Of a stretch of DNA of 59,546 nt, positions 1-59,546 are shown in pieces. A program made the translations under genes and the position numbers. Every line of letters begins with the position of its first letter. Positions within the stretch are counted from its first letter, which is position 1. The stretch is from the IMG/VR virus record IMGVR_UViG_3300042452_000420, positions 1 through 59,546 of that record, one strand, 5' to 3'. Under the pieces are notes generated by a model. The model did no database searches. It was not told where the DNA came from and was given only the letters and a program-made list of their open reading frames with translations. Source of the stretch: a virus (lineage: Duplodnaviria; Caudoviricetes).

Positions 1-289
1 ACTGGCGAAAAGTGACAGTTTTTGCACACTCCGCACATGCGGCATTGTGCCGTACTGAAATCAGACAGAGCAACTCGTAGGGATTTCCGACTAGTTGCGC
101 TCTTGAGCGAACGTCGCGTCACAGGGCCCCATAGGCAGCAGAGCTGGCCTTCTCGGTTCTGCAACCGGCCCTGCCTGGGCAATAGTTAGTATGTGGCCAT
201 TTACCGGCGTGGAGCGCGCCATCCGGCGGCTGAGTTTCAGGCTGGTGAGGCCCTGTGGGTTCCGTTGCCGCCTAACCAAGAGGATTGAC

Positions 290-577
290 ATGCTGTTTTA
301 TGCCGTTTCTGCCGCCCCGCCAGTTGACAAGGACGTTGTTGCCCGCACCCTGACCGTGACCATCAACGGTGAGGTGGCTGACACCAAGTCCTACACCGCG
401 GGGGCCACGGACCTGGGCGAGGTTGCTGCCAAGGAAGGCGATCTGGTGGTCTTGGTGCTGACCGACACCGATGACGCCGGGAACGTCTCTGCACCGGCCG
501 AGCTTTCCTTTACCGCCGCCGACACCCTGCCCCCGGCAGCCCCAGAGTTTGGGGTGACCCTGGTGCGGGAAGAGTGA
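290..577 (+). CDS. Small beta-rich virion protein (Ig/FN3-like); alternative start 191
   Basis: AGAGG before ATG 290; ...DTDDAGNVSAPA motif typical of Ig/FN3-like domain ends. Confidence 0.6.
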   Translation: MLFYAVSAAPPVDKDVVARTLTVTINGEVADTKSYTAGATDLGEVAAKEGDLVVLVLTDTDDAGNVSAPAELSFTAADTLPPAAPEFGVTLVREE

Positions 578-600
578 TCCGTTGCTACTTGCTGGCCATG

Positions 601-632
601 GCCGCCGCCGGGTTCATCTTGGCGGCGGTTTT
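601..632 (+). terminator. Putative intrinsic terminator
   Basis: GCCGCCGCC...GGCGGCGGT stem followed by a short T run. Confidence 0.55.
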
Positions 633-682
633 GGCCGCTTTTCTAGTCATGGCTGCGGGGCAATAGTTCTCAGGAGCCCCCC

Positions 683-1816
683 ATGCCGTATCTGACCTAT
701 TTCGACGCGGTTGAGCATCTAATCACCTCCTCTTTTGGCGGTCCCCAGGATGCCGAACAGCGGGACATCCGGACGGCCGTCCAGCGGGCGTATTCCGAGG
801 TCACCCAGATCCGGGACTGGGCGTACTACCACGTTCACGGGCGCGTCTACTTGGAGGAATCGCGCACGGGCACCGGCACGGCAGGCGGGGGCGGCGCCGT
901 AAGTTTCTCTTCTGCGCTGTTTGCGGGCTCTGCTACAGGCGAGCCTGCCTCGCACTACACGCTCCGTGTGCGTGACATCAATTACCCGATTGTGTCCTAC
1001 GTGGACGGCTATGGGGTTTCCATTGCCGACGCGGCGCTGACGTTTCCGCCCGGCACTGCCTGCACAGTCTTTCGTGCGATCTACCCCCTCCCTTCCGACT
1101 TCCGCAATCTGGACGAGCCCTCTGATGAATTCAATTGGTGGGCCGGTCTGTATGTCACGCCCGATGAGGCCATGAAGATTGAGCGCGTCTCCAATAGTTC
1201 TGGTTCTCCATTCCACTGGACCGTCATCAAAGACCCGGCCACCAACGGCTGGGCGCTGAAGCTCGTCGGCTACCCGACGCATGCCGAGACGCTGGACTTC
1301 ACCTACCGCCGCACGGCCCGTGGTTTGCGCTATTCCGGCCATGAGGCCGTGGCGCGACAAGGCACCGTCACCGTGACCAACGGGAGCATCGGAGGTGCCG
1401 GCACTGCCTTTGCGGCAAACATGGTGGGCGCAATCCTCCGGGTTGGAGACACCACCAATTCGCCGGGCCCCATTTCTTCGATCACGCCGTACGCCGCAGA
1501 GGGGATGATTAAGACTCGCTCCAGCGCGACGGCGATGACATGCGACACGACAGTCAGCGCCGCTGCGTCAACCAAGTACCTGATCACAGACCCCATCGAC
1601 CTGCCCGCCCATATGCACAACGTCATGTACTCAGCGGCTGAGTACTGGCTGGCGCGCATCCGCAATCAGAAGCCGGACAACGCTTTCGCCATGTACCAGC
1701 GGGACTTGCGACTGGCGATGGAGATGGATCAGCTTGCCCCGCTCTCTGGCCGGTCGCGTGAGATTTATCACGATGGCGGCTGGAAGAGTCCCCTGAAGCC
1801 GGATGCCGGAACATGA
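683..1816 (+). CDS. Head-tail adaptor / tail tubular protein A-like
   Basis: 377 aa; N-terminal helices, YPLPSDF motif, C-terminal helical region; immediately precedes nozzle gene; AGGAG SD. Confidence 0.65.
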   Translation: MPYLTYFDAVEHLITSSFGGPQDAEQRDIRTAVQRAYSEVTQIRDWAYYHVHGRVYLEESRTGTGTAGGGGAVSFSSALFAGSATGEPASHYTLRVRDINYPIVSYVDGYGVSIADAALTFPPGTACTVFRAIYPLPSDFRNLDEPSDEFNWWAGLYVTPDEAMKIERVSNSSGSPFHWTVIKDPATNGWALKLVGYPTHAETLDFTYRRTARGLRYSGHEAVARQGTVTVTNGSIGGAGTAFAANMVGAILRVGDTTNSPGPISSITPYAAEGMIKTRSSATAMTCDTTVSAAASTKYLITDPIDLPAHMHNVMYSAAEYWLARIRNQKPDNAFAMYQRDLRLAMEMDQLAPLSGRSREIYHDGGWKSPLKPDAGT

Positions 1817-2079
1817 TCATCATTGACAAGTGGGCCGGACTGGTGACGAACGCAAGTCCGTACGCGATTCCTCCTGGCTCTGCTGTGACGCAAGTCAATC
1901 TCCAGGTCATCTCGCCCGGCCAAGTTGTAGTGCGCCCCGGCACGGCGGCGGTGTCGTTTTCCAGCCACACCGGGTCTACGCAAGCAATCGTCCGCGCGTT
2001 CCGCTACCCCGGAAGCACTGAAGCTGTTCTGTACGAAAACTCGTCTGGTGTGCTATTTGTTGCAAGAGGGCCATCCTGA
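1813..2079 (+). CDS. Small protein resembling the N-terminus of a tail nozzle (tubular protein B)
   Basis: WAGLVTNASP...N...GQVVVRPG resembles the GL...P...N...RPG start of podovirus nozzle proteins; ATGA/TGATG coupled to neighbours. Confidence 0.55.
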   Translation: MIIIDKWAGLVTNASPYAIPPGSAVTQVNLQVISPGQVVVRPGTAAVSFSSHTGSTQAIVRAFRYPGSTEAVLYENSSGVLFVARGPS

Positions 2080-5000
2080 TGCAGCTCGGCGCTCGCACCA
2101 CCGGGTCCGTCGTCAGCGTGTTCGTCACTACTGGCGGGACGCAGTACTCCGAGCCTCCCGTCGTGACGTTCGCGGGCAACGCCGCTGGGGTTGCGCACCT
2201 TAGATCCACTAGGGTGCAGACACTCGTCATTACCAACGGAGGAACAGGGTACACACAGAGCCCTGCCGTCTCCATTTCCCCCGTGTCCACGCAGGCGACT
2301 GTTTCTTCTCTGACGGCAGGCACGGACTCCACGATCCTGACGTTGTCCACTGCCGCCGCCACGACGTTCTCCCGCATCCAGGCCGGAACCTTCGGCGCAA
2401 CGATCTCGTCGTTCTCCAACGCAACGCAGGTAGTCGTCGGCACAACATCGTTCACCACGGGCGCCGCCACGCTGTACTCCTCTGGAACCGGCGCAGCCGC
2501 GACAGCCTTTGCCTACACGGGCCCGCTTCGGCCGATTTCGTTTTTCAAAGGCCGATTCAACGACGCCTACGGCGTGGATGGCATGGGGCGTGGATTTCGG
2601 TGGAACGGCACCGACGCGGCCGTTGAGAAGATCGGAATAGAGAAGCCTGCCGTTGGGCCAAAGGTATCCATCTCCAATACCTCCGCCAGCGGATTCTTGG
2701 AATCTGTGCAGCTTGTGCAGGGTGGTGCTGGATATTTTTCGCCGCCCACGGTCACGATTACCGGCGGCACGCCAGCCCGTCCCGCCACGGCTCGCGCGGT
2801 GGTTTCAAACGGCCGCGTGACTTCGGTGCTGGTCACAAACCGTGGGTCCGGCTACCAGACAACGCCCACTATCTCGTTTTCTGGCGGCATAGGATCCGGC
2901 GCCACGTTTGGCGTTACCGCTTCCGGGAAAGTGCTCCAGGTCAACGTCCTGAATTCGGGCCGTGGATACACCACCTCCACCGCCTGCACTGCCAGCAAGG
3001 CGACATACGTCTTCCATGCCGTGCGTCACGGCCTGCTGGCCGGAAGCACGTTTTCGTTCTCTTCGATTTCCGGTCCTTCGGCCGTCGCGACAATTTCGGC
3101 GTTCACCGCAAGCACTACCGGCGGTACGGTGACGTTTTCCACAACGCAGGCAAGCACATGGCAACGGGTCGCGCTGCCGACGCGCTCTGCCAACATCGTC
3201 TCGTTCTCCAACGCCACCCAAGCGTTCATCGACGTTCCGACATTCGGGCTTGGCGGCGCCACGGTCTACGCCGACCCTGGCCTGACCACGGGTGTTGAAT
3301 ACTACGCCGTGAAAGTTGGGGGGAATACATTCACCGCCGCGACAGAAACGGCGGGCTCAACCGACATTCTGACAAACAGCATCGCGTCGGCCGTCATCCG
3401 GATCCCGCCGCCGCGCATTGAGTTCGCGACAAACGGCGGGCTGGCGGATGCTTCCGCCGCGATTGTCATTGATAGCGCTGGCGGAGTCGGAAACGCTGTC
3501 GTCTTAGCGTCTGGCACGGGGCTCACAACGTCTTCGGTTGCTGCCACCGTAGTCGGCGGCGCCGGAACTGGTGCGCAGTTGCTGGTCGTCCCAGAATACT
3601 CCGTCTCTGGCGCGACCGTCGTCAATGGCGGAAGCAATTTTTTTACCGCCCCCGTCCTTACGTTTCGCGCAGCCACCAACGATCCGACCGGGTTTGGCGC
3701 CGCGGCGACTGTGAGCGTCAATTCCGCGGGGGCCATCTCTGGCGTATCCATGGTTTCCGGAGGCCGATACGCCGCCCCGCCGACAGCGCTCATTCTCAAC
3801 ACGGAGGCCAAGGCCCAGGCGACTATCGCGCAATCGCTCCAAGGGAAATACCAGTGCGCGATCCGTTACATCGATGACACGCCCCGCACTGATAACGGCC
3901 CCATTCCGTCGTCCATCTCGGAGTTGGTGGAGGTAGACGTGTCCTCGCCGCGGGAGTCGCTGACATGGTCGTTCACGCACTACGGCCTAGACGACCGTGT
4001 ACACGGGATGGAACTGTGGCGCTCGTCCGCCGACCAGTCGGTAGCCCTGTATCGCGTGGCCACCATCCTGCGGTCGGATCCGGCGTTTACCGGAACCTAC
4101 GTGGACACGTTTGCTGACCCAGAACTCCAGGACCAGAAGCGGGCCGACTTTGCAGTCCTCCCCATCATCCTGCCGTCCGGTCAGGTGAACGCCCGGCGCT
4201 TCGGTGTCGCGCCCGGAGAGTTTGCCGTGGCAGCCATGTTCCAAGATCGCGCATGGTTTGCCGTGGACACAAGCGGCGAGCGGCCCAATTCACTCCTGTA
4301 CTCTGAGGTTGACGAGCCAGAGAGCGTCCCGCCAGAGAATGAACTGGTTCTCCAGGAGAACACGCAAGAGCCCGACAAGATCGTCGGCCTGATTCCGCTG
4401 GGCTCCCAGTTGCTGGTGGTCCAGTCGTCGCACATGTACGCCCTGTCGTACGTGGCACAGCCCGTGATCGATGCCTCCATGATCTTGGTGGCCTATCGCG
4501 GCATGCTCAATCCGCAGTGCGGCGATGTCCTTTCGGGCGTTGCGGTTTTGGCGGACAGCTACGGCATCTACTCGTTCGACGGCTCTAACGCAGAAGCCAT
4601 TTCCGTGGCCATCGACAACTACTGGCGCGACAACATCATTGATTTCTCAAAGTCGTCGCAGTTCCACATGCGCGCCGACTCCGCGACGATGACCGTGCGG
4701 TTCTTCTACTGCCGATCCACAGACTCCGCTCCGGTGCGTGCGTTGTGTTACTGCATCGCCACAAAGGCATGGTGGGAGGAGACTTATCCGGTCGCCGTTA
4801 CCGCTTCATGCCATAGCGTTGTCGGATCCAAGTCGGCGGTCCTCACTGCCACGCAGGCCGGATCCTTCCTGAAGCAATCTGGCCTCACGGATTCCGGGGC
4901 TGCCATCCAGTACAAGTTCCGCACCGGAAACCTGGAAATCGTCAACGAGCCGACGCGCGCAGTGTCGTTGCTGTACAAGCCAACGAACACCACCTCTGCG

Positions 5001-5285
5001 ATTGACCTCGCGCTGCACTACAACAACTCTTCCAGCCCGCGGCCCAACGCCGTCCTCAATGACCAAGGGGCCGGCTTCATTGCGGGCGCTACGGTAGCCA
5101 CGCTCAACATGAGCAAGACGCGCTCCGCGCTTGGCGATGCCAGTGGCATGGCGACCGCTCCGTACTCCGGGCGAATTGACGACCGTTCTGCCGGGGCCGA
5201 CCGGCATATCGCGGTGGACTTGGCCGGCGAGCAGTCCGCGGATGGCGTTGTCTTGTACAGCATCCGCGCGAGTGGGGTGCAATAA
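2079..5285 (+). CDS. Tail nozzle-like protein with inserted beta-repeats
   Basis: 1068 aa; about 8 VxxVxxGGxGY..P.V repeats in the N half; C half propeller-like (DRAWFA, LLYSEVDEPES, GIYSFDG). Confidence 0.65.
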   Translation: MQLGARTTGSVVSVFVTTGGTQYSEPPVVTFAGNAAGVAHLRSTRVQTLVITNGGTGYTQSPAVSISPVSTQATVSSLTAGTDSTILTLSTAAATTFSRIQAGTFGATISSFSNATQVVVGTTSFTTGAATLYSSGTGAAATAFAYTGPLRPISFFKGRFNDAYGVDGMGRGFRWNGTDAAVEKIGIEKPAVGPKVSISNTSASGFLESVQLVQGGAGYFSPPTVTITGGTPARPATARAVVSNGRVTSVLVTNRGSGYQTTPTISFSGGIGSGATFGVTASGKVLQVNVLNSGRGYTTSTACTASKATYVFHAVRHGLLAGSTFSFSSISGPSAVATISAFTASTTGGTVTFSTTQASTWQRVALPTRSANIVSFSNATQAFIDVPTFGLGGATVYADPGLTTGVEYYAVKVGGNTFTAATETAGSTDILTNSIASAVIRIPPPRIEFATNGGLADASAAIVIDSAGGVGNAVVLASGTGLTTSSVAATVVGGAGTGAQLLVVPEYSVSGATVVNGGSNFFTAPVLTFRAATNDPTGFGAAATVSVNSAGAISGVSMVSGGRYAAPPTALILNTEAKAQATIAQSLQGKYQCAIRYIDDTPRTDNGPIPSSISELVEVDVSSPRESLTWSFTHYGLDDRVHGMELWRSSADQSVALYRVATILRSDPAFTGTYVDTFADPELQDQKRADFAVLPIILPSGQVNARRFGVAPGEFAVAAMFQDRAWFAVDTSGERPNSLLYSEVDEPESVPPENELVLQENTQEPDKIVGLIPLGSQLLVVQSSHMYALSYVAQPVIDASMILVAYRGMLNPQCGDVLSGVAVLADSYGIYSFDGSNAEAISVAIDNYWRDNIIDFSKSSQFHMRADSATMTVRFFYCRSTDSAPVRALCYCIATKAWWEETYPVAVTASCHSVVGSKSAVLTATQAGSFLKQSGLTDSGAAIQYKFRTGNLEIVNEPTRAVSLLYKPTNTTSAIDLALHYNNSSSPRPNAVLNDQGAGFIAGATVATLNMSKTRSALGDASGMATAPYSGRIDDRSAGADRHIAVDLAGEQSADGVVLYSIRASGVQ

Positions 5286-6056
5286 ATGCTGACCTCCGTC
5301 ATGCCGGCGATGACCCGCGCCTTGCAAGGGTCGATGAACCCGCAGGCGATCAAACAGGTCACGCAAGCGCTTGGCAACTGCAACCAACAACTCACGCACC
5401 GCGGTGATGTGCAAATCCGGCCGGACGGCTGGGCGAACGCCACCAACTTCAACGGCACCTACGGTGAATTGCCCCCGTCGATGGAAGACTACAACAGATA
5501 CGTTGGCGGATACACGGAAGGCGTTGACACCAACAATAACTTCTACAACAACCCGCTGTACAACACCCAGTTTGATTATGGGGACACGGTCCTTGTTGGC
5601 GGTGGTCCCGCCGGGGCCGCTGGGGCTGCGGGGGGGGACGGCGCAGCGGGCCCGTCTGGGCCTCCTGGCAGCGCAGGCGGGGCTGGTGCCGCAGGCTCTG
5701 ACGGTCGCGACGGGGCATCCGGCGGGGGCGGCGGGCAGGGAGCGGCTGGGCCGGCTGGGCCCCCGGGCGAATCCGCTGGCGGCGGCGGGGCTGGTGGAGT
5801 GCAGATTGATATTGACAACATCATCGCGCAACTCATGGGGCGGCTGCGCGAGAAAGCCGCAGTTTCCTCGCTTGATCCCACAACCGGGTCGGCCTCCAAA
5901 GTCTCCACATCCAAAAAGGAGTTTGTGGTGGATGTTAAATGCGAGGGCGGTGAGATAGTGCCCAAATGGGAAGTCTATCGCATTGTTGAATTTGTGGAGG
6001 ACGTAGACGTTTTGACGAGCGTCCGCGAGATCCCGGGCACGTATTACGGCCCGTAG
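5286..6056 (+). CDS. Collagen-like (Gly-X-Y) virion protein
   Basis: Run of G-X-Y triplets (GPAGAAGAAGGDGAAGPSGPPG...) at about 5600-5800. Confidence 0.7.
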   Translation: MLTSVMPAMTRALQGSMNPQAIKQVTQALGNCNQQLTHRGDVQIRPDGWANATNFNGTYGELPPSMEDYNRYVGGYTEGVDTNNNFYNNPLYNTQFDYGDTVLVGGGPAGAAGAAGGDGAAGPSGPPGSAGGAGAAGSDGRDGASGGGGGQGAAGPAGPPGESAGGGGAGGVQIDIDNIIAQLMGRLREKAAVSSLDPTTGSASKVSTSKKEFVVDVKCEGGEIVPKWEVYRIVEFVEDVDVLTSVREIPGTYYGP

Positions 6057-6057
6057 G

Positions 6058-6074
6058 GGACATTGACTAGGTAG
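6058..6074 (+). promoter_or_regulatory. Copy of recurring GGRCAnT-N8-AG late-promoter-like motif
   Basis: GGACATTGACTAGGTAG between stop 6056 and ATG 6086. Confidence 0.5.
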
Positions 6075-6085
6075 GAGAATACACT

Positions 6086-7309
6086 ATGCAGTTTTGGGGT
6101 AATCCGGCCGCGTGGGGACCAGCAGCGCAAGTCCAGACCGCGCAGATTCAGGCCGCTGGGCAAGCTGCCGCCAACCAGTTTGGCTCCGTCGCAGCATTTG
6201 GCAATGCGCTGGGCGGCCTGGGAAACAACTACTCCGACATCTATAAGTCGTACGCCCAGGGCCTGGGAGGCGCTGGCACTAATCGCACCGGGGCGTACAA
6301 CGCCTATGCCAGCGGATTGGGGCAAGCCGCGAACGCCTCCGGATTTGCTGAGGCCGCACGGCAGGCTTCGCTTGGCAACATCGGAACGGCTGCGATGGGT
6401 TCCTACGGGCAGGCCGCTAACTCTGCCTTGGGGGCGTGGGCGCAGAACCAGCTTGCCTACAACCAAGCGCTGGCTGGCCTTGGGCAGTCTAATCAGGCTG
6501 CACTTTCCCAATTGGGCACAAGTCGCAACGCCGCCCTGAGTGGGCTGGGCGGTGCGTACGCCGATCTTGGCGGCAGGCTTGGTGCCGCAACTGCGATTGG
6601 CAACATGGATTTCGGGATGGGCGGCAATGGGTTTAACGCAACCGGACCTGACGGCCGCGTGGCCTCCGGATCGTACAGCGGGGGCCGCTCGTCGCGCGGC
6701 GTGGACATGGAGGATGTGGGCACTCCGTCTTACCTTGGACTGGCAGCGCTTCAGGGCAACCTCATGGCCGGCGACATCACCGGCTCCCTGAATAACAACT
6801 ACACGGACTCCATGAATCGGCTGGACAGCCAGCACTATTCGTCTCGCAACATGCCTAGCCAGATGCTTGGCCAGACGCTGTCCGGCCTGCTGTCGCTTGG
6901 GAGAGATGCTTACGGGCAGATTCGCGGCGGCATGAACCAGTTCTTCGGGAGCCAGAACGCGGCCCTCCGCAATCTTTCTGACGGCTACAGGGACACAACT
7001 CGCGACCTGAACAACTACGCCGGGAAGATGGGCGATGGCTTTGGCACCGCTAACGCCAACGTCGGCGGACTTGGAAGCGCCATCCGCGGGCTCTTCGACG
7101 ACAGCATCGGCCAGATGGACATGTTTACGTCCCCTGCGCAGCAGCTTCGGCGGCAGCGTGAGGCCGATTTGTTCACTCGCGATGCCAACATGCGTGACCG
7201 GGTTGCCGACCGTCAGATGGAAGAGGAGGGCTTTTCTCCTGGGACGTTCGTTCCGTTCCGCGGCTTGGATTGGTGGGATTCTTACCGACGCAACATGCCG
7301 ACCTTCTGA
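6086..7309 (+). CDS. Internal virion / DNA ejection protein (G/A/N/Q-rich)
   Basis: 407 aa low-complexity helical composition; position after nozzle; AGGAG SD. Confidence 0.6.
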   Translation: MQFWGNPAAWGPAAQVQTAQIQAAGQAAANQFGSVAAFGNALGGLGNNYSDIYKSYAQGLGGAGTNRTGAYNAYASGLGQAANASGFAEAARQASLGNIGTAAMGSYGQAANSALGAWAQNQLAYNQALAGLGQSNQAALSQLGTSRNAALSGLGGAYADLGGRLGAATAIGNMDFGMGGNGFNATGPDGRVASGSYSGGRSSRGVDMEDVGTPSYLGLAALQGNLMAGDITGSLNNNYTDSMNRLDSQHYSSRNMPSQMLGQTLSGLLSLGRDAYGQIRGGMNQFFGSQNAALRNLSDGYRDTTRDLNNYAGKMGDGFGTANANVGGLGSAIRGLFDDSIGQMDMFTSPAQQLRRQREADLFTRDANMRDRVADRQMEEEGFSPGTFVPFRGLDWWDSYRRNMPTF

Positions 7310-7620
7310 TGCTTACCTACAACCACACTCTTCCGTCGCAGCCGCCGATGGCACTCCAGATGCCAACGGACAGCCCGTTCACCAAGTTCGGATCGACGCA
7401 CGGTGACATGTTGGCCGCGCAACTGGGACGGGCCCAGGCCGACTACGACGTTAACGCCGCACGGTCGGCCAATGACTACGCCCAGCGGTTTATGGACGCA
7501 GAGAACCAGTTGGTGTTGCAGGGCCTGAACAACATGGGGCAGGCCCAGCAAAACGACAATTCTCTTTTTAACCAGCGTCTCGGAAACATGACCGGCATCC
7601 TCGCGAGCCTGTATCAATGA
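7309..7620 (+). CDS. Small Q/N-rich putative internal virion protein
   Basis: TGATG overlap with upstream gene; in coupled chain. Confidence 0.65.
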   Translation: MLTYNHTLPSQPPMALQMPTDSPFTKFGSTHGDMLAAQLGRAQADYDVNAARSANDYAQRFMDAENQLVLQGLNNMGQAQQNDNSLFNQRLGNMTGILASLYQ

Positions 7621-8018
7621 ACTCCGTCCAGATGTTCCAGCCGCTGCCGACCGGCATTCCGGAGCCCACCAGCCGTGCGCAGTTCAATAACGCAATGGCA
7701 TTTGCGCTCGCATCCGGCGATCCGCGCATGGCGGCCAAGCAGTACGACCGCAAGGGGTTCTCCCGCGGTGCTGGTCAGATGAACCAAGCCGGCATCGACG
7801 CTGCCAACAGCATGGCAGAGGGCATTGCCCAAGCCTACTCCGGCAACCTCCAGAACCAACAGTACAACGCTCTCTCTGGCCTGCAGGCCCAGCAGGCCGA
7901 GGAAACGCAGGCCCAGTCCCTGGGTGCGCTCCAGCAGCAGAACAACTACGCCAACCAGATGGCTGCGCTCCAGCAGCAAAACCAAATACTCAGTCTCTTG
8001 GGAGGATTACTCCGCTGA
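7617..8018 (+). CDS. Q/A-rich putative internal virion protein
   Basis: ATGA overlap; 133 aa. Confidence 0.65.
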   Translation: MNSVQMFQPLPTGIPEPTSRAQFNNAMAFALASGDPRMAAKQYDRKGFSRGAGQMNQAGIDAANSMAEGIAQAYSGNLQNQQYNALSGLQAQQAEETQAQSLGALQQQNNYANQMAALQQQNQILSLLGGLLR

Positions 8019-8272
8019 TGGCCAAAATCGATTTTGACTTAGACGACCTGACCAACTCCGCACTGAAGCGGCTGGTGAAACAACTCCTCATAGCAGACGA
8101 GGCGGAAGAGAAGAAGATCATGTCCCGTCTCGGCAAGCGAGCTGAAAAGAACGACCTCGCTGACCTGGACGAGGAGATGCACGGCAAGCCCGATACGCCC
8201 GAAGTGGAAGACGAAGACATCGGGGAGGACGGCGAACTGCCGGACGTTCCCGGAAAGAAGAAGAGGAAGTAA
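8018..8272 (+). CDS. Acidic hypothetical protein with basic tail
   Basis: TGATG overlap; 84 aa. Confidence 0.7.
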   Translation: MAKIDFDLDDLTNSALKRLVKQLLIADEAEEKKIMSRLGKRAEKNDLADLDEEMHGKPDTPEVEDEDIGEDGELPDVPGKKKRK

Positions 8273-9189
8273 TGGCCGGCATCCGCATCCGCCCCCGCTC
8301 TGCCCCCACGATGCATCCGTTCCGTCCTGCGCAGACTACGCGCGAGGCGATGCTGATGCAGGACGCCCTGGATCAGGCCATGGGATCTGGCGACGACGCG
8401 CTCGCTCGCGAGATCGCCGCCGCAATCCGCATGAGCGACGTTGACCCCGGGTCCGTTGGGGTGATGCGAGCCCTGCGTTCCTTGGAGCGGGAACCGATGG
8501 AGGTTCTACCCGAGGCGACGTTTGAGGACATGGCCCAGGACATCGGCAAGAGCGTCCGGTCGTATGAGGGTCTGCTATCTGGTCGCACAGCGAACCTTCG
8601 CAACCAGCCATACGCCCGCCCCGCCGGCGCAGAACTTCGCGCCGCCGCCGAAGAGGCGATCCGCGGCCGTCAGCAGTCCGCAGCCTCCGAGAACCTTGGT
8701 CGTTCCGCCGCCCTCCTGGGGGCTGGCGGTCTGGCTGGGATGATCGCTGACACCGCCGGGCGCATGCAGCAGTCGCCTCCTGGCATTCAGGACTTTGCCG
8801 GCGAGGCCATGGACGACTCCGCCCTCTTGCCAGATTTGGCTCCAATGGCGATGCCAGCGCCCGAAGAGCCGGACTTGGGCGACATCACGTTTGAGGATCC
8901 CATGGCCACGGCAGAACTCGTTGCCGAGAGCCGGCCGATCCCGGACTCCACTCCGATGGCGCTGATCCGCGCCAACCGCGAGGAAGAGGCTGCGTCCCCA
9001 CCCCCGAAGATGACGGCGGCGCAATTTGTCGCGCAGGCCATGGCGGACATTCAAAAGCAGACAGCCCAACTGAACGATCTCCGACGCCAGCGGGCGATTA
9101 GTCCGGAGCAGGATCGAATGCTGTCGCAGGAAATTGCCCGCATGGTGCAGTTGGTGAACGAGGCGCGTGCGCCGTCCCGCATGAGGTAA
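8272..9189 (+). CDS. Hypothetical (putative internal virion) protein
   Basis: TAATG overlap; 305 aa. Confidence 0.7.
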   Translation: MAGIRIRPRSAPTMHPFRPAQTTREAMLMQDALDQAMGSGDDALAREIAAAIRMSDVDPGSVGVMRALRSLEREPMEVLPEATFEDMAQDIGKSVRSYEGLLSGRTANLRNQPYARPAGAELRAAAEEAIRGRQQSAASENLGRSAALLGAGGLAGMIADTAGRMQQSPPGIQDFAGEAMDDSALLPDLAPMAMPAPEEPDLGDITFEDPMATAELVAESRPIPDSTPMALIRANREEEAASPPPKMTAAQFVAQAMADIQKQTAQLNDLRRQRAISPEQDRMLSQEIARMVQLVNEARAPSRMR

Positions 9190-11309
9190 TGATGAGCGAC
9201 CTTCCGTACGGACCCTTTGGTTTTCCAAATGTGCGGGCGTGGGGCATGGCGCCCCCGCTCAACGTGCAGGACGACTTGGACGCCTCAGCAACTCCTATGG
9301 CCGTTGAGCCCGCCGTACGGCCAAAGCGGAAGAAGGCGCCTGCCACTGATCAGGGCGTGGCTGCATTCCAGGCTGTACTGGAAGACGTTGGTGGCGATTA
9401 CGCGCAGGCGATTTCTGTGTTTGCAGGCGAGTTGGCACAGGGGGGCGTTGCCCCGGAGCTGGCGCAGCAGGCTGCGATGGCCAGGGCCAAGCAGCATCAA
9501 AGCCTCTCTCGCGATCCTGGGATTTTCTTTGAGGAGATGGGCACTCCGCTGCCAACTACGCGACAGCCAAAGGCGCCCCAAGTCGGAGCCAGCCAGCCTG
9601 TTCCGTTTGGCGCCATGCCAGATGCTGACCCTCGCACCACGCGCGCGGAACGTCTGGCTGGCGTAGATGCCACTGCCGCTAAGTGGGACCGCCAGAAGGC
9701 GGCGTACGACCGAGCCACGGGCCTTGGCGCGCCTGACGCCGTTGAGGACTTCGTTCCGCCCGCGGCCGGTGGCAATCGGCTGCCTGCTCGCAGCGGTCCA
9801 TATGATCTTGCCGGGCGCCCCGGATACGACCGCACATTCACTCCGCAGGAACTGGCGGCGCAGCGTGGCGACGATGAGTCTCCTGCTCCAGCGAGCTTCA
9901 CTCTCCCGGGCCCCCGCACACTGGATGGAAAGCCAGTGCGTCCTCCGCGCGCGCTTGCTACACAAGAAGACGCCGCTCGCTACAAGGAGCGGGGAACGGA
10001 TCCGGAGACTGGTCGCCGGACGAAGTCTCAGTACGACCTAGACATGGAGGCGCGTGGCTACACGGCCGTCATGGAGCCGGACGGTTCCGTAAGCTATCGC
10101 ACGACTTACGCCCCGGCCACTGATGAGCCGACCGGCTTGGGTGCCATTGGGCGCGCCGGCCGGCGTGTGGATTTGGAGAAGTCCAAAGTCCCCGGCACGG
10201 AAGACAGTCGATATGAGCCCCGTCCGATGATGACCCCCACGGGAGAGATGGTCCAGGTCTGGGTTCCAACCGATGCCGGGGACGCCTACACGGCCCAGCA
10301 AGCCGAGCAACGCACCAAAAACCGTTTGGCTGACCGGGCGGGGCTTGGTGCCGAGGCCGAAGGCATGACCGCAGACGAACTGCGATCCGCTGTTCGGGCC
10401 AAGCGCACATCCGAAAAGCAGGATCGGGAATCTGCTTGGCGAGCGCAGATGATGCTTGGCGGTGGAAGGCCGACCGGCGGGCCCATGGGAACCAAGGCCG
10501 CGGCGGCCGCGTTCAGCCGGCTCACACCGGAACAGCAGCAAGAGGTCATTAAGAACCGCATGCTGTACGGAGAACGCAACGGCCAGCGTGGTGACGAGTG
10601 GGACCGCCGCCTGGATCTCATGCGCATTGAAAACGAAGCCCGGTTTAAGGAGGCCGAAGCGGCACGCTCCGAAGCCCGCGACGAGCGCGAAAAGGACCGC
10701 ACGCTGACTCGCGAGGAACGGCAGGCCGCACGCGAGGCCGATGAGCGTCGATTTGCCGAAGAGCGCGCCACTCGCGAGCTGGAGTGGAGGGAGCGCTCTA
10801 AGCAATTTGATTTGCAGCAGTTAGAGGGGCAGCGGAGATTTGAGCAGCAAAACACTGGCCTTGCCGCACAGCTTGCGCAGATTCAAAACCAAGGCGAAGT
10901 GTCTCGCGGAGAACTGGAGCTTGCGCGTGGCAAGCAGGACGCTGCGCTGACGGCCGCGGAAAATGCGCAGCGGCTTGCAGAGCAGTCTCGCAGGGAGCAG
11001 GAGGCGGTTGGCATGTATGGCCCTGGCGCCGTCCATATCCTCCGCGGCAATCTCCAGCATCCCAGTGCCCAAGCCGCGTTCCGCGGCATGGCCGCGCGCG
11101 CCGACCAGACTTGGAACGGCTTCTTTACAGAAGACGCCGCAAGGCTGGACGCTATGCTCGTTAGCCTTGGCATCACTGATCCGGACCGTCGCCGCGCGAT
11201 TGTGCAGGAGTACGGCATCAATAGCGACTTTCCCGGTCAGCAGGGTCGCGGCTCTGTCCTTTCTGCGTGGCGTGTTTCGCATCCCGACTACGCATCCGTG
11301 CCGCAGTAA
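9189..11309 (+). CDS. Putative internal virion/ejection protein with coiled coil
   Basis: 706 aa; R/E-rich coiled-coil region; TAATG overlaps at both ends. Confidence 0.7.
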   Translation: MMSDLPYGPFGFPNVRAWGMAPPLNVQDDLDASATPMAVEPAVRPKRKKAPATDQGVAAFQAVLEDVGGDYAQAISVFAGELAQGGVAPELAQQAAMARAKQHQSLSRDPGIFFEEMGTPLPTTRQPKAPQVGASQPVPFGAMPDADPRTTRAERLAGVDATAAKWDRQKAAYDRATGLGAPDAVEDFVPPAAGGNRLPARSGPYDLAGRPGYDRTFTPQELAAQRGDDESPAPASFTLPGPRTLDGKPVRPPRALATQEDAARYKERGTDPETGRRTKSQYDLDMEARGYTAVMEPDGSVSYRTTYAPATDEPTGLGAIGRAGRRVDLEKSKVPGTEDSRYEPRPMMTPTGEMVQVWVPTDAGDAYTAQQAEQRTKNRLADRAGLGAEAEGMTADELRSAVRAKRTSEKQDRESAWRAQMMLGGGRPTGGPMGTKAAAAAFSRLTPEQQQEVIKNRMLYGERNGQRGDEWDRRLDLMRIENEARFKEAEAARSEARDEREKDRTLTREERQAAREADERRFAEERATRELEWRERSKQFDLQQLEGQRRFEQQNTGLAAQLAQIQNQGEVSRGELELARGKQDAALTAAENAQRLAEQSRREQEAVGMYGPGAVHILRGNLQHPSAQAAFRGMAARADQTWNGFFTEDAARLDAMLVSLGITDPDRRRAIVQEYGINSDFPGQQGRGSVLSAWRVSHPDYASVPQ

Positions 11310-14300
11310 TGGCCATTCGATCCCCGCTGTTCGACATCTACGATCCGTACGGGATTCTTGGCGAACAGGCTCGGCTGACGCCGGACTATGACGAAGATAC
11401 GGGCCTGCTGACGCCCGGCCGCGCTACCATCTCCGACCTCATGCCAGAGGAGGAGAAGCGTGGGATGCTCCGCTCGCTTGCGGACTACGGGACCAGCGGG
11501 CTGTCAGGGCTGGGGTATATCTTGGATACCCCGGGTGCGCTGGCGCGAGGTATCCTGGCAGGCAAACCACTGTCTGTGTTTGGCTCTAGCGAAGAGCGCG
11601 TGTCCGGCAGAGACTTGGCGCGCCAATATGGCTTGGCCGGAGACGAGGATGGCTGGCTCAATTTTGCGGGTGGCCTGGGCGTTGAAGTCCTCACTGACCC
11701 TCTGACGTACCTGAATCCGCTTTCCATTCTTGGCCGAGGTGCTTACGGCGCTGCCGGGAGAGCGGCACAGCGTGCCGGGCTTTTGGAGAACGCTTCTCTG
11801 CTGGCGCGCAAACGGGGCATGGCAACCAATCGCGACATGGGAATCCGCGAGTTTGGTGCGTCGATGACTCCGCGGACACTCATTGCCGAATCGGAGTTCC
11901 CCGATGCTCTTCAACGCTTTTCGCAGGCCGCGCGTGGCCGCGGTTTAAATCCAGACGACTTGCTGGACCAGCCGCTGGCGGGCTTGGCGGAAGCGCGAAT
12001 TCCGGGATTTGAGAGCGGTGTTCTCTTGGGGTCCGACGCCGCGCGGGTTGTAGGCCGGCAGCTAGATCGCTTCGGGGAGGGTCTGAAGCGCAATCCGTAC
12101 ACGGCGCCTGTTGTCAATCGCCTGACGCGGGCATTCGACCCTACCGTGTTGGAGCGCTTGGATCCCGACGACCAGTGGCGGGCGCGGCAGGCATTTGCTG
12201 ACTCCAGGGCCAACGAACGGAATTTGCGCGAGAGTGCAGCTTGGCAGTGGCAGCAGGCTACTGCCGCCCAGCCAGACGGGGCGCTGTCGTTTGCCAGCCC
12301 GCGTGTCCAGAACGCGATCCGCGACACCATCGAAGCGCAGCTAGACCCAGCCCGCATGGCCAATCTCGTGGACCAGGATGCTGTGCGGCTGATCGATGCT
12401 GTGCCCGCCTGGAGCGACTACCGTTCTTGGTTGCGAGATCAGTTGTCGGAAGCACAAACCCGCCGCGCTGGCTTGGGCCTGCAAACTCCAAATGCAGCAA
12501 GCGCCTACGACACCGGGTACTTCCCAAGTCAGGTTGTGCGTTTTGCTACGGATCAATCCGCTCCGCTCCCGCCCGGGAAACTTGGCCGCGTGGAGTCGGC
12601 GTACGACCGCGGCCAGCGCGTGTATTCGGTCAGCGATCTAGTGGGCCGGTCGCGTAATCCCTACCTGGATTTGGACCGCCGATCTGAAACGCTGCGACGG
12701 TTGATGGCCGGCGATGCTGGCGCCGCATTGCGCGACCGGCTGTACGGCGCCAGCGACGAACAGATACCCGGCATCATTGACGACGCATTTAATGCCCTGC
12801 GCACAGAGGATGTTTATCGCCTGCGCAGCATGCCCGTGGAATTGCCGTACGAACGGGTGGCCGACCGCGAAGGCAACACCATTGAATCGATTCGGGAATA
12901 CCTCTCGGACCCGACGCTCACGGCGGCCGACCGCAAATCCGGGCAGGGGAAGCTAGACCGTCTAGTGGCCACGGCCAGTCAGATGAAGGTCCAGCTTGGA
13001 GATTTACTCCGCACCGCAGATCGCCAGTTTGCTTCCGCCGATTTGGGGTTGTTCGACAACTCCACGCTGAATGATCTGATGCGCTACGGAGTTGGCGGCG
13101 GCCGAAGCGAGGCCAACGCCAACGTCATTCTGGATACGTTTACTCGCACTGCCTCTGACATCCCCGCAGAACAAATGACGGGCGGCGGGGCGCTCAATCT
13201 GCTGAAGGCTGCGGAAGGTCTGGGTTTCAATAGGGCCCGCCTACAGGAAGTTCTGGAAGCCCGCCTGCCGGGCCGGAGCGTGGAAGACCTGTCCATTCCG
13301 GAAACAGTCCTCAAAGACCTCCAAGCAATTTCTCCGTTGCCCAAATCGGACCCGACATCGCTCCTGGGAAATGCGTATCGCTCGTTCACCAACGCCTTTA
13401 AGATCGGCGCACTCGCCAACCCGGCGTACCACACACGCAACCTGTATTCCGGCTACCTGGCTAGCTTAATGAGCGGCGGGGCGAATCCCGTTAGCCTTGG
13501 CCGATCCGTGCGTGCCGGTGTCGATGTCGGCGCTGGCAATTACGAACGGATGTATCAACGGCTGAAAGACGCCCCTCGCTATCAGCACATCAGCGACAAG
13601 GACGAATTAATCCAGACGGCGCTCGCTGACATGGCCCGCGGCAAACTGGGCGGCGGCCTGATCGAAGAGGGCGCGACCGATACGCGGAACATCGTTCCAG
13701 GAATGGACACGCAGGATCCGGTCCTGTATGGGCAGGGCGCCATCTATGATCCCAAGCGGACATGGGGTGACTGGCTGTCTGGTTTGGGAACGGTGCGCGG
13801 AGTGGATTTTGCCGGAGCCGCTTCTGGCAGACAGGCTCCAGCGGAAACGCTGAACCCGTTCCTGCGCCTGCACGAGCGCGCTGGCCGGAGAGTTGAGGAC
13901 GCGAACCGCATCGGCAACTGGATTGAAATGGTTCGGAAGGGCGCACACCCCGACGCAGCAGCCGAGAGCGTGTTGCGCTCGCAAGTGGATTATTCTCCGC
14001 AGGCGTACACCAACTTTGAGAGGAAATTGAAGGCGGCAATCCCCTTTTATTCATACCCCCGTGGCATCGCCCCCCTGGTGGCGGAAAACATCCTGTATCG
14101 CCCCGGCGGACTACAGGGTCAAACGATGCGTGCCATCAATCGCGCGTCGGAACAGACCGAGGATTCGTTCCTGCCGGAGTACCTGCGGCAGAGTGCCTCC
14201 ATCCCGATCCCCGGAGCGCCGGCCGAAAACCTTCAGCGCGTCCTGACCAACATCGATCTGCCCTATCAGTCCCTGATCGACCTTGTGTCGCCGGGAGTGG

Positions 14301-14881
14301 GTAATACGTTCTCACAGCGAGCGTACGATACGGCCAGACGGACAGGCATGAATCTTCTGGGGCAGCTTAACCCCGTCATCAAAGCCCCGCTGGAGATGAT
14401 CCTGAACCGCCAGTTGTATACCGGCCGGGAACTGTCCGATCTGTACTCCGTGCTGGAGCAGGACATCGGTCCTATCGGCCGACCGCTGGAGCAACTGGCA
14501 GTCAACTTTGTACCGGGCGGCGCCAAGCTCAACGCAATCTACCGCACACTGCGGGACTCCAGGCTTTCTCCATCCGACCGCGCGATGAAGCTGTTTATCA
14601 ACAACACCCTCGGCGGCAAGGTCACCGATTACGACATTAGGAAGAGCCAAGACAAGGCCGCGCGCGAGACACTGAACCAGTTACTGCAGACGACCCCGGG
14701 CGTTCGCACGTACGAAAACCTGACTGTGCCCGAGGATGTGTTGCGGTCCATGCCCAGAGAACAGCAGCAGCAATATCTGCTGTACAAGGTCATCCAGGCC
14801 GAAGCCGCCAAGCGTGGCCGTGATCGCAAGCGGCGTGAAGCGGCCATCGATCCGCTCCAAGTACTGGGCCTCATCCAGTAG
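11309..14881 (+). CDS. Large DNA ejection protein
   Basis: About 1190 aa; DPLTYL, YHTRN, VDYS..TNFERK..IPFY and PEYL motifs typical of large podovirus ejection proteins; TAATG coupling. Confidence 0.7.
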   Translation: MAIRSPLFDIYDPYGILGEQARLTPDYDEDTGLLTPGRATISDLMPEEEKRGMLRSLADYGTSGLSGLGYILDTPGALARGILAGKPLSVFGSSEERVSGRDLARQYGLAGDEDGWLNFAGGLGVEVLTDPLTYLNPLSILGRGAYGAAGRAAQRAGLLENASLLARKRGMATNRDMGIREFGASMTPRTLIAESEFPDALQRFSQAARGRGLNPDDLLDQPLAGLAEARIPGFESGVLLGSDAARVVGRQLDRFGEGLKRNPYTAPVVNRLTRAFDPTVLERLDPDDQWRARQAFADSRANERNLRESAAWQWQQATAAQPDGALSFASPRVQNAIRDTIEAQLDPARMANLVDQDAVRLIDAVPAWSDYRSWLRDQLSEAQTRRAGLGLQTPNAASAYDTGYFPSQVVRFATDQSAPLPPGKLGRVESAYDRGQRVYSVSDLVGRSRNPYLDLDRRSETLRRLMAGDAGAALRDRLYGASDEQIPGIIDDAFNALRTEDVYRLRSMPVELPYERVADREGNTIESIREYLSDPTLTAADRKSGQGKLDRLVATASQMKVQLGDLLRTADRQFASADLGLFDNSTLNDLMRYGVGGGRSEANANVILDTFTRTASDIPAEQMTGGGALNLLKAAEGLGFNRARLQEVLEARLPGRSVEDLSIPETVLKDLQAISPLPKSDPTSLLGNAYRSFTNAFKIGALANPAYHTRNLYSGYLASLMSGGANPVSLGRSVRAGVDVGAGNYERMYQRLKDAPRYQHISDKDELIQTALADMARGKLGGGLIEEGATDTRNIVPGMDTQDPVLYGQGAIYDPKRTWGDWLSGLGTVRGVDFAGAASGRQAPAETLNPFLRLHERAGRRVEDANRIGNWIEMVRKGAHPDAAAESVLRSQVDYSPQAYTNFERKLKAAIPFYSYPRGIAPLVAENILYRPGGLQGQTMRAINRASEQTEDSFLPEYLRQSASIPIPGAPAENLQRVLTNIDLPYQSLIDLVSPGVGNTFSQRAYDTARRTGMNLLGQLNPVIKAPLEMILNRQLYTGRELSDLYSVLEQDIGPIGRPLEQLAVNFVPGGAKLNAIYRTLRDSRLSPSDRAMKLFINNTLGGKVTDYDIRKSQDKAARETLNQLLQTTPGVRTYENLTVPEDVLRSMPREQQQQYLLYKVIQAEAAKRGRDRKRREAAIDPLQVLGLIQ

Positions 14882-15707
14882 TCAACAAAGTTTCCTGGAT
14901 GGACGGGACGGCTGGCCCCTCGTCTTTCAGCTCTGCTAGCAAGAGCCTATCGACATAGCGCTTCTTCATAGAAGGATCGCGATGACCAAGGTACTTGCTG
15001 GCGTCTTTTCCACCGGCCTCACAGTAGGTCGCTCCGCTGCGCCGCAGCCAGCGCGTAGTACCTGTCTGTTCGGAGCGGTTGACAAGTTTCCGCATCGCGT
15101 GTAAAATGCGATCCTTGTTCGTCAGGGATCCAAAGATTTTGGGGCCCAGACGAGGCAAGCGGCCGAGTGCTGACAAGGCAGCATCATCCAGCCAAGCCAC
15201 TAACGGCTCGCTGGTTTTCGACTGACTGAGGAGGAGACGATGACCACGGATTTGGTCGTAGCGGATCGACAGGATGTCGGAGGTTCTCAGGCCAGTACTG
15301 TAGGCCGTGAGGATCCACGCCGGCAGCAAGATGCTGTAGGCGCAGGTGCGTGTTCCGCCCTGCATCTCTCTTGCGGTTCTCACCCAGCGCGCGATTGCGT
15401 TGTGATCCAAGGCCACCGGACAGGGGGCGGGCACTTTGACGCGGCGGAGCGGGCGGAGTATACTCTTGTCCACATGGCCCTCCTGCGCCGCGAAACGCAT
15501 GAGCGAGCCAAGCATTCTCCGGTGGTTGTGGACGGTGGAGGGAGCGAGATGGGCCAGGGCATCGTTAAGGTAGGCGTCGATCTTGTCCGGCGTGAGGTCG
15601 GAGGCGTTCCAAGGGAGCCGGCGCACCAAAACAAGAAGCTGGGTGAGGTAGCCAGGGCTACCGCCGACGCGGGTGTGGTACGCGGTGGCAAGCGCGATGA
15701 GGCTCAT
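14871..15707 (-). CDS. int: Tyrosine recombinase / integrase
   Basis: STGLRTSD (Arg), SKT (Lys), RWLRRS (HxLR box, His replaced), LGH, KRY (Tyr); N-terminal LAPSTVHN core-binding region. Confidence 0.85.
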   Translation of the reverse strand: MSLIALATAYHTRVGGSPGYLTQLLVLVRRLPWNASDLTPDKIDAYLNDALAHLAPSTVHNHRRMLGSLMRFAAQEGHVDKSILRPLRRVKVPAPCPVALDHNAIARWVRTAREMQGGTRTCAYSILLPAWILTAYSTGLRTSDILSIRYDQIRGHRLLLSQSKTSEPLVAWLDDAALSALGRLPRLGPKIFGSLTNKDRILHAMRKLVNRSEQTGTTRWLRRSGATYCEAGGKDASKYLGHRDPSMKKRYVDRLLLAELKDEGPAVPSIQETLLTTG

Positions 15708-15719
15708 GGTGAGTACTCA

Positions 15720-15995
15720 ATGGAGGGGGCAACGTACCCACAATTAATCGCGCATCGTACCCCCCCAGACAATCGCTATAACCGGACCCCATGGGCAGCT
15801 AGCTCAGTTGAATATCTGCCCTTGGGCTGGTCGATCCTGAGAATTACGTGGGTTGCGCTTCTCGCGACCTTCATCTTCTTGCGTTGGTCTGGCTTTGCCA
15901 TGACCGCGCTTTTGCTTGGACAGTTTGCGCAGGCCGCGGTGGAGTACCGGCGCGTCTACGGAAGGAAGCGCGCCCCAAGGAGGGGGTCGGCCTGA
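15720..15995 (+). CDS. Possible small membrane protein spanning the attP candidate
   Basis: Hydrophobic stretches in the C-terminal half; start uncertain. Confidence 0.35.
   Translation: MEGATYPQLIAHRTPPDNRYNRTPWAASSVEYLPLGWSILRITWVALLATFIFLRWSGFAMTALLLGQFAQAAVEYRRVYGRKRAPRRGSA
15793..15810 (+). other. tRNA 5'-end-like fragment, candidate attP core
   Basis: GGGCAGC-TA-GCTC-AGTTG fits acceptor strand, U8-A9, D-stem and D-loop start, then diverges; 86 bp upstream of integrase start. Confidence 0.55.
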
Positions 15996-16046
15996 TTTTC
16001 CCGTTCTCGTTTCTGAGGGTTCGTTTCATTCGCAGGAGGTGTACAT

Positions 16047-16895
16047 ATGAGCAGTAAGGCTAGGAAAGTGGTGGGGATGAGTCACAGCGAATACCTCGCT
16101 GAAAAAGATCACGACACCCGGTCGCTCCTTGTTTCGGTGATGCGTTTCGGTGGGGCTGCCCAGCACTGGATTGACCAGGGGCACAGCATGTTCGGCGGCA
16201 ACAGTGCCACCAAGCTGGGTACCAAATTTGATACCGCGATCATGGCCATCGCCTCCGGAAAGATCGTGGAGGAGGTCATCGTCACGCCGCCGGCCGCGGT
16301 GCTGGATGCCGCCGGACGCAGATCGGGCGGGAAGTACAAGGCGTGGTCAGGGACGCTCGCTTCTTGGCAGATCGAATGCAACGAGGAAGAGGCGTTCGTT
16401 CTGCGGACGATGGTTGAGCACACGCTGGACAACCCAGCCGCCCGCGCGTTGATTGACAACACCACCGAAACGCAACTGTCGGTGTTCGGTGAGATCAATG
16501 GCCATCCCGTGAAGTGCCGGCCGGACGGCTGCACTGCGGACCTCTGGTGGGATTTGAAGTCTACCAGCGCCCAGTGGGATCGGCTGTACGCGAGCGTGAT
16601 GGACTACGGCTACGGCGAACAAGAGTGGTTGTACCGAGAGTTGGCCATGCAAGTCGGATGGCCGCACTTCCGGATGCCATTCATCTTCACGCAGACCATG
16701 GCGCCGTACGCCTGCCATGTGTTCTATCTGCCGGTTGATTGGGTGGAGGAGGCGGGGCAGCGGTTGCTCCGCGTCATGGAGGAGGTTCGCCTGCGGCGTT
16801 CGACGGGGGACTACTTCCCTGTCGATCACGGCGAGATCACGGAACTGACCATCCCGCAGTGGGCGGTTCGCAAGTCAGAGGAGGTGGTGGCATGA
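16047..16895 (+). CDS. RecE-like PD-(D/E)XK exonuclease (DUF3799-like)
   Basis: KCRPDG...WDLKST...YGYGEQ motifs; GGAGG SD; next to an annealing protein. Confidence 0.85.
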   Translation: MSSKARKVVGMSHSEYLAEKDHDTRSLLVSVMRFGGAAQHWIDQGHSMFGGNSATKLGTKFDTAIMAIASGKIVEEVIVTPPAAVLDAAGRRSGGKYKAWSGTLASWQIECNEEEAFVLRTMVEHTLDNPAARALIDNTTETQLSVFGEINGHPVKCRPDGCTADLWWDLKSTSAQWDRLYASVMDYGYGEQEWLYRELAMQVGWPHFRMPFIFTQTMAPYACHVFYLPVDWVEEAGQRLLRVMEEVRLRRSTGDYFPVDHGEITELTIPQWAVRKSEEVVA

Positions 16896-17599
16896 ACTAC
16901 GGAAACGGCATCGGTCCTAGCAGTAGCCCTGAACTGAAGCAGCACACGGCCGCGCTGTGCAGGGCTCAGAAGAAGTTCAAAACCATTATTAAGAACGCGG
17001 ACAACCCTGCGTTCCGCAGCAAGTACGCGACGTTTGAGGGGGCGTGCGAAACGCTACTGCCTCCGCTCACGGAAGAGGGATTTGCCCTGCCGAAGTACCA
17101 GCCCGGCTGGTTTGGGCCAGAGATGGGCTGGTGCTGCTTGGGCGTTCTACAGCATGAGAGCGGCGAGTTTATTACCGCCCTTCTCCCGCTGCTGAATCTG
17201 CCACAGGAGAGGAAGGATTTCAAAACCGGCGAGATCAAAGTCCTCCCGCCCAACATGCAGGGGCTTGGCGGCGCGCTGACTTATGCGAAGCGTCAGCTAC
17301 TGCTAGCTCTGACCGGGGCGTGGGTTGGCGAAGAAGACTTTGATGGCAACGACACCTCCGGTGATCGCGAGGCCCGGAAGCCTGTCGAAGTCCGGCCTGC
17401 CCAGACGGCGACGAAGTCGATGGAGATCGAAGCGGCGGCGACCAAGGAGTTGGACGCAACCAAGACGGTCGATGAGGCACAGAAGGTTCTGGATCGCGTG
17501 AAGCTGCGTGTCAGCCAGAAGGTTTGCGATGCAAAGGTTCTGCAGCGTTTGCAGGCCAAGTTCGATGGCAAGTTCTCAAAGGAGGCTACCAATGCCTAG
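16892..17599 (+). CDS. erf: ERF-family single-strand annealing protein
   Basis: NPAFRSKYA, HESGE, QGLGGALTYAKR, EEDFDGN. Confidence 0.88.
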   Translation: MNYGNGIGPSSSPELKQHTAALCRAQKKFKTIIKNADNPAFRSKYATFEGACETLLPPLTEEGFALPKYQPGWFGPEMGWCCLGVLQHESGEFITALLPLLNLPQERKDFKTGEIKVLPPNMQGLGGALTYAKRQLLLALTGAWVGEEDFDGNDTSGDREARKPVEVRPAQTATKSMEIEAAATKELDATKTVDEAQKVLDRVKLRVSQKVCDAKVLQRLQAKFDGKFSKEATNA

Positions 17600-17930
17600 T
17601 TTCAATTCCTGCACGTTCGTCGGCAATCTCACCAGGGATGCTGAGACGAAGATCGTTGGTGAGACGGAGGTCGCTGCGTTTGGCGTGGCGATCAATGGCA
17701 AGAGCGAAGGCGATGTCATGTACATCGACTGCGACTTGTGGCGTCCCGGCCGTGTCACGGAGTTCCTCACTCGCGGCACTCCTGTCCTGGTGTCTGGCCC
17801 GCTGAAGGTCAGGCAGTGGGAGAAGGACGGCCAAACGAAGTTCCGCCTGCAACTGGATTGCAAGACGGTGCAGTTGCTGGGTGGCAAACGACGCCCCGAG
17901 CCCGCCGACGAAGCCGAAATGGCTTTCTAG
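17592..17930 (+). CDS. ssb: Single-stranded DNA-binding protein
   Basis: FNSCTFVGNLTRDAE, GTPVLVSG.L..RQWEKDG, acidic tail ending in F. Confidence 0.92.
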   Translation: MPSFNSCTFVGNLTRDAETKIVGETEVAAFGVAINGKSEGDVMYIDCDLWRPGRVTEFLTRGTPVLVSGPLKVRQWEKDGQTKFRLQLDCKTVQLLGGKRRPEPADEAEMAF

Positions 17931-17941
17931 GAACGGCGCTC

Positions 17942-17985
17942 CCCCGGGGCGAGGCCCCCCTCCTCCTCGCCCCGGGGTTTCTTTC
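17942..17985 (+). terminator. Intrinsic terminator
   Basis: 13-bp stem CCCCGGGGCGAGG/CCTCGCCCCGGGG followed by TTTCTTTC. Confidence 0.75.
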
Positions 17986-17996
17986 ACAGGTGCAAC

Positions 17997-18581
17997 ATGG
18001 ACGCACGCGACTACCAACAGTTCGTCATTGAAGAGAACCTGAAGGCCATGGACGAAGGCGTGACGGCCACGCTCAACGGCCTGTTCACGGGCGCAGGCAA
18101 GACGGTGATCTTTTGCCTGCTCGCCGCACGGATCGCGGGCCGGACGCTCATCATCTGCCCACTCCGTGAACTGGTCTGGCAGACCATCGACAAGGTTCAA
18201 CAGGTCACCAATCTCTATCCCGAGATTGAGATGGCCGACTACCACGCGGACGAGGACTACGCCGCCAAGGTAATCGTCGCGAGCAAGCAGACGCTGCTTA
18301 GTCGGCGTGGCGGAGAACCGCGCTACAAGCGCTTCCGCGATTTCCAATTGGTGATCGTTGACGAGGCGCACCTGATGACCAGCGCGCCGGTGGTGCAGAT
18401 GTTGCGCTACTTCCAGCACGACGGAGCAATGATCGCTGGGTTTACTGCGACACCATTCCGCATGGACGGACGGGCATTGATGAGGAGGAATCCATGGAAT
18501 TCTACGAACGACAAGTCTGCAACTACGACATCCAGTGGGCCATCGCACACGGATGGGCCGTCCCTCCGCTCTGCAAGATAG
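17997..18581 (+). CDS. SF2 (DEAH) helicase, N-terminal ATPase domain
   Basis: TGAGKT, VIVDEAH, GFTATPFRMD. Confidence 0.85.
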   Translation: MDARDYQQFVIEENLKAMDEGVTATLNGLFTGAGKTVIFCLLAARIAGRTLIICPLRELVWQTIDKVQQVTNLYPEIEMADYHADEDYAAKVIVASKQTLLSRRGGEPRYKRFRDFQLVIVDEAHLMTSAPVVQMLRYFQHDGAMIAGFTATPFRMDGRALMRRNPWNSTNDKSATTTSSGPSHTDGPSLRSAR

Positions 18582-19522
18582 CGGGAGTTCAGTCAATGGA
18601 TCTCTCCGGCATTCATCTGAGCGGCGGTGACTTTGTGCAGAAGGAACTGCAGAACGCGATGAACAAAGAGGCGACCAAGCAAAAGATTTGTCTCATCACC
18701 GTGGAGGAGATGGAGGGTCCGACCGTCCTGTTCACCGCGGGCGTGGATGCCGCCAAGGCGTGCGCCCATTACCTCACCCACAACTACGGAGTGCCCGCCG
18801 TTTATGTCCACGGAAAGCAAGACGAAGAGGAGCGCAAGGAGGCCCTCGCTGCCTTTAAAGGTGGGCAGGCGAAGGTTCTGTGCAACTGCATGGTCGTGGC
18901 TATCGGATTCGATTTCCCGCCGACCCAGACGCTGATCATGGGCAGGCCGACGAAGTCTCTTGGCTTCGCCCTTCAATGCTGGGGGCGCGCGTTCCGCCCG
19001 CTTCCTGGCGACGTTGATTTCCGTGGCAGCACAGCGGAGTCCCGCAAGGCCGCAATCGCAGCCAGCAAAAAGCCGTACGCCAAGATCGTTGACTGCACCC
19101 CCTCCTCGCAGGATCACACGCTCGTCACCGGGATCGACATGTTTGTCACCGATGACGAGGTGAAGGAATACGTTCGCAAAGCGGCGGAGAAGAAGCCGCT
19201 GACTCCGGAAGAGATCGCCGCGCTCGCAGAAGCACAGGCCGCAAAGATCGCAGCCGCCAAGGCCATCGAAGAGATGCGGAAGAACACGCAGGGCCGGGCG
19301 ACCGGCAGCGTGGTTGGCCGCGAGATCGAACTGCGTGGCGGCAAGCGCTGTGTCGGCACGTACTTCAATCCCATCAAAGGCAAGTACGCCGGCCAGAAGC
19401 TGAATCAATTGCCGGACCACTACGTCGCCTGGGCGGCCGAGCAAATCCGCACGGGCTGGATCAGATCGATGTTTCGCAGAGAGCAGGAGCGCAGAAATGC
19501 CGAACGATTTTCTCACCGATGA
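18494..19522 (+). CDS. SF2 helicase C-terminal domain, -1 frame relative to the N-terminal part
   Basis: YVHGK, VLCNC..AIGFDFP, QCWGRAFR; C-terminal GKYAG...LPDHY.W module; GAGGAGG SD. Confidence 0.8.
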   Translation: MEFYERQVCNYDIQWAIAHGWAVPPLCKIAGVQSMDLSGIHLSGGDFVQKELQNAMNKEATKQKICLITVEEMEGPTVLFTAGVDAAKACAHYLTHNYGVPAVYVHGKQDEEERKEALAAFKGGQAKVLCNCMVVAIGFDFPPTQTLIMGRPTKSLGFALQCWGRAFRPLPGDVDFRGSTAESRKAAIAASKKPYAKIVDCTPSSQDHTLVTGIDMFVTDDEVKEYVRKAAEKKPLTPEEIAALAEAQAAKIAAAKAIEEMRKNTQGRATGSVVGREIELRGGKRCVGTYFNPIKGKYAGQKLNQLPDHYVAWAAEQIRTGWIRSMFRREQERRNAERFSHR

Positions 19523-19584
19523 CACCACCGCCGAACTCACTGAACTGTTTCGATTGGACGAGGCTTTTCCCCCAGGAGGACGCA

Positions 19585-20097
19585 ATGAAAGAAAAGGACT
19601 GTGGCACCGTTTCCGCAACTGGCTATCGAACTGTTTTCGCCCACGCCGACGAAATTCACCGCAGGGTGGTTATCAACGGGACGAAGGCGATGCGCGTGAG
19701 CAAGAGCCTGCGGCTCCCCAGGACGCACGTATGGGCCTTCGCTCGCCTATTGAGGGAGTGGGGGCGGGTGCCTCCCAAGTCCCGATTGGCGGTGGCGGCG
19801 ATGTTGGTGCCAGACGCGAGCGATGAAGACATCGCATGGGCCTTTGGCATGCCGCTGAAGTGGGCGCAGTCCTGTCGGTCGCACCGTCACCAGATCCGGA
19901 AGGCGTGGCCTGTGGACGCGAGGATGGAGAGGGCCGTGGAGCTGGAGGAGGAAGATCCGACACCGACGCAGATCGCTGAGATGTGCGCCGCCATGCCGCG
20001 TGTCCTTGCAGGCGAGCCCTACGCTCGCCGGGCGCCCGGCATCCGTGCCTTCAGGTTTGATTCACATGCCACGCTCGTTCCGCAATTCCCTGAGTAA
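19585..20097 (+). CDS. Hypothetical protein
   Basis: AGGAGG SD before ATG 19585; in operon. Confidence 0.6.
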   Translation: MKEKDCGTVSATGYRTVFAHADEIHRRVVINGTKAMRVSKSLRLPRTHVWAFARLLREWGRVPPKSRLAVAAMLVPDASDEDIAWAFGMPLKWAQSCRSHRHQIRKAWPVDARMERAVELEEEDPTPTQIAEMCAAMPRVLAGEPYARRAPGIRAFRFDSHATLVPQFPE

Positions 20098-20686
20098 TGG
20101 CCACAAGGCCGAGCAGGCTTGGGTGGACAAAGCCCGCCTGCTTGGCCTGTCGGTCGCACACGGCAAGAAGGTCGTGATCCGCCGGCACAACAAGTTGACG
20201 GATCACTGCGGCAATCCCGACGCCGCGTTGTTGATGACGGTTGAGATCAAAGAGAGAAGCCTGACGTTCACCAGCCCGGATGATTTTCCATATGCCACGG
20301 TGTTTGTGGATGATCTCCGGGGCCTTGGTAAAGAAACCCTGCGCCCTTTTGCTTACGTGTTCGTTTCGCGGACCACTGGTCACTGGGTGTGGCTGACGCC
20401 GTTAGACAGGGATGAGTCATGGCAGGAAACAATTGTGAAGGACAACACCCGCGGGCATGAGATGGGCATGTTGGTGGCGCCGAAGTCCCACCTTCGGCCG
20501 GCGGAACAACTACAGCAGTATCTAGTACCACACGGGCAACTACATGGAATCGACGGAGACACCTCCCTGTTCGTCGCAGGCGGAGGGCAAGTGGAGAACC
20601 GAGAACGAGCGTCTGACGAAGACAATCCTTTTGTTACAGGCGGAGATCGAAAGACTACGCCGAAAACTAGAAAGCACTTGGGGTGA
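20066..20686 (+). CDS. PD-(D/E)XK nuclease-like protein
   Basis: GHKAEQ...PD...VEIK pattern. Confidence 0.6.
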   Translation: MPRSFRNSLSNGHKAEQAWVDKARLLGLSVAHGKKVVIRRHNKLTDHCGNPDAALLMTVEIKERSLTFTSPDDFPYATVFVDDLRGLGKETLRPFAYVFVSRTTGHWVWLTPLDRDESWQETIVKDNTRGHEMGMLVAPKSHLRPAEQLQQYLVPHGQLHGIDGDTSLFVAGGGQVENRERASDEDNPFVTGGDRKTTPKTRKHLG

Positions 20687-20775
20687 AGCATGAATACACC
20701 CGGCCCAATGGAGTTCTTTATCGGGCTTGTCTTTGCCACGGCGATGCTGCTGTACGGCCTTTCGATGGGTGAAGA

Positions 20776-20919
20776 ATGAGCGGAACGCTAATCATTGTGA
20801 CCGGCGTTATCTATGCCGTAGTATCCGTGGATCAGTTTGCCCACGGTAACAACGGCATGGGTATCGCCTACTTGGGCTACGGATTTGCGAACATTGGCCT
20901 ATGGATGCTGGCTAAATGA
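20776..20919 (+). CDS. 47-aa membrane protein (below ORF-track cutoff)
   Basis: MSGTLIIVTGVIYAVVSVDQFAHGNNGMGIAYLGYGFANIGLWMLAK; two hydrophobic segments; ATGA-coupled on both sides. Confidence 0.65.
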   Translation: MSGTLIIVTGVIYAVVSVDQFAHGNNGMGIAYLGYGFANIGLWMLAK

Positions 20920-21524
20920 ACGCTGATATACCGTATATGAGATGCTGGGTGCGGCGGGAGTTCGTCTCGCAAGACACTGGTCTGGAAGAGGCTTACGCTT
21001 TTGCCATCCAGTCGCACCCCGGGCGTTGCCTCGCCTTCCACGTGATGTTGAAGTCCGGCGCCCATTACCGCAACGTGCCGATCCATGCGCTCTGCCTGGA
21101 TCAGGACGCTCCGCCCATCGACTTGGGAGATGCCCAGCTTTGGGACTGCTTCACGTTCCATCCCCAGGTACACGTATACGGCTACCTCCGGGAGCATGAG
21201 GCAGTCTGTTATCTCCGGTCAAAGAAGCTGGCCGGCGTTTACCTGTTCACCGTGGACTGGTTGCCAGACCACGACGGGCCCGGCATGACCCACCTTGTGG
21301 AACAGAACAAGTGCGGGCATGTCATGCGACTGGATGATGGCAACCTGTGCTGCCTGCCCACCAACCGGATCGCATGGCGAGATTCATATTTTATAGGAAA
21401 CTCCCCAGCCCCCGAGACGGAGCGTTACAAGGTGCAAGGCGAGGTGTATCAGGCGGAGTCTGGGGAGTGGGATGTGAGCCAGTCAGAGAAGTACTACTAC
21501 ACCCCCGTAAAGCGTACCATTTGA
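20916..21524 (+). CDS. Conserved phage hypothetical protein
   Basis: 202 aa; NADIPY..C.VR.EF, QLWDCF, YLFTVDW, PTNRI. Confidence 0.75.
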   Translation: MNADIPYMRCWVRREFVSQDTGLEEAYAFAIQSHPGRCLAFHVMLKSGAHYRNVPIHALCLDQDAPPIDLGDAQLWDCFTFHPQVHVYGYLREHEAVCYLRSKKLAGVYLFTVDWLPDHDGPGMTHLVEQNKCGHVMRLDDGNLCCLPTNRIAWRDSYFIGNSPAPETERYKVQGEVYQAESGEWDVSQSEKYYYTPVKRTI

Positions 21525-21626
21525 GCCTGGACGGCGGTTCACCAATTCCGTTTCTGTATCTGGCCGTGGCGGACATTGACTAGCAACGGCGGACGGCGTG
21601 TTCCGCCGGAGTCTTATGGGCCGTGG

Positions 21627-21824
21627 ATGATGAACGGAAAGCATAAAGATCGCATGCGGGCCCCAGAGGTTGCCGCACTGCTTGGCATCAGCGAGCGAAC
21701 GCTATCGCGATGGGTGAACTCTGGGAGGTTCCCGAGGCCGTCTGCGTTTGGGCGTGTTCGACACTGGGATTCCCTTGTTGTGCATGCCTGGATTGAGGCT
21801 GCGGAAGGACGGGTGCCTGCGTGA
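21627..21824 (+). CDS. AlpA/Xis-like HTH protein (candidate excisionase)
   Basis: EVAALLGISERTLSRWVNSGRFPRP...RHW; start uncertain (21576-21654). Confidence 0.8.
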   Translation: MMNGKHKDRMRAPEVAALLGISERTLSRWVNSGRFPRPSAFGRVRHWDSLVVHAWIEAAEGRVPA

Positions 21825-22321
21825 TACGAGCAGCCACTACTTCGCAATCTCACCCAGGAACTAGCGCGTGGGCACTCTCTGTAACCAATGCGCAAAAGAA
21901 AAGACAGGCTCGTCCGCAACGCACCTATCGCGGACGATACGTGTACGCTTGGTTTAATGAGGAAAGCAAGCTGCCGTTTTACATCGGCAGGGGAACTGGC
22001 AGCCGAGCGTGGGACCGCCACCAAGACGGCGACGGGCGCGCCATGTTCTGCCAAACGACCCGCGTTTCGACCCCCGGATTTCGCGTTGAGGTAATACGCG
22101 ACAACCTCACGGAAGAGGGCGCTGCGCTGGCCGAAGCATGCCTTATTTCGTTCGTTTCGCAGTGCGGAGGGACTCTTACAAATCAGGTTGGTGGCATGTC
22201 CCGCCAAGAGCGCCCGCCACTGGAATTGGACGCCGGTCTTTTAGGGCACCCTGAAAGCGATGATTGCCCCCAGGAGCCGCTATCCGATCCAGAAACGCAA
22301 ATCGACACGCCAAAAAATTAG
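21821..22321 (+). CDS. GIY-YIG-type endonuclease
   Basis: YVYAW...PFYIGRGTGSRAWDRH...EACLI...LTN. Confidence 0.75.
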   Translation: MIRAATTSQSHPGTSAWALSVTNAQKKRQARPQRTYRGRYVYAWFNEESKLPFYIGRGTGSRAWDRHQDGDGRAMFCQTTRVSTPGFRVEVIRDNLTEEGAALAEACLISFVSQCGGTLTNQVGGMSRQERPPLELDAGLLGHPESDDCPQEPLSDPETQIDTPKN

Positions 22322-22350
22322 GGCCTTTAAAACGCAAGCCAGGGGCTCTC

Positions 22351-22989
22351 ATGGGCATGCAAACGATAGCCGTCTTCCTCTCGGTTTTTGCAGAGGCATC
22401 CGCCGTGGGTGCCGATCTGGAGTACGTGCCTGGAATCTGGGCACCGCCTGCCTCTTATCCGGCCACTCTGCGGGATATCGCCGGCCGGCTTCCCGAGCGG
22501 ACGGACGCCCGAGATGCCGACCTGATTACCTACGCCCATGAAGGGAACCACTTCCTCTGCCGGGGTAAGCCTGGATACCACGGGGTGTACGTGGGGAACG
22601 GGCTGAGAATCTTCCTGCCCACCCCACCGCTCGTCACGGAGCGGGTGTTACTGGCCGTGCCCGAACACAAGCGCGGGACGATCTTCCAGACCTACATGAA
22701 CCAGGGCAGGACAGAGTACTGGGCTGCGCAGCCGCTGATGATCCTGGACGAATGGGCTGCGTACATCGCTGGATCGAAAACACGGGCGGAAAGTAAGGGT
22801 ATTCAGAGACGGGAAACAACCGTACACTGTGCGACATTCGCCGGATACGCTGCGGTTCTGTACGCCATGGCAAAGGACTGTCCAGGTTATCCGGCTGACG
22901 AACTCAGGACATTCTGTTTGTGGCAACTGGATCGCTGCAGGGAAGCCATCCCTGACTGGGATCAGTTGTCGGATGCGAAGTTTTACTAG
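22351..22989 (+). CDS. Hypothetical protein with HExxH (possible metallopeptidase)
   Basis: TYAHEGNH plus downstream LDEW; hydrophobic N-terminus. Confidence 0.55.
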   Translation: MGMQTIAVFLSVFAEASAVGADLEYVPGIWAPPASYPATLRDIAGRLPERTDARDADLITYAHEGNHFLCRGKPGYHGVYVGNGLRIFLPTPPLVTERVLLAVPEHKRGTIFQTYMNQGRTEYWAAQPLMILDEWAAYIAGSKTRAESKGIQRRETTVHCATFAGYAAVLYAMAKDCPGYPADELRTFCLWQLDRCREAIPDWDQLSDAKFY

Positions 22990-23032
22990 GCACTGGATGC
23001 CGACACGGTGTACCACCCACCGACCGCCAAGG

Positions 23033-23278
23033 CGCAAGCACAGCGACAAGGGTGAGCAAAACGCCGCAAGGCGTGGGGTATTGCCGGGTGTGCTGACGAC
23101 TCCGACCCGGACTGAGACTTGCCCCCGGAGCGAAGGATGTAAAGGCCGTGGACTCCGTAATCAACTACGCACGCCCGGTCCATGCAGCGCGGCTCCGCCG
23201 TTTGACATGCCCGCATACTGGCTCTTCGGAGTCGGTATGCGCGCTCACCACCGTTTGACGGTTTGAGTATCGCTTGCG
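23033..23278 (+). ncRNA. Candidate multi-stem structured RNA, family not recognised
   Basis: Intergenic; GCAA and cUUCGg capped hairpins, nested stems, long-range closing helices; G-U pairs favour the + strand. Confidence 0.6.
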
Positions 23279-23302
23279 TATACGCCCGTCCACCGTTACA
23301 AT
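23274..23302 (+). promoter_or_regulatory. Sigma70-like promoter
   Basis: TTGCGT-17-TACAAT upstream of the HNH-like gene. Confidence 0.6.
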
Positions 23303-23338
23303 CCCGGCCTACCTTGGAGGGTAGATCGGCTATGCAGG

Positions 23339-23866
23339 ATGTACGCGGAAGCGACGAAGGTCTGCAGGGACTGCGGCAAGGAGTTGCCATTAAGCGCGTT
23401 CTACCTTGCCCCCCGTGGCGTACAAGGGGTTTCGTCTTACTGCAAACCTTGCGCCTGCAAGCGATCCTCCGCTAGCAGGATGACTCGTCGCGAACACTGC
23501 ATTGCTTATAGCCGGGCGTGGCATTTACGGCGGCGAGCGGAGCGACCATCCGAGGCGTTGTTTTCAGCAACGAAGCTGGGGGCTGCCAAGCGAAATATTT
23601 CTTTTGCGCTCACTCCGCAATGGTTCGCACGCAAGTTTGCTGCCAACAGGTGCGAATTAACTGGATTGGAATTTGACTATGGGAAACGGTCGCTGAGACT
23701 CCCATCCCCGGACAGGATCGACAGTAGCAAAGGGTACACCGAAGACAACACAAGGCTCATTTGCTGGGGATTAAATGCAATGAAAATGCACCACAGCGAA
23801 GAAGATTTCATTAAGTTCCTAAAAGACGCACACTCGGGCCTGAATGAACAAGCAAGAACGCATTGA
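23339..23866 (+). CDS. HNH-like endonuclease with N-terminal Zn ribbon
   Basis: CRDC/CKPC; SPDRIDSSKGYTEDN...N.MK. Confidence 0.75.
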   Translation: MYAEATKVCRDCGKELPLSAFYLAPRGVQGVSSYCKPCACKRSSASRMTRREHCIAYSRAWHLRRRAERPSEALFSATKLGAAKRNISFALTPQWFARKFAANRCELTGLEFDYGKRSLRLPSPDRIDSSKGYTEDNTRLICWGLNAMKMHHSEEDFIKFLKDAHSGLNEQARTH

Positions 23867-24242
23867 TCTCCAGGCGTGGCTAGAAGAACACAGGTCATGC
23901 GCGGTGTGCTGGTGGCCGGAGTCCGATGGCCGACGGTGGCTGGAAGTACATCACTTGGTCGGAGGCGCCGGACGCAAGCACGACATCCGGCAGTACGTGC
24001 GTTTGTGCAACAACTGTCACACGGTGCTTCACTCAGGCACTTTTCTTACTGGACTCCCAGACCTGAACAAGGGTATACTTCTTGGCGTGAAGAAAGAATG
24101 TGACCCTTCCAACTACGATCCCGTGTTCCTCGCCTCGCTGAAACACAAGAAGCACCTGGGCTACGAACCGGAAGAGTTACCAGAAGCGTACAAGGAACAG
24201 CGCATCAGAAACGTAGGGCCATGGACGAGCCGAGAACCCTGA
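23844..24242 (+). CDS. HNH endonuclease
   Basis: CAVC...LEVHHL...LCNNCH. Confidence 0.75.
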   Translation: MNKQERIDLQAWLEEHRSCAVCWWPESDGRRWLEVHHLVGGAGRKHDIRQYVRLCNNCHTVLHSGTFLTGLPDLNKGILLGVKKECDPSNYDPVFLASLKHKKHLGYEPEELPEAYKEQRIRNVGPWTSREP

Positions 24243-24601
24243 GTTGTGAGGTCATCAGGGTCACCCGTCCGAACACCCTGCTTATCCGTTCGATGTCAGA
24301 GATCATGCAGAGCTACGCTTCAACCTACCTGTGTCTCGCCGGAGTCCGCTGCAGGAAGTCGGCCATGCAGGACATCATCGACTGGCTGGAAATTCACGGC
24401 GACTTCGGCCGCTACGAACTCCTGCTCTTTGACTGGATGCGTGACTCCTACGGCCGGCTCTTGGGGAATGTCCTGGACCGCAAGACCGGCGAGGCCCTAA
24501 CCACCTACCTCATCCAGCGGGGCTCCGCCGTGGAGCGCCCGAACCACCTGGAGGAAGTTATGCAAGACCTCCTCTCCGCCCCGGAGCCCGACGAGCTATG
24601 A
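24221..24601 (+). CDS. Thermonuclease (SNase)-fold protein, possibly inactive
   Basis: LAGV, DSYGRLLG, LIQRG.A; the DGDT motif is replaced by RPNT. Confidence 0.5.
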   Translation: MDEPRTLSCEVIRVTRPNTLLIRSMSEIMQSYASTYLCLAGVRCRKSAMQDIIDWLEIHGDFGRYELLLFDWMRDSYGRLLGNVLDRKTGEALTTYLIQRGSAVERPNHLEEVMQDLLSAPEPDEL

Positions 24602-24840
24602 CAAGCGGCGGCTACTGGAAGACAACCAACTCCCAGATCACGGCCCACTGGCCATTGCAGGGAGGCTCGCGCGACTTCGGAATGTGGTCGCGGATCGGTG
24701 TGTGGATCAGTCAGAACGAGAAGGTTCTGAACAAGCGGACGCAGGACGAGGTCTGCAGGCTGGTGAGCGAACAATTCCCGGAGCTGGTGGAGGTGGAATC
24801 CAAGGACTACAGCGGCCGGCTGGCGAGGTGGCGCAAATGA
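24598..24840 (+). CDS. Hypothetical protein
   Basis: ATGA coupling at both ends. Confidence 0.6.
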   Translation: MTSGGYWKTTNSQITAHWPLQGGSRDFGMWSRIGVWISQNEKVLNKRTQDEVCRLVSEQFPELVEVESKDYSGRLARWRK

Positions 24841-25247
24841 TCCACGGCCGCCAGAAGGGAGCCCGCGGAGAACGCAGCGCCGCCCAGGCGTGGGCAGAAG
24901 CTCTCGGCCTAGACCCGGCCGCCTGTCGCAGAGGCCAGCAATTTGCGGGTGGAACAGATTCCCCGGATGTTGTTCAGCCGTTGCGGGACATCCACCTAGA
25001 GGTGAAGCGCGTGGAGGCTGGCAACCCGTACCGCTGGTTGGAGCAGGCGGTGCGTGATGCTGGTGGGAAAATCCCACTCGTCCTCCACAGGCGGAACCGC
25101 AAGGACTGGATCGCGATAGTGAGGCTAGACGATGTCCAACGACTCGCGGAGACGATTGCTGCGCAAACTAAAACGCTGGGCGGAGGAGCGGTTTCCGGTC
25201 CTGTTCCCGGTGAGGGTGTACCTCCGGCCAAAGAACCGAATGTCTGA
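24837..25247 (+). CDS. Holliday junction resolvase-like PD-(D/E)XK nuclease
   Basis: RQKGARGER...SPDV...HLEVKR...W.EQA. Confidence 0.8.
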   Translation: MIHGRQKGARGERSAAQAWAEALGLDPAACRRGQQFAGGTDSPDVVQPLRDIHLEVKRVEAGNPYRWLEQAVRDAGGKIPLVLHRRNRKDWIAIVRLDDVQRLAETIAAQTKTLGGGAVSGPVPGEGVPPAKEPNV

Positions 25248-25476
25248 GATGCTGGGCTACTTCTGCATGGACGACGATTGTGAGCGAGGAACGATTGGAA
25301 TCCTGGATAGTTTGAACCACGGCGAAATCATTGACACCTTTTTTGAGGAGTGGGCCCACGCGCGGTGTGCCCATCTCCTAGACACGGAGGACCACGACGA
25401 TGACCCCGACCACCACCCTACGTTCTGGAGTGAGTACGGAAGACTCGTCAAAGCCGGTCGCGGTGTGGCATGGTGA
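25132..25476 (+). CDS. Hypothetical protein (EEWAH, degenerate metallopeptidase-like motif)
   Basis: Overlaps resolvase end; start 25132 or 25240. Confidence 0.55.
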   Translation: MSNDSRRRLLRKLKRWAEERFPVLFPVRVYLRPKNRMSEMLGYFCMDDDCERGTIGILDSLNHGEIIDTFFEEWAHARCAHLLDTEDHDDDPDHHPTFWSEYGRLVKAGRGVAW

Positions 25477-25759
25477 CGATCCCTACGCGGAAGTCACCGA
25501 CCTCATCCATGACCTCATGCTGCGAAAGAGCGGTTACTACGGCAACCCAGATGACGGTCCACTCTGCAATGCCTTGGGGGTGGAGGCTGACGGCATCGAA
25601 CCGTGGCGCTACCAACTGGCCAGAATTGGCGAGAAATGCAGGCGTCTGCGAGGCGAAGCCCAGCATGACGAGCATTTACTTAGAGAGACTCTGATCGACA
25701 TCGCCGGCCATGCGGTGGTCGCCCTGGCCTGCTTAAACCACAAAGCGAGAAACCCATGA
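25400..25759 (+). CDS. Nucleotide-modification-associated domain protein (DUF1599/Nmad1-like)
   Basis: KSGYYG...RIGEK.RRL...ETLIDIAG.AV; true start may be GTG 25463. Confidence 0.65.
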   Translation: MTPTTTLRSGVSTEDSSKPVAVWHGDDPYAEVTDLIHDLMLRKSGYYGNPDDGPLCNALGVEADGIEPWRYQLARIGEKCRRLRGEAQHDEHLLRETLIDIAGHAVVALACLNHKARNP

Positions 25760-26115
25760 ACCTGAAGGTCCTGAAGTGGCTGTTGGCCCACCGTGAAGCC
25801 CTGGTCCAGATCGTTGAGATTGCCAAGGGGTACAACAAGACGCTGTCTTTCGTGAAGCAGTGGGAGATCGTAGACCGCATCGCGCGGATCGTGATCCCCG
25901 TACTGGAAGCAGAGTCGGTTTCCCCGCGGGCGCTTTCGGACGACGGGTTCTACATCCTGTCGAACATGGATGACGACAACCGCGAGGTCGAACTGCTTGC
26001 CGCCGGGGCCACGGTGGTGGCGCTGGGCATCGACTGGAAGATCATCGTTGATACGGTGCTGCCGATCATCCTTGCGATCCTGAAGGCCCTGCTGAAGGAC
26101 GATTCAGAGGAGTGA
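25756..26115 (+). CDS. Hypothetical protein with hydrophobic C-terminus
   Basis: 119 aa; coupled to neighbours. Confidence 0.7.
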   Translation: MNLKVLKWLLAHREALVQIVEIAKGYNKTLSFVKQWEIVDRIARIVIPVLEAESVSPRALSDDGFYILSNMDDDNREVELLAAGATVVALGIDWKIIVDTVLPIILAILKALLKDDSEE

Positions 26116-27050
26116 GCTACGTTCACCTTCCGCCCTACCGGGTGACAGCGCATCCACTCGCCGCCAAAAGCGACGGGGTTGACTGGGGCGTTGCTTCATA
26201 CGGGATCCCCGCCCTGTGGAAGAAATGGCAGGGCGAAGGCGTGACGGTGGCGGTGGTCGATAGCGGAGTCGCCAAGCACTACGCGCTGGACGATGTGGTG
26301 GTTGACTACCGCAACTTCACCAGCGATAGCGATCTCTACGACACCATCGGGCATGGCACGCACTGCGCCGGGGTGATCGGCGCCAAGGCCGGCAATGCGA
26401 AGGGCATCGCACCCAAGTGCAAGATCCACTCGCTCAAAGTCCTGGGCCACAGCGGGATGGGATCGAACGACGCGGTGGCGGAGGCTGTCCGCTACGCCAC
26501 AGAGATCAAATGCGACATCATCTCCATGTCGCTTGGTTCCTCCCGGCCGGACGATCACTTGCATCAGGCGATCAAAGCCGCACATGAGGCTGGCATCATC
26601 GTAGTCTGCGCCGCCGGCAACGACGGGGGGGCAGTCAACTACCCCGCTGCGTTCTTGGAAACTATCGGCGTCGGTGCGGTGGACAAGAGCGGTCAGGTGT
26701 GCGAGTTCTCCAGCCGTGGCAAGGAGATCGTCGTTGCTGCGCCGGGTGCGGATATCACAAGCACATGGTTGAGCAACGGCTACGCAACCATCTCCGGCAC
26801 GAGCATGGCTGCACCGTTCGTTGCCGGGGTTCTCGCCCTGTACATCTCTGCCGCCAAGCACGACGGCGAGAAGGTGACGCACAGGACCGTGATCGACGCC
26901 CTGTCACGCACATGCAAGGACGCAGGCGTGGAAGGGCATGACGATGTATACGGCTGGGGATTGCTGGATCCTCACAGGTTGCTCACCTACGACATTAAGG
27001 CCACGCCCAATGGCATCACCATCTTCATTCCCGGGGGGAAAATACTTTGA
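26112..27050 (+). CDS. Subtilisin-like S8 serine peptidase
   Basis: VAVVDSG, HGTHCAG, AAGN, GTSMAAP: complete triad and oxyanion Asn. Confidence 0.95.
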   Translation: MSYVHLPPYRVTAHPLAAKSDGVDWGVASYGIPALWKKWQGEGVTVAVVDSGVAKHYALDDVVVDYRNFTSDSDLYDTIGHGTHCAGVIGAKAGNAKGIAPKCKIHSLKVLGHSGMGSNDAVAEAVRYATEIKCDIISMSLGSSRPDDHLHQAIKAAHEAGIIVVCAAGNDGGAVNYPAAFLETIGVGAVDKSGQVCEFSSRGKEIVVAAPGADITSTWLSNGYATISGTSMAAPFVAGVLALYISAAKHDGEKVTHRTVIDALSRTCKDAGVEGHDDVYGWGLLDPHRLLTYDIKATPNGITIFIPGGKIL

Positions 27051-27250
27051 CAACCTACCAGATCGTCGGCATCGCAGCCGTCCTGGCCGTGGCGGCATGG
27101 CAGTACGTGCCATGGGCAAAGCTCCCGACCCGGAAGCCATCTTCCCTGAAGGATATCGCAGCGGTTATCGCGATTCGCGATACGCACGCAGCGCCGGAGA
27201 TCCGCAAGGCGTGCAACGATCTGTTGCGCGTCCTCTTGGATACAAAATGA
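27047..27250 (+). CDS. Small membrane-anchored protein
   Basis: N-terminal TM IVGIAAVLAVAAW; TTG start overlapping upstream stop. Confidence 0.6.
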   Translation: MTTYQIVGIAAVLAVAAWQYVPWAKLPTRKPSSLKDIAAVIAIRDTHAAPEIRKACNDLLRVLLDTK

Positions 27251-27645
27251 AACACCTCCCCCTCGCCATCGCCTGTCTGTTCCTTGCCCTGACCTTCATC
27301 CCACCACAGCCACGGGCCACCGGCCCCGTCGCAACAGCCCTGCAGTCGGCATCCTCCTCCGACCGGGCGACCATCGCCGCCACTTACCGCGCGTTGGCCG
27401 ATGTCGTGCGACGAGATGCCGGCCGGCGGATCACCACCACTGGTGTCTGGCGCGCCGTCTACCAGGACGCGCTGGCCCTGGCTGTGGGCGGGACGGAGCT
27501 TGTGGGTAAGTACCCCGGATTGGACAAGGCCGTGGAAGAAGTGCTGGGCGAGTACTACACGCTGGACGATGTCGCCATCGATCCCGACCTCTCCCAGAAG
27601 ATCGGCACCGCCTGCGTAGAAGTGGCGAGGCAAAGTGGCGGGTGA
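27247..27645 (+). CDS. Signal-peptide/membrane-anchored protein
   Basis: MKHLPLAIACLFLALTF; ATGA overlap. Confidence 0.7.
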   Translation: MKHLPLAIACLFLALTFIPPQPRATGPVATALQSASSSDRATIAATYRALADVVRRDAGRRITTTGVWRAVYQDALALAVGGTELVGKYPGLDKAVEEVLGEYYTLDDVAIDPDLSQKIGTACVEVARQSGG

Positions 27646-28309
27646 CGCGAAACGCTGCACTACGTGCAGGGCACTGCTGCCGGTGACCAGCTTCAGCCCG
27701 TGCAGGAATGGGCTGCAATCGTCCTGTCGCGCATGCCGCAACGCTCTTTCTCGGCAACTTGCGAACACGCCGTGCGTGGAGTCTCAGACATGCAGCGCGT
27801 GCAAAACCACAAAAGGTGCGGGCGAGTTTAATCGAAGTCGCCGCAACAAGTCTGGCTTACAAGCGGAATGCAAGGCATGTACAAGGGCCAGAAAGCGCAG
27901 AGTGCAATACGCAGTCACGCTAAACGAAAAGTATTGCCCAGATTGCGCTCGCACGCTTCCTGCGCACGAGTTCCCAAGAGATAAGAAGCGAGTCGGCGGC
28001 CTGCGTGGGGAATGCCGGGAGTGCAGCGCAATTAAGAACGCAGCTTCGATATACAAGATTCCCGTGGAGCTAGCGAGAGAATTGCGCAATCGCTCGCATT
28101 GCGACCTGTGCGGAGCGGAGTACAAGAACTCTTTGGATGTGAACATCGACCACTGCCACGCCTCCGGTTCTGTGCGGGGTGCGATCTGCACATGCTGCAA
28201 CCTCATGCTTGGAGGTGCGCGCGACTGCCCAGAGATCCTCATGCAGGCGGTCAGGTATTTGCGCGGGGCTGGAACGTGGCGTCGAAGGCTGGAGGTGATC
28301 CGTGCCTGA
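27635..28309 (+). CDS. Endonuclease VII-type nuclease with tandem Zn ribbons
   Basis: Three CxxC..CxxC repeats; IDHCH..G.VRG..C..CN..LG. Confidence 0.85.
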   Translation: MAGDAKRCTTCRALLPVTSFSPCRNGLQSSCRACRNALSRQLANTPCVESQTCSACKTTKGAGEFNRSRRNKSGLQAECKACTRARKRRVQYAVTLNEKYCPDCARTLPAHEFPRDKKRVGGLRGECRECSAIKNAASIYKIPVELARELRNRSHCDLCGAEYKNSLDVNIDHCHASGSVRGAICTCCNLMLGGARDCPEILMQAVRYLRGAGTWRRRLEVIRA

Positions 28310-29267
28310 CGACCGCTACGAACTGGACACCCCGTACTCTCTGCTGAACGCCTACCAGAACCAAGGCATGGTGGGGTGGATCGACTCTCCGCGCGACCGC
28401 GTTCTTTTCGGTGAGTCGCAGTTCAAACCTGTGTACCAAGAGGGGAACACTGCTGGCAGCGGCATCGGCCAGCGAGCCCTGCTGTGGCCGTATGCCATAG
28501 CCTTGGACAAACTTTCATACACAGAGCGGCAGACGGAACCCGACTGCACATCGCACGCCTCGCGCAACGCCAGAGACACAAGCCGTGCGGTACAGATTCT
28601 TGTGTCCAAAGAGCCGGAACAGTTCGTCCTGCGTGGTGCGACAGAACCAACGTACGGCGCTCGCGGCCACGCTGGCGCCGGCATGTCGCCAGCCCGTGCC
28701 GCCATGTTTGAGAACGTCACGGGGTTCCTGATCCGCAAGGACTACGGGATCGTAGACCTGACAACATACACCGGCTCCATCGGCGCCCGCTGGGGCAGGG
28801 GCGGGGTGCCGCAGGATGTGCAGAAGCTCTGCAACAACAACAAGGTCGGCATCATTCGCCAGATTCGCAGCATCAATGATGCACGAGATGCGCTGTTCAA
28901 CGGCTACGCCCTCATGTCTGGGCAGCATGCAGCATGGTCGCCGTCCCCAGCCGACGATCACTACCACAAGCGAGTGAGCCCAGGCTGGAACCACGCGATG
29001 GCCACCGTAGGGATGGACTTCACAAAGAAGTTCTGGCCGTTCAATGTCTTCTTTATCCAGAACAGCTGGGGCCCGTGGAATCAGAAGCCTCGCGAATGGC
29101 CGCAAGACTACCCGCCGTGGGTTCCGGGGATGATCGTCTGCCGAGAAGAAGACTGGTCCGTGTGCGTGGAGAGCGAGGACTGCTATGCCTACGGATCAGT
29201 GGACGGTTTCCCTCCCCAGCGTTTGCCCGACTTCGGAACCATAGGGATGTTGCACCGTGGTGAGTAG
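28302..29267 (+). CDS. Papain-like (C1) cysteine peptidase
   Basis: Q..PDCTSHA (Cys), NHAMATVG (His), IQNSWG (Asn). Confidence 0.85.
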   Translation: MPDDRYELDTPYSLLNAYQNQGMVGWIDSPRDRVLFGESQFKPVYQEGNTAGSGIGQRALLWPYAIALDKLSYTERQTEPDCTSHASRNARDTSRAVQILVSKEPEQFVLRGATEPTYGARGHAGAGMSPARAAMFENVTGFLIRKDYGIVDLTTYTGSIGARWGRGGVPQDVQKLCNNNKVGIIRQIRSINDARDALFNGYALMSGQHAAWSPSPADDHYHKRVSPGWNHAMATVGMDFTKKFWPFNVFFIQNSWGPWNQKPREWPQDYPPWVPGMIVCREEDWSVCVESEDCYAYGSVDGFPPQRLPDFGTIGMLHRGE

Positions 29268-29517
29268 TTTCCTCTGGCTCTTCATCCCGCTGAACCTCGT
29301 CCCCGCCGTGGGCGTGAATGCTGCCTACTCCATCCACGCCACGCCATCGGTGGTAGTGCCGGCAGAATGCTGCGGTCGCTGCCAGAACGGCGTGATCAAA
29401 CACGGTGACGGGCACACCACTCCCTGCCCCTGCCCATCCGACTGCAAGTGCAAGGCGAAGACCTTGGTTCACGAACCCATCTGCATCACAGGCTCATGCC
29501 AGAAGCAAACCAAGTAG
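29257..29517 (+). CDS. Small secreted Cys-rich protein
   Basis: Hydrophobic N-terminus; CCGRC..G...HGDGH..PCPC..C.C. Confidence 0.6.
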   Translation: MVSSFLWLFIPLNLVPAVGVNAAYSIHATPSVVVPAECCGRCQNGVIKHGDGHTTPCPCPSDCKCKAKTLVHEPICITGSCQKQTK

Positions 29518-29810
29518 CACAGTGGTGCCTGGAGTCAACAGGCACAAAGAAGTATGGGGCCAAAGCAGAGAAGGTTGCGCTCATCGCCATCATGCTGCTG
29601 CCCGATTGGGAAGTTGATCTGCCCGCCTACAAGCGACAGGTCCGACAGGAATGCTGGCGGCGCAAGGATCATTTCGGGTCGGTGTTCCTGATCTTCATAC
29701 TCCCCCTCATCGTCAACGTCATCGCAGCCTGGATAGCCAAATGGTTAGTAAACCGAACCCAAGGTTCACCTTTACGGAAGATCAGGGGCCAAGCGTTCGA
29801 CGCCCTGTGA
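29496..29810 (+). CDS. Membrane protein
   Basis: TM VFLIFILPLIVNVIAAWI; start uncertain. Confidence 0.6.
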   Translation: MPEANQVAQWCLESTGTKKYGAKAEKVALIAIMLLPDWEVDLPAYKRQVRQECWRRKDHFGSVFLIFILPLIVNVIAAWIAKWLVNRTQGSPLRKIRGQAFDAL

Positions 29811-29977
29811 TCCGCCTGACCTGCGCCTACCAAGGCGAAGCACACATGTACGTGTTCTCCCCCGACGAAGCATTCGATGCCGCGAAGATTATCACGCGGC
29901 ATGTCATGGAGGGACGCCTGCACCCGGCTGCAGGCATGGTTCTGTGTCAAATGATTGAGGGGGAAGATGATGGCTGA
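29807..29977 (+). CDS. Small hypothetical protein
   Basis: GTGA overlap with upstream stop. Confidence 0.5.
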   Translation: MIRLTCAYQGEAHMYVFSPDEAFDAAKIITRHVMEGRLHPAAGMVLCQMIEGEDDG

Positions 29978-30188
29978 ACTGTGGATGGTGGGGCTGACCG
30001 TCGCTGCGGCGGTGGTCCCGTGGGCGATGTCGATCCATGCCAAGGTGGCGGTGATTGCCAAGTCGGTGGAGGAACTACCAGCACTTGTGAAGGAACTCCG
30101 CGAAACCCTGGAAGAGCATGAGGTTCGACTGGATCGGCATGACGAAGAGATCAAAGCTATCAAAGACAAAGCAACGGCTGGTAGTTGA
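29967..30188 (+). CDS. Single-TM plus coiled-coil protein (holin-like candidate)
   Basis: N-terminal TM followed by charged heptads. Confidence 0.55.
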   Translation: MMAELWMVGLTVAAAVVPWAMSIHAKVAVIAKSVEELPALVKELRETLEEHEVRLDRHDEEIKAIKDKATAGS

Positions 30189-30762
30189 ATACCACCCGCT
30201 AGTCTCCATCCTCTCCCGCTACTTCCTGCAGAACCGGCCGGGCTGGCAGCGTGCGCTGTACCAACCAGACCTGGAGGGCGAGGGATATCTTGCCCTGTGC
30301 AAGGCGGCACGCACGTACGACAGGACGAAACTGCCGTACCCGAAAGCGTACTTCGCACGCGCCGTGTTGAACGCCATGCTGAAGAGCATCCGCAAGATGA
30401 CCAGGACTCCACGGGAGAACAAGGTCAGCCTCGCGGAAGCAGCCGACAAGGTGCCGCAGTACGACGAGGTGGATCACCTTCGGCTGGCCATCGAATCCCT
30501 GCCCGAAGAGGACAGGAAGATGGCGACCGAAAGGTTCGTGGACGGTTCTACCTTGCGGACTCTAGCGGAAGCGAACGATATCCCGGTGCGGATCGCTTCC
30601 CTGGCCGCGCGCCGGTTGCAACGCGAGCTTTCACGGTCGTTGGATATCCGGCTTCAGCCGCGCGCGCCAGCGTCCACACCTCAGACGGCGAGTAGTAGCC
30701 GCGAGAACCCGCGCGCATCACCACGGGCTTCCGAACGTCATCGCGGGCGAGACGCAAAGTAA
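30139..30762 (+). CDS. RNA polymerase sigma-70 family factor
   Basis: Region 2 DLEGEGYLALCKAARTYD...YFARAV.NAM; region 4 AIESLPEEDR...TLRTLAE HTH. Confidence 0.85.
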   Translation: MTKRSKLSKTKQRLVVEYHPLVSILSRYFLQNRPGWQRALYQPDLEGEGYLALCKAARTYDRTKLPYPKAYFARAVLNAMLKSIRKMTRTPRENKVSLAEAADKVPQYDEVDHLRLAIESLPEEDRKMATERFVDGSTLRTLAEANDIPVRIASLAARRLQRELSRSLDIRLQPRAPASTPQTASSSRENPRASPRASERHRGRDAK

Positions 30763-31327
30763 TCCCTTCCCAGGTGAACCCATCCTCCCGCATGGCGAGG
30801 ATGCGGTCTGCGATCCTTCGCTCTTCAGGTAAGGGCACCCACTCGCCATCCTTCCTCGTCCACCCGAACGGCCTGGTGTTGCTGTAGGGTTTGCCGTTCC
30901 GCTTCAGGTACTGCCATGCATCGGATACACGCCGGCCGATACGCTTGCGTTCGTACTGCGCCCAACTGGCGAACTGGGTGAACATCATCTCGCCCTCGTC
31001 TGTCGCAGTATCGACGGGGAAATCCAGGATGGCGAGGCGGATGCCGAATTGTTTCCAGGCGGCGAGGGTGGTGGCTGCGTCTGCCGTGGACCTCCAGCCA
31101 CGATCCAACTTGCTGATGATCACCAGATCACACTCCCGCAGCGTGGCCCAGAGCAGCTTTCCCTTGGGCCGATCACGCAGCGGGATCTTCCCGGATACAT
31201 CCTCGTCCTGGAAGATGTCGGCTACCTCTAGGTCATGCTTGGCGGCATAGGCCAAGATCTCCTGGCGCTGGTTGTCCGAAGAGATCGCCTGATCGTCAGT
31301 CGATACCCGCGTGTAGCCGTAGATCAT
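30548..31327 (-). CDS. Serine recombinase
   Basis: YGYTRVSTDDQ (catalytic Ser), VSG....RP, KLDR..RS, ERKRI; C-terminal PFGW. Confidence 0.92.
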   Translation of the reverse strand: MIYGYTRVSTDDQAISSDNQRQEILAYAAKHDLEVADIFQDEDVSGKIPLRDRPKGKLLWATLRECDLVIISKLDRGWRSTADAATTLAAWKQFGIRLAILDFPVDTATDEGEMMFTQFASWAQYERKRIGRRVSDAWQYLKRNGKPYSNTRPFGWTRKDGEWVPLPEERRIADRILAMREDGFTWEGITLRLARDDVRKPVVMRAGSRGYYSPSEVWTLARAAEAGYPTTVKARVATGARPGKRSAPGYRSLPLESAR

Positions 31328-31330
31328 CGG

Positions 31331-31543
31331 TCACTCCAGCGAGGAGAAGAACAAGATAAGAACCAGCACAACACCACCAACCAGGAAGTCGGCAACCTCG
31401 GACATGGCAAACATGATGCCTCCTATTGTAACAGAATCCGGATGATCAACTCTTTCAACTGCACCGCCAGCAACAGCAACACACAGGTCGCTGTGATATG
31501 CAACGAAACCAGTACATCCTTGTACATCGAACCTCCTATTCAA
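31331..31543 (-). CDS. Small hypothetical protein
   Basis: In coupled - strand chain; hydrophobic C-terminus. Confidence 0.4.
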   Translation of the reverse strand: MNRRFDVQGCTGFVAYHSDLCVAVAGGAVERVDHPDSVTIGGIMFAMSEVADFLVGGVVLVLILFFSSLE

Positions 31544-31892
31544 CCGTGAACGTCATGTCGCACGGTGTATCGTGGGTGAACGTCAGGGTGGCAACGACAC
31601 GCTTCTCGCCGTCCGTCCACAGCGTGGCGCGTGAGTCGGTGTCGGTATCGTCATCGATCTCGGGGCAGTAGTCCTGCCACGCACCGGACGCAATGAACTT
31701 GCCGGTCAGCACTGGGCCGGCGATGTCGTAGAACTGCAGCCACGCCAGTCGGACCTCATGGGCCGTGCCGTTGTGCGTGGCATGGTCCATGTCGGCAATC
31801 GCATTGGCCAGCAATCGGGCATCGCGGATCTGATCGGCGTGCTCCACAAAGAACTCGCTGTCATAGGCATGCTCGCGTACATCGTCCGTCAT
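31536..31892 (-). CDS. Hypothetical early protein
   Basis: 118 aa; coupled. Confidence 0.65.
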   Translation of the reverse strand: MTDDVREHAYDSEFFVEHADQIRDARLLANAIADMDHATHNGTAHEVRLAWLQFYDIAGPVLTGKFIASGAWQDYCPEIDDDTDTDSRATLWTDGEKRVVATLTFTHDTPCDMTFTVE

Positions 31893-32128
31893 CGTTTTCC
31901 CCTGTACTTATTGACCAGCTTCTGAACATCCTCCACATCCAACGCCTGCCCGTGGAAATCGGGGAGCCCCTCTATCCCACGTTCCTTGTACTCCCGCAGT
32001 CGTTTGCTCACTGCCTGCTGGGTGACACCCAGCTCATCGGCAATGTTCTGGATCGTGCCATTCGCATGCCGCATGACAGCGGCAATGAACGCCTCTGCGG
32101 TGGTTTTCCCTTCACGTTTCTTAGCCAT
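31889..32128 (-). CDS. HTH DNA-binding protein
   Basis: TIQNIADELGVTQQAVSKRL; SD upstream. Confidence 0.75.
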   Translation of the reverse strand: MAKKREGKTTAEAFIAAVMRHANGTIQNIADELGVTQQAVSKRLREYKERGIEGLPDFHGQALDVEDVQKLVNKYRGKR

Positions 32129-32342
32129 CGACATCACTCCTTCGGTGCGAATAGTTGCCTGCCAACACGTTGGCCCAGTACCAAGACGGGTGGCGGGTGT
32201 CGTCTGTGTGTGGGTACATGCGATACGTCGCATGCCTCGCGTCTTGGTTGTCGCAGCACAGGTCGCCGTTGTGGTCGGTGTACACAATGAAGTCTTCGCC
32301 CATGCGATCCAGCCACTCACGCAGTTCACGAACAGTTGCCAT
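32121..32342 (-). CDS. Hypothetical early protein
   Basis: GGAGG SD; MATVRELREWL. Confidence 0.6.
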   Translation of the reverse strand: MATVRELREWLDRMGEDFIVYTDHNGDLCCDNQDARHATYRMYPHTDDTRHPSWYWANVLAGNYSHRRSDVDG

Positions 32343-32562
32343 CACGCACCTCCTCCGCACCAATTCCAAACACATCATTGATCACCGTCGCCCCAACGCA
32401 CAGCCGCTGCTTGTCCAGTTCAGTCATCTGCCTGTTGTGCTTCAGTGAGTAGGCAATAGCCAGCATCACTTGCACGGCGACCTCCTTCTGGAGGTACAGG
32501 GAACCGCACTCAACGTCCGGCTCGTAGTCTGGGTGGTGTTTCTTCCTCTTCTTCTTAGCCAT
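32326..32562 (-). CDS. Hypothetical early protein
   Basis: GGAGG SD; MAKKKRKK. Confidence 0.6.
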   Translation of the reverse strand: MAKKKRKKHHPDYEPDVECGSLYLQKEVAVQVMLAIAYSLKHNRQMTELDKQRLCVGATVINDVFGIGAEEVRDGNCS

Positions 32563-32573
32563 CACTGTCCTCC

Positions 32574-32849
32574 TTATGTAACCGGGTGAATCGCATCGAC
32601 AATCTGAAACAGCACATTGAAACTCCCTCGCCCGGCCGCAGTACTTAGGCCGCTGCCCTTGCACCACTTACGGACGGAAGATTCCCTGCTGCCCTCGCCA
32701 GTGATCCACGGATCGATCAGGCTTTCAAACAACTCCAGCCGCTTGCGAAAATCTGCAACGCTGATGCCATGCTCCGGATGCTTGGTGCCATGGTTCCGCA
32801 CGTAGATGCCGTGCATCGCAGTGATCTGCTTGTCGGTCCAGCCTTCCAT
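32574..32849 (-). CDS. Hypothetical early protein
   Basis: TGATG coupling. Confidence 0.6.
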   Translation of the reverse strand: MEGWTDKQITAMHGIYVRNHGTKHPEHGISVADFRKRLELFESLIDPWITGEGSRESSVRKWCKGSGLSTAAGRGSFNVLFQIVDAIHPVT

Positions 32850-33070
32850 CACACCCGTCCTTCCGAAATCCATTGGTCCACCTTGGGGAGTATGCCGTTC
32901 TGCGGTTCGTATCGATCTTCGCCATCCGCAATCCGGCCCATGAACAACTCAACGCTGCCGTAGCTGCGGTCTTCGACACGCTTGTGCAGTGTGCGCGTCT
33001 CCCAATCGCAGTCGTACTTCACATCGACAATCTGCCCGGCGTCGGCCGGGAGTTGTTGCCATGCCATCAC
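32849..33070 (-). CDS. Hypothetical early protein
   Basis: AGGAGGT SD. Confidence 0.65.
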   Translation of the reverse strand: MMAWQQLPADAGQIVDVKYDCDWETRTLHKRVEDRSYGSVELFMGRIADGEDRYEPQNGILPKVDQWISEGRV

Positions 33071-33079
33071 ATCACCTCC

Positions 33080-33385
33080 TTATGTATCCAGGAAAGGAAA
33101 GGTTTCTCTCGCAACATCGGCATCCTCCTCGCTGCCAAGCAGGCCCTGCACAAGACGGAACGCGGCAAGGCATCCGCTGTTGAAGCCATACTGCCATTGG
33201 CTGTCGTCAGACCGCAACTCCTCCAGGTCCGCAGACCATGCCGCCTCTACGCGACGGCGGCCGGGCTGACTGACAGGATCGTCCGGCGAGGTGCGTGCGT
33301 ACCAGACGAGGTCGAAGTACTTTTTCTCCCACGCATCCAGTTCCAAGACGAAGTCAGCGCCTTTGGCTGTACCCTTAGCCATCAC
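33080..33385 (-). CDS. Hypothetical early protein
   Basis: GGAGGT SD; KYFDLVWYAR, YGFNSGCLAAFR. Confidence 0.7.
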   Translation of the reverse strand: MMAKGTAKGADFVLELDAWEKKYFDLVWYARTSPDDPVSQPGRRRVEAAWSADLEELRSDDSQWQYGFNSGCLAAFRLVQGLLGSEEDADVARETFPFLDT

Positions 33386-33588
33386 ATCACCTCCGGGTTT
33401 CTATCGCACCAAGATTGGTACACATCCTCATCCTCCGGCAACCATTCTACAACCTCGCCGCCCATCTGCAACGCGGCCCCTGTGTAGATGACGATCTGCC
33501 CCTCATCGTCCTCGCAGATACGGCATGTGGGAAACATCTCCCGCACAAGGCGAGCGAACTGCCGGGTAGTCCCGTCGAACTCAGGCAT
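33382..33588 (-). CDS. Hypothetical early protein
   Basis: EDDEGQIVIYTG; coupled. Confidence 0.65.
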   Translation of the reverse strand: MPEFDGTTRQFARLVREMFPTCRICEDDEGQIVIYTGAALQMGGEVVEWLPEDEDVYQSWCDRNPEVM

Positions 33589-33781
33589 TGGGATCCTCCA
33601 GGCTTTCGCGAATCCCGAATTGAAATCGGATGTCCAGCTTGGCTAGTGCATTGGCCAGAGGCTGTTTCACTTCCTCTGGGGGCTCGTCATGCTGAAGGGC
33701 AATGGCTGCCGCACTGACCAAGGCAGCAGCCTCATCGCGCGTAAACCGCACAGAGCCATTCATTCGCAGCGTACTTTTCAT
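33581..33781 (-). CDS. Hypothetical early protein
   Basis: GGAGG SD. Confidence 0.55.
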   Translation of the reverse strand: MKSTLRMNGSVRFTRDEAAALVSAAAIALQHDEPPEEVKQPLANALAKLDIRFQFGIRESLEDPNA

Positions 33782-33889
33782 GCTTCCTCCAAAAGAAAAA
33801 GCCTGATCTGTTGGCACAGGTCAGGCTCGGTGTCCTCCACAGCGGCCTCCGCCAGCACAAGCAGGCGGATGGCCTTGTCTACGTGATCG

Positions 33890-34270
33890 TCAGTCCAATG
33901 ATCGCTCCTTGCCATTGGTTCCCTCCATGGTTACTCCCTCCGCCTTGGCGATGCACTGCTCCAGATGGCAGAGCAGGCCGGCAATAGTGGCGTCCACATA
34001 GGTGGCGTCTAGGTTGCGCCACCCCGCGACATCACTGTCCTCATCCAAGATTTCCAATGCGGCAACAGCTTTCCGCAACGCATCCAGCAACTCAGGGGCA
34101 GCGGCGATGAGGCGGGCATTGGCTGGCTGGCAAAGCAGGAGTGAAGGGCGATTGCAAGCGAGGGTCGCGACCTCTTCTCGCTCGCCGTACTCGTTGACTT
34201 CGCCCTCGCATATGCACAGGTAGTCACCGTCCTCGTCGATCCACCACGGCCCAGGTGTATGTGCCATCAT
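33890..34270 (-). CDS. Conserved phage early protein (HTPGPW...ANARLIAAAP family)
   Basis: HTPGPW and ANARLIAAAPELL motifs. Confidence 0.8.
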   Translation of the reverse strand: MMAHTPGPWWIDEDGDYLCICEGEVNEYGEREEVATLACNRPSLLLCQPANARLIAAAPELLDALRKAVAALEILDEDSDVAGWRNLDATYVDATIAGLLCHLEQCIAKAEGVTMEGTNGKERSLD

Positions 34271-34461
34271 TCATCCTCCCATTTGATAAGGAATCCATCA
34301 CCACCACACTTCTTGCATCGCAGGATGTCGCACCCGCGGATGTACTCGCCGGGACTACAGGGGTGCCGTGGCGGGCAGCACTTGGGGCATGGTGCCAGTT
34401 CAGTCAGCCGAAGACGGGCGGTATCGTACGTCTCATAGACGGCAGCGATCTCTGCGTTCAT
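34267..34461 (-). CDS. Small Zn-finger protein
   Basis: CPKC...CKKCGGDG; AGGAGG SD. Confidence 0.55.
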   Translation of the reverse strand: MNAEIAAVYETYDTARLRLTELAPCPKCCPPRHPCSPGEYIRGCDILRCKKCGGDGFLIKWEDE

Positions 34462-34712
34462 GTGCCCACCTCCTGTTTCGCGTGATCTTCCCACAGCCGA
34501 CGCTCAATATCGTCCAGCGTGCCCGTGTATTCCGACCGTCCGATGTGCGTGTAGTACTGGCCGTCCTTTAGACCAGCCAGCACGCCCACCTCATAGACCC
34601 ACACCGACTGTACGTTGTCTGGCACGTAGCCGAAGTGGTCTTCCAGAATGTCATGCTCCAGACCTTGCGTGGCCTGATGCTGTGTCGCTCGCCAGTCTTC
34701 AAAGGTCATCAC
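34458..34712 (-). CDS. Hypothetical early protein
   Basis: AGGAG SD; coupled. Confidence 0.65.
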   Translation of the reverse strand: MMTFEDWRATQHQATQGLEHDILEDHFGYVPDNVQSVWVYEVGVLAGLKDGQYYTHIGRSEYTGTLDDIERRLWEDHAKQEVGT

Positions 34713-34721
34713 GCAATCTCC

Positions 34722-34928
34722 TTATGTTTCTTGCTGGTCGGCCAGACATTGACCGTCCACCCAGGCATCCGAATCAACACCACCCATCCGCACAACGACA
34801 CGCAGCCCCTCGTAGGTGGTGAGTTCGCTGCACATGTGAGCCAGATCGTCTATGTCAAACCCGTCGATCATGTCCCGCAATTCCTGCACTGCCTCGGCTT
34901 CCGACAAAACTTTGAGCGGGAGCATCAC
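34722..34928 (-). CDS. Hypothetical early protein
   Basis: GGAG SD; coupled. Confidence 0.6.
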   Translation of the reverse strand: MMLPLKVLSEAEAVQELRDMIDGFDIDDLAHMCSELTTYEGLRVVVRMGGVDSDAWVDGQCLADQQET

Positions 34929-35092
34929 GCAATCTCCAGTAGTTCCAAGGTTTCCCGCAGCACCTCGTAGCGGTGTCGATGCTCATCAAAGAACTCGCTG
35001 TCATCGAACCCCGCCTTTAGTTCGCATATCTCCCTGTCCAACAAGTCCTTCAACTCCTCGGCCTGCTCGTCGGTCAGCTCAATGGTTGGCAT
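34925..35092 (-). CDS. Small helical protein, MPTI family copy 1
   Basis: MPTIELTDEQAEEL; GGAGG SD. Confidence 0.65.
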   Translation of the reverse strand: MPTIELTDEQAEELKDLLDREICELKAGFDDSEFFDEHRHRYEVLRETLELLEIA

Positions 35093-35273
35093 GCTTGGCC
35101 TCCGCAATCTTGTAAAGGATGGAATCCAATAGGCGAGCCGCCTTGGCGTATGAGTCATGGTCCCGGTCGCCCTTGGGGTATCGCCGCAACATCTCGGTCA
35201 CGTTCTCCTGCTCAACAGTCAGGCAACCCCAGGCTTCTTTGAGTTCTGCCTTGGTTAGTTCAATCGTTGGCAT
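35079..35273 (-). CDS. Small helical protein, MPTI family copy 2
   Basis: MPTIELTKAELKEA; GGAGG SD. Confidence 0.65.
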   Translation of the reverse strand: MPTIELTKAELKEAWGCLTVEQENVTEMLRRYPKGDRDHDSYAKAARLLDSILYKIAEAKHANH

Positions 35274-35457
35274 ATGCAGCCTCCAGGTCTTTTAGAACCA
35301 CACGCATGTCTTCCAACATCCTGCGAATAAATTGCAGATCGGAAGTATCATTCCTGCGGACAGCACGCCCCTCGCTCTCGGTGAGGTATTCGATGCGGTC
35401 CAGAATCAACTGCCGAACCTCCTCGCCTTGGTCAGCAGTCCAATCAATGGTTGGCAT
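35260..35457 (-). CDS. Small helical protein, MPTI family copy 3
   Basis: MPTIDWTADQGEEV; GGAGG SD. Confidence 0.65.
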   Translation of the reverse strand: MPTIDWTADQGEEVRQLILDRIEYLTESEGRAVRRNDTSDLQFIRRMLEDMRVVLKDLEAAYAND

Positions 35458-35626
35458 CGCTGGCCTCCTCGTGCTTATGCGCGGACAACTCAGTGACCGC
35501 GTAAACAAACATGTCCATCCTCTGCGTTGCGGCTTCCCGATCAGCAATGCGCTCCGCATGGTCCCGATCAGAACAGTACGAACAGATGCGGTCGGTCGCA
35601 TCAACGACAATAAAGTTTTGCATCAC
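35444..35626 (-). CDS. Hypothetical early protein
   Basis: AGGAGG SD; coupled. Confidence 0.6.
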   Translation of the reverse strand: MMQNFIVVDATDRICSYCSDRDHAERIADREAATQRMDMFVYAVTELSAHKHEEASDANH

Positions 35627-35913
35627 ACCACCTCCTTCTCATACACGCCGGAGTACCACCCGGTGCAGTCTTCAACCCAGAACCCCGCAGCCGACAACGC
35701 ATCGGACAACTGTTCGATCTTGTCGTATTGCCCGCCGTCGTAGTTCACATAGGGCCAGAGCGGATCGCCAAGGTAGTGTTCCAGGATGAGCAAGGCACCC
35801 TTGCCGTACTCACCGTCCCATTCCTCCCGGGTGTGGCACTCAAAGTCCTGGCCGACCACAGACCGAATGACGGCTGCGGCACGGGCCATCTTGGCGAGGT
35901 CACCGGATGTCAT
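35623..35913 (-). CDS. Hypothetical early protein
   Basis: GGAGGT SD; EEWDGEYG, WYSGVY. Confidence 0.65.
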   Translation of the reverse strand: MTSGDLAKMARAAAVIRSVVGQDFECHTREEWDGEYGKGALLILEHYLGDPLWPYVNYDGGQYDKIEQLSDALSAAGFWVEDCTGWYSGVYEKEVV

Positions 35914-35917
35914 GTCG

Positions 35918-36169
35918 TCACCTCCGAAACCATTTGAACTCACGGACAATGTCGTCCACTATCGCCCAGTCTTTCTTGCCATGCGACTTGCGGAACGCAG
36001 CCGCCAATGCAAGGTACTCCTGTGACTTGGGGGCCGTGTCGAACTCCTCCAGTACCATGCGGGCAATAACGGCTAGGCTTGCCTCGCTCTTGGCCTCTTC
36101 GCAAAACGTCGCCGCCTTGCCGGCAGCAGCCTTGGCGAAGTGGCTCTGACTGACATTGGTGTTAGGCAT
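35918..36169 (-). CDS. Hypothetical early protein
   Basis: GGAGGT SD. Confidence 0.6.
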   Translation of the reverse strand: MPNTNVSQSHFAKAAAGKAATFCEEAKSEASLAVIARMVLEEFDTAPKSQEYLALAAAFRKSHGKKDWAIVDDIVREFKWFRR

Positions 36170-36374
36170 TGACCACCTCCAAATGCACATTGCCACGGGA
36201 CGGATCCCACTCACAGTTTACCGGATCATCGGACTCATCTGCCCGGTGATCCACACACAGCGTCCACCGTCCGTACAGATCACGGGCGGAAGACTCTGCC
36301 TCTTCACGGGTGGCAAACCGAATGCCATTGCCAGCCCACTCATTGCCCACCTTCACCATCGGTCGAAAGCTCAT
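36162..36374 (-). CDS. Conserved small phage protein
   Basis: WAGNGIRFATREEAE...L..RW...ESDDPVN. Confidence 0.7.
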   Translation of the reverse strand: MSFRPMVKVGNEWAGNGIRFATREEAESSARDLYGRWTLCVDHRADESDDPVNCEWDPSRGNVHLEVVNA

Positions 36375-36388
36375 TCGTCATCCTCCGT

Positions 36389-36580
36389 TCACGGACGACC
36401 AGTGTTGCGGTCTACCCAACCGTCACGCACTGGATCGAAATAATCGAACTCCTCATCGTCGCTGCATTCGCTGGCCGAGGCAGCCATTGCGTCTGCATCG
36501 GCATAGCACTGGTCCAGCCGTTCACACTCGGCCAGCAGTTCGCGCTCCTCGTCTTCGGTCATGCCGTCTCGGTATTTCAT
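36389..36580 (-). CDS. Acidic hypothetical protein
   Basis: ATGA overlap; D/E-rich. Confidence 0.6.
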   Translation of the reverse strand: MKYRDGMTEDEERELLAECERLDQCYADADAMAASASECSDDEEFDYFDPVRDGWVDRNTGRP

Positions 36581-36861
36581 GCCTTGCTCAACTCCAACTT
36601 GTGCTTGCTAGCGTGGGCCGAGAGTTGCACCTGGGCGGTGCGGATCCAGTCGATAGCGTCCGCATAGCAACGCATGGTATCGGGGTAATCTTCCCAGCAT
36701 CCGCCGGGGATGGGCTTACGCAACTCCATGGACAGCAGATACAGGCCCCACCACACCAAGCACGCCTGCGAGGGTGTGTAGGAGAACTCTGCGGAGTTGG
36801 CTCGCGTATCGGCATCCGCATGCTGCCGCACCACATGACGAATGTTGTACTCTCGGCTCAT
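36577..36861 (-). CDS. Hypothetical early protein
   Basis: GGAG SD; coupled. Confidence 0.55.
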   Translation of the reverse strand: MSREYNIRHVVRQHADADTRANSAEFSYTPSQACLVWWGLYLLSMELRKPIPGGCWEDYPDTMRCYADAIDWIRTAQVQLSAHASKHKLELSKA

Positions 36862-36947
36862 CTCAATTCTCCGTACGCACTAGGTAACACTTATGTCCAT
36901 GGAGCGAACGCCAAGTCCGCATCCATTCTTCCGCCTCCCATCGGTTA

Positions 36948-37118
36948 TCAAACGTCGCAATGATCCTCTTCCGTGTCCGTACTGCCCACATAGCACTCGT
37001 CCTCCAATGACGGGTCAAACGTGTAAACAATCCCACAATCCCGGCATCTCGCATGACCTACGTCACCGAGAACACCGGCAAACGACACCTCGCAACAGTC
37101 ACAGACGGGGCATTGCAT
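36948..37118 (-). CDS. Zn-ribbon protein
   Basis: CPVC...CRDCG; AGGAGGT SD. Confidence 0.6.
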   Translation of the reverse strand: MQCPVCDCCEVSFAGVLGDVGHARCRDCGIVYTFDPSLEDECYVGSTDTEEDHCDV

Positions 37119-37129
37119 TCCGCACCTCC

Positions 37130-37552
37130 TTAGTCCCACCAGTACCGAACACACCGAGACGATTGCAGGAACACCTCGTCTCGCTCATCCGCCAGCACCC
37201 GCTTGGCAGTCGGAAGTTTCGCCTTGCACCCATATGGCAACTTCACATACAGGCAGACGCTGCCCTCTCGGGCTATGCGAATCAGCGCCTCCTCGGGGAG
37301 CCGGCCGATCACGCTCGGGGCAAAGTCGTTGTAGCCCTTCACCCACTGTTCCATGATCCACTGAGCGTCATCCCGCGGCAGCCAGCGGGACGCGAAGAAC
37401 TCCAGATTTCGCCGCTGTTCCATCGCCTCCCAGGCAGGGACATCAATGTATGGTGCGGATACTTTTGGGTGATAGTCCCAGCAATCCGCGTACGCTTCGG
37501 CCACCTCCTTCGATACCGTGGTCATGTGTACCGACTGTTCAACTGTTGGCAT
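37130..37552 (-). CDS. Hypothetical early protein
   Basis: MPTVEQ; YNDF...AREGSVCLYV...WWD; AGGAGG SD. Confidence 0.7.
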   Translation of the reverse strand: MPTVEQSVHMTTVSKEVAEAYADCWDYHPKVSAPYIDVPAWEAMEQRRNLEFFASRWLPRDDAQWIMEQWVKGYNDFAPSVIGRLPEEALIRIAREGSVCLYVKLPYGCKAKLPTAKRVLADERDEVFLQSSRCVRYWWD

Positions 37553-37817
37553 GTGTCGCCTCCTTTTGTCGCTGCTCCCATTCGTACGGGAAGACGGGCA
37601 CCCATGCCCATCTCCCATCGTCCATCGCACCACCGAAGAACCGATCCGCATCCCAGCCCAGCTTTTCGCAGAGCCGCTTGCACGCCTCCCGATGGTTGGC
37701 TTCGCTGTCTAGCTCGCTAGCCCATGGCACTGTGACCATATGGCCGTTGGCCGTAGCCCGAACACATGAGCCGCGTGTATTCGTCGGCCCGTGATACTTG
37801 CTGGTGATTGCCACCAT
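37539..37817 (-). CDS. Conserved phage early protein
   Basis: AITSKYHGPTNTRGS...NHREAC..L..KLGW. Confidence 0.75.
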   Translation of the reverse strand: MVAITSKYHGPTNTRGSCVRATANGHMVTVPWASELDSEANHREACKRLCEKLGWDADRFFGGAMDDGRWAWVPVFPYEWEQRQKEATHANS

Positions 37818-37818
37818 G

Positions 37819-38028
37819 TCACACCTCCCCGTGAAAGATTCTGCAATCGATCATCTCATAGTCGTAATAAAACGTGCCGTCTGGCCGCGTCACCCTGCAT
37901 ATGCGGTCCACGTACACCATTTTCCGCTGATGCTCGGGGCTGAATCCCTCCACACCAACTGTTTGCTCCGTGCGAATGAACCGCCAGACGTTACCGTTGG
38001 AGGCAGTCCATGTTGCAGGCTCGCCCAT
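37819..38028 (-). CDS. Hypothetical early protein
   Basis: GAGGAG SD. Confidence 0.55.
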   Translation of the reverse strand: MGEPATWTASNGNVWRFIRTEQTVGVEGFSPEHQRKMVYVDRICRVTRPDGTFYYDYEMIDCRIFHGEV

Positions 38029-38029
38029 G

Positions 38030-38206
38030 TCACTCCTCGTACTTGTAAAAGCCACAGGTATTGCCGTTTGAATCAGCGAGCCGGCCTTCCTGGCTGCCGT
38101 CCTTTTCCACGGCCCGCACGACCTTCCGCAGGATGTTCGCCACCTCACAGGCAGGGTCATCCTCAAAGGCTGCGTTGTCGCAGTCGATTTCAACCAAGAA
38201 TCTCAT
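38030..38206 (-). CDS. Conserved small phage protein
   Basis: IDCDNAAFED..EVANILR...LADSNGN. Confidence 0.7.
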   Translation of the reverse strand: MRFLVEIDCDNAAFEDDPACEVANILRKVVRAVEKDGSQEGRLADSNGNTCGFYKYEE

Positions 38207-38399
38207 CGTCAACCTCCCCATTGCATCCACCCGCCACGGTTTCCCATCGCCCCGTGTCCGGTTGATATTGTTCGACCGTTACGCCGCCAGCCACGCGGCA
38301 CACCCACACCCGCACGTTGCCGGTGTCCACCTTGCAGCTACAACACTGCCCGGTGCGAAGGGTTGGCATTTCACGCAAGGCATCAGCATTCCAACGCAT
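38190..38399 (-). CDS. Hypothetical early protein
   Basis: AGGAGG SD. Confidence 0.6.
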   Translation of the reverse strand: MRWNADALREMPTLRTGQCCSCKVDTGNVRVWVCRVAGGVTVEQYQPDTGRWETVAGGCNGEVDDEILG

Positions 38400-38400
38400 G

Positions 38401-38625
38401 TCAAACCTCCTGATGGCAGTGTTTCGCCAAGAATTGCGTCAGGCTCGGCAGAGACTCAGGAACTAGACGCACCCCGATGCCTGTCTGCTGCCCGATCACG
38501 CCGTGCGTTCCGGCATCCACGCGAATGCTCACGGAACCGTCATCCATCACAAGGAACCGTGTTTCGTAACACCCTCCCTTGTGGAACCAGATCGGCTTGC
38601 CTTCAACCTCGCCCCATTCGGCCAT
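38401..38625 (-). CDS. Hypothetical early protein
   Basis: GAGGT SD. Confidence 0.6.
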   Translation of the reverse strand: MAEWGEVEGKPIWFHKGGCYETRFLVMDDGSVSIRVDAGTHGVIGQQTGIGVRLVPESLPSLTQFLAKHCHQEV

Positions 38626-38633
38626 GTCACACC

Positions 38634-39446
38634 TCACGCCTGAAGGATGGGCAGATGTGCAATGGCAGACATAATCGCCTTGCCACCATGCCCGGGAATG
38701 TAAACGTCCACTAACGACAGGCCCGCCTTGCGAGTACCAGCACCGTCGCATAGACGGCACTGCTCACAAGTGAGCCGCTTGCCAGCCTCTAGGGAGGCAG
38801 GGCACAGAATCTCACTGTCAGCAGGCTCGCCTCCACGCATGGTGCGGAAGGTACGCCAGCCTAGATGCTTGGCATGCTCACGGGACCACGGGCCAGTAAG
38901 ACCATGGACGGATGCCATGAGATACTGCCGATAGCCCGAATACTGTACCTTTGACCACTGGTGAGTATACCCCGTCCAGCCAGCGGAAATACTGGCCAGA
39001 TGGTGCATAAGCTCCAGGGGGATCAGCACCGGCTCGCCGTATGTACCGAACCGGATCTTGCGACCCCGAATGAACTGGTCATGGTCAATGGCGGAATACT
39101 CCACGTATCGACCACGCCTGAACGCACTGTAGACCATGGCAGGGCCCTGGCCTACGTTGACATAACACGCACGGAACTTTCGCTTGCCGCGCTTGCGGAC
39201 GAAAACTCCTTGCAGCGGGCAGGCAGTATCACCCGCACCGCAGATGGCCGAATCGCCACCTGTACGCACCGCCTGTACGGGATGCACATGCGACCTAATG
39301 ATGTAGGTCTGGAGCATACCGCCGGTCTTAACATTGCCAGACTTCCCGAGTGGCATGATCACCACATACGGGGAGCCGTCAAAGTCAGACCGGCCCCGGT
39401 GCAGAATGACACCGAGCGGACGGACGGTGCGTGATCTTGTGACCAT
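38634..39446 (-). CDS. Cys-rich conserved phage protein (gene-88-like, possibly Fe-S binding)
   Basis: NVKTG, ICG....CP, CYV, RFG.YGEP, GYTHQW, LMAS, CPAS, CEQCRLC, HG. Confidence 0.75.
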   Translation of the reverse strand: MVTRSRTVRPLGVILHRGRSDFDGSPYVVIMPLGKSGNVKTGGMLQTYIIRSHVHPVQAVRTGGDSAICGAGDTACPLQGVFVRKRGKRKFRACYVNVGQGPAMVYSAFRRGRYVEYSAIDHDQFIRGRKIRFGTYGEPVLIPLELMHHLASISAGWTGYTHQWSKVQYSGYRQYLMASVHGLTGPWSREHAKHLGWRTFRTMRGGEPADSEILCPASLEAGKRLTCEQCRLCDGAGTRKAGLSLVDVYIPGHGGKAIMSAIAHLPILQA

Positions 39447-39478
39447 ACGCACCTCCATGAATGGCTACCGAACGGCAG

Positions 39479-39663
39479 CCGAATAGCCCGCCATGCTGTG
39501 GCCGATCACGCAACCCGGCAAACCTCACCATTTGCCGGCCTTTGAGATCGGATTAGTGCATGCCGCTGTTGACATGCCCACGCCGATGCAGGCGGTTGTT
39601 GCGTGTTGCTTTTAGGCCGCATGCAGCCCCAGCACCACAGTCAGCCCATGGCGGGCTATTCGG
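39479..39663 (-). ncRNA. Candidate structured RNA / inverted-repeat element in the early operon
   Basis: Perfect 17-bp terminal stem (39479-95/39647-63) enclosing several hairpins; intergenic; strand inferred from operon. Confidence 0.55.
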
Positions 39664-39744
39664 ACACCGTAGAAACGGCAACCGAACCCGGACAGCGACA
39701 CGGAATAACCCATAAGGGCTGCCACTGCCCGGGATCGAATCCCG

Positions 39745-40086
39745 TTAACTGAGCGCACGCTGCCATGCATTAGCGGCCCGCGAGCCGCCGCACAGCACAA
39801 TGGCCAGCGTGTCTAACTGATCGCGGAGCGTTTCATCCGCAAACCACGGCCAGCCATACAGGCTGCCCCCAGAGCGGTGAAACTTCACCAGCGACCACAA
39901 CAATCCAGCGGCATCGTCAGAGGGCTTAGAAGCCCGCCAGCCGCCCGTCCTAGTGTTGAGACACCCTGAGACTGCCCGAACGGCCAATTCATCAGACGGC
40001 ACAGCAACATTGCCAGCCGCCCGAAGTTTGGCCAAGGGTTCAGCCAAGGCTGCCATCACCACTAGGGAGTGATCCACTTTCGACAT
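39745..40086 (-). CDS. First gene of the early operon, hypothetical
   Basis: GGAGG SD; 113 aa. Confidence 0.65.
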   Translation of the reverse strand: MSKVDHSLVVMAALAEPLAKLRAAGNVAVPSDELAVRAVSGCLNTRTGGWRASKPSDDAAGLLWSLVKFHRSGGSLYGWPWFADETLRDQLDTLAIVLCGGSRAANAWQRALS

Positions 40087-40149
40087 GGAACCTCCATTGG
40101 CTGCCCGCATGCGCAGGAGTAATACGTTTCCTCCTGTCAGAAAATCGTC

Positions 40150-40311
40150 GCAACATAACTGGCGGGAAGGTACACACGGGCAGGAAAAATATCCTGACCG
40201 CATGACACATCACACGCCAAGCCTGTGGCGACGATCCATGCCGAAAAATCCATCCCGGCCGGATTGAACCGGGCCGGATTGAATTGGCAACATATATGGC
40301 GGGAAGGTACA
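40150..40311. repeat. 25-bp direct repeat (23/25 identical), candidate operator/promoter pair
   Basis: GCAACATAnnTGGCGGGAAGGTACA at 40150-74 and 40287-311; tandem GGCCGGATTGAA between them. Confidence 0.75.
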
Positions 40312-40339
40312 AACGCCAAAAATATTTTTCAGTGGGCTA

Positions 40340-40368
40340 TTGACACTGGACGAAAAGACAACTAGACT
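40340..40368 (+). promoter_or_regulatory. Sigma70 promoter
   Basis: TTGACA-17-TAGACT with AT-rich UP-like tract upstream. Confidence 0.75.
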
Positions 40369-40417
40369 ACAACGCGACGGGCTGAAACCCGTCAAACCAT
40401 TAGAGGAGTATGGGACA

Positions 40418-41269
40418 ATGGCAACGAAAAAGCATCTCGCCGGTATCCGGCATCGTTTGTTCGGTCTGATTGTTACCAACCCCGCGCCGGGGACGGTATT
40501 CAATCCACGGGACTATCTGGCAGACCCGGGCCGGTTCCGCGATTGTATGGCATGGTGGAAGTACAAAGCAGCCCGGGCGGGGGTTGGGGATGGATTGCCG
40601 CGAGACTTGCGCGAGGCGAGGCTAGAACAGGCCGCGCAGGATACGCTCTCGGTGTTTTTGGATCGCGACTATGGCAAGGCGAAAATAACAGCCGACGAGC
40701 CTACGCGGGCAGTAATGGGCGCAGCCGCTTATATGCGGCGAGCGTACTACATTCTGCCGCAAGTAGGCGACCAACCCCGCCGCCGGGATAGCCGCAAGTG
40801 GTACCCCTACAATCGGGCATTGAATGCCGGAACCCCCAACCCGTCGCGGATTGTCGCAGCCAGTTTTAACGCGACGGAAGACAGGGCCGCGCTCATGGGG
40901 GAGCATGACGACGCCCCGGGCGATACTGTCGCAGTGGCGGGAGGGGAAGGTAGGCCACGGACGGACGGAAAAATGGTACCCACCATGACGATCCTGCGCC
41001 AGTGGGTGGAACGTAGGGGGGAAGAGTTGGAAGAGATGGCGGAGGTGGAAACGGGTTGGCGGATGGATCGTCGGTTTGGCAAGGCGCAGGAGTACCCCGC
41101 GTGCATTGTAACGGACGGGAAGCCGCAACCCCGCCGCCGATACACTCCGGCCGCGCCCGGGCCGATGGTACGCGGCCGGGATAGTGGGGAGCGATCCATG
41201 CTCACCACTATCCATCCCAACCCGGAAGCGTACCGGGCGGAGTTGGCGGAATACTACGCGGGGAAGTAG
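40418..41269 (+). CDS. Stand-alone hypothetical protein (possible regulator)
   Basis: Own promoter, GAGGAG SD and terminator; start ATG 40409 or 40418. Confidence 0.7.
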   Translation: MATKKHLAGIRHRLFGLIVTNPAPGTVFNPRDYLADPGRFRDCMAWWKYKAARAGVGDGLPRDLREARLEQAAQDTLSVFLDRDYGKAKITADEPTRAVMGAAAYMRRAYYILPQVGDQPRRRDSRKWYPYNRALNAGTPNPSRIVAASFNATEDRAALMGEHDDAPGDTVAVAGGEGRPRTDGKMVPTMTILRQWVERRGEELEEMAEVETGWRMDRRFGKAQEYPACIVTDGKPQPRRRYTPAAPGPMVRGRDSGERSMLTTIHPNPEAYRAELAEYYAGK

Positions 41270-41299
41270 ACTAGCGTACACTTCACAAGCGTACACTAT

Positions 41300-41333
41300 A
41301 GCCCCGCCCCTCTAATCGGGGGGCGGGGTTTTT
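41300..41333 (+). terminator. Intrinsic terminator
   Basis: GCCCCGCCCC...GGGGCGGGGT stem followed by T run. Confidence 0.8.
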
Positions 41334-41742
41334 CATGCGCCGGGCGGAGAGTGTACGTGTGGACAGTAGGGTACAAATGAACGGGAGGGGGGACGATGCA
41401 TCGAAATTTCTCCGGAGTCAAAAAACTGGAGAATTGATCTTGCAATTGTGTTGCATTTGGAATTGCTTGCCTAGCCGAAAGCGTAACCCGTTGCAGCGTA
41501 GGGGGTTGCGGCATGGCTGGGAAGCCTATCGGCACGCACGACCCCTCCCCCATCCCCCCCCGGCGCGTCAGCGTATTCTTGTCATACCCACCCCGGGATT
41601 TTTTGTCCCCTTCGGGCGTCAGCTTTTTCTCCCGCGTTTCCCGCCGGTTTCGTCACGCCGCAACCGCGTGCCGTTTTGGACAACTCGCCCTCCGCCCCTA
41701 GTTTCCAGCCCAGCGGACACTTGCCTGTTAGAAGGAATCGTC

Positions 41743-42069
41743 ATGGCCTGCTGCAACTGCTGCTGCGAAAAACTGGACAAGCACTGCTGTGATGGTGCGT
41801 GCCAGGATAGCCCGTGCGATGGGTGCGAGGGCGCTGGAGACTGCGGCGAGGGCGAATACTGCTGCGGTGGGCAATGCGTCCCACAATCGGAACTGGTAGC
41901 CATAGCCACACCCGGCGGAGATTGCGGCGATCCGAGCCCATGCCAGCCTGACGAGACATGCTGTCCTACCGGGTGTTGCCCGGAAACTAATTGGTGGTGC
42001 TGCATTGACGCCAGTCAGTTCTGCGCGGCAACTCCGTGTGACTGCCCGCGAGTAAACCCACTGCCATGA
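41743..42069 (+). CDS. Extremely Cys-rich protein
   Basis: 25 Cys in 108 aa; AAGGA SD; ATGA-coupled to the next gene. Confidence 0.7.
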   Translation: MACCNCCCEKLDKHCCDGACQDSPCDGCEGAGDCGEGEYCCGGQCVPQSELVAIATPGGDCGDPSPCQPDETCCPTGCCPETNWWCCIDASQFCAATPCDCPRVNPLP

Positions 42070-42527
42070 TTACCACACGCCTCCAAAACTTGGCCGACAG
42101 ATGCAAAGAGCGCGGCTACACGCTGGCAGAAGTTATGCCGTGTGTTGTCCGGCGTGATGGCAACAGGATTACAGTCGATGAAACGCACCCGGCGTATCCG
42201 CGAGAGTCCAAACCGGGATTTGAAACCGCCCCCCCCAAGCCCCGCCCCCCCAAAGTCGAAGAAGTCGGTCACGGTCCAGGCACGGAATTGAAGGCCCTCC
42301 TGAAGAAAGTCGGTATCGTCGCCTCTCCCAGTTGTTCATGTAACACCCGCGCCAAGCTCATGGATGCCAATGAGTTAGAGGAACCCGGGTGGTGCGAGAA
42401 GAACCTGGAGACGATCTGCGACTGGCTCCAGGAAGAGGCGACGAAAAGGAAACTCCCCTTCGTCCGCATGGCTGCCAAGATTCTTGTCCGGCAGGCCATT
42501 CGCAATGCCCGCAAAAAGGGACAGTGA
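42066..42527 (+). CDS. Conserved phage protein with CxC motif
   Basis: GPGTELK...CSCN.RA..M...WL.EEA.KR.LPF. Confidence 0.75.
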   Translation: MITTRLQNLADRCKERGYTLAEVMPCVVRRDGNRITVDETHPAYPRESKPGFETAPPKPRPPKVEEVGHGPGTELKALLKKVGIVASPSCSCNTRAKLMDANELEEPGWCEKNLETICDWLQEEATKRKLPFVRMAAKILVRQAIRNARKKGQ

Positions 42528-42544
42528 TCTCTTAGGAGAACCAC

Positions 42545-42985
42545 ATGGCCTTTGACTTACTGGGCGAGGCGGATCTGGCGGATGTCCAAGGCTTCGATCT
42601 CTTGGAGGAGATGCGCAAGCGCGGTGGGGCCAACCTTGGTCGCGCCACTTCACCGGAGGCCCAAGCCCAGCAACTCGCCGCCCGACAGCGGCAGATCCAA
42701 GAACGCGCCCAGGCCCAGCAGGACGCCCGCCGTACACAAACCTTTGCAACAGGAAATTCCATGATGAACCACGGCGCCTCAGGCGCTTACCACGCTGCGA
42801 TGGGCTCTGCACAACAGGGCAAGGCCCTTGGCGACATGATCTCCCAGACCATGTCTGCGCACCAGGACGAGAACGACTCCCGTGTCGCCCAACTCCGAGA
42901 ACTACGCCGCATGGAGCATGAGAAGGAACTGAAGCGCATGGAGTTGGATGCTCTCCTGGCCCGCATCGATGCAGCACGGAGGTAA
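42545..42985 (+). CDS. Hypothetical helical protein
   Basis: AGGAG SD; preceded by late motif. Confidence 0.7.
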   Translation: MAFDLLGEADLADVQGFDLLEEMRKRGGANLGRATSPEAQAQQLAARQRQIQERAQAQQDARRTQTFATGNSMMNHGASGAYHAAMGSAQQGKALGDMISQTMSAHQDENDSRVAQLRELRRMEHEKELKRMELDALLARIDAARR

Positions 42986-43021
42986 CGATGTTCGACTTTC
43001 TCTTTGACGACGACTGGGACG

Positions 43022-43177
43022 ATGGACCCTGAAGGCGACAAGATCCGCAAACTCCGCAAGGGTCTGTGGGCCAACGTCCACGCCAAGCGTGAACGCGGCG
43101 AAGCTCCCGCCAAGCCGGGTGACAAGGACTACCCAGATCCCAAGCAGTGGAGGAAGTTGAGTGGACAGCGAGGGTGA
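43022..43177 (+). CDS. 51-aa basic protein (GLWANVHAKR), below ORF-track cutoff
   Basis: MDPEGDKIRKLRKGLWANVHAKRERGEAPAKPGDKDYP... Confidence 0.65.
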   Translation: MDPEGDKIRKLRKGLWANVHAKRERGEAPAKPGDKDYPDPKQWRKLSGQRG

Positions 43178-43433
43178 CAAGATCCGGAAGCTGATTCCGA
43201 ATCGTCCCGTCAGGGATGTCCAGGGCGGCAAGAAGTTCGTCGTCCGCGCCAAGGTCGGTGACGAGGAGCGACTGGTCCGTTTCGGGGATGCGTCCATGGA
43301 ACACTACAAGGACGGCTCCGGGGGCGGTCATGGAGACGAGGGCCGAAGAGAAAACTTCAAAGCCCGCCACAACTGCTCCGAGAAGACCGACAAGCTGAAG
43401 CCGGGTTATTGGTCATGCAACTGGTCATGGTGA
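43161..43433 (+). CDS. Conserved small basic viral protein (RFGD...FKARH.C...GYWSC)
   Basis: KKFVV...LVRFGD.SM...RRENFKARHNC...GYWSCNW; GGAGG SD. Confidence 0.8.
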   Translation: MDSEGDKIRKLIPNRPVRDVQGGKKFVVRAKVGDEERLVRFGDASMEHYKDGSGGGHGDEGRRENFKARHNCSEKTDKLKPGYWSCNWSW

Positions 43434-43439
43434 GCGCTG

Positions 43440-44366
43440 ATGGGCCCTGACCAGATTGCGGACGAGATCCGCCAACTCCTCCGGGACGCCAAAGACACCG
43501 ACTATGAGATGCCCGGCATGGTGTCTCTTGCAGTCAATCATCCCGGCATTCTGGCGTATCAGGTCAAAACCCAACCGCACTACCAGCAGGACATGCGGAG
43601 AGGAAAGTTCCTGGACGGCGTGGAGGATATGAAGTCCCGCAACGACCGCTACATGCGAGTCACCGGAGATCAGTCCGCTCACGTATTCACTGAAGGCATG
43701 GGGCGATCCGGTATCCCCTTCCTGGAAGAAGCGGTCGGCAAGCAGAAGTCCCTGAAGTCACCCTACTGGAATCGCGGCGTCTTGGCATTCGGTCAGCCAC
43801 TTCGCGCAGGAACTGACTACATGCAGGCTTTCGCATCCACCAACATGAATGCCGGCCGGATGCTTGGCGGAGACGAGAAGGCTGCTGACGACCTATCGGA
43901 TTCTGCCAACCGCCTGCTTCTGGGGCTTCCCAGGGCGCTGTCTGGCGAGAAGGATCCGATGCAGTATGCGTGGGAGGCGGAGCGCAAGGCGGAAGAGGAT
44001 CGCCCTGTGGGGGATCTGACATTCGCTATCGACGCCCTGGATCGCCCGCGAGCGTCGATGGCCATGTCCTCATTGCCCTATGAGATGACCGCCCGTCGCG
44101 GAATGACCGATGGCGGTGATATGGCGTTCCCAATCTTTGGCGACGGCCTGGGGGGCAAGGTCGCTGCAATGGCAATCGATGCAGTTACTGACCCTCTCAG
44201 TGAAGGCCCGCATGCAATCCGCGCTCTTCTGCAAGGACGCAGACTTGCGGCCGGCGGTCACATGCTTGGCGAGACTGCATTACCAGGAGCATTCATGGGG
44301 ATCAGCGAAGCCATGCGAGCAAAAGCCGAAGAAACCGCTCGCCGCCTGAATGAGGAGTTGCGCTAA
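43440..44366 (+). CDS. Hypothetical (putative virion) protein
   Basis: 308 aa; in late operon. Confidence 0.7.
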   Translation: MGPDQIADEIRQLLRDAKDTDYEMPGMVSLAVNHPGILAYQVKTQPHYQQDMRRGKFLDGVEDMKSRNDRYMRVTGDQSAHVFTEGMGRSGIPFLEEAVGKQKSLKSPYWNRGVLAFGQPLRAGTDYMQAFASTNMNAGRMLGGDEKAADDLSDSANRLLLGLPRALSGEKDPMQYAWEAERKAEEDRPVGDLTFAIDALDRPRASMAMSSLPYEMTARRGMTDGGDMAFPIFGDGLGGKVAAMAIDAVTDPLSEGPHAIRALLQGRRLAAGGHMLGETALPGAFMGISEAMRAKAEETARRLNEELR

Positions 44367-44974
44367 TGCCTAACCCAACCCGCTACGTCGCAGACTTCAC
44401 CGGCCAACTCCCATGGATCGCGGAGGACATCGCCAAGAACCTCCCCCGCGCAGACCCAGAGACTGCCATGGAAGCCATGATGATGGCCCGCAGGAACATC
44501 CCGGTGGACGACAGTCCCTTGGAGATGATCCGGCAGCAGATGCGCGGCGAAGAGAACTACGGCTACGACCAAGGCCGTGTATCTCTTCCACCCAACAAGA
44601 CGCGGTGGGATGCCATGCAGGAGACGATGTCAGAGTCTCCCGGCTGGGCCCGCAAAGTAGGTCATCGACTGCAATACCATGAGCCGCAAGAGTGGCCCGT
44701 GGATCCTGAAGCACTCCGCGCAATGCGCCGTCAGGCCATGGCCGAAGCCTACCTGGATCAGGCAAGAACAAATCCAGAGATCGCCTCCATGCTCCCCATG
44801 GGTCTGCGACCTGGAATCCTCCCCGACAAACTCTTGGCAAGGCTCGCCGCAGAATCCCCGCAAGTCGTTCTCCGAAAGGCACTCCAAGAGAACCCAGAGA
44901 TCGTCGGAGGACTGATGGGCGCAGGGGGAGTCATGGGTGGCGGCATAGCCTATGGGCTATTGAGTGACGAATAG
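44366..44974 (+). CDS. Hypothetical (putative virion) protein
   Basis: TAATG coupling; Gly-rich hydrophobic C-terminus. Confidence 0.7.
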   Translation: MPNPTRYVADFTGQLPWIAEDIAKNLPRADPETAMEAMMMARRNIPVDDSPLEMIRQQMRGEENYGYDQGRVSLPPNKTRWDAMQETMSESPGWARKVGHRLQYHEPQEWPVDPEALRAMRRQAMAEAYLDQARTNPEIASMLPMGLRPGILPDKLLARLAAESPQVVLRKALQENPEIVGGLMGAGGVMGGGIAYGLLSDE

Positions 44975-44989
44975 TGTACACTGGTACAC
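44974..44989. promoter_or_regulatory. Palindromic operator candidate GTGTAC-N4-GTACAC
   Basis: Perfect 6-bp inverted repeat filling the gap up to ATG 44990. Confidence 0.5.
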
Positions 44990-45208
44990 ATGAAGCACAT
45001 CATCCACGTTAACCAGCACGTAATCAAAAAGAACAACAAGACCGGGGAGCGCGACCCCGTCCTCACGGTAAAGACGTACAAGTCCAACCAATACGCCCAC
45101 TCCGTGAAGATCAACGGTCCCTGCGTGGTGCGATACGAACCGGACAGCCCGCTCTCATGTGGCGCCCGGGTGTGGATTGAGACGGAGGCGGAGGTCGAAG
45201 CCCAATAA
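44990..45208 (+). CDS. Conserved small phage protein
   Basis: IHVNQH.I..N.K.G...P..TVK...PLSCGARVWIET. Confidence 0.8.
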   Translation: MKHIIHVNQHVIKKNNKTGERDPVLTVKTYKSNQYAHSVKINGPCVVRYEPDSPLSCGARVWIETEAEVEAQ

Positions 45209-45279
45209 ATCGGTTCGCGTTCCGGCTGAACTGGACACTTATTCACCAGAGGAACCTCCTCCCCCCGAAGGTGAAATAA

Positions 45280-46320
45280 ATGTCCGACGAAGTAATCCAG
45301 AACGAATCCGTTGCCGAAGACACCGTTTCGGCTCCCGTTGATTCCGCCCCGCAGTCTGCGCCGACTCCGCAGAGCGAGAGCTTTGCGTCCCCCTACGAAG
45401 CCTTCCGCCATCTCCCGGAGTTCCAGGGCCAGGACGATCTCGCCATCGCCCAGAACCTGTACCGGGCGTTCAATGGTTACGGCGAAACACAGCGCCAGCT
45501 TCAGCAGTACCAGTCGCTGATTCCGCACACCACGGAATACGTGGCCAACCGCGAGAAGTACCAGCAGTGGCTCGCCGCCCAGCAGGAGGCCAGCAAGCCC
45601 AAGCCGGCAGAGCAGCCGAAGTGGTGGAACCCGCCCTCGGTCGAAGACACCTACAAGAACTACATCATCCGCGACCCCCAGACGGGCAAAGAGGTCATCG
45701 ACCCCAACGCCCCGTTTGAGGCCCAGCAGGCTCTCCGGAAGTACCAGGACTACACCGCGCAGTTCGCGCGGAAGCTGGTCACCGATCCGGAGTCCACGCT
45801 GAAGCCGTTCGTTGAACAGGTCGCGATGCAGAAGGCCCAGGAACTGGTCCAGCAGCACCTCGGCCAGTATCAGGCCCAGAATTTCGTAACCGACCTGGAG
45901 CGGCAGAACGCCGACTGGCTGTATGACCAGAACGGCCAAGTCTCCCGCGAAGGTCAGGCGATCCAGGCGTACATCCAGCAGGCTTCTCAAATCGGCATAG
46001 CCGACCCCAAGGCCCGCTGGCAGTACGCCACTGGAATGCTGCAGCGCGACCTTCTGAATCTGCGCTACCAGCAGATGCAGTCGCAGTTCGCCGCTCCGCC
46101 GCAGGCCGCGTATCCGCAGCCCATGGACTACGCGCCGCAGCCTGAGTACGCACCGCAGCCGGTCGATCCGGTTGCCCAACAGAACATGCAGTTCCTGCGC
46201 GAGCGTGCCACCCGCACGCCCAACAGGTCTGCAGGCACTACAGAGCCTCGGGCACCGCGCCAGAGGATGAGCTTTGAAGATCGGCTGAAAGGCCAACTCG
46301 TTACTGATGGAGTGATCTAA
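45280..46320 (+). CDS. Capsid scaffolding protein
   Basis: Acidic N-terminus, Q-rich helices, directly before capsid (TAATG). Confidence 0.7.
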   Translation: MSDEVIQNESVAEDTVSAPVDSAPQSAPTPQSESFASPYEAFRHLPEFQGQDDLAIAQNLYRAFNGYGETQRQLQQYQSLIPHTTEYVANREKYQQWLAAQQEASKPKPAEQPKWWNPPSVEDTYKNYIIRDPQTGKEVIDPNAPFEAQQALRKYQDYTAQFARKLVTDPESTLKPFVEQVAMQKAQELVQQHLGQYQAQNFVTDLERQNADWLYDQNGQVSREGQAIQAYIQQASQIGIADPKARWQYATGMLQRDLLNLRYQQMQSQFAAPPQAAYPQPMDYAPQPEYAPQPVDPVAQQNMQFLRERATRTPNRSAGTTEPRAPRQRMSFEDRLKGQLVTDGVI

Positions 46321-47432
46321 TGGCATCGTCGTCAACTGATTGGGCAAGGTCTATTGCCACAACCATCCAGACGTTCCTGCGGGAAGAGGAAATCGCTTCC
46401 CTCCGCAAGTACAAAGTCTTCGCGGCTTTGGAAGGTTCTGGCAACATCCGCACCAACATGAGCGGCCGGGGATTTCAGTGGGAAATCCAATACCGCAACC
46501 ATACGCCAACCGGCAACAACGGTGAGACTCCTCGCTCGTTCGCTCGCCAGAACCTCTGGAAGAACGCAGAGCTGGAATTTCGTGGCGCGCAAGCGACCGA
46601 CGCGATCTACAAGAAAGAGATGCTGGAAAATCGCAGCGCTCAGGCTCTTGTGAACGTCGCCGGCCGCATGGCTTCGCGGCTCATCACCAGCATGGAGCAG
46701 TACCTTGCCAAGGAGTGGGCGGTCGATGGAACGGCCAACGGGAACGAGCTGCGGTTCCATGGCATTGAGTCGTTCATGGGCAACAACGGCACGCTCAACG
46801 TGTCCACGGGTGCCCAGCGTACGGCCAACGCTGCCGATCCGTTCGGCTCTCCGTCCGACACCTATGCCGGTCTTTCGACCGCGTTGGGTGCGTACGGCGG
46901 CTCGCAGAAGACGGGCGTGTGGCCCAACGGCGAAGCCGATCCAGAGTTCGATTTCTATTCGCCGGTCATCACCAACGTGACCAGCACCTACTTCGGCGGT
47001 TCGACTTGGGCAGCCAACTGCACCAAGGCGCTTCGCGAGGCGCTTCATCAGACGCGCCGCAATGATACGAAGCAGGATCAGATCGATATGTGCCTCCTGA
47101 ACCGCAGGTGGTACATCGACTTCCTGAATACGCTGGACGCCAAGGAGCGTGTCATCGTCGGCCGGACGGACGGTCTGCGGAGCTACGGCTTCACGGATGT
47201 GTTCGACTTCGACGGCGTTGAGGTTTCGTCGGAAAATTCTGTTCCCGCCGACACGGGCTACGGCCTCGCCATCGGGAACATGGAACTCCTTTGCATGACC
47301 GATCAGTTGATGGTCAGCGAGGGTCCGTTCTACGACGAACTCACGCAACAGTATCGCTACGTTGTGTCAACGCTCGGCAACCTTAAGTTTAAGACGCCGC
47401 GCAACTTCTTCAAACTTGCCGCCCTTGCCTAA
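46320..47432 (+). CDS. Major capsid protein
   Basis: 370 aa after scaffold; FHGIESF, YGF...FDGVEV; strong codon bias. Confidence 0.8.
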   Translation: MASSSTDWARSIATTIQTFLREEEIASLRKYKVFAALEGSGNIRTNMSGRGFQWEIQYRNHTPTGNNGETPRSFARQNLWKNAELEFRGAQATDAIYKKEMLENRSAQALVNVAGRMASRLITSMEQYLAKEWAVDGTANGNELRFHGIESFMGNNGTLNVSTGAQRTANAADPFGSPSDTYAGLSTALGAYGGSQKTGVWPNGEADPEFDFYSPVITNVTSTYFGGSTWAANCTKALREALHQTRRNDTKQDQIDMCLLNRRWYIDFLNTLDAKERVIVGRTDGLRSYGFTDVFDFDGVEVSSENSVPADTGYGLAIGNMELLCMTDQLMVSEGPFYDELTQQYRYVVSTLGNLKFKTPRNFFKLAALA

Positions 47433-47450
47433 AGAAAGAGGTGATCTGAA

Positions 47451-48005
47451 ATGAGTCTGTTTGACGATCCGCCGTTCGCACTCGGTCAGACCCTCGGGGT
47501 CACGCTGGCCACAGAGGGCGGCAATTGGGTTGGGGCCGTGAAGACGTTCCCTGACGTTAATCCTGTTACGGGCGTAGTCCGCAGCAACCGGGTGAAGACC
47601 TGTATCGCTGTCCGCAACACCAGCGGCGTGATTCTGCTTCCCAAGCGGGTGGTGATGTTTAAGGCGGGTTCGTTCACGGAAGTGGACGGCTACGACAACG
47701 ACACCACCAAGCTCCCGGCCGGCGTTGTGGATGAGTTCATCCCGACGAGCGGTGTGGCTAACAACGATGTGTTCTGGTTGACTGTCGAAGGTCCGACCGA
47801 AGTGAAACTGGGCCCGGCCCAGGAAGCTGCGGTGGACACGGCGCTGGTGGCCCTCACGGCCGCAGCCAGCACGCACTCCACCACGGCTGGGCAGGCCCAG
47901 ACGGCGGCGGTGACGTTCTTGCAGCACCACTACATCGGGCGGGCCGTCTCCGCTGGAACGACGGGTCAGAACGTGTTGGCTATTGTCAAACTCGCCAGGA
48001 GCTAA
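47451..48005 (+). CDS. Capsid decoration/cement protein
   Basis: After MCP; AGVVDE...VFWLTVEGP; GAGGT SD. Confidence 0.6.
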   Translation: MSLFDDPPFALGQTLGVTLATEGGNWVGAVKTFPDVNPVTGVVRSNRVKTCIAVRNTSGVILLPKRVVMFKAGSFTEVDGYDNDTTKLPAGVVDEFIPTSGVANNDVFWLTVEGPTEVKLGPAQEAAVDTALVALTAAASTHSTTAGQAQTAAVTFLQHHYIGRAVSAGTTGQNVLAIVKLARS

Positions 48006-48007
48006 CC

Positions 48008-48268
48008 ATGACGCTTCGCAATACGCTGATCGTCGGCCTCGCGAGCGACCAGTTCGGGAACCAGTTGGCCAATTCGCTCCAGCACCTGACGGGCGCCACA
48101 AACGCCCTGACGGTCGGTGCGACCAACATCACCGTTGGCGCGTCCACTAGCAGCCTTGGTTTTTACGGCGCTGCCGTGACCGCCAAGCCGACTGGCGTGA
48201 CGCTCAACAACGTGACTGCCCTCGCGACTGCTCTTGCTAACCTTGGCCTGATCGCCACCACTTCGTAA
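48008..48268 (+). CDS. Small virion protein
   Basis: LGFYGA..TAKP...TALANLGLI. Confidence 0.65.
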   Translation: MTLRNTLIVGLASDQFGNQLANSLQHLTGATNALTVGATNITVGASTSSLGFYGAAVTAKPTGVTLNNVTALATALANLGLIATTS

Positions 48269-48295
48269 CGCATGCCCCTTCACGGGGTTCGGGGG

Positions 48296-48335
48296 AGGCG
48301 GCCGGCCGGGCAACTGGCTGGCCGCCTTTTCTCTT
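48296..48335 (+). terminator. Intrinsic terminator after capsid genes
   Basis: 14-bp stem, GCAA loop, T-rich tail. Confidence 0.8.
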
Positions 48336-48521
48336 ATGGATGAACAACTTCTGCTCGCGCTCATGGGCGAACAACCAGCAATCCAAAACCTGGACTTCCT
48401 CCGGCAGTTGATTGCCGAGACGCGGGGCCAGGGCAACTACGCCGACATGGAGAAACTCCGCATGCTCCAGGGCACGGGCATGGGGACTGACGGACTTTCG
48501 ACGCAACGGGGCGACGAGTAA
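48336..48521 (+). CDS. Small hypothetical protein
   Basis: TAATG-coupled to the next gene. Confidence 0.55.
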   Translation: MDEQLLLALMGEQPAIQNLDFLRQLIAETRGQGNYADMEKLRMLQGTGMGTDGLSTQRGDE

Positions 48522-49642
48522 TGCAGCTTCCTCAGTGGAGTGACGCCCAGGCCGCCCAGCAATACGTGGACGGCTTCCAGCAGGAAGAGCCGCAGTTCCA
48601 GCGTCAGGTCTTCCAGCCCCAGCAGCAACGTCCAAGCAGTTGGACGCAGCGGACTGGCGAGCCGATTGAGATGCGGTATTACCAGCCGACTCCTGTCCAG
48701 CAGCAGCAGCAGGCCCCCGCCCCTGCCCCACCGCCTCCGCTCCCGCAGGGCGCGCCATTCAACCGTCCGCAGACCGCAGCGCCGCAGCAATCGCAACAGT
48801 CCTCCCAATGGCCTGGGTACGGACCAGCGTCGTTCCCGCCAATCCCCGGCGCGCTGGACATGAACGTGTATCACTCGCCGTTTTCGGACATGAAGCCCGG
48901 CGTCTATACGCCAACTGGCCAGTATTTCGGCGGGGATCTGGTGACGGGATTGCGGCAGGCGCAACTCCAGCGGGACGCGATGGTTCAGCAGATGAACCAA
49001 GCCACGCTGCCATACCAGATGGCGAACATCTTTGGCCAGGATCTCGGCGCGCCGCAATTCGATTTCCAGGCCATGCTGGGCCGTGCCAACGACGCCATTC
49101 AAAGCGGGTTCTACAACCCATTCACCCGCTACTTCGATGAGACGAGCGACCCCCTGACGCAGATCGGCCAGCAGGCCCCGCCATCGCTGTACGACCCGTA
49201 CCAAGAATGGCTGGCTACGCTCCCCGGCTACCAGCCGCGTGACAGGTGGATGGCCGGACAAGGCAATCCACAGGCACCCGCGCGACCGCCGCAGCCTCCT
49301 GTACCTTCACCCCCGCCGCAGCCTCTAGACGCCAGTGGCCGCCCGCGCAACCAGATGATGTTCTACAACGCAGAGGGCAGGCCCTTTGCGGGGACGATGT
49401 CGTTTGCCCCCGGCACGTCGCAGGAATACCAAGACCAAGCCATGGCGCAATGGGCGAACAGTGAGGGCTACTTTCGCCCCGACCCTCTCTCGCAAATCGG
49501 CCAGCAGGCCCCGCCAAGCAGATACGACCCCACGGCGATCTCGCCCGTGAGCCGCTGGCGCGCCGGCATGGGGCCCGGCTCACCCGGATTCCAAGAAACT
49601 GACTGGATGCGCAACATGGCTGCGCAAGGCTACGTGTTCTAG
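48521..49642 (+). CDS. P/Q-rich protein with internal repeat
   Basis: DPLxQIGQQAPPSxYDP occurs twice. Confidence 0.7.
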   Translation: MQLPQWSDAQAAQQYVDGFQQEEPQFQRQVFQPQQQRPSSWTQRTGEPIEMRYYQPTPVQQQQQAPAPAPPPPLPQGAPFNRPQTAAPQQSQQSSQWPGYGPASFPPIPGALDMNVYHSPFSDMKPGVYTPTGQYFGGDLVTGLRQAQLQRDAMVQQMNQATLPYQMANIFGQDLGAPQFDFQAMLGRANDAIQSGFYNPFTRYFDETSDPLTQIGQQAPPSLYDPYQEWLATLPGYQPRDRWMAGQGNPQAPARPPQPPVPSPPPQPLDASGRPRNQMMFYNAEGRPFAGTMSFAPGTSQEYQDQAMAQWANSEGYFRPDPLSQIGQQAPPSRYDPTAISPVSRWRAGMGPGSPGFQETDWMRNMAAQGYVF

Positions 49643-49716
49643 GGACACTAATTAGATAGACACCCCAGACAACAGTTGACGGCTGTACACTAGAGATCGC
49701 ACAGGAGACACAACGC

Positions 49717-50346
49717 ATGCGGATTTACACGCCGACAGGTTACGCCACGCCCGAAGAGGCGATGCGCGCCGTCTACGACAGCGAGCTTGCTGCCGGATAC
49801 AATGCGTGGAAGCAAGGAAAAGCCGGCAGCTACTGGGCGCATAGCCAGTTCAACGGAACTGGGACGCGCACAGCCGACATCCAAAACGCGATGCTGAACC
49901 ACTATAACACAACCATAGCTCCGCAGTACGACGAGTTCAGCTACGACGCAGACTTGCAGGGGACTGGGGGGTACGTTGGAAAGCGACTGCCGCCCGGGCA
50001 ACGTCGCGCCCCTCCCCCTCCGCCGACATATAGCCGACCCGGCGGCCTTGCCGGCATGGTGCCGTTTACTGGCCCGCGAGGGGAGTTCATGTGGAGGCCG
50101 CCGGGAAAGATTCCGGGGGAAACCGGCTTCGGCACGGTGAGGCCGCCCAAGTGGAGGCCATCCCCTCCGGATCGGCCTCCCAGTGGCTCGCCAATTGGCC
50201 CCAACGGCCCGCGGCCGCAGTCGTACCCTGCCGGCACTCCAGGCATGGGGACTGCGCCGCCCGTGGGGCCAAGAGGCGGCTTCGGCGGCGTCCGTCCTTC
50301 GTCCGCGTCGATTGGCAGGACCGGCCGTGCGTACCCGCGTTATTAG
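49717..50346 (+). CDS. Protein with P/G/R-rich C-terminus
   Basis: AGGAG SD; flanked by 15-bp direct repeats. Confidence 0.6.
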   Translation: MRIYTPTGYATPEEAMRAVYDSELAAGYNAWKQGKAGSYWAHSQFNGTGTRTADIQNAMLNHYNTTIAPQYDEFSYDADLQGTGGYVGKRLPPGQRRAPPPPPTYSRPGGLAGMVPFTGPRGEFMWRPPGKIPGETGFGTVRPPKWRPSPPDRPPSGSPIGPNGPRPQSYPAGTPGMGTAPPVGPRGGFGGVRPSSASIGRTGRAYPRY

Positions 50347-50375
50347 TTGACGGCTGTACGCAAGTTCAGTATACT
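50347..50375 (+). promoter_or_regulatory. Sigma70 promoter with palindrome in the spacer
   Basis: TTGACG-17-TATACT; CTGTAC-N4-GTTCAG at 50354-69. Confidence 0.75.
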
Positions 50376-50398
50376 ATCACCCTCCCCCGAGGTGACAC

Positions 50399-51259
50399 AT
50401 GCAACAGCGCAAGCTGAACGTCGGTCTGGTTACGTTTTCGTACGGCGGCAACGGCGGAATCTCCTCTGAAGTCCCGGACATCCGCGAGTGGATGGTTCCG
50501 CTTGTAGCAGAAGCGTCCCGCGATCCACGGATTGAAAACATCCGCATCTGGAATCTCGCGGATACGCCGATCACCATGACCCGCAACCGGGCCGTCCTCC
50601 AGGCCAGAGAGTTTGGGCTGGATGTCCTGGTGATGATCGATTCCGACATGAAGCCCGACCTGGAGGGTTCCAAGAAGTTTTTCCCCTCGTCGTTCGACTT
50701 CTTGTACGACCACTACGACAAGGGCCCGGTGGTCATCGGCGCGCCGTATTGCGGGCCGCCGCCGATGGAGTGTGTGTACGTGTTTGAGTGGCGCGACATG
50801 CAGACCGGCCACCCGAACCCGGACTTCCAACTGAAGATGTACGAACGCACCCAGGCCGTGAAGATGGCCGGCATCCAGCCATGCGCTGCCTTGCCGACTG
50901 GCCTGATCATGTACGACATGCGGGCCTTTGAGGTCACGGAGCCGAAGACGGAAGAAGACAAGCCGTGGTTCTATTACGAATTCCCCAACAAGTATCAGGC
51001 GGAGAAGGCATCGACCGAAGATGTCACTATGACCCGCGACTTGTCGCTCGCCGGCACGGAAAAGCTGGGGTACAACCCAGTGTTCTGCAATTGGGACGCC
51101 TGGGCTGGGCATTGGAAGCCGAAGTGTGTCGGCAAGCCGCAGTTCATCGAAGCCAAGCACATCTCCAAGAAGTTGAAGGACTGCTGGGAAGCGAACTACG
51201 ACCACACGGTGTCGCTCGTTGACCTGAAGCCAAAGTTCACCGTCCGTGGCGGAAGCTAA
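50399..51259 (+). CDS. GT-A fold glycosyltransferase
   Basis: TRNRAV..A...DVLVMIDSD (DxD), PTGLIMYD, PWF, STEDV. Confidence 0.8.
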   Translation: MQQRKLNVGLVTFSYGGNGGISSEVPDIREWMVPLVAEASRDPRIENIRIWNLADTPITMTRNRAVLQAREFGLDVLVMIDSDMKPDLEGSKKFFPSSFDFLYDHYDKGPVVIGAPYCGPPPMECVYVFEWRDMQTGHPNPDFQLKMYERTQAVKMAGIQPCAALPTGLIMYDMRAFEVTEPKTEEDKPWFYYEFPNKYQAEKASTEDVTMTRDLSLAGTEKLGYNPVFCNWDAWAGHWKPKCVGKPQFIEAKHISKKLKDCWEANYDHTVSLVDLKPKFTVRGGS

Positions 51260-51929
51260 GTCTTGCACGCACTGCGGGAAGTCCTACCCGCTCACCAAGC
51301 AGTACTGGCACGTTAGTAAGGGAGAGTTTCATTCGCGGTGCAGGAAGTGCCGCAACAAAAAGCAGAAGGACGGCCGCGTCATCCGCTCGCAGAAGAAGTT
51401 GGCGGAGATCGAACGCGGGGCAGTAGACACGTTCATCGCCGTGTCGCGGGTTGGCGGGACGAACATCCCCCACTCAGCGGAACTGCTGGAAGTGGCGATG
51501 AAATACTTCGGCGGTGTCGAAGGCTTCATCACCGCGTTTATGAAGCAGTACTACGACGCCCCGGCCGGGGGTGCGTTCCGAACCAAGCAACTGGACTCCA
51601 TCCTCAAACTCATCACCGCCAACACCGCCATGGGCGGAGCCAAGAAGCCGCTGGAGTTGATGACTGAAGAAGAGCTGGAAGCGCAGTACCGGCGGGACGT
51701 TCTCGCCGCCGCCATGAGTATCAAAGTCAACGGACAGCCCGCAAGGCTGGAAGATCATGCAAACGTGCGAGATATGCCGGTGGTGGACAACCTACAAGCC
51801 GGAGGCGTTGGTGGGGGAATGCCGGAGATTCCCGCCGCAGTCGCGGAACGGCAAGTGGGAGAATCCGCTGACGGACAAAAGTCACTGGTGCGCGGAGTGG
51901 CATCACCTAACGATGTGCCAGCGCAATGA
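51246..51929 (+). CDS. Probable terminase small subunit with N-terminal Zn ribbon
   Basis: Directly upstream of TerL (ATGA overlap); CTHC/CRKC; MTEEEL tail. Confidence 0.55.
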   Translation: MAEAKSCTHCGKSYPLTKQYWHVSKGEFHSRCRKCRNKKQKDGRVIRSQKKLAEIERGAVDTFIAVSRVGGTNIPHSAELLEVAMKYFGGVEGFITAFMKQYYDAPAGGAFRTKQLDSILKLITANTAMGGAKKPLELMTEEELEAQYRRDVLAAAMSIKVNGQPARLEDHANVRDMPVVDNLQAGGVGGGMPEIPAAVAERQVGESADGQKSLVRGVASPNDVPAQ

Positions 51930-53599
51930 AAAAGCATCCCAAGCTCAGCGCCCCGATTCCACAGCCTGACGCGCCCGTAGTCACGCAACACCAGATCCAG
52001 CAGATGCGGGAGGTGCAGGCCGAACTGGCCTCCCGCCGGCTGGAGGCCCTCCGCCTGTACAGACCCATGCCCCACCAAGAAGAGTTCCACAAGTCGATGG
52101 TCAGTGAACGGATCGTCTTGGGTGGTAACCGTGGCGGCAAGTCATTGGCTGTGGCGGTGGAGGCGGCCCGCGCAGCGACCGGCCAAGACCCCTACGGCAA
52201 GTATCCGCTGGAAGGCGGGAACATTGCGATAGTCGGCCGGAACTGGCCCCACATCGGTCTTGTGATCTACCCGATCCTCTTTAAGGCCGGCGCGTTCCGG
52301 ATCATCAAAGACGAGGAGACAGGCGAGTGGAGGAGCATCAGGCAGGGCGATGACAAGTCGAAGTCCAAGCCTGCGCCGCCCCTCATCCCGCCCAGGCTCA
52401 TCAAAGACATGTCTTGGGTGCTGAAGAACGCCGGCTATTTAAACAAAGTGGAGCTGACGAACGGCTGGACGATCTGGTGCTTCTCGTCAGAGGGAGAGCC
52501 CCCGCAAGGCTATCAGGCCGATCTTATTTGGCTGGACGAAGACTTAAACAACGAGCGGTGGGTGGGCGAATGTCAGGCTCGCCTCGCGGATCGCAAAGGC
52601 CGATTTGTGTGGGCGGCCATGCCACATTCGCGGAATGATGCACTTCTGGGATTGTGCGAACGTGCCGACAAGGAGATTGAAACAAACAACCCCAAGCCCC
52701 TCATCCAAAAGTTCACGTTCCGGTTCCTGGACAACCAGTTCATTGATGACGAAGAGAAACGGAAGAACATCGAACGCTGGTCTGCCTTGGGGCAAGAGGA
52801 ATTGAAGATGCGTGCGGAGGGTGAGTTCACCACCGAATCCACGCTCATGTACCCGACGTTCAATCCCGCAGTTCACATCCTGCGCCGGGAGGAATTGCCG
52901 GACGGTCAGGTGCCTGCAGACTGGACCCGCTACGCCGCGATTGACCCCGGCCACGTAGTCATGGCGACACTGTTCGCAGCAGTTCCGCCGGACGAACGGT
53001 TTATTCTCATCTACGACGAACTGTATCTCCGGCAGTGCAACGCCATGATTTGGGGCGAGCGGTTCTACGGGAAGGTACAGGAGCAATCGATCTACGCCGC
53101 GATCATGGACATGCACGGCGGCACGCTCCGCGATCTCGGATCGGGACGATTGCCCCATGAGCTGTATTCGGAGGAACTGAAGAAGCGTGGCTACAGGTTC
53201 TCCATCGGCGGCAGCAGCTTCATCCCAGGGTCCGACGACATCCCCGCCAGAACGGCATTGGTACGCCAGATGCTGCATGTGCGGGGCGACGGGACAACTA
53301 AGCTGAAGATTTTGGACGGAGCCTGCCCCAACCTCCTCAGAGAAATAAAACGCTACCGCAAGAAAACCACCACCGTAAACGGACAGGTCTACGTGACCGA
53401 CGAACCGCAGACGCGGGGTGAGGTCCATGCCGTGCAGACGTTGGAATACCTTGCGGCCCATGAGCCCCGATACCACAAACCACCTCGCCGCCCTGGCCCG
53501 GAGCCATGGTGGGTGAAGTACTTGGCAGAGCGTGAAAAGCGCCTGCGCAAAGACGATGACGGAGTTACCTACCTTGCCCCCAAAGGAGCATTACGATGA
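51926..53599 (+). CDS. terL: Terminase large subunit
   Basis: PHQEEFH, GGNRGGKS (Walker A), IWLDE (Walker B), AIDPG nuclease, YDELY, CPNL.REI..Y. Confidence 0.92.
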   Translation: MKKHPKLSAPIPQPDAPVVTQHQIQQMREVQAELASRRLEALRLYRPMPHQEEFHKSMVSERIVLGGNRGGKSLAVAVEAARAATGQDPYGKYPLEGGNIAIVGRNWPHIGLVIYPILFKAGAFRIIKDEETGEWRSIRQGDDKSKSKPAPPLIPPRLIKDMSWVLKNAGYLNKVELTNGWTIWCFSSEGEPPQGYQADLIWLDEDLNNERWVGECQARLADRKGRFVWAAMPHSRNDALLGLCERADKEIETNNPKPLIQKFTFRFLDNQFIDDEEKRKNIERWSALGQEELKMRAEGEFTTESTLMYPTFNPAVHILRREELPDGQVPADWTRYAAIDPGHVVMATLFAAVPPDERFILIYDELYLRQCNAMIWGERFYGKVQEQSIYAAIMDMHGGTLRDLGSGRLPHELYSEELKKRGYRFSIGGSSFIPGSDDIPARTALVRQMLHVRGDGTTKLKILDGACPNLLREIKRYRKKTTTVNGQVYVTDEPQTRGEVHAVQTLEYLAAHEPRYHKPPRRPGPEPWWVKYLAEREKRLRKDDDGVTYLAPKGALR

Positions 53600-53913
53600 G
53601 CGCTTTCCAGATGCCGACCGCCGAACTGGGCGACAAAGTCTTCTACTACCGCCATGAGGGCGCCCCGCCGTCACTGGCCCTCGTCACCGAAATCTCCAGC
53701 CGCACCCTGACGCTGTGGGTCATTACCCCCAGCTACGGCGGCGTGGAGCGGTTTTCGGTCCACCATGTAGACGATCCCGGTGTCAACGAGTTCCCTGCCT
53801 GGAAGGAGTACGGCTTCTGGGCACCCCGGCCCAGCAAGCTGATCGCCCTCCAGGAGAAGTTGGCCCTGGCGGAGAAGCGCCTGGAAGCCCTGGAGGCCAA
53901 GAAGGCCAAGTAG
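53596..53913 (+). CDS. Hypothetical protein
   Basis: AAGGAG SD; ATGA overlap; C-terminal coiled coil. Confidence 0.7.
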   Translation: MSAFQMPTAELGDKVFYYRHEGAPPSLALVTEISSRTLTLWVITPSYGGVERFSVHHVDDPGVNEFPAWKEYGFWAPRPSKLIALQEKLALAEKRLEALEAKKAK

Positions 53914-53935
53914 GGCATTTACCTAAGAGGACTTC

Positions 53936-55948
53936 ATGGCCGAACAAAACCCACTCGCTCCAATTGCCAAACGCTGGCTGGAGTGCGTGAAACAGGGCGA
54001 AAAACACAAAAAGCCTTTTGCGGATGACGCCAAGGAGGCCATGGGGTTCTATGCCTCTGACCCGGAGGCGATGTGGGGTCCGGAAACCAGCCGGTCCTAC
54101 AACAAGGGCATCGATGCGCCGGCGATGCGCATTTGCGTCAACCGGGTGTGGGAAGCCGTGCGTCTGTTCAGTTCGGTCATCCACCACCGCAACCCCACCC
54201 GGGCGGTGAACGCCAAGCAGTACCCTGTTGTCCCGCCGCATTTGCTTGGTATTTTTCCACAGCCGCCGGTTCCCCAGATGGGGCCTGACGGCCCTGTGAT
54301 GGGGCCGGACGGCCAGCCGGTGATGATGCCCGATCCCGGGATGCAGCAGTACCAGCAGGGCATGCAGCAGCAGATGTTCGCTCAAGAGCGGCGTGGCATT
54401 ATTGCCAAGCTCTTGGAAGACTACCTGAACTACACACCCAACGAACTGGATCTGAAGAAGCATTCCCGCAAGGTGGTGGAAGAGGCGTTCATCAAAGGCG
54501 CTGGCGTGTGGTGGCATGAGCTGTACCAGCCGCCGGGGTCTTCGGTGAAGATGGCCGGCTCCTTCTATGACTCCGTAGACAATCTGGTGTGGGATCCGGA
54601 CGCCGACGAGTTTGAGGACATCCGCTGGGCTGCGCGCAAACGTGTCCAGCCGGTGGACGAAGTGGCTGCGAAGTTCGGCCTGACCCGCGAGGATCTGAAG
54701 GGCCACATCGAATCCTACTCGTCCCGCGCAGATGAAAATGAACGCGGGTATGAGTTCCGCAAGAAGAACGGCAAGACCAACGACCTGATCTGCTACTGGG
54801 AGATTTATTCCAAGACTGGGTTTGGTGATCGGCTAAAGGACGCCGACAAGGATCTCAGGGGCAAGTTCGATGCGCTTGGCGTGAACTGCTACATCGTTGT
54901 CGCAGAGGGCGTGGACTTCCCATTGAACCTCCCCCCTGCCCTTCTCCAAGAAGAAGTAGACGAGACTGGCATCCCGCAGGAGATGTTCATGCGGGCCCAG
55001 TGGCCCATTCCATTTTGGGCGGAACCGGCGGGCTGGCCGTTTACGTTGCTCGCGTGGCACGGCAAGCCGGGCTACTCTTGGCCGATCTCGCTGATTCGCC
55101 CTGGTATTGGGGAATTGCGGTTCATCAATTGGGCGATGTCCTTCCTTGCCACCAGGATTGCAGTGTCTTCGCAAACGCTGATCGGCGTGGCAAAGAGCGC
55201 GGACCCAGACCTGAAGGCGAAGATCCTGGACAAGGGCGAGAAGGGATTCAACATCATTGAAATCTCCGAAGCCGTTGGCCGGAGCGTGAACGATGTCATC
55301 AGCGTGTTCCAAGTTCCTGGTGTCACCCAGGACATGTACAACATCATTGCCGAGGTGACGGCCCTCTTCGACCGGCGCGTGGGCCTTACTGAACTGTTGT
55401 ACGGCATGACCAGAAATCAGTTCCGGTCGGCTGCAGAAGCGCAGGTGAAGGCTGAACAGATCAGTGTGCGCCCGGACGATTATGCAAATATTCTGGAAGA
55501 CGCATTGTCCGAGGTCGCCCGCAAGGAAGCATTGCTTGCGCGGTGGTTGATCTATCCGCAAGATGTTGCGCCGGTCTTGGGACCGATGGCTGCGCAAGCG
55601 TGGCGGATGCATGTCCAGGGCGAGTCTCCGGATGCGATTGTCAGAGAGTACGACTACCGCGTTGAGGCTGGCAGCGCTCGCAAGCCGAACATCGCAACCC
55701 GCATTGAGAACATCACGCAGGCCATGCAGATTTTGGCTCCGATCTCGCAGGGCTTGCTCCAGGCCGGCAGGCCGGAACTGTTCAATGCCCTCTTGGAGGA
55801 TTGGGGCAAGGCCATGCAAGTGGATGTCACTCGCTACATGGTTCCGCCCCCGCCTCCGCCGCCACAGCAACCCCCGGGCGGGCCTCCTGGCCAAGAGGGC
55901 CAGCCTCCAGAAGAGCCTCCGCAGGAGCAAGCACCCCCGCCGCAATAA
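53936..55948 (+). CDS. Portal protein
   Basis: 670 aa after TerL; DPDA, YWEIY, RSAAEAQ, VEAGSARKP; P/Q-rich tail. Confidence 0.85.
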   Translation: MAEQNPLAPIAKRWLECVKQGEKHKKPFADDAKEAMGFYASDPEAMWGPETSRSYNKGIDAPAMRICVNRVWEAVRLFSSVIHHRNPTRAVNAKQYPVVPPHLLGIFPQPPVPQMGPDGPVMGPDGQPVMMPDPGMQQYQQGMQQQMFAQERRGIIAKLLEDYLNYTPNELDLKKHSRKVVEEAFIKGAGVWWHELYQPPGSSVKMAGSFYDSVDNLVWDPDADEFEDIRWAARKRVQPVDEVAAKFGLTREDLKGHIESYSSRADENERGYEFRKKNGKTNDLICYWEIYSKTGFGDRLKDADKDLRGKFDALGVNCYIVVAEGVDFPLNLPPALLQEEVDETGIPQEMFMRAQWPIPFWAEPAGWPFTLLAWHGKPGYSWPISLIRPGIGELRFINWAMSFLATRIAVSSQTLIGVAKSADPDLKAKILDKGEKGFNIIEISEAVGRSVNDVISVFQVPGVTQDMYNIIAEVTALFDRRVGLTELLYGMTRNQFRSAAEAQVKAEQISVRPDDYANILEDALSEVARKEALLARWLIYPQDVAPVLGPMAAQAWRMHVQGESPDAIVREYDYRVEAGSARKPNIATRIENITQAMQILAPISQGLLQAGRPELFNALLEDWGKAMQVDVTRYMVPPPPPPPQQPPGGPPGQEGQPPEEPPQEQAPPPQ

Positions 55949-55949
55949 C

Positions 55950-56486
55950 ATGGATATCCCTCGCCAGATCCGAGACGCCGGCCACGAGGCCGTTGAGACG
56001 TACAAGAAGGCTCTCCCCCATGGAGAGCGTTGGGCGGAAATGTGCGCCCTCCAGATCGCCCCCGGAACAAGGGGTACGGACAGGGCATTCATGGAAGGCC
56101 GCTACAACAACCAGCAACTGGATAGCATGCCGAAGCTCTCGGCTCAGTGGATGGTCAAAGAGGCCAAGGCGGCCGGGATAAACATATCGGGCAAATACTA
56201 CTGCGGCGGCATCGCGGACAAGCGTGCGTGGAGGGATCCAGAAGCCTGGGTGTCCTCGTCGGACGATGTCCTGCGTGTAGCCCAGAAGCGTAGACTGGTG
56301 GTCAAAGGTTCAGTACAATATGACCCTGGCTCTGTGGATCCCCCGAAACGCAAGCTGATGAACGAAAAGATCCTCCGCCGCGAGGTGGCGACGGAGATGA
56401 AGCGGCGCCCCGGTGCAAAGGCCGGCGAGGTCCGCGAACGAATCATTGAGAAACACGCCTACCGACCGAAAGGAAGAAACGTATGA
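55950..56486 (+). CDS. Hypothetical protein
   Basis: Starts 2 bp after portal stop; 178 aa. Confidence 0.7.
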   Translation: MDIPRQIRDAGHEAVETYKKALPHGERWAEMCALQIAPGTRGTDRAFMEGRYNNQQLDSMPKLSAQWMVKEAKAAGINISGKYYCGGIADKRAWRDPEAWVSSSDDVLRVAQKRRLVVKGSVQYDPGSVDPPKRKLMNEKILRREVATEMKRRPGAKAGEVRERIIEKHAYRPKGRNV

Positions 56487-56812
56487 CCGCCAGTATTGAA
56501 CGCTTTTCCACCACCGCCGTGATCACGGCCGGCTCCTCTGCAAACACCCTCACACCCAGGTTTCCGTTTGACCGCTGGGCCGGCGGCGGTGTTTTGATCG
56601 GCGCCACCAACAGTGCCACGCAGATCAACTGGCATGCCTCCATTGGTCCGGAAAGCACCCCGCTCCAGATTCGATCAGACGGCTCTGCTGTGACCACGGC
56701 CGTAACCGATGGAGCCCACCCGATTCCGGATGCCTGCTTTGGCTTCCCCTACATCGCCCCGGTGATCGTCGGCGCCACAACCTGCGCCATGACTGTCACG
56801 CTGAAGGGCTAG
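56483..56812 (+). CDS. Small beta-rich virion protein
   Basis: ATGA overlap; 109 aa. Confidence 0.65.
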   Translation: MTASIERFSTTAVITAGSSANTLTPRFPFDRWAGGGVLIGATNSATQINWHASIGPESTPLQIRSDGSAVTTAVTDGAHPIPDACFGFPYIAPVIVGATTCAMTVTLKG

Positions 56813-56839
56813 TCTCTCTCTCACCACAAGAGCGCACCT

Positions 56840-57715
56840 ATGTCCCCGATGAGCCCGAGACTGCTTCGCCCCCGCTCATCTGGCCTCCACCCGGAGGCTG
56901 CGTCGTGGCGTACTCGCGTCGTCGATAACGGCGGCACAGTCTCGGCCGCGACACTGAAGGCCGTTTCCGACCTGTGCCGAGCAATCGACAGCGCCGGTAT
57001 ACGCAGTCGCTTTCTGCGTTTGAATGTTTTTGCGGGCGACAACCTGTCGGCCGTGCTGGTGCCGCTGTTTCGGGGCGCGAGCCTGAGCGGAGCGCAGTAC
57101 GGACTTACGACGGACGCAAATGTATCCGCCGGGCCGTTTGTCAGTGGCGACTACACGCTGGCGACGGGACTCACCGGCAACGGGAGCAGTAAATACCTAC
57201 AGACCGGCCTCAGGCTGGATCAACTGCCCGCAGGCATCGAAACAGACGGGCATTTGTCTGTGTATGTTCGGACGACGCCGAATAACAACGCCATGATTTC
57301 CAGTTATTCGTTTCATTCGACCACTGCGGCGGATCGGCATCGGTACGAGATGGTGCCAAACAATTTCACGTTTGGGCGCGAAACCGGGCAGGCTGGCCCG
57401 TCGTCTCCAACGTATCCGGCATTGCAGGTCGGCAGCCGTTCGTCGGCATCGTCGATGTTTACCTATCACAATGGCGTAGCAGGCAGCGAACTAACCTCCT
57501 CTATCACGCCCGTCGCAACGAGCATTCCTTTCACCGTGTTCGCCCGCAATCTTGTAACGGGCACGCCGCCGACGGCTGGCTCATACAGCCCGACGCTTTA
57601 TTTCTCTGGTGCGCTTGGGTCGTATTCGATTGGGCGATCTCTGAACGCCACTGAAGTCACCCGATACACCAATGCGATGAACACATTCATGGCGGCGCTG
57701 GGACGCAACGTATGA
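56840..57715 (+). CDS. Fibre/spike-like protein (lectin/LamG-like)
   Basis: MSPRLLRP N-terminus; GLTGNGSSKYL, YSIG..L. Confidence 0.65.
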   Translation: MSPMSPRLLRPRSSGLHPEAASWRTRVVDNGGTVSAATLKAVSDLCRAIDSAGIRSRFLRLNVFAGDNLSAVLVPLFRGASLSGAQYGLTTDANVSAGPFVSGDYTLATGLTGNGSSKYLQTGLRLDQLPAGIETDGHLSVYVRTTPNNNAMISSYSFHSTTAADRHRYEMVPNNFTFGRETGQAGPSSPTYPALQVGSRSSASSMFTYHNGVAGSELTSSITPVATSIPFTVFARNLVTGTPPTAGSYSPTLYFSGALGSYSIGRSLNATEVTRYTNAMNTFMAALGRNV

Positions 57716-58026
57716 CGCTTTCTGAACTGACGCTCCCGATCAGCCTTGCCGACGCTCGCGGGCTGGCCCTCGTCTTCACGCCCGCGCTGGCTGGCAGGCT
57801 CGCGGAACTGCACGCGCAATACGGCTCGCCCAACTGCGTGCCCTTTCCTCGCACGCTGACCGATGGGCGGCTCATGCTGTACGCGGACGTTCTCACAGAG
57901 ATCGGGCCGGGCGGATTGCTGGAGGCAATGTGGGCCGCAGCGGATAAGGCCGTGCTGGGGCAGGCGGTTGAAGTGCTGCCCTGGTCGGAGGCGGTGGCAT
58001 TGCTCCCGCCCGATCCGGTGGTGTGA
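57712..58026 (+). CDS. Small partner protein (possible fibre chaperone)
   Basis: ATGA overlap; LTDGR.ML.ADVLTE. Confidence 0.65.
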   Translation: MTLSELTLPISLADARGLALVFTPALAGRLAELHAQYGSPNCVPFPRTLTDGRLMLYADVLTEIGPGGLLEAMWAAADKAVLGQAVEVLPWSEAVALLPPDPVV

Positions 58027-58054
58027 CGCTCTTCACCTTAGAGAGAGCCGTTCG

Positions 58055-58834
58055 ATGCCGATGAATCCGCGACTGTTGCGCCCACTCGCCCGACGGCAGG
58101 CTTCTGCGCCTCCCTTCTCGCCGTCCTCCGTTGCGGGTCTTGTGGGCTGGTACGACGCCAGCGACCTCGCCACACTGTTTCAGAACTCCAACGGCACGGG
58201 GGCGGTTGGAGGCGACGATCCAGTTGGTTACTGGCAGGACAAGAGCGGCACGGGAAATCACGCCACGCAGTCAGGCTCAACTTCGCTCAAACCCACACTC
58301 GCCACAGCCTCCACCAACGGCAAGGCGTCTCTTTCGTTCGACAATGATTCGTTGCAGTGTTTGAAGTTTGCGGCGAATCCGCTCGCAGGAAGTGCCGCTG
58401 GCACGGCGTTCTACGTTTGTCGCGGCGATCTTGGGGAGGACGCCTGCATCGGCCACCCGCTGGCGAAGTTCGGAGACACTGTTGATGCCGACCATTATCC
58501 GTGCGGAGGTTTTGATCACTATTCCTCATTCGGCAGGGACACGCGATTCAGTTTTTCATACGACCCGCCATTTACATCGACGCACGTTGGGGTTGTTATG
58601 TCCCGCTCTGCCGACTGGCGATTCTGGTTTAAGGACACGCTGGCGACTACAAAAACCGGCAGCGCCGTCTCTTGGGGAAGTTTCGCAAGCATTGGCGGCA
58701 ACGGCAATGAATCTGCTGCGGCGTTCTACTACCCTGGAGTTGTGTGCGAGGTTTTGCTTTACGCGGCGGCTGTTTCGGACGCAGACCGCGCGACGATCAC
58801 AAACTACCTTGTATCGAAATGGGGGATCGCGTGA
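58055..58834 (+). CDS. LamG/ConA-like fibre protein
   Basis: MNPRLLRP; WYDASD, W.DKSG.GNHATQ, EVLLY...YL..KWGI. Confidence 0.75.
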   Translation: MPMNPRLLRPLARRQASAPPFSPSSVAGLVGWYDASDLATLFQNSNGTGAVGGDDPVGYWQDKSGTGNHATQSGSTSLKPTLATASTNGKASLSFDNDSLQCLKFAANPLAGSAAGTAFYVCRGDLGEDACIGHPLAKFGDTVDADHYPCGGFDHYSSFGRDTRFSFSYDPPFTSTHVGVVMSRSADWRFWFKDTLATTKTGSAVSWGSFASIGGNGNESAAAFYYPGVVCEVLLYAAAVSDADRATITNYLVSKWGIA

Positions 58835-59205
58835 CTTGGTCGTTCAGGGTAGCGATTGTCGTTCCTGCATCCGCCTTGCAGGCGGCCGAGTCGCTCGCGG
58901 CTAGCGTTGAGCCGGACCCGTCATGCACAGGGCCGCACTTCCGGATTGAACTGTCTGGCGACGGCCAGCGACCTGCATCCCACCGGGCTCTCTGCACGTT
59001 GGCGACAGATGAAATGGTCGCCGCAATGTCGGCGGCATTGCCGAATCTTCCCGGCGTGATGTTTTGGCGATGGAGCGATGATGGATTGCAGAATTCAAAC
59101 GTGACTCAGGTTTCTGGGCAGGCGTGGTCTTTTGACGCCAGCCTAGACGCGGCCGGTTTGCAGACGGTGCGGGCCGTTACGCCGTGTCCGAGTTGCCCGC
59201 ACTGA
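58831..59205 (+). CDS. Small partner protein
   Basis: GTGA overlap; LSGDG..PASH. Confidence 0.6.
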   Translation: MTWSFRVAIVVPASALQAAESLAASVEPDPSCTGPHFRIELSGDGQRPASHRALCTLATDEMVAAMSAALPNLPGVMFWRWSDDGLQNSNVTQVSGQAWSFDASLDAAGLQTVRAVTPCPSCPH

Positions 59206-59268
59206 CGCTCTTGCACCAGAGTACGGCAATCGCAGTTTGCGATACCGGCCAAACAACCGGCCACGCCT

Positions 59269-59315
59269 GTTACGGAACCTATGCCAGAGACGTTGCACAG
59301 CATAGGTTCCGTAAC
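59269..59315. repeat. Perfect 16-bp inverted repeat with 15-nt spacer
   Basis: GTTACGGAACCTATGC / GCATAGGTTCCGTAAC. Confidence 0.85.
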
Positions 59316-59377
59316 GGCCAGCAAACAGGCCGCAAAACAGCATTGCGCCCGATGGACAGGGCGGTAGAATCTGAGCC

Positions 59378-59546
59378 ATGCCGACCGTCACGCTCCGCTA
59401 CCGATTGCCCGACGAACAGAGCGAGTACGATGCCGCGAGGCTGGGCGGCGAGGCTCTGTCAACGCTCTGGGAGATTGACCAGCATTGCCGCTCGCTGCTC
59501 AAGCATGGCAGCCCAACGGCAGAGCAGCGGGAACTAGCGGAGGAGA
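59378..59546 (+). CDS. Conserved small phage protein, truncated by window end
   Basis: MPTVTLRYRLPDEQSEY...LWEIDQHCRSLLKHG; TAGAAT 7 nt upstream suggests a leaderless mRNA. Confidence 0.65.
   Translation, partial: MPTVTLRYRLPDEQSEYDAARLGGEALSTLWEIDQHCRSLLKHGSPTAEQRELAEE

What the first reader, a model, noticed from the sequence alone, without database searches (positions are those of the whole stretch)
23033..23278. About 245-nt multi-branched structured RNA candidate in the middle operon
Seen by hand: closing helices CGCAAGC/GCTTGCG (23033-39/23272-78) and GGTGAGC/GCTCACC (23051-57/23243-49); GNRA hairpin ACGCC-GCAA-GGCGT (23061-74); GGGGTA/TGCCCC (23075-80/23120-25) enclosing CCGGGT/ACCCGG; CGGAGC/GCTCCG (23126-31/23192-97) enclosing TGGAC/GTCCA; and a 13-bp cUUCGg hairpin (23212-41). 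The stems are mutually compatible, and the tetraloops and G-U pairs point to a + strand RNA. It is the largest gap in a coupled operon and lies directly upstream of HNH genes. I cannot match it to a known family. Hypotheses: novel phage ncRNA or ribozyme, an RNA partner of the HNH nuclease, or a primer RNA for replication.
Basis: partly seen in the sequence, partly recalled or inferred. Interest (0 to 1): 0.78.

Follow-up and report, generated by a model that had tools for sequence, protein, structure and literature searches.

The report
New pseudoknotted RNA in lake phages
The gap upstream of the HNH nuclease genes encodes a conserved, intricately folded RNA of about 280-330 nt, shared by a group of uncultivated lake phages, that matches no described RNA family and whose job is still unknown.

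Summary
The finding is real but needs redrawing. The whole gap 22989-23259 (+ strand), not only 23033-23278, is a conserved element. I found it in 20 distinct sequences from related uncultivated freshwater phage contigs, always upstream of an HNH nuclease module.

Compensatory changes support ten helices. On the 3' half, 87.6% of cells pair against 75.6% in shuffles, with 65 double-change cells against 20 (0/500). H1 and H2 pass on a plain MAFFT alignment.

Two do not covary (CGGAGC/GCTCCG, TGGAC/GTCCA); an H-type pseudoknot replaces them. The outermost helix has no visible counterpart in relatives; I ran no count on it.

Rfam 15 gives nothing for the window or 12 relatives. Folding energy alone is weak (whole element z = -0.69).

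One feature is unexplained. Two 12-17-nt direct repeats flank the long hairpin and change together between lineages. The invariant GGAGUCG has two rival partners.

Function is not shown. My best guess is a cis-acting RNA switch or insulator for the nuclease genes (about 0.35). A free-standing RNA or ribozyme is nearly as likely.

The parts
22989..23001 (+). H1 hairpin GGCA-CUGGA-UGCC; its first G is the last base of the upstream gene's TAG
   Evidence: Second pair covaries: G-C 13, C-G 4, A-U 3 of 20 on MAFFT alignment A7.
23006..23022 (+). H2: CGGUG 23006-10 with CACCG 23018-22; most relatives carry a conserved insert CUGAAGAUCGG in the loop
   Evidence: First pair C-G 12, U-A 3, U-G 1; fourth pair C-G 13, U-A 5, U-G 1. 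In insert-bearing members a second copy (AUCGGC) can pair with the same 3' strand.
23025..23045 (+). H3: CGC 23025-27 with GCG 23043-45, enclosing GC-GCAA-GC 23032-39
   Evidence: Relatives have UGC/GCA or GCUG/CAGC with a GAAA loop, by eye. RNAfold draws it in the window, L103, L106, L107 and L034. No formal count.
23051..23057 (+). PL 5' strand GGUGAGC (long-range closing helix, pairs with 23243-49)
   Evidence: A helix of 5 or more pairs from the homologous 5' segment in 15 of 20, with different sequences: GGGGGCA/UGCCCCC, GCGGGC/GCCCGC, GGGUAGGC/GCCUACCU, AUGGG/CCCAU. It is not the top-ranked helix in 4 of these, and the 5' strand in L057 is of doubtful homology.
23061..23074 (+). H4 hairpin ACGCC-GCAA-GGCGU
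   Evidence: In relatives a longer stem at this place (CUGGUG/CACCGG, CGGAUG/CAUCCG, CUGGAG/CUCCAG, CCAAUGG/CCAUUGG, CUGCGAG/CUCGCAG), often capped by GNRA. Seen by eye, no formal count.
23075..23125 (+). P5: GGGG 23075-78 with CCCC 23122-25, enclosing P6 (and the variable hairpin P7 in relatives)
   Evidence: 4 of 4 pairs have changes on both sides; 73.8% of cells pair. Three sequences (L103 type) pair one column off in the alignment.
23084..23110 (+). P6: CCGGGU 23084-89 with ACCCGG 23105-10; conserved 15-nt loop GUGCUGACGACUCCG 23090-104
   Evidence: 92.5% paired; 4 of 6 pairs have double changes, for example A-U 9, C-G 6, G-C 4, U-A 1. The loop letters GACU..C are invariant in 20 of 20.
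23126..23157 (+). Pseudoknot stem S1: CGGAG 23126-30 with CUCCG 23153-57
   Evidence: 93.0% paired; 4 of 5 pairs have double changes. This stem was not part of the covariance model used for the alignment.
23144..23176 (+). Pseudoknot stem S2: GGCCGUG 23144-50 with CACGCCC 23170-76 (one C-C mismatch); conserved joining strands CGAAGGAUGNAAA and UNANCAACNA
   Evidence: 74.8% paired; 4 of 7 pairs have double changes. Other forms are GGUGUUA/UAACACC, GGAAGCG/CGUUUCC, GAUGAA/UUCAUC.
23195..23206 (+). R1, direct repeat CCGCCGUUUGAC
   Evidence: 11 of 12 letters identical to R2. Both copies change together between lineages.
23212..23241 (+). P9, 13-bp hairpin with UUCG loop; holds the invariant GGAGUCG 23228-34
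   Evidence: A hairpin of -17 to -30 kcal/mol at this place in 20 of 20, with different distal stems. GGAGUC is invariant.
23097..23103 (+). P6-loop strand CGACUCC, complementary to GGAGUCG 23228-34 (candidate long-range pseudoknot PK2, rival of the base of P9)
   Evidence: 100% of cells with letters pair. 6 pairs never vary; the seventh is C-G 15, U-A 3, with 2 gaps. The 5' strand of P9 carries the same change.
23243..23249 (+). PL 3' strand GCUCACC
   Evidence: See PL 5' strand.
23248..23259 (+). R2, direct repeat CCACCGUUUGAC
   Evidence: By my reading of frames, R2 ends 0-12 nt before the next gene's start codon in L104, L103, L106, L107, L035, L076, L079 and possibly L034.
23274..23324 (+). 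Not part of the RNA fold: promoter-like TTGCGT-N17-TACAAT (23274-302), then hairpin CUACC 23309-13 / GGUAG 23320-24 over the ribosome-binding site of the endonuclease VII-like gene (start 23339)
   Evidence: A GTAYACT-like box at the same place in 11 of 20, plus TACAGT in L094. The consensus scan did not list it, as it matches only 8 of 12.

Best explanation
The stretch 22989-23259 encodes, on the plus strand, a member of a new family of structured RNAs of about 280-330 nt, confined so far to a clade of uncultivated freshwater tailed phages.

Shown: a fold of about ten helices (H1, H2, H3, long-range PL, H4, P5, P6, an H-type pseudoknot S1/S2, and hairpin P9), with conserved joining strands.

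Inferred: it is transcribed with the upstream HExxH gene, since H1 begins at that gene's stop codon. It then acts in cis as a conformational switch or insulator that sets how much upstream transcription or translation reaches the nuclease genes behind it.

Proposed working: the invariant GGAGUCG pairs either with the 5' strand of P9 (hairpin closed) or with the identical CGACUCC in the P6 loop (hairpin base open). This exchange would alter the exposure of the two single-stranded repeats R1 and R2. R2 lies on or just before the ribosome-binding region of the next gene in the members that lack an inserted promoter. R1 would be a decoy copy, or a second site for the same lineage-specific binder.

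Odds: I put about 0.85 on 'real functional structured RNA' and about 0.35 on this particular mode of action.
For: - Conservation and synteny: 20 distinct homologues. A CWWPE-type HNH gene lies 96-879 nt behind GGAGTC in 19 of 20.
- Covariation, 3' half: 87.6% of cells pair against 75.6 +/- 0.9 in shuffles; 65 double-change cells against 20.0 +/- 3.6; 0 of 500 shuffles reach either value; slid partners give 37-51%.
- Covariation, H1 and H2, on an alignment not fitted to any structure: 93.6% against 83.6%; 15 double-change cells against 4.2.
- Strand: G-U 14 against A-C 4 cells. GNRA and UUCG loops read on the plus strand.
- Switch-like duplicates: the P6 loop and the P9 5' strand are both complementary to GGAGUCG, and all three change together in L077, L004, L097 and L079.
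- R1 and R2 agree in 10-11 of 12 letters within a genome, against 6-9 across lineages.
- R2 abuts the next start codon in 7-8 of 20.
Against: - In 11-12 of 20, the window included, a promoter-like module lies between R2 and the next start codon, usually followed by an extra endonuclease gene. The element and both repeats are conserved all the same. This argues against a purely translational role.
- No sequence complementary to R1/R2 turned up at a consistent place: not inside the element, within 2.5 kb on either side, or in variable hairpin P7, except in the L103 type and L057.
- PK2 rests on one covarying pair, and it competes with a very stable hairpin.
- The alignment used was fitted to a model that held P5, P6, S2 and P9.
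- Folding energy is no better than shuffles for most members.
- Nothing shows that the RNA is made.
Confidence: 0.35

Rival explanations
1. A free-standing functional RNA, cut out of the operon transcript, that works in trans or on itself. It could be a ribozyme, a scaffold for a phage protein such as the small HNH nuclease or the HExxH protein, or an 'ornate' RNA of the GOLLD/ROOL sort. R1 and R2 would be two sites for one lineage-specific partner, or two processing sites.
For: Size and complexity: about ten helices, one well-supported pseudoknot and a candidate second, and invariant letters in loops and joining strands. It stays conserved wherever a promoter-like module or extra gene separates it from the next gene. 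In L189 it keeps its place before the HNH gene although the upstream gene is different. R1 and R2 co-evolve without any partner inside the RNA.
Against: No promoter or terminator of its own was found. No RNA data exist. The neighbouring proteins show no RNA-binding family. It is absent from some close relatives that keep both flanking gene types.
Confidence: 0.33
2. The RNA fold is real, but R1 and R2 (and a weaker third copy at 23290-302 over the -10-like box) act at the DNA level. They would be operators for a sequence-specific phage protein, for instance a homing endonuclease repressing its own module, as recalled for I-TevI.
For: Repeats that change in concert between lineages are what co-evolving protein sites look like. 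The window and the L002 type have a third similar copy over the -10-like box. The locus is a hot spot for endonuclease gene insertion.
Against: Members without the promoter-like module keep R1 and R2. There are only two copies, and their spacing of 53-61 bp is not phased. No DNA-binding protein is identified.
Confidence: 0.12
3. A replication origin or primer RNA. The structured transcript or the DNA hairpins, together with iteron-like repeats, would start DNA synthesis.
For: The element lies in the replication and recombination gene block: helicase 18494-19522, exonuclease VIII-like 16047-16895. It has iteron-like direct repeats. Cumulative GC skew turns over at about 24-29 kb.
Against: The pattern of compensatory changes with G-U pairs, GNRA loops and a pseudoknot is that of a folded RNA, not of an unwinding element. 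There is no A+T-rich stretch (GC 0.57-0.59 locally). Only two repeats are present. Some close relatives lack the element.
Confidence: 0.07
4. No function: a G+C-rich spacer or decayed coding sequence whose apparent structure comes from chance and shared ancestry.
For: Energy z-scores are mostly unremarkable. The 20 sequences are related, with an effective number of 8.6, which inflates shuffle tests. The random ORFs 22829-23266 (+) and 22986-23390 (-) cross it.
Against: Slid-partner controls keep relatedness yet fall to 37-51% paired, against 87.6%. Double changes occur in 17 of 29 pairs. Indels are not multiples of three and no reading frame is kept between homologues. The crossing ORFs have no Pfam or PHROG match.
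Confidence: 0.04

Closest known systems
Large 'ornate' RNAs of unknown function found by comparative genomics, often in phages (GOLLD, ROOL). I saw only the search listing and the start of the abstract of bioRxiv 10.1101/2024.12.08.627333; the rest is recalled.
   Same: Phage-borne, long for a bacterial non-coding RNA, many helices with conserved loops, found only through covariation, no known function.
   Different: No match to their Rfam models. It is shorter (about 280-330 nt). It lies before an HNH nuclease module rather than near tRNA genes (no tRNA in the window). It carries the paired co-evolving repeats.
HEARO / omega-RNA of IscB (HNH endonuclease-associated RNA and ORF; recalled, in Rfam)
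   Same: A structured RNA of a few hundred nt, with a pseudoknot, encoded just upstream of a gene with an HNH domain. It has a lineage-variable segment inside a conserved scaffold.
   Different: No hit to the Rfam model even at E up to 10. The HNH proteins here are 132-175 aa and show only PF01844 or endonuclease VII-like PHROGs, not the RuvC-bearing protein of about 400-500 aa (recalled). No transposon ends were seen.
Leader RNA switches that hide a ribosome-binding site, including phage T4 late genes and I-TevI, where read-through transcripts sequester the site and a late promoter inside the structure frees it (recalled)
   Same: Alternative pairings of duplicated strands. The position is before nuclease genes. 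A promoter-like box is followed by a hairpin over the ribosome-binding site at 23297-23324.
   Different: Far larger and more elaborate than those hairpins. No ligand or anti-R strand is identified. The element persists where it is cut off from the start codon.
Translational operator of T4 gene 32 mRNA: a pseudoknot followed by repeated single-stranded motifs bound cooperatively by the protein (recalled)
   Same: An H-type pseudoknot upstream of repeated single-stranded sequence elements near a start codon in a phage mRNA.
   Different: There are only two repeats, they flank a hairpin, and no cognate protein is known. The downstream gene differs between members.

Membership tests
Any Rfam 15 family (4227 models) | Covariance-model score at or above the family's gathering score | tested here: not met
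   0 matches in the window and 0 in 12 homologous loci, 90,458 bases. At E up to 10 on 22900-23450 there were only two chance-level hits: CRISPR-DR23 at 19.3 bits against a threshold of 45, and PhotoRC-I at 12.2 against 45.
HEARO / IscB omega-RNA | Match to the HEARO model | tested here: not met
   Not listed at the gathering threshold or at E up to 10.
HEARO / IscB omega-RNA | Adjacent IscB-size protein with RuvC and HNH domains (sizes recalled) | tested here: not met
   The downstream ORFs are 175 aa (phrog_1035, endonuclease VII) and 132 aa (PF01844 only).
tmRNA / tRNA-like | tRNA-like domain and tag reading frame detectable by ARAGORN | tested here: not met
   0 genes in the window. No reading frame is kept between homologues.
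Hammerhead ribozyme | Invariant core CUGANGA ... GAAA around three stems (recalled) | tested here: not met
   CUGACGA or CUGAUGA sits in the P6 loop in most members, but it is CUUACGA in L103, L106 and L107 and CUGGUGA in L077, L004 and L097. It lies inside a hairpin loop, and no Rfam hammerhead model hit.
Group I intron | Match to the Rfam group I intron model | tested here: not met
   No hit at the gathering threshold or at E up to 10.
Group I intron | Insertion inside a gene whose two halves flank it | tested here: not met
   The flanks are separate complete genes. The upstream ORF ends at its own stop codon 22987-89.
Translational bypass of the T4 gene 60 kind | Open reading frame entering a take-off codon, with a matched landing codon about 50 nt on, a stop after take-off and a hairpin (recalled) | tested here: not met
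   Matched repeats 53-61 nt apart, a stop triplet and a hairpin are all present. But the upstream gene stops about 205 nt earlier, and the frame into R1 differs between homologues by single-base indels.
nut-type antitermination site (boxA plus boxB) | boxA consensus next to a short hairpin (consensus recalled, not from a call) | tested here: inconclusive
   R in the main lineage resembles the recalled boxA in about 9 of 11 letters. In other lineages R is unrelated. No model was available to score it.
Intrinsic terminator or sigma-70 promoter inside the element | Consensus match | tested here: not met
   The scan of 20500-25500 lists none within 22989-23338.

The most novel reading that the evidence does not exclude
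The RNA is the nucleic-acid half of a new kind of small RNA-dependent nuclease module. The lineage-variable repeat R1, held in the conserved scaffold, would be identical to the DNA sequence R2 at the element's own 3' border. It would act as a guide or address. Through it the 132-aa CWWPE-type HNH protein (alone or with the HExxH protein) would recognise that DNA site in this or in rival phage genomes, for homing, exclusion, or nick-primed replication. This would account for the concerted change of R1 and R2 and the near-constant link to the HNH gene.
Probability: 0.06. Interest if true: 0.92.

Novelty: new member of a known kind. Interest (0 to 1): 0.6.

Why it matters
It adds a well-supported RNA family of about 300 nt to the short list of elaborate phage RNAs without a known job. 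The family has one well-supported pseudoknot and a candidate second one, and it comes from viruses that have no cultured relatives.

Three features make it a tractable case for asking what such RNAs do in phages:
- It is almost always linked to a small HNH nuclease gene.
- It sits in a site where extra endonuclease genes come and go.
- It has two pairs of duplicated strands, one of which co-evolves without a visible partner.

If the repeats turn out to address a protein or a DNA site, this would be a new way of coupling an RNA to a minimal nuclease. If it is a leader switch, it would be an unusually large one for controlling a selfish nuclease.

Tried and rejected
- Close or distant DNA relatives among 50,697 deposited phage genomes: none for 22990-23340. 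None for the large terminase by tblastn.
The same pattern in viral contigs also hit its limit and added only L189, plus L132 on the same contig as L085.
- RNA evidence: no RNA holder was listed among 22 runs.
- Laying contigs of four DNA runs on 22900-23420 gave no joints. It showed a few strain differences: 22984 and 23004 at the 5' edge, five between 23267 and 23331 outside the fold, and indels at 23178 and 23190 from a relative's contig. This was uninformative.
- A partner for R1/R2: none inside the element. In the whole window there were 13 matches with up to 2 mismatches, against 12.7 expected. None lay at a consistent place within 2.5 kb. Variable hairpin P7 fits only in the L103 type (9 bp, with one compensatory change between L103 and L107) and in L057 (8 bp).
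- The repeat as a genome-wide motif: CCGTTTRAC occurs 3 times against 0.88 expected; 7 of 100 shuffles reach 3.
- A small conserved ORF or tag peptide ending at the stop triplet in R: the frames differ between homologues.
- The upstream HExxH protein as a clue: no Pfam, PHROG or PDB sequence match. The AlphaFold2 model is confident (pLDDT 90.6), but Foldseek against the PDB gave nothing at E <= 0.001. VIA-align gave at best Z 6.1, mostly helical repeats; two HExxH oxygenase domains scored Z 4.8 and 5.8. That is too weak to name a fold.
- Covariance model R1 found no further copies in 12 related loci that lack the element or carry a different spacer (L110, L112, L083, L086, L105, L109 and others).
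- One literature search returned 18 papers holding 3 of 4 terms. From the titles and abstract starts of the 15 listed, none describes this element. No paper was read in full.
Full report
What the window is. The window is a complete 59,546-bp virus record with nearly all long ORFs on the plus strand. It holds a structural and packaging block: terminase 51926-53599, portal 53936-55948 and a head protein. It also holds a replication and recombination block: helicase 18494-19522 and an exonuclease VIII-like gene 16047-16895. It has no relatives among deposited phage genomes, either for the element or for the terminase. Parts of it recur in at least 20 lake and freshwater metagenome runs.

The finding lies in a 349-nt gap. 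Upstream is a 241-aa gene, 22264-22989. It carries an HExxH-type motif, YAHEGNHF, and has no Pfam or PHROG match. Downstream is an endonuclease VII-like gene, 23339-23866 (phrog_1035), followed by a 132-aa HNH gene, 23844-24242 (PF01844).

The observation. The minimum-free-energy fold of 23033-23278 reproduces most of them: -104.2 kcal/mol, z = -2.12, with 4 of 200 dinucleotide shuffles as good. The minus strand gives z = -0.43. Energy is weak evidence in this 60% G+C genome. For the full element of nine representatives, with 30 shuffles each, the plus-strand z ranged from +0.59 to -3.20; the window gave -0.69.

Relatives. Protein-anchored and pattern scans of IMG/VR and JGI metagenomes, followed by iterated nhmmer, gave hits in 38 loci. 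I dropped duplicates, substrings and three truncated copies under 250 nt (L088, L092, L093). I added L189 from a later scan. That left 20 distinct sequences, with an effective number of 8.6.

By eye, and by the repeat-identity matrix, they fall into about seven lineages:
- the window, L094, L189, L053, L104, L057, L085, L002, L003 and L101
- L034
- L035
- L103, L106 and L107
- L077, L004 and L097
- L079
- L076

No copy was recognised among 120 pattern hits from bacterial and archaeal genomes.

Synteny. The HExxH gene precedes the element in the members where I checked it. In 18 of 20 a TAG or TAA abuts hairpin H1. In L189 a different gene lies upstream, yet the element still sits before the HNH gene. 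A CWWPE-type HNH gene follows within 96-879 nt of the invariant GGAGTC in 19 of 20; L034 is the exception. Some close relatives lack the element altogether (L083/84 at that place, L086/87, L105, L109). L110 and L112 carry a different spacer of about 400 nt.

The fold. Reading the 20 sequences between fixed anchors gave this architecture, in window coordinates:
- H1: 22989-92 with 22998-23001
- H2: 23006-10 with 23018-22
- H3: 23025-27 with 23043-45, with an inner GC-GCAA-GC
- PL, a long-range helix: 23051-57 with 23243-49
- H4: 23061-74
- P5: 23075-78 with 23122-25, enclosing P6
- P6: 23084-89 with 23105-10, with a conserved 15-nt loop; relatives also have a variable hairpin P7 inside P5
- an H-type pseudoknot: S1 23126-30 with 23153-57, and S2 23144-50 with 23170-76
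- repeat R1: 23195-206
- the long hairpin P9: 23212-41
- the 3' strand of PL, then repeat R2: 23248-59

Formal counts, 3' half. I built a covariance model that held P5, P6, P7, S2 and P9, and used it to align the 3' half (alignment A5). I counted P5, P6, S2, S1 and PK2 on it; S1 and PK2 were not in the model. The result was 87.6% of 573 cells paired against 75.6 +/- 0.9 in shuffles. 17 of 29 pairs had changes on both sides. 65 cells showed such changes against 20.0 +/- 3.6. The covariation score was 0.320 against 0.121. No shuffle in 500 reached the observed value for any of these four measures. Sliding the 3' partners by 1-3 columns dropped pairing to 37-51%. S1, which the model did not contain, is 93% paired, with 4 of 5 pairs doubly changed. 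Counts for P5, P6 and S2 lean toward the model's structure, because the alignment was fitted to it.

Formal counts, 5' end. H1 and H2 were counted on a plain MAFFT alignment. They give 93.6% paired against 83.6%, and 15 double-change cells against 4.2 +/- 1.6 (0 of 500). Two or three rows are visibly misaligned and count as breaks.

Helices without a formal count. P9 is a hairpin of -17 to -30 kcal/mol in 20 of 20, with quite different distal stems. PL is present as a helix of 5 or more pairs from the homologous AAG-G-rich 5' segment in 15 of 20, with sequences as different as GGUGAGC/GCUCACC, GGGGGCA/UGCCCCC, GCGGGC/GCCCGC and GGGUAGGC/GCCUACCU. In L094, L079, L004 and L106 it is not the top-ranked helix, and L057's 5' strand is of doubtful homology. 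The other five either have no helix of 5 or more pairs (L035) or only one from a non-homologous segment (L103, L107, L097, L076). H3 and H4 rest on inspection and single-sequence folds only.

Strand. In P5, P6, S1 and S2 there are 14 G-U cells against 4 A-C cells. With the misaligned P9 included, the ratio is 45 to 30.

Five helices stand: PL, H4, P5, P6 and P9. The pair CGGAGC/GCTCCG with the enclosed TGGAC/GTCCA fails: 68.2% paired against 68.5% in shuffles, a covariation score of 0.078 against 0.113, and 498 of 500 shuffles at least as high. The pseudoknot replaces them. The outermost helix CGCAAGC/GCTTGCG has no counterpart that I could see. Its 5' half belongs to H3. Its 3' half lies in non-conserved sequence that overlaps a -35-like hexamer. 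I did not run a count on it.

Known families. Rfam 15 gives no match at the gathering threshold in the window or in 12 homologous loci. At E up to 10 there were only two chance-level hits. ARAGORN finds no tRNA or tmRNA. The loop word CUGACGA recalls the hammerhead core, but it is not kept in two lineages and sits in a hairpin loop. HEARO/omega-RNA, the known HNH-associated RNA, is excluded by model score and by the size and domains of the neighbouring proteins.

Unusual feature: the repeats. R1 and R2 lie 53-61 nt apart on either side of P9 and are single-stranded in the fold. Their 5' parts are position-specific (CCGCCG against CCACCG). Their 3' parts differ between lineages: UUUGAC, UUUAAC, CUUGAW, a GGUGGUAUGA form, a CUUGG..GCCUAC form and an ACCCGGAAUA form. 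Yet the two copies in one genome agree. Identity is 10-11 of 12 within a genome for the main family, L034, the L103 type, L079 and L004, against 6-9 across lineages. Only 0-4 of 300 shuffles do as well. The signal is weak in L035, L077, L097 and L076, where 22 to 135 of 300 shuffles match it. Most copies hold a stop triplet at the same spot, but no reading frame into it is conserved. I found no complementary partner.

Unusual feature: rival partners. The invariant GGAGUCG 23228-34 is complementary both to the 5' strand of P9 and to CGACUCC in the P6 loop. All three change together (C/G to U/A) in L077, L004, L097 and L079. This suggests strand exchange, though the count holds only one covarying pair for it. 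H2's 3' strand likewise has two possible 5' partners in insert-bearing members.

Relation to the next gene. By my reading of frames, R2 ends 0-12 nt before the start codon of the next gene in L104, L103, L106, L107, L035, L076, L079 and perhaps L034. In 11 of 20 (12 with L094's TACAGT), the window included, R2 is followed by 35-50 nt and a GTAYACT box; in most of these a hairpin over the ribosome-binding site comes next. In the window these are TTGCGT-N17-TACAAT at 23274-302 and CUACC/GGUAG at 23309-24. This looks like an internal promoter. In 11 of 20 an extra gene of about 450-530 nt, mostly the endonuclease VII-like zinc-finger type, sits before the HNH gene. That gene behaves like a free-standing homing endonuclease insertion. 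The consensus scan did not list the promoter, as it matches only 8 of 12.

Interpretation. It is a genuine, new family of structured RNA; I put this at about 0.85. Its action is not shown.

For a cis-acting switch or insulator of the nuclease module:
- its fixed place before the HNH gene
- the likely co-transcription with the upstream gene
- the two sets of rival pairings
- the overlap of R2 with translation start regions in several lineages

Against it: the element persists, repeats included, where a promoter-like module cuts it off from the start codon. No anti-R strand exists either. That persistence, together with the complexity of the fold, makes a free-standing RNA nearly as likely, whether ribozyme, protein scaffold or 'ornate' RNA. 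A DNA-level role for the repeats, as operators or iterons, cannot be excluded. A replication origin or primer RNA is less likely, and chance is unlikely.

The upstream HExxH protein gave no clue. Its model is confident (pLDDT 90.6), with no convincing structural neighbour. No RNA run holds the stretch, and DNA contigs from four runs added nothing.

Verdict. It deserves experimental follow-up. The functional claims remain open.

Noticed in passing
window 23274-23324: TTGCGT-N17-TACAAT, then hairpin CUACC/GGUAG holding the Shine-Dalgarno region of the endonuclease VII-like gene. A GTAYACT box sits at the same place in 11 of 20 relatives. A transcript from this promoter would start in or near the hairpin's 5' arm. 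So read-through RNA could hide the ribosome site while promoter-derived RNA could not, as recalled for T4 late genes.
   Followed up: partly
window 23339-23866; L189, L104, L103, L035 for the empty site: The endonuclease VII-like zinc-finger gene (phrog_1035), or another gene of about 450-530 nt, lies between the RNA and the CWWPE-type HNH gene in 11 of 20 relatives. It is absent in 6 (L189, L104, L035, L103, L106, L107). It looks like a free-standing homing endonuclease that comes and goes at this site.
   Followed up: partly
window 22264-22989 (probable true start 22351): A conserved 208-241-aa protein with an HExxH motif. The AlphaFold2 model is confident (pLDDT 90.6). There is no Pfam, PHROG or PDB sequence match and no convincing structural neighbour: best Z 6.1, with HExxH oxygenase domains at Z 4.8-5.8. 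Possibly a new fold or family.
   Followed up: partly
L110 434-900 and L112 379-850: At the same locus these two relatives carry a different intergenic stretch of about 400 nt. It has a P9-like long hairpin (GGCGGCUAA...UUAGUCGCC) and a GCCGCAAGCGACAGGG stretch that recalls H3 of the window. Covariance model R1 does not hit it. It may be a distant second form of the RNA.
   Followed up: no
L103 3770-3790 with 3910-3925; the same in L106 and L107: In the L103 lineage the variable P7 region (GCCGAGUGG) is complementary to R2 (CCACUUGGC) over 9 bp, with a compensatory change in L107 (GCCAAGUGG/CCAUUUGGC). This is a lineage-specific long-range pairing not seen in the other lineages.
   Followed up: partly
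window, whole: Cumulative GC skew rises to a broad maximum at about 24-29 kb and falls steeply from 31 to 39 kb, although long ORFs keep to the plus strand.
   Followed up: no
window 22829-23266 (+) and 22986-23390 (-): ORFs of 145 and 134 aa cross the element. Neither has a Pfam or PHROG match, and neither frame is kept in relatives. They are by-products of the high G+C content.
   Followed up: yes
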